From Peribolospora baueri (lineage: Eukaryota): a stretch of 64,000 nt of DNA. The translations under genes and the position numbers were made by a program. The DNA lies in NCBI GenBank assembly GCA_029717555.1, contig JAMDHS010000002.1, positions 372,001 to 436,000 on the forward strand. Reading direction: 5' to 3'. The notes below the pieces were generated by a model. It made no database searches, was not told the DNA's origin, and saw nothing but the letters and a program-made list of their open reading frames with translations. This document shows, piece by piece, positions 1 to 64,000 of the stretch (position 1 is its first letter; each line of letters begins with the position of its first letter).

Positions 1-60
1 GCGGAAATCGGAGCTCTTGATTGACAAGCGACCGATGTTTTCTCCTTTGCTATTGCTTAG

Positions 61-3000
61 GTAGAGCAATGCTTCTCGCTGCGAGCATCGGCATTTCAGA
101 TCTTCTTCACTGACGATGATGGCGAGGAGGTGAATTGTTCTTTCGTACATCGGCCTCTGCGCCGCCAAGGTTGCACCTCACCGTTGTCCCCGACGCGTTT
201 TTCGTTTCTTTTTTCACTGTAACGACAGTGTGAAATTGCTTCAGAGGATGACCTTACAGAGGCGATCGCATATTTCGAGTCCGGCGACGTCGATCTCGGC
301 GAGAATCCATCGTCGACGACAACCACAGCCGAAGGTAGCTCTTCAGCCTCGGCGACGCGCGTCAACATGCGCGTCGCCATCTCCGTGGACTATGATGGAC
401 CAAACCTCTCCGATACCGCCTCGACGTACAGCTCCTGGACAGCCTCCTCAGCAGCCAGTTCGCGCAGGACTGGCGTGGGCATGGAGAGCGTTGCCAACTC
501 CGTCACATTCGATCGGTCGGACACTTCGAGTTTCAAATCGGCCGGTGGCCCTTCCGTAGCTCCTCGTGCGCCCGCGCGGGAACTTTACATCGGCCTGGAC
601 GACTGGGATGACGACGACGATGACGACGACGACAACGATGACGACGACGACGACGACGATCGCCTCACCATCTGCTCTTTCAGCTCCAACCGACGCGCAC
701 CCTCCCTTCCCTTCGCCCCTACGCGAACGCAGAGCGCCTCGGACGTTTTCGACGCCGATCTCAAGTCTCTGTCCCTGTCTTCTCCGACTAGCTCGGATGA
801 AGAGGAGAGCGAGGCTGTTGAGGGGGCCTCTTCTCACCGTTCCCGCAGCAGCAAGTACGACGCCCGAAGACCTAGACGACGACGGAACAAGCTAACCCCT
901 CCCCGTCTATTGGCCCGCGAGCCTACGTACGGAGCGAATTGGACTTCGGTCCCAGGCTCCTCCACCTCAAGCCGCATTGGGCCGCTCACGCCCGAGCCCG
1001 TACCGCCGGCGCCGACGGAGACCACGTGCTGCGCGGCTTGCCGGGCCGATCTGGACTCGCTCCGGTACGTGCGTCGTTTGCGGACCGAGCAAGCCTATCT
1101 CAACAAGCGATTCTGGTACGGCTACCGAGGAAGCGGACCCGACGGGCTACTTGAAAGGAGAGGCGCGTGGTTTTGGAGACACGGCGACAGCTTCTGACGG
1201 CAAAGGAGCCGACCGTGATGACGTGGTGGAGGACGATGGAAGTTTTGGTGCCTCTTCAACCGTGGCGGCGAACGCTACTGCGGAGAAAGGCCTGATTTCG
1301 AACCCACGGACAGACGTGCAGTCGCGATCAAGGCGATCGGGCCGAGTATCGCCACCATCTCCTTCCACCACCGTACCCGCGCTGGTTCCGTCATCCACTC
1401 TTCCGCCGCAGACGGAGGGGGGATTCGAACTGTGCGCATCTTGTGTCGAGGTAGAGGGTCATCAGCACTCCGTCGCCCTCGCCGCGCACGGTCTCTCTTC
1501 CTCTGCTTTGACTGTTGCTGGCGAATCGTCTGGATCCGCACTAAGGACGACGAGACGATTGGGAAAGAGGCCTATGCGTCATGCGTTTCAGGAGTTGATG
1601 TGGGGAGTAGGTGGATGGCAGGAAGTGGGTGAGTACGGGTCCATGCTGTCCCATGACTGTTGACTGTGTCGGAATGGAGAGGCTCGCCAAGTTTGCTCAT
1701 GATCATCTTCCGCTTGTAGAGGACGACAGCGATCGTTCGTGCAGCATCTGTGGCTCTGGGTTGTCGATGGGCCGTTTTAAATGTGAGGGCTGTTCTCCGG
1801 ACGTCATCACCGGCTTCCTGGTCTAACTTGGTCAAGCCGAGCTTCTCAGGCATAGCGCGTTGTCATGCTGACCAACGGGACTCACTTCTGTCGTCTTGGG
1901 CAGGCATTTCGTGCAACCGATTCGACTTGTGTCAACAATGTTATCAGAAGGTCGGCGAAATGTGAGCGACACGGGCATTGATGTTTTTAAATTCTTTCCT
2001 CAATATTATCTCTATGACTTACGTCGTCTCCATACGGCCTTGTCTATCCATTTCAGCCACCCTATTCACGCCTTCCTCGCAGTTGGCGACTCGGGCCGAC
2101 CAGATGGGATCCTGTATGGAGGGAAAGGACGTCCGAATGGCGGTGGCGCGCCGTCCAGAGGGTATTCTCGCACCATGATCTCTTCGTTGACAAGCTCAGG
2201 AAAGCCTTCTGCCCTACCTGCTAGGATAGAACATCCCGGCACTACATGTCATTCTTGCATGCGCACCCCCATCGTCGGAGCTCGATTCCACTGCATCAGC
2301 TGCGAGAGAGGCAGAGATTACGTGAGCGACTTGTTCGACAGCGGCGGAAGGAGCTGGAGGTTGTACTGATGTCACATTCGGCGATTGTTCTCTTTAGTGT
2401 GCTGCCTGCGAGTTCAGCGGCCAGATATTTGCAACTCATGGTGGTCACGACCCTTCTCACATTCTCATCAAGATACCTTTACCCGTCGGCGCCTCCTCTT
2501 TCCAGCTCGCTACGGAGCGAGCCAGGCAGCTCCAAGATACGGACGTTTTACCTGTTACGACGGACGCCTTTTCAGAAACGAACGGATCAGCCAGCGCGCC
2601 TCTCATCGTACGAGCTCCAACCGTCCACCCAGGCGTCCACTGCTCGACCTGCTCACGCCCCGTAGTGGGCACCCGCTACCTCTGCGCAAACTGTCCCCTC
2701 CTGCCAGACTTCAATCTATGTTCCGACTGCGAGCGCTCCTCCGCCGATCTTCATGACCCCTTACATTTTTTCATAAAGATCGACAGACCCGCGTCCATGC
2801 CATTGCCCACACCCGCGCCGTTGCTGAGAATGCTGTACAAGTTGCCTGACGGTGCGGATATGCATGGTCAGAATGCCATCGGACGCGGTGGAGTGGACCT
2901 GCTTCGCCTGCATAGTCTGGCAAGGCAGGAGACCGTGCCTCTAGAAGAGCTCGTGCACCCGTGAGTATCGGGGGATAATCCAATTCGTACTTCCTATACT

Positions 3001-3525
3001 CTTCCGACGTTGTAGGCGAATCTTGTTTGATCTCACGCCCCCTTTTTATCCTATTGTCCTCGACGTTCCGTTATCTTATTAATTCGTGCGCAGCTCTGTC
3101 TTCTGTGACGGTTGCTTTGAGAACGTCCAGGGCGCCTGGTTCAGGTGCTGCAACTGTTCCGTCGGCTTTGATCTCGTGAGTGACTATTCACCCACCCGCT
3201 GCGTGTGGTCGATCCGGCGCGTCTTGCTACGAAGACTAATTTCGTCTGGGCCGTGGCTCCTCTCTCAAACTTGCAGTGTTCCAACTGCGAGGCCGAGTCG
3301 AAGCATAATCCTCGCCACGTCTTCGCTGTCTTCAAACGACCCGTGAGCACGATTGCGTCCAGTTGTAACCATCGATCCATTTGGCCGCTAATTCTGGCCG
3401 CTAATCCTCGGTCTGTTGTTCACATCTTGGTGGCATTGCAGGTGGACATGGCGCTCTTCAAAGCGGTCGTGGATCTTTCCAGCGCTGAAGGACGCCCCAT
3501 GCTCCCCTTCGAGATGTATCAGTAG
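61..3525 (+). CDS. PB1 domain + five ZZ-type zinc finger protein (Nbr1/p62-like architecture); multi-exon, 5' end outside the window, apparent frameshift at ~1070
   Basis: Exons 61-129 and 228- splice to VEQCFSLRASAFQIFFTDDDGEE|CEIASEDDLTEAIAYF (PB1 OPCA acidic motif). ZZ motifs: CAAC..RYV(C)VVC..FELCASC; CSIC..RFKCISC..FDLCQQC; HPGTTCHSC..RFHCISC..DYCAAC; HPGVHCSTC..RYLCANC..FNLCSDC; FCDGC..WFRCCNC..FDLCSNC. Stop TAG at 3523-3525. Confidence 0.85.
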
Positions 3526-5300
3526 CATGTCATATCAGGTCTTAACCCGAAGGGCGATTGAAGACGTGTGTGTGTGTGCATAATGTGCTGACTGACACGT
3601 ACTTAGACCAGGTCGACACCTCCGGTGCGACGGCGACTACGACCTCCGCCCAGTACACCATTGATTTATGTTCTTTCCCCTAGCAATTTACCTCTGGCGT
3701 CCTCCCCTCGGGGCGCTTCCTGATGCCAGCACAACCCGCGGCGCATATAGAGAGACATGTGGTGTACAAATCCGGGCGAGGACATATCGTCACTGCGAGC
3801 GGGACGGTGACAAGAACGATGTCAATTCTTGACGCCTTCTCGCTCAAAGAAGACCGACTGAGCGGGCATGACGATGGTCTCTGTTTTAGCCATAACCCTA
3901 ACTGAATGGCCAACGACGTACATCCGATTGCCGTAGCGACAAGCGTCTGCCGTCCACGTTCCCGTCACATTTCTGGCCCCGTCCGTACAGATCTACATAC
4001 TTCTCTGTGGTCGACGAGGAGCTTGCGGTCATCCAGACTTGAATTTGTAAAGGCCCGCAGGCTGTGCGTGGACAGCCTCATTGTTGGAGCGGTGCGATCA
4101 CCGCCTAGGTCACGCATACGACCCTTGGAGTGGGTTAGTAGCCTTACTCGGCGTCATCTACACTAGGTAGGACCTTGAAGTGTTTAGCCCTGCTCGGCTC
4201 CATCTGGTACACAACTAGATAATTTCCGCCCGCCGGTTGGGACAAACGGCGTTGCCTTTTTGGTCTCACGTCATTGGAGCCGGGGATCATCTGCGCCACA
4301 CCATCTCCGAACGCATTTCGTCTTCACTTCACCTTAGGACGTTCTCTGGAAGAGGACAGAAAGCACAGGCCTTCCACATCATCATCCGCCCGGGTCCTCT
4401 CTGTCCGGGTCATCTGCCCCGGGTTGTCTGCTCGGTCGTCCGCCCTCCCAAGACATCCCAGCCGGATACTCTGCCCTCCCTACTTCACCGGTCCCAGTCC
4501 CTTCTCTCCATCCAGCGCGAACAGCTTGGAAGGGGCACATGAACAAGCGGCGACGGTTATGGGCGGATGGCTCACTCGGAGGAGCGTAGAAGTGTATGTG
4601 ACTAGCTAACTGGGCCTGTTCGAGTTTGCTGTGTCTCCACTCTCCTGTCCGACATTGACGGCGACGGTGATCGCGATGAATTTGCACTACGCGGCTAGAG
4701 GCCGCTTTGGCGAGATAGCACAGACCCAACCGTTCGGCGCTGATGTCTTTCCACCTTTATCCGCCCTTGCCTCGGGCCGCCACCTCCTAATTTCATATTT
4801 TTCCTCCACACTTTTCAGTCTCACTCTCCAGCTAACTCCTTCCCGAGGCCGCCGCGCCGGACGGACGGCGGCGACTGCGCTCGTCGACGTGGTGCCGATT
4901 TCCAAGATGCGCCCGTCCCCTCCGTCGTCTGAGAAAGATTCCAAATGATCTTTGCTGTCCTGCTAGCGATTCCTTTTCTCAAGTTGTCTTAGCCTTTTCC
5001 ATTTGCTCGCCAGCGTCTCCTCTCACCGTCAGGCAACGTCCCGCGCTCTCCACACCACCACTTCCGACGACGACGGTCCCCCACCGCACCCACCCTCTCT
5101 TTCGACCTCACGGTACCCCCTCTCAAACCCCCCTCACGCTCTTTATTCTTTTCCTGTCAGCATCTCTTCAGCGTAGCGTCGCTGATTGCCTGACGGCTCT
5201 TTTTGGACGGGCTCACCACTGTCATTACTTGTCTTCCCTAGCCACGTCTCCAACCCTCCCCTCCCCAGCGACTCACGGTGCGCGCCCTTATCAAGCCGTC

Positions 5301-6576
5301 ATGCGCCCCTCCGACTCTACCTCGCTCTCCACCCTCCTTCTCGGCGCCCTCGCCGTCTCCATTCCCGCACAGGCGTCCACGAACAGGCCGCCCGGAACGA
5401 TCGCCCGTGCCCCGAGCGGCTACGTCTGCTCGCGTGGCTTCTTCTGGAGCCCGCGCAATAACGTGTGCATCGAGGCGCGCGACCCGGACAGTTGGAGGCG
5501 CGACCTAGGACAGGCTGTTGGGGCCGTGACCAACACCGTTGAGTCGACCGTCGACGGCCTCGGTCAGACTGTCAGTAGTCTATTGTCCGGACTCACCGGA
5601 CCTGCTTCTAACGGAAAGGGTGCTGGCGCGGCCGCTGGGAGTTCGAAACCGCCCACAGGCACGAGCTGTGCGGCAGGTCATTTCTGGTGGTCGACCAAGG
5701 TGAGCAACGACGTTTGCGCAACAAATTGATCGGCCGGCGAACACATTCACTGACCCTCTTTGCAACGTGCTACGACTGCTTCATGACGCAGGGCCTCTGC
5801 TTGCCGGAAGGCGGTTCCCACAGCGGCTCCCCTTCTAAGGGCAAATCCTGCCCCAAGAACTGGTCTTGGGTGGCTTCCAAGGGCGTCTGCGCGCCCAACC
5901 AGCCTTCCTCGGACGATGGGAACCCGATCTGCGAACTCCTGGACACCATCTTTAACTGGGATCTCCTCTGCTGCGAGAACCAAAGCTCTCCCACCGGCTC
6001 TCAGCCCTCTGCCGCTCCTTCTGCCAGCCTCATCGCCCACCGTCACAACCATAAGCGCGACCTTGTCGGCCACGCTCACGGTCGCGGTCATCATTCGAAG
6101 GCGAAGGCGCCCTACCAGAGTGGACAGCCCCAGCCGCCTTACCAGAGCGCGCACCCCCACCACGGTAGCCCTCATCACACGTCCTCGGACCTCTGTCCCT
6201 TGCCTGGTCTCACCGCCTGCCCCGTGCTGGGCCTGGGCTCTCGCAGGGGTCTCGGCGAGCTCGTCAAGGACGCGTTTGAGTGCCTCGACGTGCTCACAGA
6301 GGTCGTAAGCTGTGGAGGGTGCCTGGCAGACAAGACGGGCACGGACTGCACCAAGCTTTCCAACGTCCGCGATGTCGGATGCCAGAACGGCGCCTGTGTC
6401 GTTCGTGAGTATCTAGGCCCGTGTAAAGTGGGCCGCGCACGCATCGGGGCGATACCGGAGACGGGGCGTTCAGCTTGTTGACTGATCGTCCTTACCCCAT
6501 TCATGCCCGTACTCTCCTTCGCCGCCTAGACTCTTGCAATGCCGGCTTCAATCTCTTGGACAACACCTGCAAGTGA
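5301..6576 (+). CDS. Secreted cysteine-rich PriA/CPL1-like protein (3 exons)
   Basis: Hydrophobic signal peptide (STLLLGALAVSIPAQA), repeated C-x(4-7)-W-x(4-7)-C modules, and a C-terminal domain LCP..LTACPV..FECLD..EVVSCGGC..GTDC..V.C..G.CVV.SC..GF typical of basidiomycete PriA/CPL1. Introns at 5700-5791 and 6405-6529. Confidence 0.85.
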
Positions 6577-7362
6577 ACGCTGGGGCGGAGATTCCGCTCG
6601 AGTCCAGTCCATCTTGCACCCTACCCTCTCGGCGTACGACGCCTCGCAATCACACAGCCCACTTCGCGATTATAGGACATCCCTCTCCTTCTCTCAACCT
6701 CGTTGTTCCTCCTTCGTCCTTTTGCCCTTCTGCAATTTGGATACCCGCCGAGCGACGGAGCCTGCTCTGTCGCGCGCTTGCTTGTCGGTTCGACTTCTTG
6801 ACGCCTCTTAGCTCCGGTAACGGGGATCCCGTTAGGGGGCTTTGCCGGGCAACGGAGGCAGGCACTTTTTCTTTGTTACGGACGCAGGGCGGGACGGCGA
6901 GGGCTTGCGCTCGCCAACACCTCAAGTCGTTCGTGCCGGGCTTGGCCCTGTTCTTCTTGTACGTAAGTTTCGGAGTGTCAATCCATGCTTCCGGACGGGT
7001 GGAACATTCTATACGCACCTCTGTCTGTCGTGTGCAGCTCCGATGTAGACGTCCGTTCTTGCGAGGCGGCAAACGCTCTCGTTGGTCATTCTTCTCCTTC
7101 GCATGTAGCAAACACTTGTTTGTCAGAAATGGCTCAACCTTGGACCGTACTGCTCAGATATCCTTTATTAAAAATCTGAACGGCACGGGATTCAGGAGTT
7201 TATAAGGAGTGGCGCCGACCCGAAGCTGACGTGCTGCGGCAACCTCCTCCGTTCTTCCGACGTCCGTGACTCGCCTGGCTTCGCGAGTTGCGACGTTGAG
7301 CTCGACAACGGTCACTCGCTTTCCTCTGCACCCTCATATCCTCCACTCGGGGCAGTCGGTTG

Positions 7363-10300
7363 ATGCTCCAAAGACTTGCGCGAGTGACATTCTACGCCGG
7401 CAGCGCTTCACCCTTTCGTACCCTTACCACTGCGCCACGTCGTCTGCTCTTCCGTTCGTCTGCCTCTGCGACCTCGACCGCTCCGCCTTCGCGCTCAGCT
7501 CTCCTCTCCGTGAGAAACACCGCCCTCTTCCCTGCCATCCGCAACGCGCATAGCAACCGTCACGCTACCGCCCCCATCATTGCCACGCGCGCCATGTCCG
7601 CTTCAACAGCCGCCGAGCCCGCCGCTGCTCCTCATCCCGTCTCGTCCAATCAGCATCCCGCCGACCCGGTGGCGGCGCTTGCTGATGGCGCTGCTGGCCT
7701 TTCCTTGGAGGACAAGAAGAGGAAGGACGAGGGGAAGAAGAAGGGAAAGAAGGCTGACGGAGGCAAGGCGCCTTTGGAGGTGAGTGGTCGTCGAGGCGCG
7801 AGGGGGTTCATGCCTTCTGCTCTTCGAATCCAATCGTGGTCTCGCTCGCGCTGACATGTTACCCGCTCTCCTCGTTTTCGCTACGGCCACGATGCGACGC
7901 CTGCGCAGATGACCCCTCCCCCGTCGTTCTTCGATCACCGCATTCAAATGTTCGAAAAGCTTCAGGCCGAGCAGGCAGAGTTTGCCAAATGTGAGTTGCC
8001 GGTCCAGCACGGCGCGACATTCTCGCCTTACCACCGTCTTGCTGCCTCTTTCCATACATACGAGAGCTGACTTGGCGCCTTCCGATCCTCCTCGATTCCC
8101 CTCTGCCACCTCATCGGAATGCCCTCATCGGAATGCCATGCAGCTCAACCGCGAGAGGCCATCACCGTCACCCTCCCGGACGGCTCGACCAAGGAGGCTA
8201 CATCTTGGGAGACGTCGCCGATGGACATCGCAAAGGCCATATCCAAGAGCTTGTCCGAGAAGATCGTCATTGCAAAAGTGAGCTTGTGGGGCCGAACGGT
8301 GGCGGCGGCGGCAGTGGGCGCTCGAGCTCTTGGATGTGCAGCAAGTACCACGGCTGCATTGCCGTTCAAAGGGAATGGAAAATCGCCTGTCAGATCTCGT
8401 TCACTGACTACCTCCTCACATCTTCATTCTGGAATGCATTCAGGTTGACGGCGTCCTCTGGGATCTTGAGAGGCCGTTGGAAGCTTCGTGCAAACTTGAG
8501 CTAGTGGACTTTGAGCACGAAGATGGTACGTTTTCTTGCTTCCGACAATCGTCTCTGTCGAGGCTCTCCGGCTGACGTTTGCGCTCGCTTCTCGTTCATA
8601 TCTTCGACCTGCTTCGCACGGCCTGAACTCTCCAGGCAAAAAGGTCTTCTGGCACTCGTCCGCGCACGTCCTCGGTGAGGCGGCCGAGCGACACTATGGC
8701 TGCCACCTTTGCATCGGACCTCCCACCGAGGAAGGTTTCTTCTACGAGATGGCCATGGGCGAGAGTGGGGACCGGTGAGTGGAAAAATGATTACTTCTAT
8801 TGTGCTGCGATAACACAAGCTGCACGGTGGGCTGAACATGCTTCCTGGCTTCTGTATTTGGGCTTCCCGGCATATTTCCTTTCTTCAGCGTCGTATCCGC
8901 CGGTGACTATGGCAACCTCGAGACCATCGTAAAGAGCGCCGTCAAGGACAAGCAAAAGTTCGAGAGACTGGTGGTCAAGAAGGAGACCCTTCTCGAGATG
9001 TTCAAGGTAAGGAAGCGAAACTTTCCTGTTCGCGAGCAGAGACGAACGTGCAGCGGGCTCTGATCCGTCGGTGCCTCGTTTCGCCCTTGCAGTATAACAA
9101 ATACAAGACGCACATCATCGACAGCAAGATTCCTGATGGCACGTCGACGACCGTCTACCGCTGTGGTCCCATGATCGACCTGTGTGTCGGCCCGCACATC
9201 CCTCACACCGGAAAGATCAAGGCGTTGTCGATCCTCAAGGTGGGTCCCGGCCATCCGCTTCATCGTTAACGCGTGCGACGTCAATGGCGAAGAGCAGGAC
9301 ATGGGACTCACTATCATCACGCGCATCCGTTTCCCCGATCCAGAACTCGGCGTCCTACTTTCTCGGTGACCAGAACAACGACTCTCTTCAGCGAATTTAC
9401 GGCATCTCGTTCCCTGACACCAAGCAGATGACGGAGTACAAAAAGTTCCTCGAGGAGGCGGCTAAGCGTGATCACCGCAAAATCGGAAAGGAGCAAGAAC
9501 TTTTCTTCTTCCACGACCTCAGCCCGGGTAGCGCCTTCTTCTTGCCACACGGAGCCAGGATTTACAACTGCCTACTGGATTTCATGAAGGTGAGTTTCGG
9601 TTCCATGTTGCCGACGTCGAGGCCAACCGAATTTCTGACCGAGCCTCGCGTTTTTCTTTCTCCTTTCCCTTTGGATGGTTCTAGTCCGAATACCGCAAGC
9701 GTGGTTTCCACGAGGTCGTCACCCCAAACATGTTTAACGCCAAGCTCTGGGAGACGTCCGGCCACTGGGCTAACTACAAAGACGACATGTTCGTGCTCGA
9801 CGTCGACAAGGAGAAATTCGGCCTCAAGCCCATGAACTGCCCCGGCCACGCGCTCATGTTCGGCAGCCGCGACCGTTCTTACAAGGAGCTCCCTCTCCGC
9901 CTCGCCGACTTTGGCGTGCTTCACCGCAACGAGGCTTCCGGTGCTCTCACCGGCCTTACGAGGGTGAGACGCTTCCAGCAGGACGACGCGCACATCTTCT
10001 GCATGCACAACCAGGTGAGTCATCCTTTTTTTTGCATTGTTCCGCGATGCGTTGGTCGGAGGAAACGAATGACGGTCTTGTTAACCTTCATTGCGCCGCT
10101 TCGTTTCTCGTGTCCAGATCGAAGACGAAATGATGGGCTGCTTCGATTTTATGAACCATGTCTACGGTCTCTTCGGGTTCGAGTTCAAGCTTGAGCTCTC
10201 GACCCGACCGGACAAATATTTGGGAGAGATCGCCACATGGGACCAGGCTGAGAAGGTAAGTCTCTACTTCGCTTCGAGATGACGAGGCAGGCAAATCGCT

Positions 10301-11101
10301 GAAATCACCGCACCGTCTTTTCGATCACTCCCACAGAGCCTCGCAGCCGCTCTTGACCGGTTCGTTCCCGGCAAGTGGGAGGTCAACCCTGGCGATGGTG
10401 CATTCTACGGTCCTAAGGTGGACATTGCCATTTCGGACGCGATGCGACGCCGACACCAGTGCGCCACTATCCAGCTCGACTTCCAGCTCCCTCAGCGCTT
10501 CAATCTCGAGTACCGCGGCCCTGGAGGTGCGGGCGAGGAGGGGGCGGCTGCCATGGAGAGGCCCGTAATGATCCATCGCGCCATCTTGGGTAGCTTGGAG
10601 AGGTTCATCGCCATCCTCACCGAACACTTTGCCGGCAAATGGTGAGTCCTTTGGCGTCGTCCCTCCCGTCTCGCGCATTCTTCTTCAAGCTGCATGGTCT
10701 GGCGATGGAATGAGCGCTGACGGTTGATACGATGACGCTTCGGCAACAGGCCTTTCTGGATCTCTCCTCGCCAGGTGCTAATCATCCCCGTCGCTGCCGC
10801 CTTCAAGCCCTACGCGGCGGAGATCGCCTCCATGCTCTCTGGTGCGCCGTACAACATGTACGCTGACGCGGACCTGTCGGACAACACGCTGCCCAAGAAG
10901 ATCCGCAACGGCGAGATCGCACAGTACAACTTCATCCTCGTCGTCGGCCAGGAGGAGCTCGACACTCGTTCGGTCAACGTGCGCAACCGCGACGATGCCG
11001 GTCAGAAGGGCAAGGCGCAGACGGTTAAGCTGGAGGAGGTGGCGAGCTTGCTCAAGAGCCTTAAGGAGGAGAGGAGGCTCGAAAACAAGCTGACCGTGTA
11101 G
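7363..11101 (+). CDS. THS1: Threonyl-tRNA synthetase (multi-exon); upstream ATG 7363 adds a presequence, downstream ATG 7594 gives the short form
   Basis: TGS domain ([19 protein letters not shown]), editing-domain [12 protein letters not shown] and [78 protein letters not shown], and anticodon-binding domain ending ENKLTV*. Confidence 0.97.
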
Positions 11102-11744
11102 AGTCCGTCGTCGTTAGTTCCCGGTCCGTGTGTATGACCCTGTCCTTTCACCACCACTTGTCCCTGCCCGGAGGTTTGAGGAAACTTTTGGTCGCGTTAG
11201 TTAATTCACCCCGCGGGTTTGTCGGTCCTAAGCTTTAGGTCGCTGTCTGAAGTCGGCCGCCTAAAGCCGCCGATCGCCCTATTGCGAGAAGACTAGGTCT
11301 CCCCGTTCTCGTCTTCCTCTTTTTTTTCCTTCACACATTTTACCACAGCTCCTCCTTACCAAAGTCCGGGCATGACCTCATCGCTTCCAGTCGCTCGGGA
11401 ACAATGGCGGAGGAGCGAGATGAAGGGTTTTCCATGGGCGGTTATTTAATACGGGCTCGGGGACCTTCTCTTTTCCATCCCATGGAAGGAGACGGCGATC
11501 CCACCCCCCGCTCGTTTCGCGCCGCTCGGCCATACTTTACGTTAAAGCGTTTCTTTGCCCTCTCCCATTTTCCTTTTTTTTTTCTTCTTTTTTTTTTCGT
11601 TGTTCTTTGCATGTTAGCCGGCTTTGGCTTCTTCCTGTCGGTAGGCAAAGGGGATGGTTAGCCGCTGTAGTCTTCCAGTGAGATTGGGACGGTGGGACGG
11701 TGGGCTCTGTCGCACAAGACGTCCCCCTTCCCGTCGGCCCGTTC

Positions 11745-11788
11745 GAACGTACCAAAATTATTATTTGAACGTACCAAAATTATTATTT
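11745..11788. repeat. Perfect 22-bp tandem duplication GAACGTACCAAAATTATTATTT x2
   Basis: Read directly at 11745-11766 and 11767-11788. Confidence 0.9.
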
Positions 11789-12056
11789 TACATGTCCCGA
11801 TGTGTCGAATACAATTCCGTGACGCTATCCAGAGGCAGGACTTTTTGACGATCCTGGACGTTCAAGTGCTGACACGAAAGACGGTGGTAGGAAAAAAAAA
11901 AGCGATCGGCGCGGCGCTGATATTGGTGAAGTTAGACCGTCGAGTGGTGATCAACTGCGACGACGACGACGACATCGACAGCGAGCCTCGCTAGGCCTGC
12001 ATCGCTCTTTGCTTCCCTAATACTCGGTTCATCTCGGCATAGGCCCTCCACTCGCC

Positions 12057-13815
12057 ATGTTTTCCGAACGAGGTGAGTGCGAGCAGATGTCGTCGCAGCC
12101 ATTGAAGGCACAGAGGTGGATCGTCTGGGACGCCAAGAAGGAACGGCGGGGCAAAGCGTCGAGAAGCCGTCGCTCACTCTTCCAGGTGCCTTGCTCGCCT
12201 CCCGCCCGCCCTCTCTTCCCTTCCGTCCTCCCACCCCACTCTCTACACCCTTCTGCGCTGAACGCCTATGCACCGCACAGAACGAGAGCTGGAGTCCGTG
12301 CTCCTTCGTGTTTCCATCCAGTGCGCCAACGCCGTCGCACTCCTCCAACGCTCGCACAAGGAGCTCTCTCCTGCCGTTCGCCATTCCGCCGCCTCCCACA
12401 CTGGGAGGACGGGAACGCAGGGAAGGTCAAACGAGAACGAAGACGAAGACGAAGACGAGGAGGAGGACGGCGGCGGGGCTGAGCGTCCTCGCTTCGACGC
12501 TGTCACGTCCGAAGCGGACGTCAAAGTGGACGCCTCGCTCCCGCTCCTCATCCGTTCGGACCTGCTTTCCCTCGTCGCCAGCGTCCGCGCACACAGCACC
12601 TCTCTCTCCCTCGCCCTGCGCCCTCCCGTCGACGCGAAATCTCACGAGGCCGCATCAGGAACGCTGGTCAAGCTCGAGGATGCATGTCAAAAGCTCGCGT
12701 TCTGTGCTCGCAAGGCGGGAGCGGGGGAGGCGGAGAGAGGTGTGTGTGGGCGGACGTGGGCGAGGGAGGTGGCGTGGGCGGGGGAGGAGGTGTTAGGCGG
12801 TGTCAGGACGCTGTGCGAAGCGCTCATGGGGCTCTCGAGGTTACCTCCCCTCACCGCCTCTTCGTTCTCCTCCTCCGCTACCTTTCCTTCCTCGGAAGCA
12901 CCAGCACAAACGGCGCACGCGCGAGCGCTCCTCCAACGGTTGCACCAAAGCCACCAAGCAGGCCAGTCCGGCTCGGCCAGCGCCACGGCGGCGAGGACGG
13001 CGACGCTGCAGCAAACGGGGGCCGTGTGGGCGGCGTGTGACAGGGTGAAGGAACGTCTGCCGAAGGACAACCAGGTGGCGGTGATAAAGGCATGGAAGGA
13101 GCGGGGGGCGACGATTGAGGACGGCTTGGAGGAGCTGGAGGCCATGGGAGAGGGGGAGGAGGAGGAGGAGGAGGAAGAAGAAGAAGACGCCTCCGGAGAC
13201 GACTTTGACGACATTTTCGGTGCCACGTCCAAGCTTTCGCCACCGGAACGAGAACGGGTGCGCAAGCTGGTACCGCTGGTGAGGATGGGTAGATTGCTGC
13301 ACGCCAAGGTGCAGTCGGCGAGGCTTCCCCTCTTGTCCCTCCTCCTTCCCGCCGACGTCGACGCCGCTTCCTCCTCCTCATCATCTACGGGCCGAGACCT
13401 GGCGATGATAGCCAAGGCGAAGACGGCGGGACTAGACGCGCTGAACGACCTCGGCAAGGCGCTTGCGGAGGCGCAAGACGACCTCGTCTCGGCGTGCTAC
13501 GCGCCACAGGACGTGGAGAACGTGCGTGTGACGGCAGAGGCGTACGCCGACAGGGCCGCCGAGCTCGCCGCCGCTGCGAGGTCTCCCGACCCTTCGGCGG
13601 CGGCGGCAGCGGCGGCAGCGGCAGCGGCGGCGGCTGTCGGGATGGGAAGCGAGGGGGCCGTGGACGACTTGGCGATACGACTCGGGGGCGCGAGGTTAGG
13701 GAATGAAGGGGAGGGGGAGGGGAAGGAAGAGGAAAAGGAGGACGAGGCGAGCAAGTACTTCGACCTGTGCGCTCAGCAGATGCTCAAGTTGGCCAGGACC
13801 GCTCGGTCTTTCTAG
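12057..13815 (+). CDS. GCIP (Grap2 and cyclin-D-interacting) domain protein, 2 exons
   Basis: Exon 1 ATG TTT TCC GAA CGA G|gtgagt joins the long ORF at 12281 (ERELESV..). Helical motifs HSTSLSLAL..PP, TGAVWAACD..LPKDN..AV..WK..IEDGLEELE followed by an acidic tract match my recollection of fungal GCIP-family proteins. Confidence 0.7.
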
Positions 13816-14425
13816 GTCGGTTTTCCTTTCTTCCTTCCGTCCGTCCGTCCGTCCATCTGTCTCTCTCTTCATCGGTCGGCCGGTCGGTCGGTCGATCGTA
13901 GAGCGTGGCATTCCAAAAGATCATGACGACGTTTTTGTCTTCGCTCCAATGCGTACATACAGACACAGACAAACCGCAAGCAAGAGATGAGGCGTCTCCA
14001 TGTCACTTTTTCCGTTTCCGTTCCACCGTGAAGAGAGAGGGGTTGAGATGCGTGAAGAGCGAGTTCATCCCGCCTTCCTCTGTACGGGAAAGGAGTGAAA
14101 GGAGGCGAGGAGGGTCAAGTCAGTCGAAGCGCGGGGAGGGGAGAGAGGTGGGCGAGGAGGCGGTGCTGGCGGAGGAGGGGCGAAGGCCAGTGGAGAGTTG
14201 AGCGGGCCGGTCGGAGGAGTACCAGTCCGAACTGCGTGCGAGTCGCGGGAGGGGAGGTGGTTTCGACGGCGACGGAAGGGCAAGGATGGAGACTCACGAA
14301 TGACGCCGTCGCTTCGCTCAGGAGAAATGAGAGCGTTCGCCTGCGCCGCATGAACCAAACTGAACCGAACGAACCGAGCCCAGCCCAGCCCAACCCAACC
14401 AGACGGAATCGAAGCGATCGGGAGC

Positions 14426-14854
14426 TCAGAGAGCGACGGCGAGACCGCCGAGGGCGACGCCGGTGGCGCCGACGGCGAGGGCGACGAGCGCGTGCGCGGA
14501 GCCGGGGCGAAGGGTGCCGGCGGCAGCGTTGGAGGGGGGCTGGGCGCTCGAGGATGCGGAGGAGGAAGCGGTGGGGGAGGAGGAGATGACGGAGGCGACG
14601 CTGGTGGCGGAGGAAGAGGCAGAGGAGGCACTGGCGGAGGAGTGCTCGGACGACGAAGCGGAGGAGGCGCGGGAGGCGGCGCTGGAGGAGATGGACGAGG
14701 CGGCGGATGAGGCGGCGGAGATGGCGCTGGGGATGCTGGAGGGCAAGATGGGGCCGAGAGGCTTGTTGGAGGACGACTGGGCGCCGGCGCTCGAGGCGGC
14801 GGCGAGGAGGGCGAAGGCGGCGAGGGCGGCGAGGGCGTTGGCGTTGGCGAACAT
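14426..14854 (-). CDS. Small GPI-anchored Ser/Ala-rich cell-surface protein (142 aa, single exon)
   Basis: N-terminal signal peptide (ALAALAAFALLAAA), Ser/Ala-rich body, omega-site-like SNAA followed by hydrophobic C-terminus ALVALAVGATGVALGGLAVAL. Confidence 0.85.
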   Translation of the reverse strand: MFANANALAALAAFALLAAASSAGAQSSSNKPLGPILPSSIPSAISAASSAASSISSSAASRASSASSSEHSSASASSASSSATSVASVISSSPTASSSASSSAQPPSNAAAGTLRPGSAHALVALAVGATGVALGGLAVAL

Positions 14855-14951
14855 GGTGACGGACGAGGGCTGGAGCTTGGAGTAGAAGGTAGAGACGACG
14901 GCGGGTGAGAGGAGAAGAGAAGAGAAGCAGGACGTGGGCGTCCGATATTTA

Positions 14952-14957
14952 TTTATA
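14952..14957 (-). promoter_or_regulatory. TATA box (TATAAA) upstream of the GPI protein gene
   Basis: Minus strand reads GGTATAAATAAATAT about 100 nt upstream of ATG 14854, followed by a pyrimidine-rich leader. Confidence 0.55.
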
Positions 14958-15933
14958 CCGCGGCGGTCTGTCTGGTCTGTGGCCCATCTACGTCTGGTCT
15001 ATCTATCTACTACCCATCTATCTATCCAACTATCCTAACTAACAATTATCCGACTATCCATCCATCCATCTACTTTCATCGCCTTGATACATCCATACAC
15101 TGCCACCATGCGCATCACTTGACTTGCCCCGATGCTCCCGACCAACGTGGCCGGGCCGCCGGCCGTGCTCAGACGGCGCGGGGTAATCGTGATCGGCGGC
15201 GGCGGTGGTCATCGTCGGCGGAGGCGGCGGGCCCCACTTCGGCCGCGGCAGGAGCGGCGGAAGAGCATGGCGGTGGGGGCGAGTGGAGCGAGGGCCGGCG
15301 GCGGCGGCGAACGATAGCGTTGGAAGGAAGGCGTCGTTTGGCCGTCTTATTAGCCGCTCGCTTTGGTCCGACACTTGGCTACTTTTGCGTCATCGCGCCC
15401 GGCCAGCTTTTTAAGCTAGCCAAGTATGGTAGACGAGCGGGAAAAAACCTGGATCACGTGCCTGCATGTCCATGTCCGCCCCATGTCTGAGTCCTCGGCG
15501 AACGATCGCCCGCTCCACGACGTCTCGCGCGCTCCATCCGCTTCGAATTCCATCTCCAAACAAGAAACAAGGGGAGTCGCGGGGTAAAAGAATACGAGGG
15601 GAGGAAAGGACAAGACAAGACAAGACAGGGGACGAAGGAACTAAGAGACGAACCGACGAACCGACAACACTAGATACACATATGCAGGCGAAAAAGATCT
15701 GGTTTCCGTGACGAATCAGAACCCATCCGTGACTCGGTAACGCGGGGAAGCGTTGCGCCGCCCCGCGCCGGCCAAGGAGGTAAAAGGGGAGAGGGGGAGG
15801 GGAGGAGGAGAGGAAGGGGAGAGTGAACAGTCGGGCCATCGTCCTCGGTAGAACACAGGGGTTGTCGCTCCGACTCCGTCCTGGGAACGACGAATGGGCG
15901 GACGGAGGACGAGACGCGACGGCGAGACGCCGC

Positions 15934-17066
15934 TCAGAAAGCCATAGCGGCCGCGGCGGCGAGCGCACCGGCGGCCATGACGGCGCAGCCAGCGTTGCTC
16001 AACGACGATGAGGCGGCCGCCGCGTTGCTCGACTTGCTCTTCTGCGCCGTGGACGACGACGACCCGCTGCCGCTGCTCGTTCCCGGCGCGACGGTGGCCG
16101 TGGACAGCGACTCATGCGCCAGGCTGACCGAGCTGAACTGCGCCGCCGTGCTGGTGCCGCCGATGCCGGCCGAGGTGGAGGACGCAGTGACGTTGTTGAT
16201 CTGGTTCCAGGTCGTCTGGTTGAACGTGCCAGTCATCCGCTGCAAGCTAGGTAAGTCGATCGAAGACAAGCCAGGAAGGTCAGCACGCCGTCGCTGCATA
16301 AGCACCCCATCGCCCACCTCGTCCGCCCCAATGATGCTCACGCAAACTTGGCCGAGAAAGCCTCCAAGGGCGCGTTCGGGTTGGACGGGTCCTTGTTCGC
16401 ACCGGTGTAGCGGATGAAGCTGCGGGCGGGAGACCCAGGGCCGACCCATGTCAGTCATTGAGGTCGGCGGACGTATGGTCACGTGGCTACGTGCGAAGGA
16501 ACGGCCTCGTCGCCGGCAATGACACTCACTAGTATAGACCGGACGGGCCCACCGAAGGGTTGATGTGGTAGTTCCCAGACGTGGTCGACGGGGCGACGTT
16601 GGTGGCCAGGTTCTGCAGCCAAGTCTGCGCGTTGTGGCCGCCCGTGTAGAGGTCGATGGAGAAGGGGCCAAAGGAAGAGATGAGTGGGGCCGTGTTGTCC
16701 TCGTGCCACGAGACGAGGAGGTTCTGCCCGCCTTGGCCGACGGTCGAGCTGCGACGGAATGCGAAGGCGAGATGGGAGGGTAAGCAACAAGTCGGTGCGC
16801 GGAAATGCTCACAGAGGCTGATGCCGGACGCGTCCTGCGCTCGACCTCCTGTTTGCGTGCCTGCCCTTCTCTCCTCCTCCAGTACGCGTCATCTCCTCCT
16901 CCACTCAAAACGCGACGCCGCCCAGGCCTCAAGAAAGGCCGGATGCGGGGCTGATACGGTACACTCACCCGATGGGGCTGGTGGTCGAGATGGTGGCCTG
17001 GGAGGGGCTGGCCACCATGAGGCCGGCGAGAGCGAGGGCAGAGAGACCGGCGAAGGAGGAGCGCAT
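15934..17066 (-). CDS. GPI-anchored Ser/Thr-rich protein with Kre9/Knh1-like N-terminal Ig-like domain (multi-exon)
   Basis: Signal peptide MRSSFAGLSALALAGLMVASPSQA, then TISTTSPI..GQNLLVSWHED..FGPFSIDLYTGG..QTWLQNLA..INPSVGP..YFIRY..FSAKF, Ser/Thr linker and SNAA + hydrophobic tail. Confidence 0.85.
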
Positions 17067-18304
17067 CTTTGGTGAGTCTGGACTGGCTCGTGGGTGGGAA
17101 GTGGGGCAATGTACGTAATGGACGAGGGGCGAGGAAGGAGAGTGGTGCTGTAAAGAGCGTGTGTGCTTGCGAGAGAGTGTGGAGCGAGTCGACACTGAGT
17201 GCGACGTGGGGGGAAGAGCGGAGAGAAGGAGGAGGTGAAAAGGAAAGAAGGGGCGGTGGTGGTGGTAGTCAAGGACGAGGTGAGGAGGCCGACGAGGCAG
17301 AAAATCGCAAACCGGTCTCCTACTGCGCTCCTCGCCCGTGCCGGGGCCGGAGCTGAGGGGCCAGCAGGAGGCATTCCCGTCGCCGCAGCTGCCGCAGTCG
17401 CCGGTGGAGACCTTGGCCGCGCTTGAAATGGCCACTGGCTTGACTGCGGTATCAGCTGCGGCAGCTTGGCGATCGGGGTTTTATTCGGCTAGAAGGATCG
17501 GCGAAGCTATAATACAGCGGGTGCAATACAGTCCATATACCGCGCCTTACTATCACGTATTACAACCCTCTATTCCGACACGCCGCGGGCCTTGACGGCC
17601 TCGACTCCTTCCGCCCGCTCCTCTCTCGCAAGAGCCTCCGCACCTCTGTACCACCTTGTGCACATCTTCTCCGCAAGCAATCAGTCAACGCAGAACGTTG
17701 GCGGCCCTGGTCTGGCCCCAACAGTCGGGAAGCTCCCCTGCTACTTGCTCTAGTTATGGGACGAGACAAAACGCCTGAGCAAGAGACTGGGAATGCTTGC
17801 GTCGATTCAGTCCGATGAGGAACGTGAGATGAACGTAGTCTTTTTCTCTTCCGCTCCATCCTCCTATTCTTCTGTGTTCCTGCAGGTCCCCAAGCAAGAC
17901 GCGTATTGCCGAAGCGAGCGCCTGACGCTCCCGTCCCGTCGGACAGCGCTCGGTACGTCTCGGAATAGCGATACGGACGGCCAGTCGCACTCGACCGTTC
18001 GGCTTGGGCATTTCACTTCGGCAGACGGAAGCACCGAGGTCCGATCGACGACAATCCGCACCATCACTTACGCTCGATCTTGATCGCCGCTTACGTACGC
18101 TCGTGACGACGTGACGCCTTAAAATAAACGCCCAAGTCATCTCCACCGTCCGCGCGTCGGCTCTAACCGACTTCCAGTGCTGCAGGCAACTCGGCCTCGA
18201 ACCCGCTTCCCAAGATCGCTTTGGATGAAGGAAAGGGGTTGAGACATGAACGTCAAGGCTGACCGGTGACGGACCTCGCCGCTACGTGCTCCGCCCGGAC
18301 CACC

Positions 18305-18676
18305 ATGCCGGCCAGGACTAACCTCCGCCCCACCACTCTTGCCGCCCGGAAGGACAAGGGGCCCTCGCCGATGGGTCGTTCGACGACGAGGTCAAGGCAC
18401 GCGTCGTTGGGCGACGTCGTGAACGGAGGCGCACAGGAGGAGAAGAGGACGATGGTCGGGAAGAGGGACGTCGGAGCGGGGGAGGGGCGGGGGAGCCGCG
18501 AATATATGGAGGAGAAAGGAAGAGGGGAAGAGCCTGCACGGAAGAAGACCAAGACGATGGAAGATGAGGCCGAGAGGAAGGAAGACGAGATGGCGAGCGA
18601 GCCGATATGGATGATCCGTTTGTCTGGGACGAATCGACTGACTTCATCAAGCCCGTCGCTTCGAGCCAAGGTGTGA
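18305..18676 (+). CDS. Hypothetical small charged protein (~123 aa)
   Basis: Strong start context (accATG) and a charged ORF MPARTNLRPTT..SLRAKV*, followed by an AT-rich terminator-like region. No recognised domain. Confidence 0.35.
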   Translation: MPARTNLRPTTLAARKDKGPSPMGRSTTRSRHASLGDVVNGGAQEEKRTMVGKRDVGAGEGRGSREYMEEKGRGEEPARKKTKTMEDEAERKEDEMASEPIWMIRLSGTNRLTSSSPSLRAKV

Positions 18677-19977
18677 CGTCCTGGGTTACGAAGAGACTTG
18701 AGATACACACATTCTCGTACTGAGCGGCATGGCATGGAGGGAAGGCAGACGGAAGGCTGAGAATACGGCTGCTAACGCTTTCGTTGGCCGTTTGTAAGAG
18801 GGCGAGAGAAATAAGAAGGAGAGAAGGAGACGGCTCGGTCAGTGCGCTGCCGAAAGATATTCGGTCGGGCGCGAGGGACTCGAAGGTGCGGCACGGGCGC
18901 CGTGGGTTTCCTAATATAACCTGGAGGCGGAGGGGCGGATGCCGAGCGAGGTCTGCACGTCTCCGAAGCCGCCTTCAATAAAAAGAGCAATGTAATACAT
19001 AATAAGACTTCTAATGCATGTCACCCAATTATATTCAGATTTATATTGAGCTTTATATATTAACTCTGAGAAATACTTCGCTGCAAGTTAACTTCATAAT
19101 ATGCGTCGGTCCGCGCGACGAAGTCTTTCTTGCAATTTCACCCGGTTATCTTATACTATTCGTTCTTCTTTCTCGTCTCCCATGGCGGAGAAGGAAGGCG
19201 AAGGGTGAGAGAGGGAGTAGACCAGAGGGCGTCTAGAGAGGAGGAAGGTCGGCGATGCGGAGCATCAGCACGTAGTGTCCCCTGCCGGCCGGCCGCACCG
19301 GGCCTTGGACGCGTTCGCCTGAGGCGACGGAGGAGGAGCAGGAAAGGGAAAGCGTCGGAGAGAGAGACCCGACGAGGGGTGAGCGCACGGACGACGGGAT
19401 TCGGTACGCGAGCGAGATAGGTCTGTGTGAACGAACGGCGTCGGCTTGGGCGAAGGGGCAAGTCAGTGAAGACGTGCTCACTGGCCACTCTCGAAAGCCT
19501 CCACAAGACGGGAGGTACTGCTTGTATTCTCAAGATGAGAACAGGTGAGAAGAGGACCTTACTGGTGTAAACGCGAGCGAGCGAAGCTATCATAGCAACA
19601 ACATGTGGGGAGGCGGTCCGAGAAAGGAAATGAAAAGAGGGATGAGTACAGGCGTCGGGTAGACTGGGTGATGAATGCGAGCAGGAATGGAAAGGAGAAG
19701 GACAAACAGATGCAGGACGAGGGTCATGGGATAGAGGGCAGAATAGAAAAAAAAAAAACTTTTGGATGAGTGCGCCGGGCGTGGAAGCAAATGGAGCGAC
19801 AAGAGCCTACAAGGTCGGCCTGATAAAGAAGAAGACGAAGAAGCGCGCGAGGGGGGACATGTGCAAACGGTGCACGGGCAAACGAATGAACGCTCATCCC
19901 AAATTCCTTACCTCTTCCCCTCGGTCGGGTAAAAGCAAGCGGGGAAGAGAGCAAGGAGGTCTCAATCGGCCATACCA

Positions 19978-22900
19978 TTAATCGCCCTCTCCGGTAGTGG
20001 TCACACTCGCAGCCTTTTCGTCACCACCAGCTCTCAACGAGAGCCCGGCCAGAGCGGCTGCGGTCGAGGCGCTCATGGCCCCCGCCCCGCCGCCGCCTCC
20101 GAAGCGCTCTTGGAAATGGATGAGCTCGCGGGTAAGCTCGTCCATCATTCTCATGCTCAGAGGCACGTCGTCGTCGACGTCGTCTTGTGGTGGTTCTGGT
20201 TCTTGTTGCGCTTGGGCAGGGTCAGAGGAGCCCTGAGGTGTGGCGGAGATTGAGTCGGCCGTGTCAGCGCTGCTGGTTGGTAAAGTGGGGCCATCGGGAA
20301 GCTTCGGGGCGTCCGATGTTGATGTTGGCCCTCCAGTAGCGGTAACAGCAGTCGGCTCGACAGGAAGGACGGCCCCGTTGGCACCATTGGTCTTACTAGT
20401 GAAGTCACCGCTTGTTCCGTTCAAAACAGGGGTGGCCGTGGGGGCGCCGGTGGGATTGGTTGCGATAGCTGTTTCGGAATCTCCCTCCGCGCCCGTCATC
20501 GCCGGTAGCTTGATGTCTGGCGTTGGGCCATCGCTCTCGCCGTTCGCGTCAATGGTAGACGGAACATCGACTTCCATCGGGTGCGCATCCACAAGAGCTC
20601 CACCTTCCTTGCCCTCAGAACTGTCGGCGCTATTTTCCTTGACAGGTGTGTCGCTCGTCCTGACTCGATCCTCGTTTTCGCTTTCCCCACCTCCTGCCGC
20701 CGTCGTCACCGATGGCGAAGGAACGCCTCCCGTACCGCCGACGCGGATGCCCAGTGCTTTGAGCCTCTTGCTCCTCTCGACGGCCTCGACTTGCGTGCGT
20801 GTAACATACTCCAACACGTTGCGAACGCGCTTCCTCATCTCCGGTAACGTCACCCTCTTTCCGGGGAACCTTATCCGCGTGCATGGCTCGTTGATTACCA
20901 CCCTGGTGGAACCTTCTCCAGAAGACGAGCCTCCGCCGCGACCGACGAGCCGCCATTCCCCTTGAGGATCCTTGTTGCCGTTGGGAGAAGGCAGACAAAT
21001 CGTCAGTGGCGTTGGTTGCGGCGCGGGCAACAGGTGCGACAGATGGGATAGGTGGTCGGGTAAGCCCCATCCCATGCCCAAACCCGGTCCGATGCCTACA
21101 CCACCCGCACCGCGCCCTCCTTCGCCGGACGCTGGAGTGCCCATGCGGCTGTTGGCGTCTCCTGCGCGTCGGCGCGTCTGGTGATCATGCATCGGTGCGC
21201 GCTCCGAAGGCGCAGCGGAGGAGCGAGACTTGGATGGGGAGGAGAGACCATTGGCCAGCGCTTTGTTCTGGTTGCGGTACGTGTATTGGTTGGGATGTTT
21301 GGGCTTGACGTGAGCCGCCGATGTGCTAGAGTCGCCTCCGGTAGACGCCGGTACAGCCGCCTTGCGCTTCTTGCCCCTGGCGGCCGTCGATCTCGACGGC
21401 GCTGCGCTCGAACTTTCCTCCTCCGCATCTTTTCCCTTTTCGCCGTCGGACTCTTCTGGCGCTTCTTCGATAGCTTCCCCCTTGCCTTTGCCATGTGTCT
21501 CTTTGCCGCCAGGATGCTGACCCACGGAGACGTTAAAGCCGCTGGCGCTGCCTGCGCTCATGCGTCGACGCTTGACATGTTCTGCGGGGAAGTATACTAC
21601 CTCGGCGCTTAGTGGCGGCGATGTAGCCTCAGGAGATTGTCTGTGAGCGAGGAGGGAGAGAATCGACAGGGAGGCAGATGGGTGAGTGGATGCGCTAAAT
21701 TCAGGAGAGCGAGGAGAGACCGACCACTCACTCTGCTTCTTCGCCCTCCCTCCTTCCTCTCTTTCTCTTCCGCGCTTGCATCTCCTCATCCGCCTCTTCA
21801 CCCTCCTCCTTGACTGTGGGATCATCTCCTTCCTCCTTATACCTCCCCCTCTCCTTCCTCTCCTCCTCCTCCATCTCCCTCAGTATCTCCGGAGGTAACG
21901 TCTCCCAGTGACCCGCATCATAAGCCGCGTCGCGCGAGTTCATCGTACTCCGCCTCTTCGGACTCTTCGGAGGCTTGTTGGGGGCGTCATCCTCCCGAGA
22001 AGCAGAGCGTTGTCGGGAGAAGTGCAGATCTCGTGGGGACGATTTGCTGCCGGACGCTTTCCGGTCGCCGGCGCGGGTCGTGTAAGAAGCTGCCTCGGAG
22101 GCACCACCGCTTGGCCGACGCTGACGGGAGGCAGCCTGGTGAGCGGCGGCGGACGCAGCTGCTAGAGCCTCACGCTCCCGAGCCTTCGTGTACTGATTCG
22201 GACGTTTCCGATGGGTGGACCTGCGTGGTGGAGAGAGTACAAAACGACGTAGGGGGAAAGTTGTACGCAAAATTGATGGAGAGATAGTTTTCAGTATCCA
22301 CGCAGTTTCAGAGGGCAAGAGCCAAGAAGTGCTCTTTGAGCCACGTTCTAAAGCCTACGCACCTTCCTAGTGCCCTAAGAAGCTCCCTATGGAGGTCGGG
22401 TCGGCATAACTCGCAGTAGTACGTATCGGGACAGTCCTCTTCGCTGGGCATGCCCATGCAGATGCCATGCTGCCAGCACTTGCAGGTCTCGCACTGGACC
22501 ATATAGCCGAGCGACTCTTCGTCTGTAGCGTGATTGACGACAAAAATGCAAGCGATGAGCAGTCCATACACTATCAACAACCCGTTGATCTGGACGAGAC
22601 CTGAACCGAACAAGGCAGCAATGCGCTCTCGACGGCCAGAGAGAAACGGCAACTCACCCATCGACCCGCAAATACATCTCGTAACGCCCTGATCGTCCTC
22701 CTCGTCCTCATCGACAACCACTCTCTGGTCGTTCTGCATTCCCTCCAAGCCGAGCGCTCCCGCGCCGTCTTCCTCTTCCTCTTCCGCCTCGCTCTGAACG
22801 TGCGATGCGCCGGACGCTACCAGTCCCTTGCTAGCAGAGGAGCGCTTGGGTCGAGCGTGGAAGTCCTCTTCACCGTCTTCATCCTCCGCCCCCTCCGCAT

Positions 22901-23180
22901 CGTCCATCTCCTCGTCGCTGCCTTCCTCGCCCTTCTGACGGCCATTGCCAGACGCGGAAGACTTGCGCGTCGACGTCGGCGCGCGCCCGTTGGCGGATCG
23001 GGAGGCGCTCTGGCTGCGATTGCGGGACGAGGAGGAGGAAGAGGCGTCTGATGCAGGATGTCGAGCGGTTGACGTCATCGTCGAGGGTAGACCGATGGTG
23101 GAACGTGATGGGGAAGGGGAGGGCTGCGTGGATGTCGAGCCTGGGGCTCGAGAACGGGCGGATCGACGGGGAGCTGACAT
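19978..23180 (-). CDS. CTI6: PHD-finger protein, Cti6-like (Rpd3L-associated), multi-exon
   Basis: PHD finger VTRCICG..YMVQCETCKCWQHGICMG..YYCELC, motif KRRSTMNSRDAAYD, PNQYT motifs, and C-terminal TLPEMRKRV..LEYVTRTQVE and MMDELTRELIHFQERFG. Confidence 0.8.
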
Positions 23181-23738
23181 GGTCGGAGGGGCGCCCGTCG
23201 AGCGGTGTCGAGGGAATGGAGACCGCAAAGAGAGCGAGAGCAGCCAACTAGAGAAGGAATTCGGGTACGATATGCGTCTCTGTCAGGGACGGTGGGAGGA
23301 AGAGGATGGCGGGGAGCTGGGTAGAAGGTGATGCCGGGGGAAGAGGAGGCGCGGGGGGGCGGCGGCAGGCCCAGGAAGCGAGTCGGTGTCTAGCGCGTCA
23401 AGCACGCAGGGAAAATTTACAGGGAAAAGAAGGGGAGTATGGCGGTGGGAGGGAGAGGGGAGGAGGGGGGATGGTGAGGATGGAGGGAGGGGGAAGGAAG
23501 TGCTCGAGGTCGACTCAGCGACTCCATTGCCTTGCTCGCCTTCCCTCCACCGACTTCCCGCAATCGCCGCTCGTCCGCGTCCATCCCAGACGCCTGCGGC
23601 AGTCACGTGATCCTGCTGCGGCCCGGCGGCTGCGGCTGCGTGCCGATAACCTGGCGCCAGGTCTGATCGGCTGATATGAATGACATCGCCGCATCGCCTC
23701 GAGACGAGACGAGACGCGAATCAACTGGAGCGGCAGTC

Positions 23739-25114
23739 ATGGTGGGCGGCAAGGTGCGACTAGCCGTCGTCCAATTCGACCCTGTCCCTAACGACCCCCT
23801 GGTCAATTTGGCCAAGGCGCGTGCCTTTGTCCGTCAAGCGGCGCAGCGCTCGTTCGACCTGGTCGTATTCCCAGAGTACTTCCTGCACAGCGTCTTGCCG
23901 CACGACAAGGCGCATGAAATCATCGGTGGGGAGGCAAGGAGATGGTTGGATGATCTGAGGGAGATGGCCAGGGAGGAGGGAATTGACGTTGTTACCGGCA
24001 CCGTCGTCGAGAAGGGGGAGGCGGCGTCGGTAGGCGATCCGAACAAGATCCACGGCGTGCACGTGTCGAGGCTGGACGAGGGCGGGCTGGAGGACGAGAA
24101 GGACGTCACGGAACAAAGGCTGACGTCTATCTCGACGGAGCCCACCCACCCCTTCCCGCTCCTCAATAATGCCTACTACATCTCTCACACGGGCGAGGTC
24201 ATCGGAAGCTACACCAAGAAGGTGACCCAGCTGATTTCGTCCCTCTTCTCTAGGTCGATCGTGTTCACGGGCGTGCGAGGCCACAACGACTCAGTGTGCA
24301 TTTCTTTCTTCTCGTCTTGTCCTTGCATTTGCCCTCCACTCACCGAACAGAACCTCTGGCACCCCGAACGCGCTTATCTGACCCCCGGCGTACACCCTCA
24401 TCTGGTCTTCGACGTCGTCTCTCCTCGTACAAAGACCGCATTCAGAGCCGGTCTTCTCGTCTGCTGGGACCTTGCCTTTCCTGAGATGTTCAGGGAACTG
24501 GTCGCCCAGGATGTTGGTGCGCTCACCCGATCCATCCCTTCTTTCCCTTTCTGGCTCGCTCAACGACCCGGTTCGTTCCAAACTCATCCTCCTTCCTATG
24601 TCACTTCCTCAGACATAATCCTGATCCCAACATGCTGGTACGCGACGGACGCGACGCCCCTCGGCCTTGCCCACAACCCCAAATCGGAGACCGTCTTCCT
24701 CGACAATATGGTCGTGGCCCGAGCGTACGAGAATGAGGCTTGCGTGGTGATGTGCAACGTTGGAGGTCCCGGACCTAAGTCTGGTGCTTCTCCTTCCTCT
24801 GGAGCGGAGAGCGAAGCGATCGGACGGAGCGCGGTGGCTATGCCTTTCCTGGGGCCCGTGGTGAGAGCCGAAGGCCCGGAGGAGCAGGTACTTTGGGCAG
24901 AGGTTGATCTGCGCGTGGTTGAGGTGAGCTGTGGCGGTTGGGCGAAATTACTCTACGACCCGGCTCCTAACGAATCTTACCTATCTGCCTTGTCGTTTTG
25001 GTACCGCTTTCCACTCACAATCTATCCCCACTTGGCTTGGTCACTCAGGATGCGCGGAATGTGTACAAGGTGCGCGAAGATCTGCGTCTGCGAACGACAG
25101 CAACGACGGCGTAA
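23739..25114 (+). CDS. Carbon-nitrogen hydrolase (nitrilase family), multi-exon; alternative in-frame ATG at 23676
   Basis: VRLAVVQF, catalytic triad motifs LVVFPEY (E), YTKKNLWHPER (K) and LLVCWDLAFPE (C), ARAYEN. Last exon DARNVYKVREDL..*. Confidence 0.92.
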
Positions 25115-25722
25115 GGGATGCGGCGCGGGTGCGGGGTCGATCACCACCCTCACCTAACGCGTCCCGTCCAGCTGGAGCCTGGTCCGCCGTTACCGTACAC
25201 GGGCCTATTCTCCCCGACGCGTCTACCCCACCCGTTTCGGGAATCTCACGTATCCGTACACTCTATCTCAAGGAGCTCGCGAACTTGTATATACTGAATT
25301 GAAGGGAGGCCAGGACCCTCGTAGATGTTTGAGTATGGATGTACATAGAGTACTTTAGGTCATGCGTTGGCAACATCCCAGCGATAATAAACAAGTCGCC
25401 AACCAGAACGGCTGCCCCTCTAGAGAAGCAGGTACTCGGGACGCGTACGAGTCCAGGAGCGGACAGGGCGCAGCACCAATTTGCACCTAACGGCATCACT
25501 TCCCTCCACGATATCGTTTGCACGGAGCGTAGAGAGCGTAGATGGAGTACGTCCTCACACCATAACCCTACTCTTTGGCAGGCCGCGCGTCCGAGCTTCG
25601 ATCACTGGTTGCGGGCGATCATCGTCTCGCCGCCTTCTCATCCTCATCCTGTTCACTTCCTTTTTATCCCCTCCATATCCAACTAGCAGGGGCATACAAC
25701 GACCGCACCATCTCCAGCGCAA

Positions 25723-27658
25723 ATGGACGCCATCCTAACCCGCTTCGCAGGTCCGCAAGCAGGCGGTCGCTTCGGCTCCGCTCTCCCCTCCTCCTTTCAC
25801 GCCAAAGGCTCCTCTCTCGCCCAGGACGACACTGATGACGTCCACGGCGTCCAGAACGATTTCGGAAATTGGCATGAATCCGGTGTTCCTAGGTTGCTAA
25901 ACGGGCCTCAGCCACCCGGGTTTCCTGTTGCCAACGTCAACGACGTGAGTCACGTTCGTCGATCCGGCCGGTCTTTTGCTTGCGTTCGCAATTGGTGTAT
26001 GGCTCTCGGTAGGACATGGCTGTCCTCCCGATCATTCACGTCCCGCTGACTGGCTCTCGCCCTTGCCCGCTTTACATTCAGCCCATTGCTTTCCTTCGTA
26101 GCCACACGGACGACCGCTCAGACCCGTCTGCGCGGATCAAGATCCAGCACGGCACCACGACGCTTGCCTTTCGTTTCCGCGGCGGTATCATCGTCGCTGT
26201 CGACTCCAGGGCTACTGCCGGTGAGCTTCTGTTTTGCTTTGAAAGCAGGTGTGATACTGGTAAATGTAACTCGAGGCGTTTGACATCTGTTGACCCGATC
26301 TCCTTGGCTCCACTTCGTTTCTCGCAAAGGCTCCTACATTGCTTCAGGGACGGTGAAGAAGGTCATTGAGATCAACCCCTATCTACTCGGAACGATGGCT
26401 GGTGGCGCTGGTGAGTACTTTGGTCTGCTAAGAGCCCGCCCTTCCTTTTTTTTTTCCCTTCCCAACGAGATCGATCCGGCGTTCTGCCCTGGCTAACTTC
26501 CACATGCCATGCTATCCGTCCTTTTCACCACTTTCGCAGCCGACTGCCAATATTGGGGTATGTGGATCTGATTCTAACCTGACGCTCCGAAGGCGTGGTA
26601 ATTTGACCCAATTTCCACTTATGTTTCTTTCCGCGGTCCGCCCATCCCGCAGAAACATACCTTGGCATCCAGTGTCGCCTGCACGAGTTGCGAAACAAGG
26701 AGCGCATTTCTGTTGCGGCGGCGAGCAAATACTTGAGCAATCTCGTGTATTCTTACAAGGGCATGGGTCTCAGCATGGTGTGTGATCTCCTCTCGGATGG
26801 GTGCCGCTTGCTTCCGGGCTTTCTGCCGCAAAAAGACCGCCGTGCAATATTAACATCTTTGGATGTTTCTTATTGTGCTGCCAGGGGACGATGATCTGTG
26901 GCTGGGACAAGACTGTGAGTATAAAGCCGCGACAGCATGCCGTTTTCGTTGAACTCGGCGGCCGACGATCATGCTCACGAGGACTACCATTTTGATTCTT
27001 GGATTTCCGTCGCGAGCAGGGACCGGCTCTCTTTTACGTTGACTCCGATGGTACCAGGCTCAAGGGCGACCTTTTCTCAGTCGGCTCGGGCTCTACCTTC
27101 GCCTACGGCGTCCTCGACCAGGGATACCGATGGGACCTCAGCGATGAGGAGGCGCAGGAGCTTGGCAGGCGAAGCATCTACGGCGCAACACACCGCGTGA
27201 GTTTCCTTCGGTGTCCTTCAGGGAAATGTCTCATTTGTCGGTAACCGTTTCCATGCCTGATCGACTGTTCCGTTCGATTGTCCATGTGCGCATGCAGGAC
27301 GCGTACTCAGGCAACTCGATCAACTTGTATCACGTCAAGGAGCAAGGATGGGAGTTCCTTGGCAACTACGACGCCGCGACCCTTCATTATGAGGGTCCTG
27401 GCGACGTGCCCGGCGCTCCAGGTGGAGGTTACGGGTAAGTTTTGGACTGAGCGGTATCTGTGAAGGAGGGACGCTAGTTTCAATCATGTGCTCCTAACAA
27501 ATGATCATCTCCTTCTTTATCGACCTTTGCTCTCCAGCTGGGAGCCCCGCGTGGGACACCTCTCGTCAAAGCTGGACGGACCGACGCGTGAGCCGGGCGC
27601 GCGCACCGACTCAGAGACGCAGCCAATGCAGGCGCAGATCGAGCCTCGACAGTCATGA
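25723..27658 (+). CDS. PRE2: 20S proteasome subunit beta-5 (chymotrypsin-like), multi-exon
   Basis: Propeptide followed by [89 protein letters not shown]. Confidence 0.97.
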
Positions 27659-27977
27659 TGGAAGAGAAGGGGCGTGATGTTCTGCCAGGAATGTAGATAC
27701 GTCTGTTCGCTTTGAAATTGAGCTTGCGGAGTGAAAGGCTGTTAGAGAGTCCTTCTGTCGGGCAATGCTTGCCTATGATTGAACGCCGACTCGGTGCACG
27801 TTCGATGGTCCATGCGCATAGTCGCCGCAGCAAGATTGTGCTCAACTGGTGTTGGAAGATGCGCCGCCGGTCATGACCTCGCCATTTTCGCCTCGCCCAG
27901 AACCCTCGACCTTCTCTTCTTTTCTCTCGCTCGCCCCCTCATACCGTCTCCGGTTCGATTCAGACGAGAAAGATACC

Positions 27978-29049
27978 ATGGCGGACGTGGAGCGGATTAA
28001 AAAGCTTCTCAGTAAGTGAGCCACGAGTCGGCGCACAAATCGTGGACGGGATCTTGCACAGGTAGGGAGGGCCGGTTGTAACTTATTCACGATCCCTTCT
28101 CCGTCTCCTCATTACCCCTCTTACCTGCCTCGTGATGACAAGCTTTCCACAAGGACTTTCCCAAGCCGGGAATTACCTTCTGTGACATGTTCCCCGTCCT
28201 CCGAGACCCCGTCGCCTTCGAAAGCCTCATCACCCACTTCGTCCACCACATCTTCTCCGTCACCCTCCCGGCTCTCGAAAAGGCTTCCACCCCTTCTTCT
28301 TCTTTGAGCCACTCCACTTCCAACCTCACCGGCAATGTGCAGACTCCGAAGGTGGACGTCATTGTCGGTTTGGACGCGCGCGGCTTCCTGCTGGGTCCTA
28401 TGATCGCTCAAAGGCTTGGGGCTGCCTTTGTGCCTGTGCGGAAGAGGGGCAAGCTGCCTGGCAAGTGCGTGCAGGCCAAGTATCTCAAGGAGTATGGTGA
28501 GGTGAGTCCGGCTGGATAGGCCATGGATCCGCGGTACAGCCGTGGAAGAAGACGATAGGCGTTCGTTGTTGCTCTCTGTGGGGATACCGGCACAGGCGTT
28601 CGTGTTATGCTTCTCCTTCTCGGATTTTCAATGACTCGGGCTGACATGCTTCGTAATGCGTCACCAGGACCTCTTTGAGATGCAAGAAGATGCCATCAAG
28701 CCTGGACAGACGGTTGTCGTTGTTGATGATCTGATCGCAACCGGTGAGCAGAAGTTGTCTCTGTCGTAGCGACAGAAAGACAGTCGTCCACCGGACGTTT
28801 CGGTACGAGGCCAGCATCAACGCTGAGATTTACCCTTTTCTATTTCCCCTCGCTTTCTGCTTCTTGTCCTCTCTCCATACATCTCATTCTCTTTCTCACC
28901 CAGGCGGTTCGGCCAAAGCGGCAGGCCAACTCGTCTCCCAGCTCGGTGGAAAGACGCTCGAGTACCTCTTCGTTATCAACCTGCCTTTCCTCAAGGGCAT
29001 GGACCAGCTTGACGCCCCGGCTTACTCCGTCGTCGATATCGATGATTGA
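27978..29049 (+). CDS. APT1: Adenine phosphoribosyltransferase, multi-exon
   Basis: [48 protein letters not shown]-binding [13 protein letters not shown]. Confidence 0.96.
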
Positions 29050-29407
29050 TTTGCCGTTTACAAAGGGCGCGTCGGAGGGTAAATACGCTGTCGAGTGATG
29101 GAGTAAGACGGAATTAGGGAGGGAGTGTTGCGGCTTGCTTCTATTTTTTGTCCGCTCGCCCCGTTCCAGGTCATCGATAGATTCGCAACGTAAATTCATA
29201 GAAAGGCCTCGAAAGCCCATTTCGACGGTTTGAAGAGGGAGCGGTGAGACACACCCCTCCCCGCGTGACCCTTCGTTTGGAACCTTTGTGGTCAAGGTTC
29301 GGGAAGTGTGTGCGCTTAGCACGCCTGCGGAATCTACTGGGTATCTATACGATACACCTTCGATGTGTGCATGGAAGAAATCTGCCATCACACGCTTGTC
29401 GTCTGCA

Positions 29408-32400
29408 TCAAATGCGAAGCTCCAGGACTGCCTTGGCCTCCCTAGCCGATAACCGCCAGGAGATGTTGTCGCTGCCCGTCTGGTAGAATTCTTCTCCGTC
29501 TTCCGACTGGAGTCAAAAAAAAAAAGGAAGAAAAAAGTCACGAAATGCCATAAAAGGGGCTGCCAGTGATCAATAGGCAAGATGACAAAGAACAGATACG
29601 GGAAACGAAGAGCGGACTAACACTGTCGAGGTTGAGCAAGATGCTCATCTGCTGCAGTCGAGTGAACTTTTCTCGTACGCTGCGCGTCGTTTGGGAGGAG
29701 AGGTAGGTCGCCACATTGCGGATGTCCTTGTCGAAGCGGATGGCACCCAGCTGCGAGGTCAATCGCCGCGAAGAGACGGCACGCAGGTTAGCGGACGTGC
29801 TTCCCTCCTGGATCTGAAGACGTAAAGGAACAAAGAAATGGGGTGCAAGGCCAGCCTCGGAACTTGACTCACTTCGTTGAACCGCATGCCCATCACCATC
29901 TTCTCCCACGGTCGGATGAGCATCTCGACGCCCATGTCGAACATCGTCTCGAAGTTGGCGGTTGTCATGGGGCCCTGTCAGGGTGCCAAAGGGAGACGTA
30001 AGCCGAGTCCAGCGATCCTTCATCCGTCATTTCATCACCAGCCCTAAGTCTCCCTACGACCCGGAGAGAATGGATCACTAAGAGGGGCGCGACACGACAT
30101 ACCTTGTAAGCCTCCAGAGCGGCCTCCCACCCCTTGATCAGTCGCCTCCTTAGGACGTCCTGGTACTCTGCTTGCTCGAACGCATCCTCGTCCAGGATAT
30201 AGCTCACATCCCTGTACGCTTCGGAGAGGACGGGACGTAGTCGTGGTCGGAGCAGCTGGTCGAAAAGGTGCTGAAGTTCGGCCTGATCGACGGGAAAGAA
30301 AATCGTGCCAAGAGCGGATCACGGCGGCGATCTCAGCGCTTGACACAGCCCGACCAAAGTGCCTAGCTCTTCGACTGACTCACCCTGCAGACCGATCGAA
30401 ACACACTGGCGAGTCCATCTAGACTCTGGATGGACTCGACCGCCTGAGGAATCTCAAAGTCGAGAAGTGAGCGTCCGATGATGTCGCTACCGAGAATCTC
30501 TTGCACGAGACGTTCCATGTAGTCGGCAGACGTGGAGAGGTCGTTGAGGTAGATCTGAATGCATACAAAAGAACATGTTAGTGATGCGAAGTGACAGCCT
30601 CGCGCGTCACAAGTAGGCGACATCGAGCGGTCGGGCCGCACGCCTCACAATATTCAGAGTTCTTGCCTCCTTCAATGCTGCGTCCTTTGCCCCACCGATG
30701 CCACCCCCACTCGCAGCGCCGGCTCCCTGATTGCTCACGCCCCTCCACGCGGCCTCCATCCTGCGCAGCAACACGCCCGCATAGTCATCCTCCATCGCCT
30801 TCGTCACCCTTCGGACCATCGTGAGCAGGGTTGGAAGAGATGAGGTGGAAACGATACGCGTAAGCACGGAGCGGAGGAGGTAGAAGACATCATCTAGGAC
30901 GGAAGAGGTGTAGGGCTGGGTCGCCGTGTCGGGCGTGTCAATCGAGTGGGCCTGACCAAGGAGTTTTCGGACGAATAGAGTCAGTTTGTGGCGATCAAGT
31001 CAGACTTGTTTCATAACCAAGGTAAACGAGGTCGAGATCCGAAAACTTAGCTCACCTTTTCGATGCTGATCCGCAAATACCAGACTTCCATCGGCTCATA
31101 CACATCCTGCAGCTCCTGAGCGAGCTCACGAGCGAACGCGGACTCCGTCAAGACTTTGAGCTCTTCCGACTCGCGCTGCTCCGCATCTCCACTTTCGTCC
31201 TTGCTGACATTCGCCCCAACCGGAGAAGGAGTGGCTAAGGGCTTGCCGCTTGGCGGCGGTTCGCTCTCCGTGGATCGCTGCACATCCGCTTCCTGTTCAG
31301 CGTCAGGTCGTGTGTCCTGCATGACCTGCTCCAGTCCCCGTCATGTCCCCATCATGAGGCGAAAGCGAAGAGTATCGTTTCGGTCAGAATAGCTACGTCT
31401 CGACCGTATCTCCGAAACGCCTGGCTCACAACTCACCGTCAACCTCGCCTCGAGAAACTTCCTATACGTCCCCCACCTTCCGCCCATACTCGCCAGCTCG
31501 CCCAACAGCTTATCCGCTTCTCGGGCATCCAGGCCGTCGCCATCCTCCCCTGGTGTTGAGAGGTTGACTGGTGTGCTCCGGCCCGAATTGGGGTTGGAGA
31601 CGCCTCCGCGGGGAAGGCGGTTACGAGGGAATGAAGGTTGGGAGACGGCGGAAGAAAGAGCGAACCGGTGTTTCTTTATGGCGGCGAGCTGCAAGGTTGC
31701 AACGGGGACAGTTCCCGTCAGTGTCTGTAAAACGATTCGCGCCGGTCGAGCAGAACTCTTTTGCCGCGAAGCAGACGCAGACACGCGCCCCTGGAGGGAA
31801 TGACATGGGTATGGAGAACGACAACTCACGGTTCTTTTCACCTCCCTCTCTTCCTCCCAAGCCTCCAAAACCCTATGGGCAATGCGGTCGCACTCCTCCT
31901 GCAAGCCTCCCATCACACCGTCTCGGAAGCCTCCCAATCCGTAGAATTTGTCCACCACCGGCTGGTGCTGATCGATGAGCAGGGCGAGCGACTCGAGCAG
32001 GACGGTCAAAAGAGAGGCATAGTGATGAGGCGAGGTGGCTGGTGAGTGTGAGCGCGGAGGTGACGAGGCGTGAATTAGAATGAGGTCGCCTAAGGCAAGT
32101 CAGATGATCCATCGACGCAACCGGGGTGAGGCTCACCTTTCTCTCTACCCAGAATGCCTCCGCTCACAGCTCTCCCACCCCTCTCTCTAACGCTACCCCT
32201 AGCCCATGTACAGTACTCCTCCAGGCCCTCCTTATGATATCCAATGAGAGGGAAGAAGCGGAAGAACCGGCTCGTAGAGGCCTCGTCCAACGCGGCGGAG
32301 GCGGTGCGAAACCGCCGGGTGAAAATGTCCAGCAGTTGGCTGCGGAGTTTGGAAAGAGTTTGTGAGGGGGAGAGGGGGAGGTCTGTGGTCGGCTAGGTGT

Positions 32401-33201
32401 GTGACGAGGAAGGGATGGGGGTCTATGTGAGCCTCCCAGAATTACCTGGGCGGAATGCAATGCGCACGATCGCGCTGGAGGAACCGAGACTTACGACAAC
32501 GCTTTCGGCAAACTTGCTTTCCAAGACGTCCTTGTCGATGCTCATCGCTCTGGAGCAATGCCGAGTCGCCGCTTCCCAACCCTGTTGTTCCATAGCTGCG
32601 TTGAGGGCGAGGAGGGACGACTGTATGCAAGGAGAGTGACCACGTCAGCGGCCGAGCTCAAAGAAGCATGTGAGGAAACTTATTCTGTATACACTCTCTC
32701 CGTCGCCTTCCTGGGAGGTCAAACAGCTTCGCCCGCCGTTTGGCTCACCTTGAGGTCTTGCACCTTTCCAAGCATGTCCAGGGCCTTCTTAACTCTGCTC
32801 TGCTCCTCGTCGAGCCTCCTCACTCGCTCACTAATCCTCTCTGCCACCTTGGCCGTGTCCTTCAACCTCCCGTCCAACCCCTTTGCCTCGTCCATCACCT
32901 CGTCCACGCTCGGTGCTAGAGCCGTGACTCGATCCAAGGAGCTGGAAACGACGGCGCCGGAACGGGAGAGAAGGTTATCGAGATGTAGGTCGAGATGGTT
33001 GGAGTGAGAGCTGAGAAGACGTTGGGCTCGATGCACCTCGGCGAGCGTGCGCAAACTCGCGGGGTCGGGGATCGCCGTCCCCGTATCCGCCAACGAAGGC
33101 AAAGAGGTCGTCTCGCCTGTCCCTGCTGACTCCATCTCCGCCTTGCCGTTCGCCTTTCGATCCGGAGAGCCGCTTAAGCCGCCGGCGTCTAGGCCGGGCA
33201 T
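29408..33201 (-). CDS. COG4: Conserved oligomeric Golgi complex subunit 4, multi-exon
   Basis: TAKVAERISERVRRLDEEQSRVK, SRFFRFFPLIG..EGLEEY, LLESLALLIDQHQPVVDKFYG, YEPMEVWYLRISIEKAH, IYLNDL, RFNELGAIRFDKDIR..VREKFTRLQQ..LLNLD. Confidence 0.92.
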
Positions 33202-33885
33202 ATTTGGAGCACTGGAGAGCGCTACGATGCGCTCAGTGTGGCGAGGAAGAGATGCGGAGTCAAACGGCCGCTCCGGGCATCGAGACGTTTTCTCGTCCTC
33301 CGCCTGGCTGTCTGGCCGCTTGCTCGCGGTTGCTTGGTTCTGACGACGTCCGGACGACGGTGATATCCTTCCCTCGCCTGCTCGTACGTCCCTTCTTCCA
33401 TGAGTGTTCCCCGGAGTCCTTGCCGCAGTCGCAACCGCACGTGGACGGACGAGAGCATACAAGTACTTGTATACCGTACTATTTACTCGCACTTGCCCGT
33501 ATACCGCGACTAGAGTGCGCTGGCGCCGCCCTCGCCTTCGCCCATGCCACACGCGGAATCGAACGAAGCCTGCGCGCGAACCGGACGTCGCATTCAGCCT
33601 CCATCCAATTTGGACGCACCATCGCCATCGCATCTCCTTTCCCTCTTCCCCGTCACCGCCCCTTCTTTACTCCTGGAGAGCGATACCGCCTTCTTCTTCC
33701 CTCCCCCTCTCCCCACCGCTGCACTCGCGGACGCTCCCTTCCCTCAGGGCTGAGCAGTGCTCGTCTTGGTCTTCTCGCTCCTTCCCCTTCCCTCCTGACT
33801 TGGCCCCCCCGGTTGGACCAGGAACCGTCTCCTTCCCGTTCTTGTTTACCATCTTGGGCCGGAAGGACCCCTGCGCTCGCTCAGG

Positions 33886-36800
33886 ATGGCGGATTTGCTC
33901 TCCCCCTTTGCATCTGCCGGCGTGAAGGCCTGGTTCCCCGACAAAGAACGAGGCTGGATCTCGGCAGAGCTCACCAAGAACACCTCGGGCACGAACGGAG
34001 CTGTCTCGCTCGAGTTTGTGGACGAAAATGGCAAGACGCACACCGTTAAAACCACTGTGGCCGAGGTCGAATCTTCCAAGGGCGAAGTCTTGCCGCCGCT
34101 TAGGAACCCGCCGCTGCTCGAGGCTACGGATGACTTGACCAACTTGAGCTACCTTAATGAGCCGGCTGGTGAGTTATCCGTCAGAGCAGGGGCGGAGCCG
34201 TGTCGGCCCCCTCCGAGAGGAGCAGTGGCTACTCACCTCGCCTTTTCTCTAGCCGAAGCGCATGAACGAACTCGGGAACGACACGTCGTTGACCTCGCCT
34301 TCGCGCCCTCGTTCGCTCGTCTTCTTTCACTCTCCCAGTTTTGCACACCATCCTCAACCGATACTCTCAGCGCCTCATCTACACCTACTCAGGCATCGTG
34401 CTCATCGCCGTCAACCCGTTTCAGGCCGTGACGCTGTACGAGCAGAACATCATCCAGGCCTACTCGGGCAAGCGCAAGGGCGAGCTCGAGCCCCATTTGT
34501 TCGCCATAGCCGAGGATGCTTATCGGTGCATGATCCGGGATCGAAGGGATCAGACGATTGTCGTCAGCGGTGAAAGGTGAGTGGTGCCTACAAACACGGA
34601 TACGCGCCTCTTCGCACCATACTCACGTATGTACTTGTTCCTCCATGTTTTGTCTTCTCTCCTCGCTCACAGCGGTGCCGGCAAAACTGTATCCGCCAAG
34701 TACATTATGCGTTATTTCGCCACTGTTGACGATCCTGAGCGTCCCGGAAAGCGACGACCTGGCGCAGCGGGCAAGGACGCGAGCGGGATGAGTGAGGTCG
34801 AGCAGCAGATTCTCGCCACCAACCCCATCATGGAGGCTTTCGGTAACGCCAAAACGACGAGGAACGACAACTCTTCTCGATTTGGAAAATACATCGAGGT
34901 GGGTCTTGCCTGACATGATCGGGTCGGCTCTAAATGAATCGGAGGTGGTGTGCCTGCTTTTCTTGACTGTCATCATCGATGCTCACATCTCCCCCTTTAC
35001 GCGTTCCCCCCGTGCTCGTAGATCTTGTTCGACAAGTCGCAGGAGATCGTGGGTGCGAAGATGCGGACGTGAGTAGCTAGCCCTTGCTCAGCTCTGTCCA
35101 CTCCCCATTGTCGTCAAGGACGCCGCGCTCAAGCTGGAGTGGGTCGTTTCGTCACGTGCGTTCGCAGATACCTGCTGGAGCGGTCTCGTCTCAACTACCA
35201 GCCCGAGACGGAGCGCAACTACCATATCTTCTATCAGCTCTGCGCCGGCGCCCCCTCTTCGGAGCGCAAAAGCCTCGGGCTGCGCCCCGCATCCGAGTTC
35301 AACTACCTTAACCAGGGTGGCGAGAGCAGCTTGACGATCAATGGCGTCGACGATGTGGAAGAGTTTAAGACGACTCAGAAGGCCCTCAGCACTGTCGGCA
35401 TCACGATCGAGAGGCAATGGTGGGCGAAAAACGCGCGACTTATCTCGCACACAGAGCTGTACTAAGCCCACGCGTATCTGACATTTTTCCGAAACCGCTT
35501 CTAGGCACATTTTCCGCCTCCTAGCCGCCCTACTCCACCTTGGCAACGTAAAGGTCACCCAAACGCGCAACGACGCCTTTGTCGCCGAAGATGACGCTGC
35601 TCTCCTCCTCGCCACCAACCTCCTCGGTATCGATGCAGCCGAGTTCCGCAGGTGGCTCGTCAAAAAGCAGATTCAGATGCGCTCGGAGAAGATCGTTAGC
35701 AGCTTGACGGGCGCACAAGCGGCTGTCGTCAGGGATTCGGGTGAGTGGAGGGCGGGCGATGTAATGCCGCCACGGGAACGCGGGCGTGGATACAACGCTG
35801 ACTGCCGCGGCGTCCGGTCGCGCAACTTCACGCGTTCGGCTTGAATTTGTTAGTCGCAAAGTACATCTACTCCTCGCTTTTCGACTTCCTCGTCGCCACC
35901 GTCAACGAGAGCTTGGTGGCTGGTCCCGACATCGACGTGGAGAGCTTTATCGGCGTGCTCGGTGAGTTTCGGCTCTTCGCGTCTGTGTCTGTTATTATGA
36001 GAAGAAACAAAGGAGGGAGCAAACGGGATGTCTCTTAGTGCGGGGACGAAGGCTTAGTTCCAGCCGTTCCTGGTTACTCATTCACTCGCCACGTTTCGAA
36101 TTTTCGACAACACTTACGCAGACATTTACGGATTCGAGCATTTCAAGAAGTAAACCCCTGCGTCTTCCTTTCGTAGAATAAGTTGTTGCGAGAAAGGCGT
36201 ATTGACCCAGATTGTCTCTCCCTTTGGTCGGCCTCTTTGCAGGAACTCGTTCGAGCAGTTCTGCATCAACTTTGCCAACGGTGAGCTGACCAGCGTAGCG
36301 CACTGTGTGACGTATTGAAGCTTTTATACGGAGCGCACCTGAACGTGACTATTCCCTTCTCCATCTCCGTTGTGGGTCTCTTTGTTTTGTCTCATGCGCT
36401 CCTCGCCGCCACGCAGAAAAGTTGCAGCAAGAGTTCAACAGCCACGTCTTCAAGCTCGAGCAGGCCGAGTACATGCGCGAGGAGATCAACTGGACTTTCA
36501 TTGACTTTGTGAGATCTCTTTGGCTTGCTCTTCTCGATTGGCTGTGTTTGCGACATCCTTTTTACGGAGAATAAATCGAGTATCGTTTGTGTTCGAACTG
36601 ACGGATCGCCTGACAAATTTTCTCTGTGCAGTCGGACAATCAACCATGCATTGATCTCATCGAAGGAAAGCTCGGCATCTTGTCACTTCTTGACGAAGAG
36701 TCACGTCTCCCATCGGGAGCAGACTCGACCTTCTTGCAGAAACTCTACACCCAGTTCGACAAGAGGCCAGAGTACAAGAAAGTTTTCAAGAAGCCTCGAT

Positions 36801-39800
36801 TCGGCACCACCGCGTTCACCGTCGCCCACTATGCGCTGGACGTTACCTACGAGACGGAGGGCTTTATCGAGAAGAACAGGGACACTGTTCCGGACGAGCA
36901 TCTCGCTCTGCTCAACAACACGACCAATTCTTTCCTCAAGGAGGTCTTGGACCGCGCCGTCGCGGTCGGCAACGCGAGCAAGCATGACTCTATCGCAGCT
37001 TCGCTTCCCAGTGAAGATGGCGGGCCCACCACGGTTAGCAAGCGCGCGAGCATGCTCATGGACGGCGGTAACAAGCCCGGCCTGCGCAAGGCGGGTGGCG
37101 TGATGAAGAAGCCGACGCTGGGTAGTATCTTCAAAGGGAGCTTGATCAGCCTCATGGATACGATCGACTCGACCAACGTGCATTACATCCGTTGCATCAA
37201 GCCCAACGAGAGCAAGAAGGCGTGGGAATTCGAACCCCAGCAAGTACTTGGCCAGCTTCGCGCTTGCGGTGTTCTGGAAACTATCAGGATCAGCTGTGCC
37301 GGTTACCCGAGCCGATGGACGTTTGCAGAGTTCGCGGAACGGTACTACATGCTCGTGAACTCGTCCAACTGGGGCATGGCGGACATCAAGGACCTCTCGA
37401 CGTTCATCCTTAGACAGACGATTAAGGACGAGGACAAGTACCAGGTCGGCCTCACCAAGATCTTCTTCCGCGCGGGCATGCTCGCTTTCCTCGAAGCAAA
37501 GCGCTCCGACCGACTGAATTACCTGGTGACCATCATCCAGAAGAACCTGCGCCGGTATATCGAGCAGAAGCACTACAATACCATGCGCTCCGCTGCCATC
37601 GTCATCCAGGCCTGGTGGAGGGGCATTCTCGCGCGCAGGTTCGCCGAGAGTGTGCGGAAGGAGACCTTCGCCACCAAGCTTCAAGTGGCCGCAAGGGGTT
37701 ACCTCCAGATGCGCAACTTCAGAAGCGCGAGGCAGGCTATCGTCAGGATCCAGAGCAGTGAGTAAACCCTTTGATGCCGATTATCGCTCTCTTCGCCTCT
37801 CCCTGCAAGGTAGATGACAAGTCGGTTCTGACCATGCTTTTCTATCTCTCTCAGTCGCTCGCGGGTGGTCGGTGCGCTCCAAGTTCGGCCAGCAAAAGAC
37901 GCACCTCGCCGCCACGCGCTTGCAATCGCTCATCCGAGGTTGCCTCGTCCGCCGGAGGGTCCACCACGACAAGAAGAAAATCATCTACCTGCAGTCCTGC
38001 TATCGCCGTCGTCTCGCCAAGCGCGAGCTCGCCGCTCTCCGTACGGAAGCCCGGTCCGTCTCGCACTACCAGGACGTATCATACAAGCTCGAGAACAAGG
38101 TTGTGGAGCTCACGCAAAACCTTCAGAAGCGGACGAAGGAGAACAAGGAGCTTGGCGCCAAGATCCGCTCCCTGGAGCAGCAGCTAAACATCTGGCAGGC
38201 CAAGCACGAGGAGCTCGATTCCAAGGCCAAAGGTCTCCAAGCCGAAATCGCGAAGCCCACGGTGCCGCTCAGCGAGTTCGAAGAGCTGGAGCGCGCCAAA
38301 GAGGAGCTGGATCGCCGATACAAGGAGTCGTCTAGGCGCATCACAGAACAGGATAATCGCATTTCCCAGCTCATGGCGGACATGGAGAAGCAGTCGCAGG
38401 AGATGGAAGCCAAGGCAAAGGCCATCACAGGTCAGCAGGAAGTGTCGGCTTCGGACGCAGAGACGATTACCAACCTCCGTGCCGAGGTGGCCTCCATCCG
38501 AGAGCAACTCAACCGAGCCAACGCGCTCAACGCCCTGCAGAAGAACTCGAACCGGGCGGACAACGCTCAGCCGCCGGTATTCAACATGGCCACCGGTCAG
38601 AACGGTTTCACCACTTCGAAGCGCCGTCCTCGGCGTCACAGCGACGCCACGGCGATCGAGAACGGTCCCGCCGAGCGAGACTCCACCGACGAAATGCTCA
38701 TGGCCGTCAAGCGCAGCGCCGCGAACGCCAACCGCCACGTCTCTGTCGCCTTCGGTCCCGACGGCGGACAAGCTGGCTTCCGCTCGCCTGGCGGCCGGCC
38801 GTACAAGAACGAATACGATGACCCGTCCGAGGAGATCATCAAGATCTTGGAGGCAGAGGAGATGTTGGATGAGGACGTCCTCTTCGGCCTTATCCGTAAC
38901 CTGCGCATTCCCGCTCCGAGCCTCACCAACCCGCCGAGTCCAAAGGAGGTCCTTTTCCCGGCCCACCTCATCAGCTTGGTCACGAACGAGATGTGGAAAT
39001 ACGGCTTGGTCAGGGAGAGCGAGCGCTTCTTGGCTAACGTCATGCAGACTATCCAGCAACATGTCATGGTGAGCGAGATGGACGTCGATGGGCTCCTTGG
39101 ATTATCTATACTGTCGATGCCTAATATGCGTTTTATTCTACCCGCCTCACCCTCATCCAGAGCTTCCAAGGCGACGACGCGATCGTGCCCGGCATCTTCT
39201 GGCTCTCGAACGTGCACGAGGTTTTGTCGTTCGTGTGCATCGCTGAGAGCGACATGCTTCAAGGCATCGGCCCGGGTGTCGACGGCGCCGCGCGGTCCTT
39301 CGAGTGGGGCGACTACGAGCGCCTGGTGACGATCGTCAAGCACGACTTGGACAGCCTCGAATACAATATCTACCACACCTGGATGCAGGAGGCGAAGAAG
39401 CGGCTGCACAAGATGGTCATTCCGGCCCTCGTTGAGAGCCAATCGCTTCCCGGCTTCGTGACGAGTGACTCGGGCGGAAGGCTCTTCAACCGCCTCTTGT
39501 CTGGCGCGTCTACACCAGCCTACACCATGGACGACATCCTCGGCATCCTCAACAGGGTGTGGAAGAGCTTGAAGAGCTACTATGTCGAGCAGTCCGTCGT
39601 ACAGCAGGTCGTCACCGAATTGCTCAAGCTCATTGGCGTCACCAGCTTTAACGATTTGCTCATGCGCCGCAACTTCTGCTCATGGAAACGAGGTGAGTCG
39701 TCAACTGTTTGCGAAGCCGAGGAGGAACAGTGACTGACTGAGGAAGTGGGCTTCCTTCGCCCGTCGGACTCAATCAATAGCGATGCAAATCCAGTACAAC

Positions 39801-40413
39801 ATCACACGCATCGAGGAGTGGTGCAAGTCGCATGACATGCCCGAGGGCACGCTCAACCTTGAGCATCTCATGCAGGCCACGAAGCTGCTGCAGCTCAAAA
39901 AGGCGACATTGAACGACATCGACATCATCTACGATGTATGCTGGATCCTCACCCCGACGCAGATTCAGAAGCTCATCAGCCATTACTATGTCGCTGACTA
40001 TGAGGTGAGCGAGCGACATCGCGTCGGCTTTGTGCTGGCAAAGTGGCTGTCTGACCTCGATGTATGGCCACTTGTGCTCTATACCGTCCTCCTCTTCAGA
40101 ACCCGATCTCACCGGAGATCCTCAAGGCGGTGGCCTCTCGTGTCGTGCCAAACGACCGGAACGACCACCTTCTTCTCCCGCCAGAGGTGGATGAGGCAGG
40201 ACCTTACGAGCTGCCTCTGCCGAGAGAAGTGACGGGCATCGAGACGTACGTGCCGTCGTACTTGCAGGTGCCGCACATTCGACGTGAGTACCTTTGTCGC
40301 CGCGTCTTTGTGACGTGCACAAGCGTCCTGCTTCTGTCTCTTTCGCTTTTTACGCACCCTGACCTTTCTTCTTCGCTTTCGCATATCCAGGTCTCGCCCT
40401 CACCGTCGCTTGA
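33886..40413 (+). CDS. MYO2: Class V myosin heavy chain, multi-exon
   Basis: Motor domain [75 protein letters not shown] repeats; coiled coil; dilute (DIL) globular tail [20 protein letters not shown]. Confidence 0.97.
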
Positions 40414-41164
40414 GGTCGATCTCATAAGCCCTTCTGAAGGGGGAATCACGCGTAAATAAATCGTCTGACAGCTGTTTCCACATCGAGCAACCTCTCGTCA
40501 CTCTTCTCTTGCCGTGTGGGACTTCCCATCCCATTGCTCGTACGCCACGTCCCACCTTTCTACCCGTCGACCCTTCTCTTCCTGATCCTATCTGCCTTGC
40601 TGCTCCTTCCCCCTTCATGCCCCTTGACGAGCCCTTCGATAGGAACGACCCTCACCTCCGGCGTCTTGACCTTTACCTCTTCTTCTTCCTTCAGCGTTCA
40701 TTGTACGTTTAGATGACGATCGGCTCTTTTCTCGTTTGTGGCTTCCGCGAGGGCCATTCCGTTTGTGTGGAATGGAATGATTGGAATGAACAGGTGTGCT
40801 CATCACGATTGCATCCAAGGGGCCCCGGAGAAATGACCCGATTTTTGGCCGGCCGTCCTGGTCTCGAATCGGAACGGGCGCTGCCGCAGTCGACGAGTCC
40901 GGGGCGTCACCACCCGAATTTGGTGTTCACCCGCACCCGGCGACTTCAATTCCCGGCCACCACCCAGCTTTGATCCATTTCCGACCCTCGACACCGTGCT
41001 CCTTATCATCGGTCCCTTTCTTCCCCTTCCTTCTCTCTGTCTCTGCCTCTCGCGTCCATCTGCCCATACGCACGCCCCACTCTCTGCGCATGCCTCACTT
41101 GGACTGCCGCTGAGCCGCCGCGGATCCGAACAGGGAACGAAGGTCGCGAAGACCAGAAAGAAGC

Positions 41165-43429
41165 ATGTCGTCCACGTCCAACGGTCTCTTCGGTCCCCCG
41201 CACTCGCATGGAGGTGGTGGGAGCCACAGCCAGCAGCAGCATCAACAACCTCCTCCATACGGAGGCTCTTCTTATCCTGCTTATGGCGCGACATCGTCAA
41301 ACGGCACTGGCAACGGCGAAGGTGCAGGATCAGGACGCTCCGAGGTCAGGGAGATTGTAGAGGCGGTGGAGAAGATGTCGTCGACGTTGAGTGGTCAGGT
41401 GGGTGTGCAAACCGCCTTGCTCGTTCGGTCAGGTTTGGATTGGATTTCTCTCGTGCATGGTGGAATCTTTTGGAAAGATGTTGCCCGACCTTCATGAGCC
41501 GAGCGTCGGGCATCCCAGGCTGTTGATTTTCTGAACGCGCATCTCCTCTTCCTATTTCTTCTTTTCTCTTCTTATCAGCTCAATATGCTTTCTACTCAGC
41601 TTGCCGGGATGGTCGCTCTTACCAGTCGTTTGATTGAGGTGGGTTCTTGCGTCCCCGCTTGGCCGACCTGCGGCACTGTCTTCACGTGCGCCGCCCTCAG
41701 GCTTCGTCTCGCTTTGTCGGTCCTTATATGCTTCCTTCATCGGTGCATTTCAGATCCAACAACTTGCGGCCAGTCAACCCCGACAGCCGCCCACACCTGT
41801 GTCTGCACCGGCGGCCCCATCAGCTCCGCCCACACCCTTGACCGCAAATGCACCTCCTGCCCAGGCAACCCCTTTCACACCTACGACTTCGAGCGCTAGC
41901 ATAACGGCAGCTGCTATACAGACTGTCGCTGCTGCTGGAGTATTTCCTCAACATCATCCGCATCATCACTCTCCCGAACCCAACTTGCCTTCCCGAGCCC
42001 CAGGTCCTAGCACCAGCTCGAGCGAGTCGATATCTCGAGGAGCGCCCACGTACTCTCCAGACGACTACCGGTACTGGCTCATGCAACCTTCCCCAGCGCA
42101 GCGATCTCCTGACGATCGCCCGACCAAGTACCCCACTATGCATTTGGCCAAGATGCATTACAAACAGGTATCGGGACGGCCTTCGTCGACGTTGGGTCGA
42201 TTGCCGCTGAAGGAGTATCTGGAGGCACCTCCGGACGAGTACTTGCTGATTAGGGTAAGTGTGACACAAGAAAGTAGCCGAACTTCACTGTTTGCCTATT
42301 CGACTTGGATTCAGTCAGGCATTCATCCATTTCTTCGTCGTCTTTATTCACCTTTACTCTCACTGCACTCAGAAAAGCGCTCGAAAAGTGTATCAAGATT
42401 TTCTTGAGCCGCTCGTCAGGGCCGCAAAGCAGCCCAGCGACCGGATGCAAGCTGCCATCAACAGGTTGGAGCACGTGCACCCTTTGCTCACCAGATGTGA
42501 CGGACATTGGAAGGCCAGAGCCTTGCTCTCGCAAGTGTTGGACAACGCTATTGATGAAGACGTGCGTTGCGGCCAAGCGAGACTTTTACATCACTCCATG
42601 CATTATCCTGTCTATGCTCGTATTCATTTCGACTTTGCTCTCTGATTTGTCTTCTTGCAGCACTCAAAGAGCGCGGAGCGGGCGTCGGCCACGGCGGCGT
42701 TTGATGGAACGAATCGTGGAGATGCTTCCGGATCTTCGTCATCACAGAGTGAGCGCAATTAGGATTGCTGCTCCATCATCTGGACCTTTTCTGGCTCAGT
42801 GGCCCTTTCAAACAATACCCTTCTGTCTTCTCTCTCCGCTTACTCTCAGTCACGGGACACAAGCGTACTGCAGAGCCAGAGCAGTCGCCGTCCACGGCGG
42901 CGCCCCGCAAGCGAGGTCGTCCACCGAAGAATGCCCCTGCACCCATAGCTACGGCCTCGGTCCCAACCTCAGGAACGCAAATTGTCCATCCACACAGCAC
43001 TGGCCAACAGACTTCCCCTTCCCACGCGCACAGCCAACCCTACCCACTAACGCGACATCTTTCGCAAACGCACTTCCAACAGCACCCCGGTGTGCAATCA
43101 TCCTCGTCTCCCAACGTTGTCCACAACCATCACTTGCAGCAGCAGCGGCAACATTCGTCGGCTGCTTCCCTGGCTGGACAACAAAGTGGTGGAGGACATC
43201 ATCATCATCCCCCTTTGCCTGGTGAACAGGTGCGTTCTAGCGCTGGACGGGCAGAGGTGCAGTCATCGTTGTATGTGCATGTCTGATCGACGAACTGACG
43301 ACCGTTTCATCTATGTATCTCCGCCCTTCGTTCACTTCCTCCCAATCACAGCCACGCTGGCTCCCAGGCATGAACTGGCTGAGTAGAGACGGCGCTTTAG
43401 GTCAGGCTCTCAATGCTGGACGCCATTAA
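41165..43429 (+). CDS. Hypothetical AT-hook DNA-binding protein, multi-exon; boundaries approximate
   Basis: AT-hook PRKRGRPPK at ~42903-42929, His/Gln-rich low-complexity termini, helical core (HPLLTRCDGHWKARALLSQVLDN), consistent GT-AG introns. Confidence 0.6.
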
Positions 43430-43766
43430 GGTGGTCGATCGCGGGTGGATGGTATACTGTGAATCATGGACACTTTCTTCCTTGCCGCTTGTGCTTCGTC
43501 GACCCTTCGTTTTCATCGCGTGTTCCGGAGTGCGGACGTTCGTCTCGGTTCTTTGTCATTCCTTTTCTCCTGGTGCATTCTAGTCAAGGTCTTCTTGCTT
43601 TCCTCTCTCCATCATCCTAGTGCCGCCTTTAGGGACCTGTTGCAATGACCTCAGTTTGTACCGCCCCCGCTCCCCGCGTGATGTGTACCCTTGTGCACAC
43701 GCATGTGGGCATGAGTGATCGTTACAAGGATGATGATGTTGATGGGGCCGACATGTCAAAGGGACA

Positions 43767-43906
43767 TGTCACGGTACCTGGCCCAGATCACCATGTAGGC
43801 TAGGTGGTCATGTGATCGGTGAAGGGCGTGGATATCCATCGCAGCCCCTACCGATCAATATGGAATCCAGTAGTCTTCCTCCATCTCCTCTCTTGGGTGC
43901 GTTACA
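43767..43906 (+). repeat. 140-bp LTR-like unit (TGTCAC...GTTACA)
   Basis: TG..CA termini with an imperfect terminal inverted repeat, immediately followed by a tRNA primer-binding site. Confidence 0.75.
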
Positions 43907-43924
43907 TGGCGACGCCAGCAGGGT
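43907..43924 (+). promoter_or_regulatory. Primer-binding site complementary to the 3' 18 nt of a tRNA (probably Ser)
   Basis: TGGCGACGCCAGCAGGGT has reverse complement ACCCTGCTGGCGTCG-CCA, which fits tRNA positions 59-76 with a G discriminator and a Ser-like acceptor/T-stem. Confidence 0.75.
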
Positions 43925-44569
43925 ACCCCAACCTATAGCAACCAGAAGCGATATTCAGAGGGGAGACTAACCTTGACCCATTTTTTTTCCAACGCACCCA
44001 CCGAGCCACACGCTCAAGCCGCGACAACGTCCCAACGCCTACGCCCAAATGATGCCCACGACGAGAGCCGAGGTCGTCGCGTGAGAAGCGAGGGCGGCGG
44101 ATGAGATGACAGAGGCCCCAAGCTGGTGTCCCGACTGACCGCCGCGCTCGCACAAGCGTCGAGCAAAGCGTCGCAGAGCGGTCCCCGCGAGTCAATGATC
44201 CGAACGGACGCGTGCGTCGGAACCGTCTTGCGAAATTCGCGGCCACAGCCAAGCGACGTCCTGTCCGCCTTGGCGACGATCACGTCGTCCGCGTGGCGAA
44301 CCGGTTCGGCGCTCAGAGGGGACGAGCGGCCCGTCACGCTGCTGTATGCCGAGGGGTCGACCTTCTCACGGAGAGCTGAGGCGGGCGTCTTCATCGGTCG
44401 GAGACGTCGGATCCAGGGACGGGAGGAAGGTCGGCTTGACGTCCGTCCAGCCTGCAGAGCCGGGTCGTGGGGTGTCGATGGGAGCGGAGGGTCGTTCCCC
44501 CCGACGCGGGCAGGGACATGGCGGGTGGATCGACGGCCGATGGGCGGACTGGGGAAGGCGTCGAGCGGG

Positions 44570-44850
44570 CGCCGTGCAGCGTCTCAACGCAGTTCTTGAA
44601 CCGGATGAAGATCTCAGCCGTCCGCGACTTCGGCGCCATGAAAGCGAGTGTCGTATAGTGCGTCGCATCGTCGACGAAGTTGACGGCGTATCGGACGTTA
44701 CCGATGTCTTCGACTTGCATCGGTCCGCAGAGGTCCGAATGAATGAGATCGAGTGGTTTTTCTGACGTCGTTTGACTGTCGGGAAGTGGTAGCCGCTTTT
44801 GTTTGCTAATCTGGCAAGCCGTGCACATTTCGTCATCTTGAGCGCTGTTC
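44570..44850 (-). pseudogene. Ty1/copia integrase fragment (Zn-finger end + start of rve core)
   Basis: CTACQISKQKRLP..KPLDLIHSDLCGPM..RYAVNFVDDATHYT..KS..FIRFKNCVETLHG, truncated before the remaining catalytic residue. Confidence 0.9.
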
Positions 44851-45152
44851 TCACCATATTTCTCGGCACATGCCGGACGATTATGAATACGCAACCTCTT
44901 CGGATCGACGACCATAAAGGGCAGCCAAGTTGGGCATATGGACGAGGATCGTGGACGTATCGTTTCCGAGCCTCAAACGGCACACTCCAGAAGATCACGT
45001 TCACGAACGTCCTTTACGACCGGACGACGGACAACAGTCTGTTGTCGGTGACATACTTGGTACGAAACTTTGGCGCCAACATCACAATCGATACCGAAGG
45101 AGCAAGCATCCGCGATAGTGAAGGAGAGTTCGCACGCGGTATATGGGACGGT
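44850..45152 (+). pseudogene. Ty1/copia protease-associated pol region, inverted relative to the neighbouring fragments
   Basis: GRGSWTY..ITFTNVLY..NSLLSVTYL..GANITI..G..IRD..G.FARG resembles the copia segment following the protease active site. Confidence 0.65.
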
Positions 45153-45153
45153 C

Positions 45154-45400
45154 GAGGCAAACCTTGCCTTTCTCTTGTTCGAAGCCTTCTGGCTGCTCCA
45201 TGTAGATCTCCTTGTCGATATCGCCTTGTAGGTACGCAGCAACGACGTCCCATTGTGCGATGCCGAGATTGAGGTTGACGGCGAGCGAACGTCTCTTCGT
45301 AGTCTATGCCTTCTCTTTGCAAGAAGCCTCTTGCGACGAGCCTAGCTTTGAAACGGTTGATGCGACCGTGTTCGTCTCATTTAAGCTTCCATACCCATTT
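45154..45400 (-). pseudogene. Ty1/copia reverse transcriptase N-terminal fragment with premature stop and internal deletion
   Basis: [38 protein letters not shown], then WDVVAAYLQGDIDKEIYMEQPEGF..KVCL. Confidence 0.9.
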
Positions 45401-45815
45401 GAAAAAAAAAGGTTACGGCTCGTCGTCCAGGTGGCAGACTACTGTATTCCATGGTGATTGGTGGGGGCTGCGATGGATATCCAGGCCCTCCAACGTTCAC
45501 ACGGCCTAGCCTACATGGTGATCTGGGCCAGGTACCGTGACACAAAGGCGGACGAGCGGTCCGTTTCGAACCCTGCGAGCCCTCGATTTCCAAGGAGTTA
45601 GCCCCTGCTTCAGTGTTTCGTACTGTCCACACTCCTCTTCAGTGAGAGAGTTCAAGTTCTGTGCTCGCCCAGCCCATCGGTCTGAAATGAGGCGCAAGCA
45701 ACAGTTTAAAGTTTCAATTTCCGAATCGTCCAGAATCGCATCGACGTCAAAGGATGGATATGTTTGTGTCCCCGACAGTCTGTACCGACTACAGACGCGC
45801 GAACGGTGTGGATTG

Positions 45816-47919
45816 CTACTTCTCCGAGAGCGCAGCGACGCCGGGAAGGACCTTGCCCTCGAGGAGCTCCAGACTGGCACCTGTAAGGGGAAGAAAGCAG
45901 GAGACAGAAGGGAGGTTACGAGAGCAGGGCCACTGAGTCAGGCAGGAACCAAAGATCATAATGTGTAACTGAGATTAGTTCGAGCACTCACCGCCACCTG
46001 ATCGGATTATTAAAGTAGAGCGCGTGGAAGACGAAGTCGGTCGGTCAGAAAATCGGGTAGTAACGGCCCTCGAATGAAAAGGCCAGAAGCCAGACGCGAC
46101 CGCCCTCTCACTCACCGGTAGAAACGTGGCTGAGCCCCTCCTCGCCGCCGAACTTGGCGACGACGGTGGCGGTGTCACCGCCACCAACAATGACGGTCGC
46201 GCCCTTCTTCTCCGCCTCGAGGGCGGCATCGAGCATGGCCTTGGATCCGTTGGCAAAGTTGGGGAACTCGAACACGCCCGGGGGACCGTTCCAGAGAATA
46301 GTCTTGGACTTGAGGATCGTCTCGCGGAAGAGCTCGATCGACTTCGGGCCAACGTCGAGACCGAGATGGCCATCGGGGATGCCAGTCTCGTCCGTTGCAG
46401 TGCCGACCTGAGGACAAACGTAGAAAGCGAAAGAAAAGACGGGAAACGGTGCGCCAAATGCCATATAGTGTCAGTATGGAAGGGCCGGATTCCCTCAAGG
46501 CAGTCATAGTTCCACAAAATAACATACCTTGGCATCCTTGTCGAACTTGTCGCCCGTAACGTAATCGACGGGCAAAACCAGCTCAACGTTGTTCTTCTTG
46601 GCCTTCTCGAGGAGCGCCTCCACCTTCTTGGAGCCTTCCTCATCGAAAAGGGAGTTGCCGATCTATGGCCCGCGGAGAAGCAGTCCGAGGAGAGGCGTCG
46701 CCTTGTGAGCAACTCTTGTCCGTTGGAAGCTTATAACGCGGGAACAAAGGCGAACGCACCTTGACGCCGAAAGCGGCCTTCTTGAAAGTGAATGCCATGC
46801 CGCCGCCGATGATCATGGCGTTGACCTAGGTCGTGCAGTTAAAGAAAGTACATATCAGTCGAGCCTTCGTTCTAACCACCTAGGCGGTACTCATCCTCAC
46901 ATACCTTATCGAGCATGTTCTCGATGAGTTGGATCTTGTCTGAGATCTTGGCACCGCCGAGGATGGCGAGGAAAGGTCGCTCGGGGCTCTCCAGAGCCTT
47001 GGCGAAGAAGTCCAGCTCCTTCTTCATGAGAAAACCAGAAGCCTTCTGGGGCAGCTCGATGCCGACCATGGAAGAGTGTGCGCGGTGGGCGGTGCCGAAG
47101 GCATCGTTCACGTACACGTCTCCGAGGCTCGTTAGGCTCTTGCGGAACTCGGCCACCTTGGCAGGGTCGGCCTTGACCTTCTGGCCATCGGGGCCCTTGG
47201 CAGAGCCCTCCTCCTCAATGTGGAAGCGGAGGTTCTCCAACAAGAGAACCGAGCCGGCCGGGGCGTCCTTCACTGCCTTCTCCGCTTCCGGGCCGACGCA
47301 GTCAGGGACGAAGATGACGGGCCTGCCAAGGAGCTCGGATACCTTGCTGGCGACCGGCTTGAGGGAGTACTTGGGGTTCGGCTTACCGTCCGGACGGCCG
47401 AGGTGGGACATGAGGATGACCTTGGAGGCACCTGAAGAAAGAGGCCCAAAGCGGACGACGTTACCATTGGAGATTCCAAGGTCGGCTCATTGTCGTCGCT
47501 TGAGTCAAAGACAGGACGAGTGGACGACGAGATAAACAAAGGTCGTCTTTTGTTTCACGCACCCTGCTCGATCGCGTACTTGATCGTGGGAAGGGCAGCC
47601 ACGATACGCTGAAGTTTCGAGAAGAGGTAGGACAAAAGCAAGTGAGTACATGCGCCCTCAGTCTTTAGCTTGTGGGAATTTTTCTTCTGCATAAAGAAAG
47701 ACAACTCAACCCACCTGAGGGTTGGTAATGCGGTCGCCATCCATAGGGACGTTGAAGTCAACCCTGCCAAGGGAAGCACAACGGGGAATGCACGGGTGAT
47801 CTATGTGAGTGTCATAGTACGCTTCATGGATGATAAATAAGGTTGAGCACAAACCTGATAAGGACGGACTTGCCCTTGAGGTCGACGTCAGTGATGGCAA
47901 GCTTCTTGGAGAGAGACAT
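45816..47919 (-). CDS. PGK1: Phosphoglycerate kinase, multi-exon including a 6-nt microexon; possible readthrough extension to 45789
   Basis: [100 protein letters not shown]. Confidence 0.98.
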
Positions 47920-48163
47920 GGCTGTTGCTTCTGCTTGTTACTGTTCGGATGGCGAACGGAGGTGAGATGAGGAAGTCTGGGAAGGAACTAAGCTTAGATC
48001 CCAGATCGACTTGTGAAAGAGGCCACCGATCGCACACGTGCTCAGCGACTGCGGCACATGGGAAGTGAGCGATTCCACTTTCTTCCCGATACCCACGGAC
48101 CACCTTGCAAGGTAGTCCTTCGCCTTTCTCGTCCACCGTTTCACCCCATCGCTCACTTCGGCC

Positions 48164-49133
48164 ATGTCCTTCCTTTCCACCACCTCCTCCGCCCTCAGGA
48201 CGCGCGTCGCTGCTTTGGCGACCTCGTCCTCCTCATCAACAGTATTTCTCGCTCGGACCTCCTCCCCACTTCCGCCTTTCAATTTCGGTGCGCAAATCCA
48301 GACGAGGAACGCGACCAAGCGAGGCGGTGGGTCGTCGAAGAACGGGAGGAACTCAGCGGGAAAGAGATTGGGTGTCAAGAAGTACGGTGGTTAGTAGAGG
48401 CTTTTCCTCCCATTGTGCTTGCCTGCTCGGACGCTCCGGACGGACGCCTTGCACATTTCAAACCGACCGTCTATCGTCTCATGCTCCCGCTCGTTTTCTT
48501 GCCTCGCAGGTCAGTACGTTGAAGCGGGCAATATCATCGTTCGACAGCGAGGGACAGAGTGGTATCCTGGTCAACATGTGCGTTTAGTATTGACCGTCTC
48601 TGGTAGGATATGTACGTCGCGCAACTCAAGCTTACACTTCATCCCCTCCCCCCTTCCTCTTCTGCGCCGTTCCGTAACGCACACGATAACCACTCGTGCA
48701 GGTTGCTATGGGCAAAGACCACACCTTGTTCGCTCTGACCGACGGCTTCGTGCGGTTCTACCCTGCAACCTCCGCCGAGTCTCCACCCCCACCGCGGCTC
48801 TCCACTCTCTCCGCCTCCACGTCCCCCTACTCCACCTCTCCAACTCTCCTCGGCCACGCCCAGCCCGCCGCGGCTGCCACGCCCTCCCTCTCAGCCGCCC
48901 CGCACTCTTCCGCCTCCTCCCGCCGCAAACGCTACGTAGGCATCGTCAAGGACCCGCGCGAGATGCTTCCCCGCAACCTGGCAGAAGAGGGAAGGAGCAG
49001 GGTGTTCGACAAGGTGGATCTAAACGCCTGGAAGGAGGCGAGGCGGCTCCACCTACTCCGCTACAACGCAGCCCCCGATTCTTCGGCCATGGACGTGACC
49101 GAGACTGGTGGTTCTCCTGCGCAGACCAAGTGA
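48164..49133 (+). CDS. MRP7: Mitochondrial ribosomal protein bL27m, 3 exons
   Basis: Ser/Arg-rich presequence, then RNATKRGGGSSKNGRNSAGKRLGVKKYG, GNIIVRQRGTEWYPG, GKDHTLFALTDGFVRF. Divergent from PGK with 244 bp between start codons. Confidence 0.95.
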
Positions 49134-49677
49134 TCAATTGGGCCACTCTCGGCGCTTGTACTTGTCCTCCTTCCTTTACGGGGAACAAAACGCTTGAGGC
49201 GGACGAACCACACCTCGCTCCCGTCCTTCCGGGCGCTTCATCGCTTTGTCTTTCCGTTCTGGGCTGACATGTGTGTCAAAGCGGCCGTACCGGTTAGGGA
49301 TCGGAGATGGACGACCGAAACAAGCGTGTTCTGCGGGACTCGAAAAAGGGTTGTCCATCGTCACCAAGGCTGATTCAATTCGATTACAGAAGAGAGAGGT
49401 CAGTCAAGGCACATAGGAAAGAGAGAAGGCAGAACTCATTCTAGGTGAAAGGGGAAGGGGGAGCGAAGGAAGGAAGGAAGAGGGGAATGTACAAACGCGA
49501 TCGCAGTTGACGACGGACGGGATGCGCAAATCTACGTGATGACGACCGGTGGTCATCGATGACCACCAAAAACAAATCTATCAATTAAAACCACAGGCGT
49601 GCTTGCTCAAGCGTACGTCACCTGCTCCTCTATCCGACCCGAGTAGTCGAGCACCGTCACCGTTCTCCGTACGCACT

Positions 49678-50053
49678 TCACCTCCACCACTCACAAAAGT
49701 ACGGAGCGTCGTCAAAGAACAGGCGATCGATGAGCTCGGCGTACCTCTCCCTGTCTCCCTTCCCAGCCTGTTGCTTCGCTTGCCTCCCGTCCGCGTCCGG
49801 GCCCCCGCTATCGTCTTCCTTCCCTCCATCTCGTCTCCAGTCTGTTCCTCCCAACTCAAAACATGCATCCGAAGGGTGCATCTTCCACCTTGATCTTAAA
49901 CACTTGCGCCACTGTGACTTCGAACAGAGTGCGTCTGGCGCACTCCTCGCCGCTTCCTGTCACCTGCGGCGTCCGCGACGAGCCATTCATCTCCGCCACG
50001 ACCCTAATCTTCTGTCCAAATCCTTGTTCTTCGAGAATCAAACTCAGCGGGGG

Positions 50054-50098
<45 letters not shown>

Positions 50099-52334
50099 CT
50101 TTCTCTCATTTAAACGACCTAGCCGAGAAGCTTTCCCGCCCTCCGAGTCTACCATACTTTGAAATCCAAACGACTGTAGTCCCTCGGTGTCGACCCGGAC
50201 GTATAGATTTCGCTCGTCGAGGGAAAGGGTGAGAGGTCGAACGTCGCGACGCGTTTCAAACGCGCGATGGCCGATAATGAGGACTCGGATGGGAATTGGG
50301 CACATGCGGCTCGCCCCAGGACCGATCAGCGGTCCACGGACGGTCTATCTCCTTTCGCGGGTAGGGCGAAGACGCTAAACGGGCGGAACTCGTCAAGCCG
50401 CCCATTGACTGATCACTGTGGCGGAGACGAGCGTCGGCGTTGACCTCGTCGTGGCTCTTCCTACGATGCTTGTTGACGTCGGAATTGAGGGCCAAGCTAT
50501 CCTCGAAAGGGAAGCGTCGTGGCGAGGAATCACTTCCGCCGCCGACGTATCCCGTCCGACCCGGCGCATTTCCGTCGCCAAACAGGCCCTGGGCGCGAAG
50601 AACCGAGCCGGGGCGGGTCGGCACCTGCTTCTGGAGCTGATTATGTTTCGGACGACTCAAGAGAGCTCGTTGACGCAGGAGGTGGAGGGCTTCGTCTGTC
50701 GCCTTGGGAGTAGGCACGCTGATTTCCCGTTCGCCGCGGTCACCTACGCTGTCGCCGAAGCAAACGCCAGAGTCCCGCCTGATGGAGGAGGGAGGGTCTC
50801 CGGAGTGGCAGGCCTCGCTACATGCCTCCCTGATAGAGCGCGAGGGTGGAGAGCGGTCTCGATCTGCTCGAGAGGCTCTTCGCCTCTTATGCCCCGTACC
50901 CAAGTCACCGTCATCATCATGGTTGTGCGAAGACCTCCTCTTCCTTACCGTCCCCAACAGCCGCAAGGTCCCAAAGTCGCGAATATCGCCTATGTATGCG
51001 TCCTCTTCTCTCGAAAAGAGCGGCTCTTGATGCTGGACGGAAAACGAGGTGGGCGTGGAACCGTTGGGACCGGGAATGGACGATGCCGAGGTTGACCCTG
51101 GCGTCGATGTCGGCACGGATCCGATCTGCGGAGGCGGAGGCGTGAGAGTGAGCAAGTCGTCATCAAAGGCGACCTCGCGGCCACCGTCTTCGCGAGTTGG
51201 CGGACTAGAGGGAGACCGGCGCTGGGAGGAATCGGATGCCACCGGCGGTAGAGGCGGGAGGGTAAAGGAGTCGTCTCCGAAATCGATCTCGTAGTCGCTG
51301 CCTTCGCTTGACGGAGGACTGAAGCGAGGCGCCGAGTTCTTCTCGGCAGATATCGTGGAAGAATCTTTTGCTTGGTGGGCCCGAGGAAGCGACGCGAGAC
51401 GGGACGGTCCGTACTCGTACGGCGGTGTCGCACCGTGGCCGGCATGACGAGGAGACGGGCTGTACCTGCGATGTGACGACGAGGAGGAAGGGTAAGAAAG
51501 TGGCCGGCCAGCATTGGCGTCGGGTGGCGAGGGATCGCTCGGTGCTCTCGACGAGATCGAAGGCGGGATCATCGCTGTGGCGTGTCTGCGCATTCGAAAA
51601 CGATGCCGACGTCGATCGTCGTCCGTAAATGAAGGGTGGTGGTAAAGATGGGTTGAGTACTGATAGAGGGGAAAGTGATCAGGGTTGAGGAAGGCAGCAA
51701 AAGGCGATTGAGCGCGATTCTGAACAACGTGCGGCACCGGCTGGAGAAAATCGTGGAGAGCAGATGGGTGTAGGTCAGAGCGGGCCTCGGATCCGCTGCG
51801 GCTGAGATGGAGATGGGATGGGGCGTGGACCGGTTGCGGTCGGGTTGGTTGGAGGTAAGGAGGGAGGAAGTGGGCGCCAGCGATGCTTCATGGAGTAGAA
51901 AGAGATGAGGGCCGGTGCGGTTGCGACTTAAAGCCTCTGGACGAAGGGCAGTGCGGTGAAAGGAAGAGAGTGGTAGAAAGGAAGACGGTGAGGCCAGACT
52001 GGTGCGCAAAGGGCACAAGGGAGAGAAGAGAAAGACTGCAAGTACGCCTCGGCGCCTTGTTTGTTGTTCGTCACTGAAGACGGGCGACACACGCAAGTAA
52101 GGAAGAAAGGAAGAAGGTGGTGTCGAGAAGGACACGGCGGCCGCCCTCGTTGCTCGTCAGCGCCGCCTCGCCTCGAACCAGTCTCGTCGTCCATCGCTGG
52201 CCACCTTGTCGCCCATCCCGACTTGGAACCGAACCGACGCAGCGGCTCAGGGCGCGTCGAGCGTGTAAATGGACGCTCGCAGCAGCCTCGCGCATCGAGA
52301 CCGTCGACGCCGCAGGAGAGTCATGTTTGCCCAT
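49678..52334 (-). CDS. Hypothetical multi-exon protein with a large Ser/Pro/Arg-rich disordered centre; boundaries uncertain
   Basis: 493-codon ORF at 50256-51737 plus flanking ORF pieces with plausible splice sites (C-terminal ..RYAELIDRLFFDDAPYFCEWWR*). No recognised domain. Confidence 0.45.
50055..50098. repeat. 44-nt poly(T) tract (poly(A) on the minus strand)
   Basis: Read directly. Confidence 0.9.
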
Positions 52335-52625
52335 CTTCGCCTCCTTAGAGTGAAGAAGCGCAGCGCAGAGAAGATGAGAACAGAGAGCGGCGCTGGACGA
52401 CGTCTCTTGCCTTTCTTTTGCAGATCAGTGGAGAACGTAAGCAGACGTCGAACAAACGAGAGCATTGGCTCGGCCACGCCAGCCAAGTCGCCGCAGCCTA
52501 TCAGGGCACGTGCGCATTAGGGTTAATCAAATAATCCAACATGCGCGTCACCGCTAACCGAACGGACAACGGGCGGACAGACGGTGTGATCCCTCCCACG
52601 AGTCCTTCGCACCCCATTCCTTGAC

Positions 52626-53834
52626 CATGGCGCCCATCAAGCACATCACTTCTCATAGCGGTGAGCGGGAACCGCGTGGAGCGCTCATCGCGCTCATCGC
52701 CGTCTCGTTCGCTCACTCTTTTCTTTGCAACCTCGCCGAACCCATCTCGGCCAGACTTCGACTCCCAGCTCTCCTCGGCGGCGAACAAGCTCGTCGTCGT
52801 CGACTTCCACGCCACATGGTGAGGCCCGCGCTGAGAGGGATGGGAGAGGCGAGGGTGGAGGAGGCAAATCGATGCGAAGCGGAGGCAGATCTTTGGAGCA
52901 CCCCAGTCCGACTTGAGCTGACCCAGACCGGCCCATGTGTCTTCTCCCCGTCGCCTACGCTCGAACAGGTGCGGTCCTTGTCATACCATCGGTGAGCGAG
53001 CGCTATGGAGATATACTAGACGGGGCAGGAGAGCGTCTTGGACGACGGTGTCATTTCGTTTCCCATAAAACCGCGGACTGACGGATGCACGGACGGCCGG
53101 TTGGACGTTGGACGGATGTTCTTCTCGACACACTTCCTTCCCTCTCCCCCTCCCTCTCTTCCACAGCTCCGGAGTATGAACTCCTGGCACAGCAGGTGGG
53201 CTCCAAATGCGTCCTATCTCTATTCCGCTAGTACGGTCGTCTTCGTTCCAATCTCACCCGTTTCCGATTCCCTCCCTTCCTTCTCTATGCCTCTCCCGCA
53301 CCTCCCAGTACTCCCAAGCCGTCTTTCTCAAAGTAGACGTCGACCAAGTTCGATCGGTCGCGCAAGCATACTCCGTCTCCGCCATGCCCACGTTCTTGTT
53401 CATCAAGAATAAGAAGGTCGTCGACCAGGTGAGCTATTTTATTTTGCGCGCTGCGTGCCGGCGTTGGGTGAAAGCTCGGTCGTTCAGCCGAGTCTTTCCT
53501 GCCAGCGTGAACCGATGAAAACGAACAAGAGTCTGTCTGACGCAGCCCGTTCGTCCCTGTCTTTCCTCGCCCACGTCCTCTGACCCTTCAGCTCAAGGGG
53601 GCCAACCCAGGCGCTCTCCACTCCCTCGTCGGAAAGCACGCCGGCTCGACAGCCTCCGCCTTCTCAGGCTCCGGCCGCACCCTCGGTGGCAGCTCTTCCT
53701 CTTCCTCAACCTCCGCCGCCACATCTTCTTCGCTCCCGAGCGTATCGGGCATTATGGAGGGGCACGTGAGCATCGAGAACATCTTGCCGCTACTTTTGCT
53801 TGCCGGGTATCTGTTGTATGTCTTCACTCAGTAA
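52626..53834 (+). CDS. Tail-anchored thioredoxin isoform (Trx + SHP box + C-terminal hydrophobic segment)
   Basis: If the 53766 donor is not used, exon 6 continues in frame as ..FSGSGRTLGG..MEGHVSIENILPLLLLAGYLLYVFTQ* (TAA 53832-53834). Confidence 0.7.
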
Positions 53835-55239
53835 TGAGGGAAGGAGGGGGTATGAGCTCCAAGTCCCGGGCGGGGGGAAGAGGGGTTCGAGCTGGCGTTA
53901 CAGATCTGGCTCTATCGGAGCTGTAGACGGGCGCCGGAGACGTGATCGGAGTCGTCGTTTCCGTCCCTGGCAATACCATTTCGTCGGATATCATGGCATA
54001 TCCCATCCGTCGCCCTGTTCCTCCACCCGACCCCACCCCGTCTGGACGGGTCGGTTGGGTCGGCTTTGGCTTCGGTTGTACACGGCTCGTTTGACTCGAC
54101 CTGCGCGCCAAGCGTCTTTGCTTAATCCGAATTCTGTTCATACCCCACTCGCCTTCGTTTCCCCACCCACACGCCCACACGCGCAACCGCAACGCCCGTT
54201 CCCTTTCTTTTCCATCTCCCCCCATGCTCGCTCCCTCGCAACAGGAGTCGCTCCTTCCTGCCGTCGAGGTCAACCAATCCCACTGCCTCAATGAACAGCC
54301 CACCCGTTCCCTCAGGGGCATTATCAAAGGCCCCAGCGGAGATCGCTGGCTCGAGAGCGACGCAGATGAGCAGGTGCGCCCTCTCCTCCCCTTTTTCTCT
54401 TCCCCCTTCTCCTCCGCTGGGCTCGAACCGAGCAGGGCATCGCTGCGCTTATTGGACGAGATCGCCGACGTCTCTGTCGTCCTTCTGCTTCCTTCTGTCT
54501 CCCATCGTTCCCTCCTCCTAGCTCCTGCTCAACATCTCCTTCATGCAGAAGGTAAAGGTCTCCGCCCTCCTCCTCCGCACCTCCCCTTCCCACCTCTCTC
54601 AAGCGCCCAAGCGCATCAAGCTCTTTATCAACAAGAGCACGCTCGGCTTCGACGAGGCGGAGGACGCGGAGCCCGCGCAAGAGGTCGAGCTGACGGAGGA
54701 GCACGTCAAGGGCGGCGAGAACGGTGGCGGAGGACGGCCTGTGCCGTTGAGGTTTGTCCGCTTTCAGGCCGTCAACTCGCTCCAGGTGAGATTTTCGTCC
54801 GTTCTTCATTTTTGTTTTTCGGGTTTTCGGCCATTGGCATGGAGGAGAAATTGGCTTTGGGTGAAGAAGAGCGATGCCGTTCTTGTGTTGCTCTTTCGAT
54901 TCGAACGAGCATGGCCGGCTGACGGCCACGAACGACGTGGGACTCTCGCCCCTTTCTCTTCTCTTCCCGCCGCCTAGATCGCCGTGCTCAGCAACCAGGG
55001 CGACGAAGACACGACGCGGATTGACGCGATCGACCTGTGGGGCCAAGCGGGGGACACTTTCAACATGGTGAGCTAGCTATCCCGCCAAGCGGGCAAACTA
55101 GGTGGAGCGAACAGTGACGTGGACGTGGACGTGGACGTGCTGTCGCCCTCGTTGATGCGATCCTTTATGCCTTCCCCCCTCCCTTCCCTTTCTGTCCCGA
55201 CGAACGCAGAAGGACCTCAAGAAGGTGGAAGAGGAGTAG
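52626..55239 (+). CDS. TXL1: Thioredoxin-like protein 1 (Trx + PITH) isoform
   Basis: Trx exons give LVVVDFHATWCGPC..FLKVDVD..VSAMPTF. A phase-0 donor at 53766 and acceptor at 54244 join MEGH to ESLL..HCLNE..LESDADEQLLLNI.F.QKVKV..APKRIKLFIN..LGFDEAE..LRFVRFQAVNSLQI..NQGDEDTTRID (PITH). Confidence 0.8.
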
Positions 55240-55286
55240 ACTAAAGTAGATCAGATGCGGCTTTAGAGGGAAAAAAAAAAAGAAAT

Positions 55287-55319
55287 GGCAAGGCAAGGCA
55301 AGGCAAGGCAAGGCAAGGC
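55287..55319. repeat. (GGCAA)6+ pentanucleotide microsatellite
   Basis: Read directly, just downstream of the Txl1 stop. Confidence 0.9.
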
Positions 55320-56126
55320 GAATAGGGCACACAAGCTCGGTTGGGGCGTCCCGCTATGCGATATACAGTGTAGGACAAACATGAGCCGTTCCCCAAGGCG
55401 AGGCCAGCCGAATAAAGCCATTTCCTTCCCTCGCGAGGCTCGAACGTCGAGGTTGGACTCAATTGCCGCGAGCTTATGTCCTGGACGAGCGAGCAGGGAA
55501 GGGCATACACCAAAGTAGTTCGCTCTTCGCCTCCGCCATCCTCGTGCTGCTGGTGCTGACGCGAGGAGAGGCCGGGCCACCAGTTCGGCTCGATGTTGCC
55601 GGGTGTGCCGAGTCCATCCATCCATGAGCGTGAGCAAAGACAGGTTCACCAAGTCCGGCATCACTCTCTTGCTCGATTGTTATGACGAGAGATCCATGTT
55701 CCGAGATAAGCCGAGTCTGAGACACGCACGCTATATTCTACAGTGGGTTGCGAGACAAAACGGACTCGGTGATTACGGGAGAGTACGGCGGGAGTATGGA
55801 CGACTACGGGCTATTACGAGCGGACGATGGACGAACGATAGAGTGCCGGGCAAGAAACGTGCTGGGAACGTGGCGGAGCAAGAGAGACGGGAAGGGAAAG
55901 ACGGGACGGACACGTGGACGGAAAACGTAGAAAGAAAGTGAGGCCAGAGTGAGGGGCTGGATAGAGAACCGACAGGTCCGAATCCGATTCCATCTTCGCG
56001 AACGGTCACATTCAATAGGCACCATAGGCACCCAGTGTGGAAACGTTTAGAAGGAGAAAGAAAATAGAGAGAGAGAGACGCGTAACTTGAACGAGATCGT
56101 AGGGATCAGCGGATGATGACGTCCGA

Positions 56127-59100
56127 CTATTTTTTGCCGCCCTTCTTCTTTTTGCCCCTCCTCCTCTTCTTTGACGAGGGAGGCACCTCGCCGACAGTGC
56201 TCGGCGTGGGCGTCTTGTCGCCGTCATCTTGCGAACGCTCGGGCTCCCTCTCACCGCGCTGCTGCTGCTCCTGCTGCTGCTCCTGCTCAATGTCGATGCC
56301 GTCGTCCATGCTGGGCCCGCCGGTGTGGCTGCTTGTGTCCTCAGCGCCAGCAGCGAGCTGCTCCTCCTGGGCTTTCATAGCCTTACGGTTCTCCCTGTCC
56401 TCCTTGCTCTCGGTCACGCCCGAGGAGGAGAGGCTCTTCCTCACCAAGCTAGCGATCCGTCTACGTGAAGATCTGCTGCTCGTGGTTCCGAACGGTCCCG
56501 CATCGCCAGCTGACGGAGAGGGTGTGGCAAGAGCAGAGGGCGAGCTGGCACCGACGCCGTCGTGCGAACTCTGAGCCGGGCCGCCGCCGCCCTCGGAGAG
56601 CAGACCGTCGATCGAGGCTCCGCGACGGGACGAAGACATGCTGAGCGTCCTGCTGTGCTTTCCTTTGTTCGCAGCGTTCTTGAGAGCCGAAGGCCGGAAA
56701 GCCGAGCCGATGGACAAGATGCGCTGTCTAGGGCTGCGCTGCGTCGGTCCGCGTGTAGCTTCGGGCTGTGACGGCGCCGAACTCGTCGGGAAGGACTGAG
56801 GAGCATCTGTCGTGCTCTGGGCCGCCTCCTCTTGACCCAGGCGGCTCGGGAACGGAGTCGACTCAGCGAGACAAACATCTTCCGGTTCCTCCGTCAATGG
56901 CGCTCCCGTGATGTGGGCGGTCGGCAAGGCGGTCGGGGTCGCAAAGTCCTTCACGCAGATGCTCGTCTCTTGAGCTCCACTGTCAGCGGGCAAGAAGTGC
57001 ACCATCGCCACCTCGACGTCTTCCTTTCCAGCCACGGGCTCAACGGGCGAAGGCTGGACCGGCGCGACCTCAACCTCAGGGGTATTTGAGGCTACTTCCT
57101 CTTCGACGCCCTGATCCTGTGCGTCGACGTCAGCGTCGCCAGTTACCTCAGTTACCTCGGTCGGCTCCTGAGCAGCCGCGAGAGTCCTGGACCCTGAGGT
57201 AGACGCCCCGGAAGGCTCGTCGACCGTCCCATGCCCTCCTATCGCGGACACCTCAACAGCCGCTCTGGCCTCGCTGACGAGCTCCTCCACCTCCGGTCCA
57301 GCCTCGGGGCTGATGTCGAGCAGACTTGCGCCAGACGCGAGGGATTTGGGATGTCTGGCAGCGGTAACCTCGGCCAGTTGCTCGGTCTGGCTCTGGATCT
57401 GCTTCTTCCACATCTCGGCATAAGGGCCGTCGTTGGAGACCAGCTCGCTGTGGGTGCCCGCTTCGAGGACCTGGCCTCTCCCGACGACGATGATGAGGTC
57501 CGAGTTGACGATCGTCGAGAGACGGTGACTGCGTGGGCGCGCAAAACCGAAGACAGAGCAGTGACAATGAGTCTCCCGAACGCGCCAAGAAAATGAGTGG
57601 AAGACGGACAAGGGCAAGCCGCGGCGCCACTCACGCGATCGTCAACGAGGAACGGCCCCTCATCTGTAAGAGAAGAGGCCGAGAACGTCTCAGCGGATGC
57701 TTGAGCAACGAAGCCGGGAGAGTTTCCTTCAACTCACCAGCGCGCGGAGTTCCTTCTGTAGCATGTGCTCCGTAGACGTGTCTAGCGCGGAGGTAGCCTC
57801 GTCCAACAACAGGATGGGAGGGCTTAAAACGCGAACCGGCACGGAGCGGTGAATCATCAATAAACGATGTCCCAGCTCACCGACCATCGTCGTCATCTCA
57901 CCACTCACTTTTTCAAAATCGTCCTGGCAATGGAAACTCTCTGCTTCTCTCCTCCGCTCAGTCGTATACCCCTCTCGCCGACGACTGTGTTATCTGCGGC
58001 GCAAAAGGTAGAGCGCGAACGAACGCAAATGTCCATGAGCGTAAACTCAAATGCAAACGAATAAAGCCGCGCACTCACATCCATCAGGGAAAGTCACGAT
58101 CCGGTCATGAATCTGGGCGGCCTGGGCGGCAGCGATGATCTCGTTGTCGTCGGCGTCGATGCGGCCGTAGTTGAGATTGAACTTGATGGACTGGTTGAAA
58201 AGCGTGGGATCTATCGCGACGAAAAAACGGTCCGAGGTTGAGCACCTAGATTCGTGCGGACGACGGCTGCGAGAGAAGGATGGAAGCTCACCCTGAGGAA
58301 CGACGCCGATAGCCTGTCTCAAGCTTTTCTGCGTGATGTGGCGAATGTCCTGGGGAAGAGAGAGCAAAAGACAAGACCCATCAACCTGGTCAGTGACGGG
58401 CTCTGAGATTCGCAAAGTGCAGCCGAATAGCTGGACACACCTGCCCATCGATCAAGATCCTTCCTCCTTGCACGTCATAGAACCTGTACAGAAGCTTGAG
58501 GATCGTGCTCTTTCCGCCCCCGCTCTCGCCCACGAGCGCGACGGAGGAGTTGGCGGGCACCTTGAAGGTGAGGCCCTGGAGGGCGTCCATCTTGCCATCG
58601 TAGCTGAAGGTCACGTTGTCGAATTCGATCACCCCTTCGGTCACCACAAGCTCTTTGGCGTCCTCGACGTCTCTAACTTCTGTCTTTTCTTCCAACAGAG
58701 CCATGAGCTTGTCTAGAAGGCGAAGATGCACGGAGGGGGAGCAATGGTTAGTCAAGCGACGTCACTCTAAAGAGACCAGCAAGGCAACATCGGCTCACCG
58801 GTATCGACCAGATTGTTCTGGATAACTCTGTAGAGAGTGCCAAGGTTCTGTGAAGGAAAAAGACGCGCGACGCGGCATTTGAGTCTCACACCTCGTAGAC
58901 CGCTGGGAAGACAGGTACGGTGACGGATGGCAAGCGCTCACGTTCAAGGGCCCCAGAAGCTGACCAACCAGGGCGATGAAGAAAACGAAATCGGCGGCGG
59001 TGCGGTAGCCCCGGACGACGCCGTCGACGATGACCATCGAGCCGACGAGGAGGCCGAGGGCGGTGATGAAGTTCTGGACCAGGTTGAGCAAATTGAGCGA

Positions 59101-61926
59101 GCCTATTGGCGGAAGAAAGATTGGTGGGACAGAAAGTGGCGCATAAGTGTCCCGCCACCTTCAGGTGCGGTTGGCCGCCGAGGCATGGCTAGCGAGGAGG
59201 GAAGCGCCGACTCACCGATGACCTTGTATTCGATCACTTGATACTCTTGGATGTTCTTCGCATAGCGCTCGCCCTCGTAGGTCTCGTTGGAGAATATCTT
59301 GACGGTCTCGTAGTTCTGAACGCGCCAGGTCGCAATAGAATAGCAAAGCCAGGATCCCAGACGACGATGTGAGCCCGCCATGAAGGCTTTACCTGTAAAG
59401 ACGAGACAGCAGGAGGGAAGGACGACTCACGAGGAGGGTGTCGGTGTTGATCGCTCGGATGGTGCTATCCTTGTTATTCATCTGGCGGCGAAGATTTGCC
59501 CTGTAGGTGGCCATTTTGACTGCGAGAGCAAACCGAGGACGACATCACATCAGCTCGACCTCAAACTTAAAGAGAGCGCCGGCCTGAGCGGCAAATTATC
59601 GAGGCCAGAATTGGATCCCGGCCGCTCACCGGAAACCCAGACGTATGCGATCATGACAACGAGTATGATGGAAGACACAAGCGACCCGAACCTGCGCGCG
59701 CGAACAAAGCCGACATGACGGCATCGATAAGATCAGCGAGGGTTTCCATACTGATCGACGAAGTCAGAGACGGAGGAGGGCGAGTGGAACGCACTTGAAC
59801 AAAAGGGCGACGACGGCGATGGTGATGTCCATGAAGATGGGCAGGATGGAGAAGATGAGGTACTCGAAGAAGGAGTTGACCGCGCTTCCCCTACGGGGAC
59901 ATATGAGAGAAAAGGCGAGCCGGGTGAGCGTCCCAAAGCTGGTATCCACGAGAGCAGCTTGAGCCAAAGGAATAAATGATCGGTCACGCTCACCTGTCCA
60001 GACTGAGCCATCGCAAATCGTCGGAAGAAAAACGTGAGCGATCCGCCCCCCCCCTCTCAGCAGCCAAGCGAAGACAGTCCGAGACGGCTCACATCCTAAG
60101 AACCTCACCCGTCTTGCGCTTGGTATGGAAGGCGAGGGAGAGGTTCAGGAGGTGGTTGAAGGTCATGTTGCTCATCTCCCTGTCGCTGTATTGGAGGACT
60201 GTATATGATCGGTCAGATGGGAAAGCGAAAGTGAGTCGAGGCCTACCACCCAGGTATTCCCAGGTATTCCCCACCATGGTACGCCTCCACATTGTCTCGA
60301 TGAGGTAGACGGATAACTCACCGGGTGCCCAAGCGATATTCTGGATGACCTTGAGAATGCCTCCGCTTCCTTGCAGGAAGCGCAAACCGGTGTATGCCAG
60401 CAGGCTCCACCAGGGCGCGCGGCCGTTCTGGAGGTCGTCGACGACCCACGCAAAGGTCTTGGAAAGTTGGGGAGAGCGGGAACCGCAATGCAAAGGGCCA
60501 TCGAAAGGTCAGGGGCGCCAAAAGGGAAGAGAAGTGGAGGCGGGCGCAATGATGGCGAGATGCGACCGGGCGGGTGCTCACCAAAGGGCCGAGGATGTTG
60601 ACGACGCGACCGAGGAGCAAGAGGCCGAAGCAGAAGAGGGCGACGCTCTGGAGCTGGATGCTCTTCTGCGGCCAGAGGTAAGGGAAGAGGATCTTGATGC
60701 GGGTGAGGAACACCCTGAGCGTCGGGGGCGGCGGTGGAGCGGAGACGGAAAGGGTCGGATTGGCGAGGCCCTTGTGGATACCTTGGGGTTGACCGCTGTT
60801 ACCAGCGCTACCGTTTGCGGCGCCGGAACCGTGATTAGGAGAGCGAGAAGGTGAAGGATTCTTCATGGGCGTGTTGATGCCGCTGCTTCCCCTCCTCAGC
60901 AACGGCGTGTTGGCTCCCGAATCGGACGAAGAGGGAGGAACGAGGGTGTTGCCGGCCGAGCGAGCGGTGAACGTCCCGTAGCCGGCGGCTGCGCGACTAG
61001 TCGGCCGAATCGAGTCGGTGTCGGCGTCGGCGTGAGTAGTGTGATCGCCTTCGAGGGGGGTGACAGGGACGAAGATGGTCTTGGTGAATGAGAGAGACAG
61101 GATGAGAAGGATGAGGAGCAGAACACGAGCGGCGAGGAAGCCGAGCTGGATGATCGTAAAAGGTTCGTGAGGGAGAGACTTGCGACGCTCTGGGGAAGAG
61201 GGCATTGGCACACACGAACCGAGTCAGTCTCAGAAGAACTGGCGGTCACAACGAGAGACGTCAGGTTGAGCCGTGAGGCACCGGCGTGAACCTACTGTTG
61301 TCAAGAGTGATGAAAAACAAGGCGACCTGCGCGACCCCGCCGGCGAGGCCGACGAGGGCCATCACAGCGAACGTCCTCCTTCCGAACCTGCCCTTGCCCC
61401 CTTGTTTGCGCTCCTGCCAGAGCAACCAGATAGCGGCGAAGGACCAAGCAAGGAAGCCGAGAGCGGAGGACAGCTCAATGCCCCTCCAGGAGGGATCCGC
61501 GTAGCCCTGCCATTCGCGCTGGATCACGCCGCGTACGACGACGGCTATGCCTTGGGAAAGGTGAGAGATGGCGAGGAGGCAGAGTAGGGCGAGGATAAGG
61601 GCTCGTCGGGGTAGACGGAGAGGCGCGATGTCGGGTACAGGCTGGTCGTCAACGAGCGAGTCGCCCGGAGATGAGGACACGTCGTGGTAAGGGTCGTCGG
61701 GCACGGGGGCTCCGTCTTCGGGGATGGGTGTGTAGTCGCTTGTGCCGAAGAAGAAGCAGTCGAGCAGATGCACGACGGGCCGCCAGAGTACGGCGACAAG
61801 AAGGACGAGTAGCAGGATGGCCTCCGTGCCGAGGCGAGCGCCAAAGAGCGCCATCTGACCATTACCTAGACCGTCAGGCGTGACGATAACGGGCGGAGGC
61901 ATGGAGGCCGCCATCGCGTCGTCCAT
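56127..61926 (-). CDS. HMT1: HMT1/ABCB6-type heavy-metal-tolerance ABC half transporter, multi-exon
   Basis: N-terminal extra TM domain, [45 protein letters not shown], Walker [48 protein letters not shown], long disordered C-tail. Confidence 0.92.
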
Positions 61927-62953
61927 TTTGGGAAAAGACGTGACAGACTGGGTAGACGGAACAGCAGAGGCCGAGTGTAGCGAAGAGAAAGGTCGTGAAG
62001 CTGAGTCGAGGTCGTAATGCGAAACAAGGGTCGTGAATGCCGTAGAGGATCGTCAGAAGAGCGGACGCAAGGCGCGAAGGGCTGGCCGAAAAGAGACGCC
62101 AAGGCGGCGTCGCTGGGTGGTCTCGTCGGACGGCCGACCGGACGGCGTGACTGGGGGATAGGCGATGCAGGCTTACCCGTAGTCAGACTCCCGTGTGTCT
62201 CGGGGTCGAAGGGACGACGACGGCGAGAAGAGCCGAAGGTGGTGGACGAGGCGAGGGGGATGGGGGGAGGGAAGAGGGTTGGGGGGAAGGGGTGTCACGG
62301 CTTGGGGTGGGACTCGGTCTGCTGCTAAGCCGGAGCGGAGTTGACCTGAGTGATACGGGGCTGTCTTCGTGTTTTTCCTACGATAGAGGAAGCAGACGAC
62401 GACTGGGTGACCGAGAAGGGAGCAAACGGGGGAGCAAACGAATGGCGGACGGGTCAGATAGATAGACGGGTAACCTTGAGCAGTTAAAATGAAAGGCCGC
62501 TGCACCTAAGAGCGGAGGCAGAGGGAGAAGGTGCCGGAAGGGCGGCGCCGGCGACAGTGGAAGGCGTGGAAAGGGGGCTGATGTCGTTCAGCGGCGTCGC
62601 GCAGTCGAAGTCGATCGAAGTCGAGGTCAACGTCGAGGTTGAGAGGAACGAAGGTCGAGAGGAATGGAGGTGGTGGAGTTGACGAAGGCCGGCGGCGATA
62701 CGCAGCGAGCCGATCGCGCAGGCAGGGCGAGGCGCGAGGCGTGGCGGGCAGGATGGGGGTGGATGGAATGCAGTGGTTTGGCCGACCCGACGAGCTCACA
62801 TCCTTTCCTCGCCCCTGCTAGCAGTCTCATTCGGACATGGTATGGTATCGAAAGGAGCATTCAACGAAACACACCAGTCGACTCAACGGTCAGCAAACTG
62901 CCAAGGCCTACTATGACTACACTCGCCAGCCGAGTGGCTACCAGGCGCCGTGA

Positions 62954-63508
62954 TTGCCGACGATGAAAAGAAAAGAAAGAAGGGAAGGACATATGCTAAG
63001 ACAGCACTTGAAAAACGGTGTTCCGGATCAGGATGGCGACGACGCCGCCTCGTCCCCAACATCGCCGCCACCAGGCCCCACCCAAGCCATGATGACCTTT
63101 TCTCCCCATCCACCGCTGGAGCCCTTTCCCTCCCCTTCCCAAGCGTCCCCGGCAGGGTCGCCCACCATGAATAAATACCTAAGAAAGGGCAAGCGGTGCG
63201 GCTGGGGGAGGATGGCAACGTGCTGCGAAGGCCACAGCATCAGAGGCGATGGTGGGAGACTTGTTTCGGAGGAAACAGAAAGAAAGGAAAGAGCCGATTT
63301 TGCTGAGATGGACGTGCCGGGGCTTAGCCAAGAGCTGGCCAAGAAGGAGATGCTGGTGCCGAGAAGGGAGGCGACCTGGTTGAGCGCGTACTACAACACT
63401 CGTGCTCACCGTGGGTCAAAGAGAAGGGCAGGCCCATTCCATCTATGGCGTGGAGGTGGTAAAACGCATGTGCAGGAGGTGCGTCGACCACATACTGCGC
63501 AAGGTTGA
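62954..63508 (+). CDS. Possible hypothetical protein exon
   Basis: 184-codon ORF with a Pro-rich stretch and a charged helix. No domain recognised and gene structure unresolved. Confidence 0.2.
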   Translation: MPTMKRKERREGHMLRQHLKNGVPDQDGDDAASSPTSPPPGPTQAMMTFSPHPPLEPFPSPSQASPAGSPTMNKYLRKGKRCGWGRMATCCEGHSIRGDGGRLVSEETERKERADFAEMDVPGLSQELAKKEMLVPRREATWLSAYYNTRAHRGSKRRAGPFHLWRGGGKTHVQEVRRPHTAQG

Positions 63509-64000
63509 GGCCGAGTTGGGCTCGTCAAGGCGCGCGGCTGAAATCATGGGTAGACAAGAACGACTGCGAGCGTGTGCAAGCACAGCAGTCCAAACGCCGA
63601 AAGGCGTAAGTGAGCCGTCCATCAAAATGGGTCAACAAGGATCCGTAGAAACGGTGGTGCGCTGTGTCCGACCCGAACCGCGATCTGGTGACGGAGATAG
63701 AGTTGCTCCACTCTTCTTTGATAAAACGATAAAAAGCTTAAGGTCATCCTGAGTCGGATACATTCCTTGATATCTGCATCGAGGCAGCGGTGGACGTCGG
63801 CCTCCACTGGTGCAGAAAAAATGAGCATTGTCGGCCGCGCGCCCGGGACGGCAAACAAGAGAAGATTCGACAAGGACGTGGGGTGGGATTGTGAGCTGAT
63901 TCTGCTTGTAACCTGGTTCGCTCTGAGCCCCGGTCTGGGGCAGGACAAGCTCAAGCTGTGAGGGCTCCTAAGAAAATTTTAGAAAACGGCAAGAAGGTAG

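What the first reader, a model, noticed from the sequence alone, without database searches (positions are those of the whole stretch)
53592..54373. One thioredoxin locus may switch between a proteasome-type Trx-PITH and an SHP-box, membrane tail-anchored thioredoxin
Seen: exon 6 (from 53592) encodes FSGSGRTLGG and then reaches a consensus donor CAC|GTGAGC at 53766, exactly 58 codons in. Splicing it to the CAG at 54244 gives an in-frame Trx-PITH protein. Reading through it gives VSIENILPLLLLAGYLLYVFTQ*, a terminal hydrophobic helix. The 479-nt intron is much longer than typical introns here. Established: Trx+PITH is the TXNL1/Txl1 architecture that binds the 26S proteasome, and FxGxGxxLG is the SHP box that binds Cdc48/p97. 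Inference: splicing versus intronic polyadenylation produces a soluble proteasome reductase and a membrane-anchored reductase that recruits Cdc48, for example for disulfide reduction during ERAD or mitochondria-associated degradation. A third option is a PITH-only transcript from ATG 53993 (MAYPIRRPVPPPDPTPSGR|gtcggt at 54050, also phase 0), which would make this a gene caught in fission. I know of no description of this switch.
Basis: partly seen in the sequence, partly recalled or inferred. Interest (0 to 1): 0.85.

Follow-up and report, generated by a model that had tools for sequence, protein, structure and literature searches.

The report
Thioredoxin gene with alternative membrane-anchor ending
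A fungal thioredoxin gene of the proteasome-binding TXNL1 type can also end in a conserved membrane-anchoring tail hidden in one of its introns, next to a conserved motif that looks like a docking site for the protein-extracting machine Cdc48.

Summary
Exons 1-10 (52627-55239, +) give a 318-aa Trx-PITH protein that aligns end to end with basidiomycete TXNL1-type proteins. Reading through the donor at 53766 gives a 170-aa thioredoxin ending in VSIENILPLLLLAGYLLYVFTQ*.

The tail is not a chance intronic ORF. A full-library phmmer search with the read-through exon found 12 proteins that align across the tail and stop 2-5 residues after it. With cluster mates and one later search, 19 of 19 such sequences carry both F-x-G-x-G-x-x-[LI]-x-G and the helix. 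The named ones are all Ustilaginomycotina. Six Trx-PITH proteins from other basidiomycetes have neither feature.

So a Trx / SHP-like motif / tail-anchor protein family is real. I found no paper describing it.

The switch itself is not shown, because no RNA data could be had. Favouring a live splice:
- an ancient phase-0 intron at this exact boundary in 5 other loci
- a rare GTG-AGC codon choice that forms the donor
- a 130-nt AG-free tract before an in-frame acceptor
- the same junction in a Thecaphora gene model

Against it, an in-frame ATG at 54224 could start a separate 177-aa PITH-only gene. Cdc48 binding is inferred from the motif only.

The parts
52627..52660 (+). Exon 1 (ATG; MAPIKHITSHS)
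   Evidence: Gene model. End-to-end blastp alignment of the model with 300-aa Trx-PITH proteins.
52755..52818 (+). Exon 2 (thioredoxin domain, ends ...VVVDFHATW)
   Evidence: donor GTGAGG.
52969..52991 (+). Exon 3, a 23-nt micro-exon with the CGPC active site
   Evidence: WCGPC is completed across the exon 2/3 junction.
53167..53195 (+). Exon 4, a 29-nt micro-exon
53309..53428 (+). Exon 5 (thioredoxin domain)
   Evidence: Pfam PF00085, E 4.9e-8.
53592..53765 (+). Exon 6: end of the thioredoxin domain plus a Gly/Ser-rich linker
   Evidence: The linker is disordered in the AlphaFold2 model.
53661..53690 (+). SHP-like motif FSGSGRTLGG
   Evidence: F, G, G and G are invariant in alignments A1 and A2. 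Present in 19 of 19 tail-bearing sequences and 0 of 6 non-Ustilaginomycotina Trx-PITH proteins. Human Ufd1 SHP box is FRAFSGSGNRL (PMC5042407).
53766..53771 (+). Splice donor GTGAGC, which doubles as the Val-Ser codons of the tail
   Evidence: Same hexamer as 4 of the gene's other 8 donors. GTG-AGC is expected for Val-Ser in about 2% (this gene) to 7% (other ORFs) of cases by codon usage.
53766..53840 (+). Read-through tail VSIENILPLLLLAGYLLYVFTQ plus tandem stops TAA TGA
   Evidence: Conserved in 12 of 15 phmmer hits. P66, Y73 and Y76 are invariant. Predicted helix, pLDDT 86-92.
53841..54223 (+). Spacer: the rest of 'intron 6'. It must hold a poly(A) site for the tail-anchored form and, if PITH is a separate gene, its promoter
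   Evidence: No Pfam match in four of its longer reading frames on both strands. No Rfam match. The function of this stretch is inferred, not shown.
54224..54226 (+). In-frame ATG seven codons before exon 7 (MLAPSQQ|ESLL...), a candidate start of a PITH-only protein
   Evidence: The N-terminal length resembles stand-alone PITH proteins of Agaricomycetes.
54113..54244 (+). AG-free pyrimidine-rich tract ending in the acceptor caacAG
   Evidence: 130 nt without AG before the acceptor; the other introns have 40-131 nt. It is the only stop-free in-frame YAG acceptor (searched from 53840).
54245..54373 (+). Exon 7 (start of PITH, ESLLPAVEVNQSHCLNE...)
   Evidence: Pfam PF06201, E 7.7e-7.
54522..54785 (+). 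Exon 8 (PITH core)
   Evidence: Pfam PF06201, E 5.4e-24; 31 homologues.
54978..55067 (+). Exon 9 (PITH)
   Evidence: Pfam PF06201, E 0.0017 (below the cut-off when scored alone).
55210..55239 (+). Exon 10 (KDLKKVEEE, stop TAG)
   Evidence: The C-terminus resembles the DLSGLKKxEE ending of relatives.

Best explanation
The locus is a TXNL1/Txl1-type thioredoxin gene of a fungus related to the Ustilaginomycotina, and it has two possible endings.

Its ancestors had a short phase-0 intron exactly between the linker and the PITH domain. In this lineage two things changed. The linker gained an invariant SHP-type motif (FxGxGxx[LI]xG). The first 22 codons of that intron became a coding extension, a conserved C-terminal hydrophobic helix followed by stops.

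If the message ends inside the 479-nt interval, the product is a 170-aa thioredoxin. It would be held on a membrane by a tail anchor, with the catalytic domain and the SHP-like motif in the cytosol. If the interval is spliced out, the product is the classical soluble Trx-PITH protein, which also keeps the motif.

I take both products to be made from this locus, by competition between use of the donor at 53766 and 3'-end formation downstream of 53840.

The likely function of the anchored form is to bring a disulfide reductase and Cdc48 together at a membrane (ER or mitochondrial outer membrane; I cannot tell which). Disulfide-linked clients could then be reduced as they are extracted. The PITH form would do the equivalent job at the proteasome.

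Shown: both reading possibilities, conservation of tail and motif, and the age of the intron position.
Inferred: that both RNAs exist here, membrane insertion, Cdc48 binding, and the client-reduction role.
For: 1. Gene model. Ten exons and nine canonical introns give 318 aa. The model aligns over residues 1-317 with 300-aa Trx-PITH proteins (P0003, P0005, E about 1e-89). The 170-aa read-through model aligns over 1-168 with the 171-aa P0037 (49% identity) and over 5-168 with the 169-aa P0048.

2. The tail is coding.
- phmmer of the 80-aa read-through exon against 1.84 billion representatives gave 15 hits at E <= 1e-3.
- 12 of them align through the tail and end at their own C-terminus. One (P0046) follows the spliced route into PITH. 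Two are long low-complexity proteins.
- Invariant in A2: F24, G26, G28, G33, P66, Y73, Y76.
- 19 of 19 tail-bearing sequences (14 clusters) carry F.G.G..[LI].G.

3. Lineage. The named tail-bearing proteins are from Ceraceosorus guamensis, C. bombacis, Parajaminaea phylloscopi and Tilletia horrida. The spliced model is from Thecaphora frezii. The four species looked up (C. guamensis, P. phylloscopi, T. frezii, T. horrida) are Ustilaginomycotina.
- 0 of 6 Trx-PITH proteins from other basidiomycetes have the motif.
- 0 of 34 metagenome PITH loci have it on the + strand.

4. Ancient intron. 5 metagenome Trx-PITH loci (L001, L005, L011, L013, L025) have a phase-0 intron of 52-139 nt at the same linker|PITH boundary. 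Their read-throughs are not hydrophobic.

5. Signs that the splice is still used.
- The donor is GTGAGC, the gene's commonest donor.
- Val-Ser spelled GTG-AGC is expected in only about 2-7% of cases by codon usage.
- The acceptor sits behind a 130-nt AG-free tract, like intron 3 (131 nt), and is the only stop-free in-frame YAG acceptor.
- The Thecaphora model uses the same junction (PEGH|TSLL).
- The tail uses 0 of 7 Leu codons as CTC, against 24 of 31 in the rest of the gene (Fisher p = 2.7e-4). This fits a segment translated less often than the upstream exons.

6. The tail is predicted as a helix (residues 61-79, pLDDT 86-92) and the linker as disordered.

7. Likeness to the SHP box. The human Ufd1 box is 225-FRAFSGSGNRL-235. 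G230 and G232 are strictly conserved, and F225, F228 and L235 are highly conserved contact residues together with N233 (PMC5042407, passages read). The window has ASAFSGSGRTL. Several relatives have Asn at the N233 position, for example FTGQGNRL in P0039.
Against: - No RNA evidence of any kind: no junction reads, 3' ends or start sites.
- Three of the four public full-length gene models of relatives end at the tail, and none of those carries PITH. This would equally fit two separate genes.
- The one spliced model (Thecaphora, P0046) is a 913-aa merged model that starts at MPTFLF. It is probably ab initio, so it shows compatible signals, not expression.
- An in-frame ATG at 54224 gives MLAPSQQ-ESLL..., a 177-aa PITH-only protein. 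That resembles the 24 stand-alone PITH proteins (165-197 aa) found.
- No YTNAY or CTRAY branch-site match lies within 70 nt of the acceptor. Introns 3 and 7 share that lack.
- No obvious poly(A) signal was recognised after the tail's stop.
- The codon-usage arguments rest on 2 and 7 codons.
- The SHP-like motif lacks the Phe at -3. In Ufd1, F225A abolishes binding.
Confidence: 0.5

Rival explanations
1. Completed gene fission: two neighbouring genes. Gene A (52627-53837) makes only the Trx / SHP-like / tail-anchor protein. Gene B starts at ATG 54224 and makes a 177-aa PITH-only proteasome cofactor from its own promoter in the 386-nt spacer. The in-frame donor and acceptor are relics of the ancestral intron and are no longer used.
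For: - Public models of 167-171 aa end at the tail in Ceraceosorus guamensis, Parajaminaea phylloscopi and Tilletia horrida.
- 24 of 31 PITH homologues are stand-alone proteins of 165-197 aa that begin 0-22 residues (mostly 6-9) before SLL.
- Many metagenome PITH loci show no Trx signature for kilobases upstream.
- ATG 54224 is in frame, with no stop before exon 7.
- The interval is 2.5 times the gene's next-longest intron.
- PITH-only proteins (PITHD1) bind proteasomes (PMC12700798, passages read). Txc1 of fission yeast was seen there only as a reference title.
Against: - The donor hexamer is kept by a codon pair expected in only about 2-7% of cases.
- Frame compatibility, a 130-nt AG-free tract and the same usable junction in a second lineage would all have to be coincidence or very recent relics.
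- ATG 54224 has C at -3 and lies inside a pyrimidine tract.
- The tail's codon usage differs from the exons just upstream. This is hard to explain if the tail were on every message.
Confidence: 0.33
2. All three forms are made: the anchored Trx, the spliced Trx-PITH, and a PITH-only message from an internal promoter.
For: Every signal needed for each product is present in the window.
Against: No RNA data. Pfam finds nothing on the reading frame that contains it.
Confidence: 0.12
3. Chance intronic ORF: the hydrophobic tail and the FxGxG motif are accidents of a pyrimidine-rich intron and a Gly/Ser-rich linker, and only Trx-PITH is made.
For: - Read-through ORFs of 22 or more codons follow 55% of donor-like sites in the window. 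With many introns in 64 kb, one hydrophobic tail is not surprising on its own.
- A word-indexed search with the same exon found nothing.
Against: - Tail and motif are conserved in 19 of 19 sequences from 14 clusters, across at least four orders in two classes. Residues are invariant and the stop position is conserved.
- Read-through of the same intron in 5 other lineages gives nothing similar.
Confidence: 0.03

Closest known systems
TXNL1 / TRP32 (human) and Txl1 (fission yeast): thioredoxin-PITH cofactor of the 26S proteasome
   Same: - N-terminal WCGPC thioredoxin domain, flexible linker, C-terminal PITH domain (Pfam PF00085 and PF06201).
- Full-length alignment with basidiomycete Trx-PITH proteins.
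- The PITH domain is the part that binds the 19S particle in the human structure (PMC12700798, passages read).
   Different: - The linker carries an invariant SHP-like motif that is absent from 6 of 6 Trx-PITH proteins outside the Ustilaginomycotina.
- The exon before PITH can run on into a conserved tail anchor.
- Proteasome binding was not tested here.
SHP-box (BS1) cofactors of Cdc48/p97: Ufd1, p47/Shp1, SPRTN/DVC1, Derlin-1, ASPL
   Same: F-x-G-x-G-x-x-L in a disordered stretch. The window's FSGSG..L matches human Ufd1's 225-FRAFSGSGNRL-235 at 7 of 11 positions, including F228, G230, G232 and L235.
   Different: - No Phe at the F225 position.
- Asn233 is replaced by Arg in the window, though Asn is present in several relatives.
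- No SHP-box protein with a thioredoxin domain was found in the paper searches.
- Binding is untested.
SELENOS / VIMP (mammalian ER membrane reductase that recruits p97). Recalled from memory, not from any call
   Same: It works on the same proposed principle: a single-pass membrane protein with a cytosolic redox-active site and a p97-binding motif, linked to ER-associated degradation.
   Different: Unrelated in sequence. SELENOS has an N-terminal anchor, a VIM motif rather than SHP, and a selenocysteine redox centre rather than a thioredoxin fold.
PITHD1 / Txc1: stand-alone PITH proteins
   Same: If ATG 54224 is used, the downstream half would be a PITH-only protein of 177 aa. That resembles the 24 stand-alone fungal PITH proteins.
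   Different: The window's PITH has the TXNL1-type C-terminus (KDLKKVEEE) and is joined in frame to a thioredoxin by canonical splice sites.
Alternative C-termini made by competition between splicing and intronic polyadenylation (classic case: membrane versus secreted immunoglobulin heavy chain). Recalled from memory
   Same: One donor decides whether a membrane anchor or another ending is made.
   Different: Here the anchor lies in the read-through and the soluble domain lies in the spliced exons. The mechanism is unproven for this locus.

Membership tests
TXNL1/Txl1 (Trx-PITH) | Thioredoxin domain with a CxxC active site | tested here: met
   PF00085 on exon 5 (E 4.9e-8). WCGPC is formed across exons 2 and 3.
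TXNL1/Txl1 (Trx-PITH) | C-terminal PITH domain | tested here: met
   PF06201 on exon 7 (E 7.7e-7), exon 8 (E 5.4e-24) and, weakly, exon 9 (E 0.0017, below the cut-off when scored alone).
TXNL1/Txl1 (Trx-PITH) | Both domains on one polypeptide | tested here: inconclusive
   An in-frame canonical splice gives a model that aligns 1-317 with 300-aa relatives. No RNA evidence exists for the junction (one search listed no run).
TXNL1/Txl1 (Trx-PITH) | Binds the 19S proteasome through PITH | not testable with these tools
   Known for human TXNL1 (PMC12700798). Not tested for this protein.
SHP-box Cdc48/p97 cofactors | Core motif F-x-G-x-G-x-x-hydrophobic, with both glycines strictly kept | tested here: met
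   FSGSGRTL at 53661-53684. F, G and G are invariant in 19 of 19 relatives. The criterion is taken from PMC5042407.
SHP-box Cdc48/p97 cofactors | Upstream Phe (F225 of Ufd1) contacting the Nc lobe | tested here: not met
   The window has Ala at that position (ASAFSG). Relatives mostly have S, A or G. F225A abolishes Ufd1 binding.
SHP-box Cdc48/p97 cofactors | Motif lies in a disordered, accessible region | tested here: met
   In the AlphaFold2 model the linker has pLDDT 50-58 and no secondary structure.
SHP-box Cdc48/p97 cofactors | Physical binding to the Cdc48 N domain | not testable with these tools
   No fungal Cdc48 sequence could be obtained, so no complex prediction was run.
Tail-anchored membrane proteins | A single hydrophobic helix within about 30 residues of the C-terminus, with a very short segment after it | tested here: met
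   ILPLLLLAGYLLYVF followed by TQ*. Kyte-Doolittle mean over 15 residues is 2.35. Helix pLDDT 86-92. Relatives score 1.6-2.7 and end 2-5 residues after the helix.
Tail-anchored membrane proteins | No N-terminal signal peptide or other membrane segment | tested here: met
   By inspection of the 170-aa model, the N-terminus is the thioredoxin domain itself. No dedicated predictor was run.
Tail-anchored membrane proteins | Post-translational insertion into a membrane | not testable with these tools
   Needs localisation or fractionation.

The most novel reading that the evidence does not exclude
In a whole fungal subphylum, one ancestral TXNL1 locus serves both major protein-unfolding machines. 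Splicing of an ancient intron gives a soluble thioredoxin that docks on the proteasome through PITH. Ending the message inside that intron gives a tail-anchored thioredoxin that recruits Cdc48 through an SHP box at a membrane. One splice-versus-polyadenylation decision would then set where substrate disulfides are reduced before degradation. The locus would also be a living intermediate of gene fission.
Probability: 0.3. Interest if true: 0.8.

Novelty: new variant of a known kind. Interest (0 to 1): 0.62.

Why it matters
How disulfide-bonded proteins are made threadable for Cdc48 and the proteasome is only partly understood. TXNL1 is the one known reductase that rides on the proteasome.

A conserved thioredoxin with a Cdc48-type docking motif and a membrane anchor would be a natural candidate for the same job at the ER or mitochondrial surface. 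The group that carries it includes genetically tractable smut fungi.

The locus also shows how a new C-terminus can arise from the first codons of an old intron, and how a two-domain gene may come apart.

In practice, public annotations of these genomes disagree with one another. Some models are tail-anchored, one is a merged Trx-PITH model, and one lacks the active-site micro-exon. Recognising the family would let them be corrected.

Tried and rejected
- Whole genome of the window: none is held.
- RNA evidence: no RNA holder was listed for 52550-55350, so read laying could not be used.
- Word-indexed protein search with the read-through exon, longer proteins only: none of 2119 candidates scored. 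The exhaustive phmmer search later found the family, so that blank was a filter miss.
- Profile search with A2: only 3 hits among 7997 candidates.
- Metagenome scan with the tail profile. The first alignment was too variable to search with. With A3, 82 pattern matches were found and none was a relative. No DNA of a tail-bearing relative was therefore obtained, and synteny of tail and PITH exons in relatives could not be checked.
- Metagenome scan with PITH. It returned 34 loci, all from lineages without the motif. They served as controls only.
- ESM Atlas: no usable hit for the tail part, and only generic PITH clusters for the PITH part.
- Earlier findings of this scan: nothing on this genome or sequence, and only unrelated thioredoxin notes.
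- Rfam on 52300-55600: two sub-threshold matches, none in the 479-nt interval. No intronic snoRNA explains its length.
- Pfam on four of the interval's longer reading frames, both strands: nothing, so no sign of a nested gene.
- Composition profile: no clear boundary inside the interval.
- Fetching a Cdc48 gene through a metagenome record: the record is not held. No complex prediction was made.
- Paper searches found no described tail-anchored or SHP-bearing thioredoxin. Subscription journals are not covered.
Full report
**What is in the sequence**

- A ten-exon gene on the + strand runs from ATG 52627 to TAG 55239.
- Its nine introns have GT[G]NG[N] donors and YAG acceptors.
- The spliced product is 318 aa: a WCGPC thioredoxin domain, a Gly/Ser-rich linker containing FSGSGRTLGG (53661-53690), and a PITH domain.
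- Pfam finds Thioredoxin on exon 5. It finds PITH on exons 7 and 8, and weakly on exon 9 (E 0.0017, below the cut-off when scored alone).
- The model aligns over residues 1-317 with 300-aa Trx-PITH proteins of other basidiomycetes (E about 1e-89).
- Exon 6 ends CAC|GTGAGC at 53765/53766. The next exon starts at 54245 after caacag, in phase 0.
- That interval is 479 nt, against 94-192 nt for the other eight introns.
- Reading through the donor gives VSIENILPLLLLAGYLLYVFTQ and then TAA TGA, a 170-aa protein.

**Is the tail more than chance?**

On its own, hardly.
- 55% of 157 donor-like sites in the window are followed by an open frame of 22 or more codons.
- A stretch this hydrophobic occurs in about 0.75% of random frames. 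One such tail among the many introns of a 64-kb window is roughly what chance gives.

Conservation decides the matter.
- I searched the 80-aa read-through exon with phmmer against 1.84 billion representative proteins. There were 15 hits at E <= 1e-3.
- 12 of them align across the tail and end at their own C-terminus.
- One (P0046) follows the spliced route into PITH. Two are long low-complexity proteins.
- Adding cluster mates and two hits of a later profile search gives 19 sequences from 14 clusters, 33-59% identical to the window over this exon.
- In their alignment the linker is variable. F24, G26, G28 and G33 (the motif) and P66, Y73 and Y76 (the tail) are invariant.
- All 19 carry F.G.G..[LI].G. 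All end 2-5 residues after a helix of consensus EN-LPL-VLAGYL-YVF.
- AlphaFold2 on this alignment predicts a helix for residues 61-79 (pLDDT 86-92) and disorder for the linker.
- Most of these database proteins are plain ORF calls that cannot splice. They therefore say nothing about splicing. An intron would not, however, keep a protein-like pattern and a fixed stop.

**Who has it**

The named tail-bearing proteins are:
- Ceraceosorus guamensis XP_025370736.1 (169 aa)
- C. bombacis CEH18870.1 (a fragment)
- Parajaminaea phylloscopi CAO1631486.1 (171 aa)
- Tilletia horrida OC842_007122 (167 aa)

The spliced model is Thecaphora frezii KAN0062629.1. The four species I looked up (C. guamensis, P. 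phylloscopi, T. frezii and T. horrida) are all Ustilaginomycotina, from four orders in two classes.

Outside that group neither feature appears.
- 0 of 6 Trx-PITH proteins have the motif or a hydrophobic end. These are from Heterobasidion, Dentipellis, Sporobolomyces, a Microbotryomycete, Serendipita and one unnamed source.
- 0 of 34 metagenome PITH loci have the motif on the coding strand.

**The intron is old and the tail is new**

- In five metagenome Trx-PITH loci (L001, L005, L011, L013, L025) a phase-0 intron sits at exactly the linker|PITH boundary, for example LEGF|ASLNS.
- These introns are 52-139 nt long. Their read-throughs are short or not hydrophobic.
- Four other loci (L006, L007, L009, L018) read straight across that boundary.
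- The window's junction MEGH|ESLL lines up with these without a gap.
- The simplest history is that, in the Ustilaginomycotina, the first codons of an ancestral intron were recruited as a new C-terminus, the linker gained the motif, and the interval grew to 479 nt.

**One gene with a switch, or two genes?**

This could not be settled. No RNA run was listed, no genome is held, and no DNA of a tail-bearing relative could be fetched.

For a splice that is still used:
- The donor is the gene's commonest hexamer.
- It is formed by Val-Ser spelled GTG-AGC. By this gene's codon usage that is expected in about 2% of cases, and by other ORFs of the window in about 7%.
- The acceptor follows a 130-nt AG-free pyrimidine tract, like intron 3. 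It is the only stop-free in-frame YAG acceptor (searched from 53840).
- A second lineage (Thecaphora) offers the same in-frame junction.
- The tail uses no CTC among 7 leucine codons, against 24 of 31 in the rest of the gene (p = 2.7e-4). This would fit a segment translated less often than the exons before it. Overlapping 3'-end signals could also explain it.

For two genes:
- ATG 54224 lies in frame seven codons before exon 7. It would give MLAPSQQ-ESLL..., a 177-aa PITH-only protein.
- 24 of the 31 PITH homologues are stand-alone proteins of 165-197 aa, most starting 6-9 residues before SLL.
- Several metagenome loci have no thioredoxin signature for kilobases upstream.
- Three of four full-length public models of relatives stop at the tail.
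- No branch-site match lies within 70 nt of the acceptor, though introns 3 and 7 share that lack.

I put about 0.5 on both the anchored and the spliced product being made from the upstream promoter. I put about 0.33 on completed fission and about 0.12 on all three products. The donor is unlike the gene's nine others, and the peptide has no relative.

**The motif**

- The human Ufd1 SHP box is 225-FRAFSGSGNRL-235.
- The two glycines are strictly conserved among SHP proteins. F225, F228, N233 and L235 make the contacts, and F225A, F228A and L235A each abolish binding (PMC5042407, passages read).
- The window has ASAFSGSGRTL. It matches at F228, both glycines, L235 and three other positions, 7 of 11 in all. 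It lacks the first Phe.
- Several relatives have Asn at the N233 position.
- An invariant short motif in a disordered, otherwise drifting linker argues for a binding function. Cdc48 is the best-known reader of this pattern, but binding was not tested.
- If the splice is used, the motif sits upstream of the donor, so both products would carry it.

**Known or new**

- TXNL1/Txl1 and its proteasome docking through PITH are well described (PMC12700798, passages read; PMC10570131, abstract seen in the listing).
- PITH-only cofactors are also known: PITHD1 (passages of PMC12700798), and Txc1 (seen only as a reference title there).
- Six searches of the open-access library found no tail-anchored thioredoxin and no thioredoxin with an SHP box. 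Subscription journals are not covered.
- The proteins themselves are in public databases under generic names.
- I therefore class this as a new variant of a known kind. The functionally nearest system I can recall, from memory, is mammalian SELENOS/VIMP, a membrane-anchored reductase that recruits p97.

**Verdict**

- The tail and the motif are real and conserved.
- The alternative-processing switch and Cdc48 recruitment remain plausible but untested.
- Interest is moderate to high because the idea can be tested directly in laboratory smut fungi.

Noticed in passing
window 52969-52991 and 53167-53195: Two consecutive micro-exons (23 and 29 nt) carry the thioredoxin active site CGPC and the residues after it. 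The public Tilletia horrida model P0053 reads VVVDFHAIAPTF with no WCGPC. It looks like an annotation that skipped the equivalent micro-exon.
   Followed up: partly
proteins P0001-P0031; loci L002, L004, L014-L017, L019-L024, L026, L027: Many Agaricomycete and metagenome fungi have stand-alone PITH proteins of 165-197 aa with a TXNL1-type C-terminus (DLSGLKKxEE), and no thioredoxin signature for kilobases upstream. The Trx-PITH gene seems to have lost or shed its thioredoxin half repeatedly in Basidiomycota.
   Followed up: partly
window 53766-53834: The tail's codon usage is unlike the rest of the gene: 0 of 7 Leu codons are CTC against 24 of 31 elsewhere, and both Tyr codons are TAT. The T-rich end (TATCTGTTGTATGTCTTC) might double as a 3'-end processing element. 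This is unexplained.
   Followed up: partly
window ~55271-55319 and ~55114-55140: Just 3' of the PITH stop codon there is a run of 11 A followed by a (GGCAA)n microsatellite. Inside intron 9 there is a (GACGTG)x4 repeat.
   Followed up: no
window 52508-52513 and 53763-53768: The palindrome CACGTG occurs about 115 nt upstream of the thioredoxin ATG. It occurs again across the His-Val codons at the donor. This may be coincidence.
   Followed up: no
protein P0047: In the closest relative found, one open frame runs across the position of the window's intron 5 (VVDT-LQGADP). That intron therefore seems absent there, while the His-Val-Ser that forms the donor here is kept (DGHVSSEN).
   Followed up: no
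window, whole: Other genes recognised by Pfam on long open frames: GCIP (12262-13815 +), CN hydrolase (23667-25157 +), PHD finger (22308-23282 -), COG4 (31341-33666 -), myosin head with IQ motifs (36614-39329 +), phosphoglycerate kinase (46872-47486 -), mitochondrial ribosomal L27 (48398-49267 +), ZZ finger (2398-2964 +), and CPL1-like (5612-6481 +).
   Followed up: no
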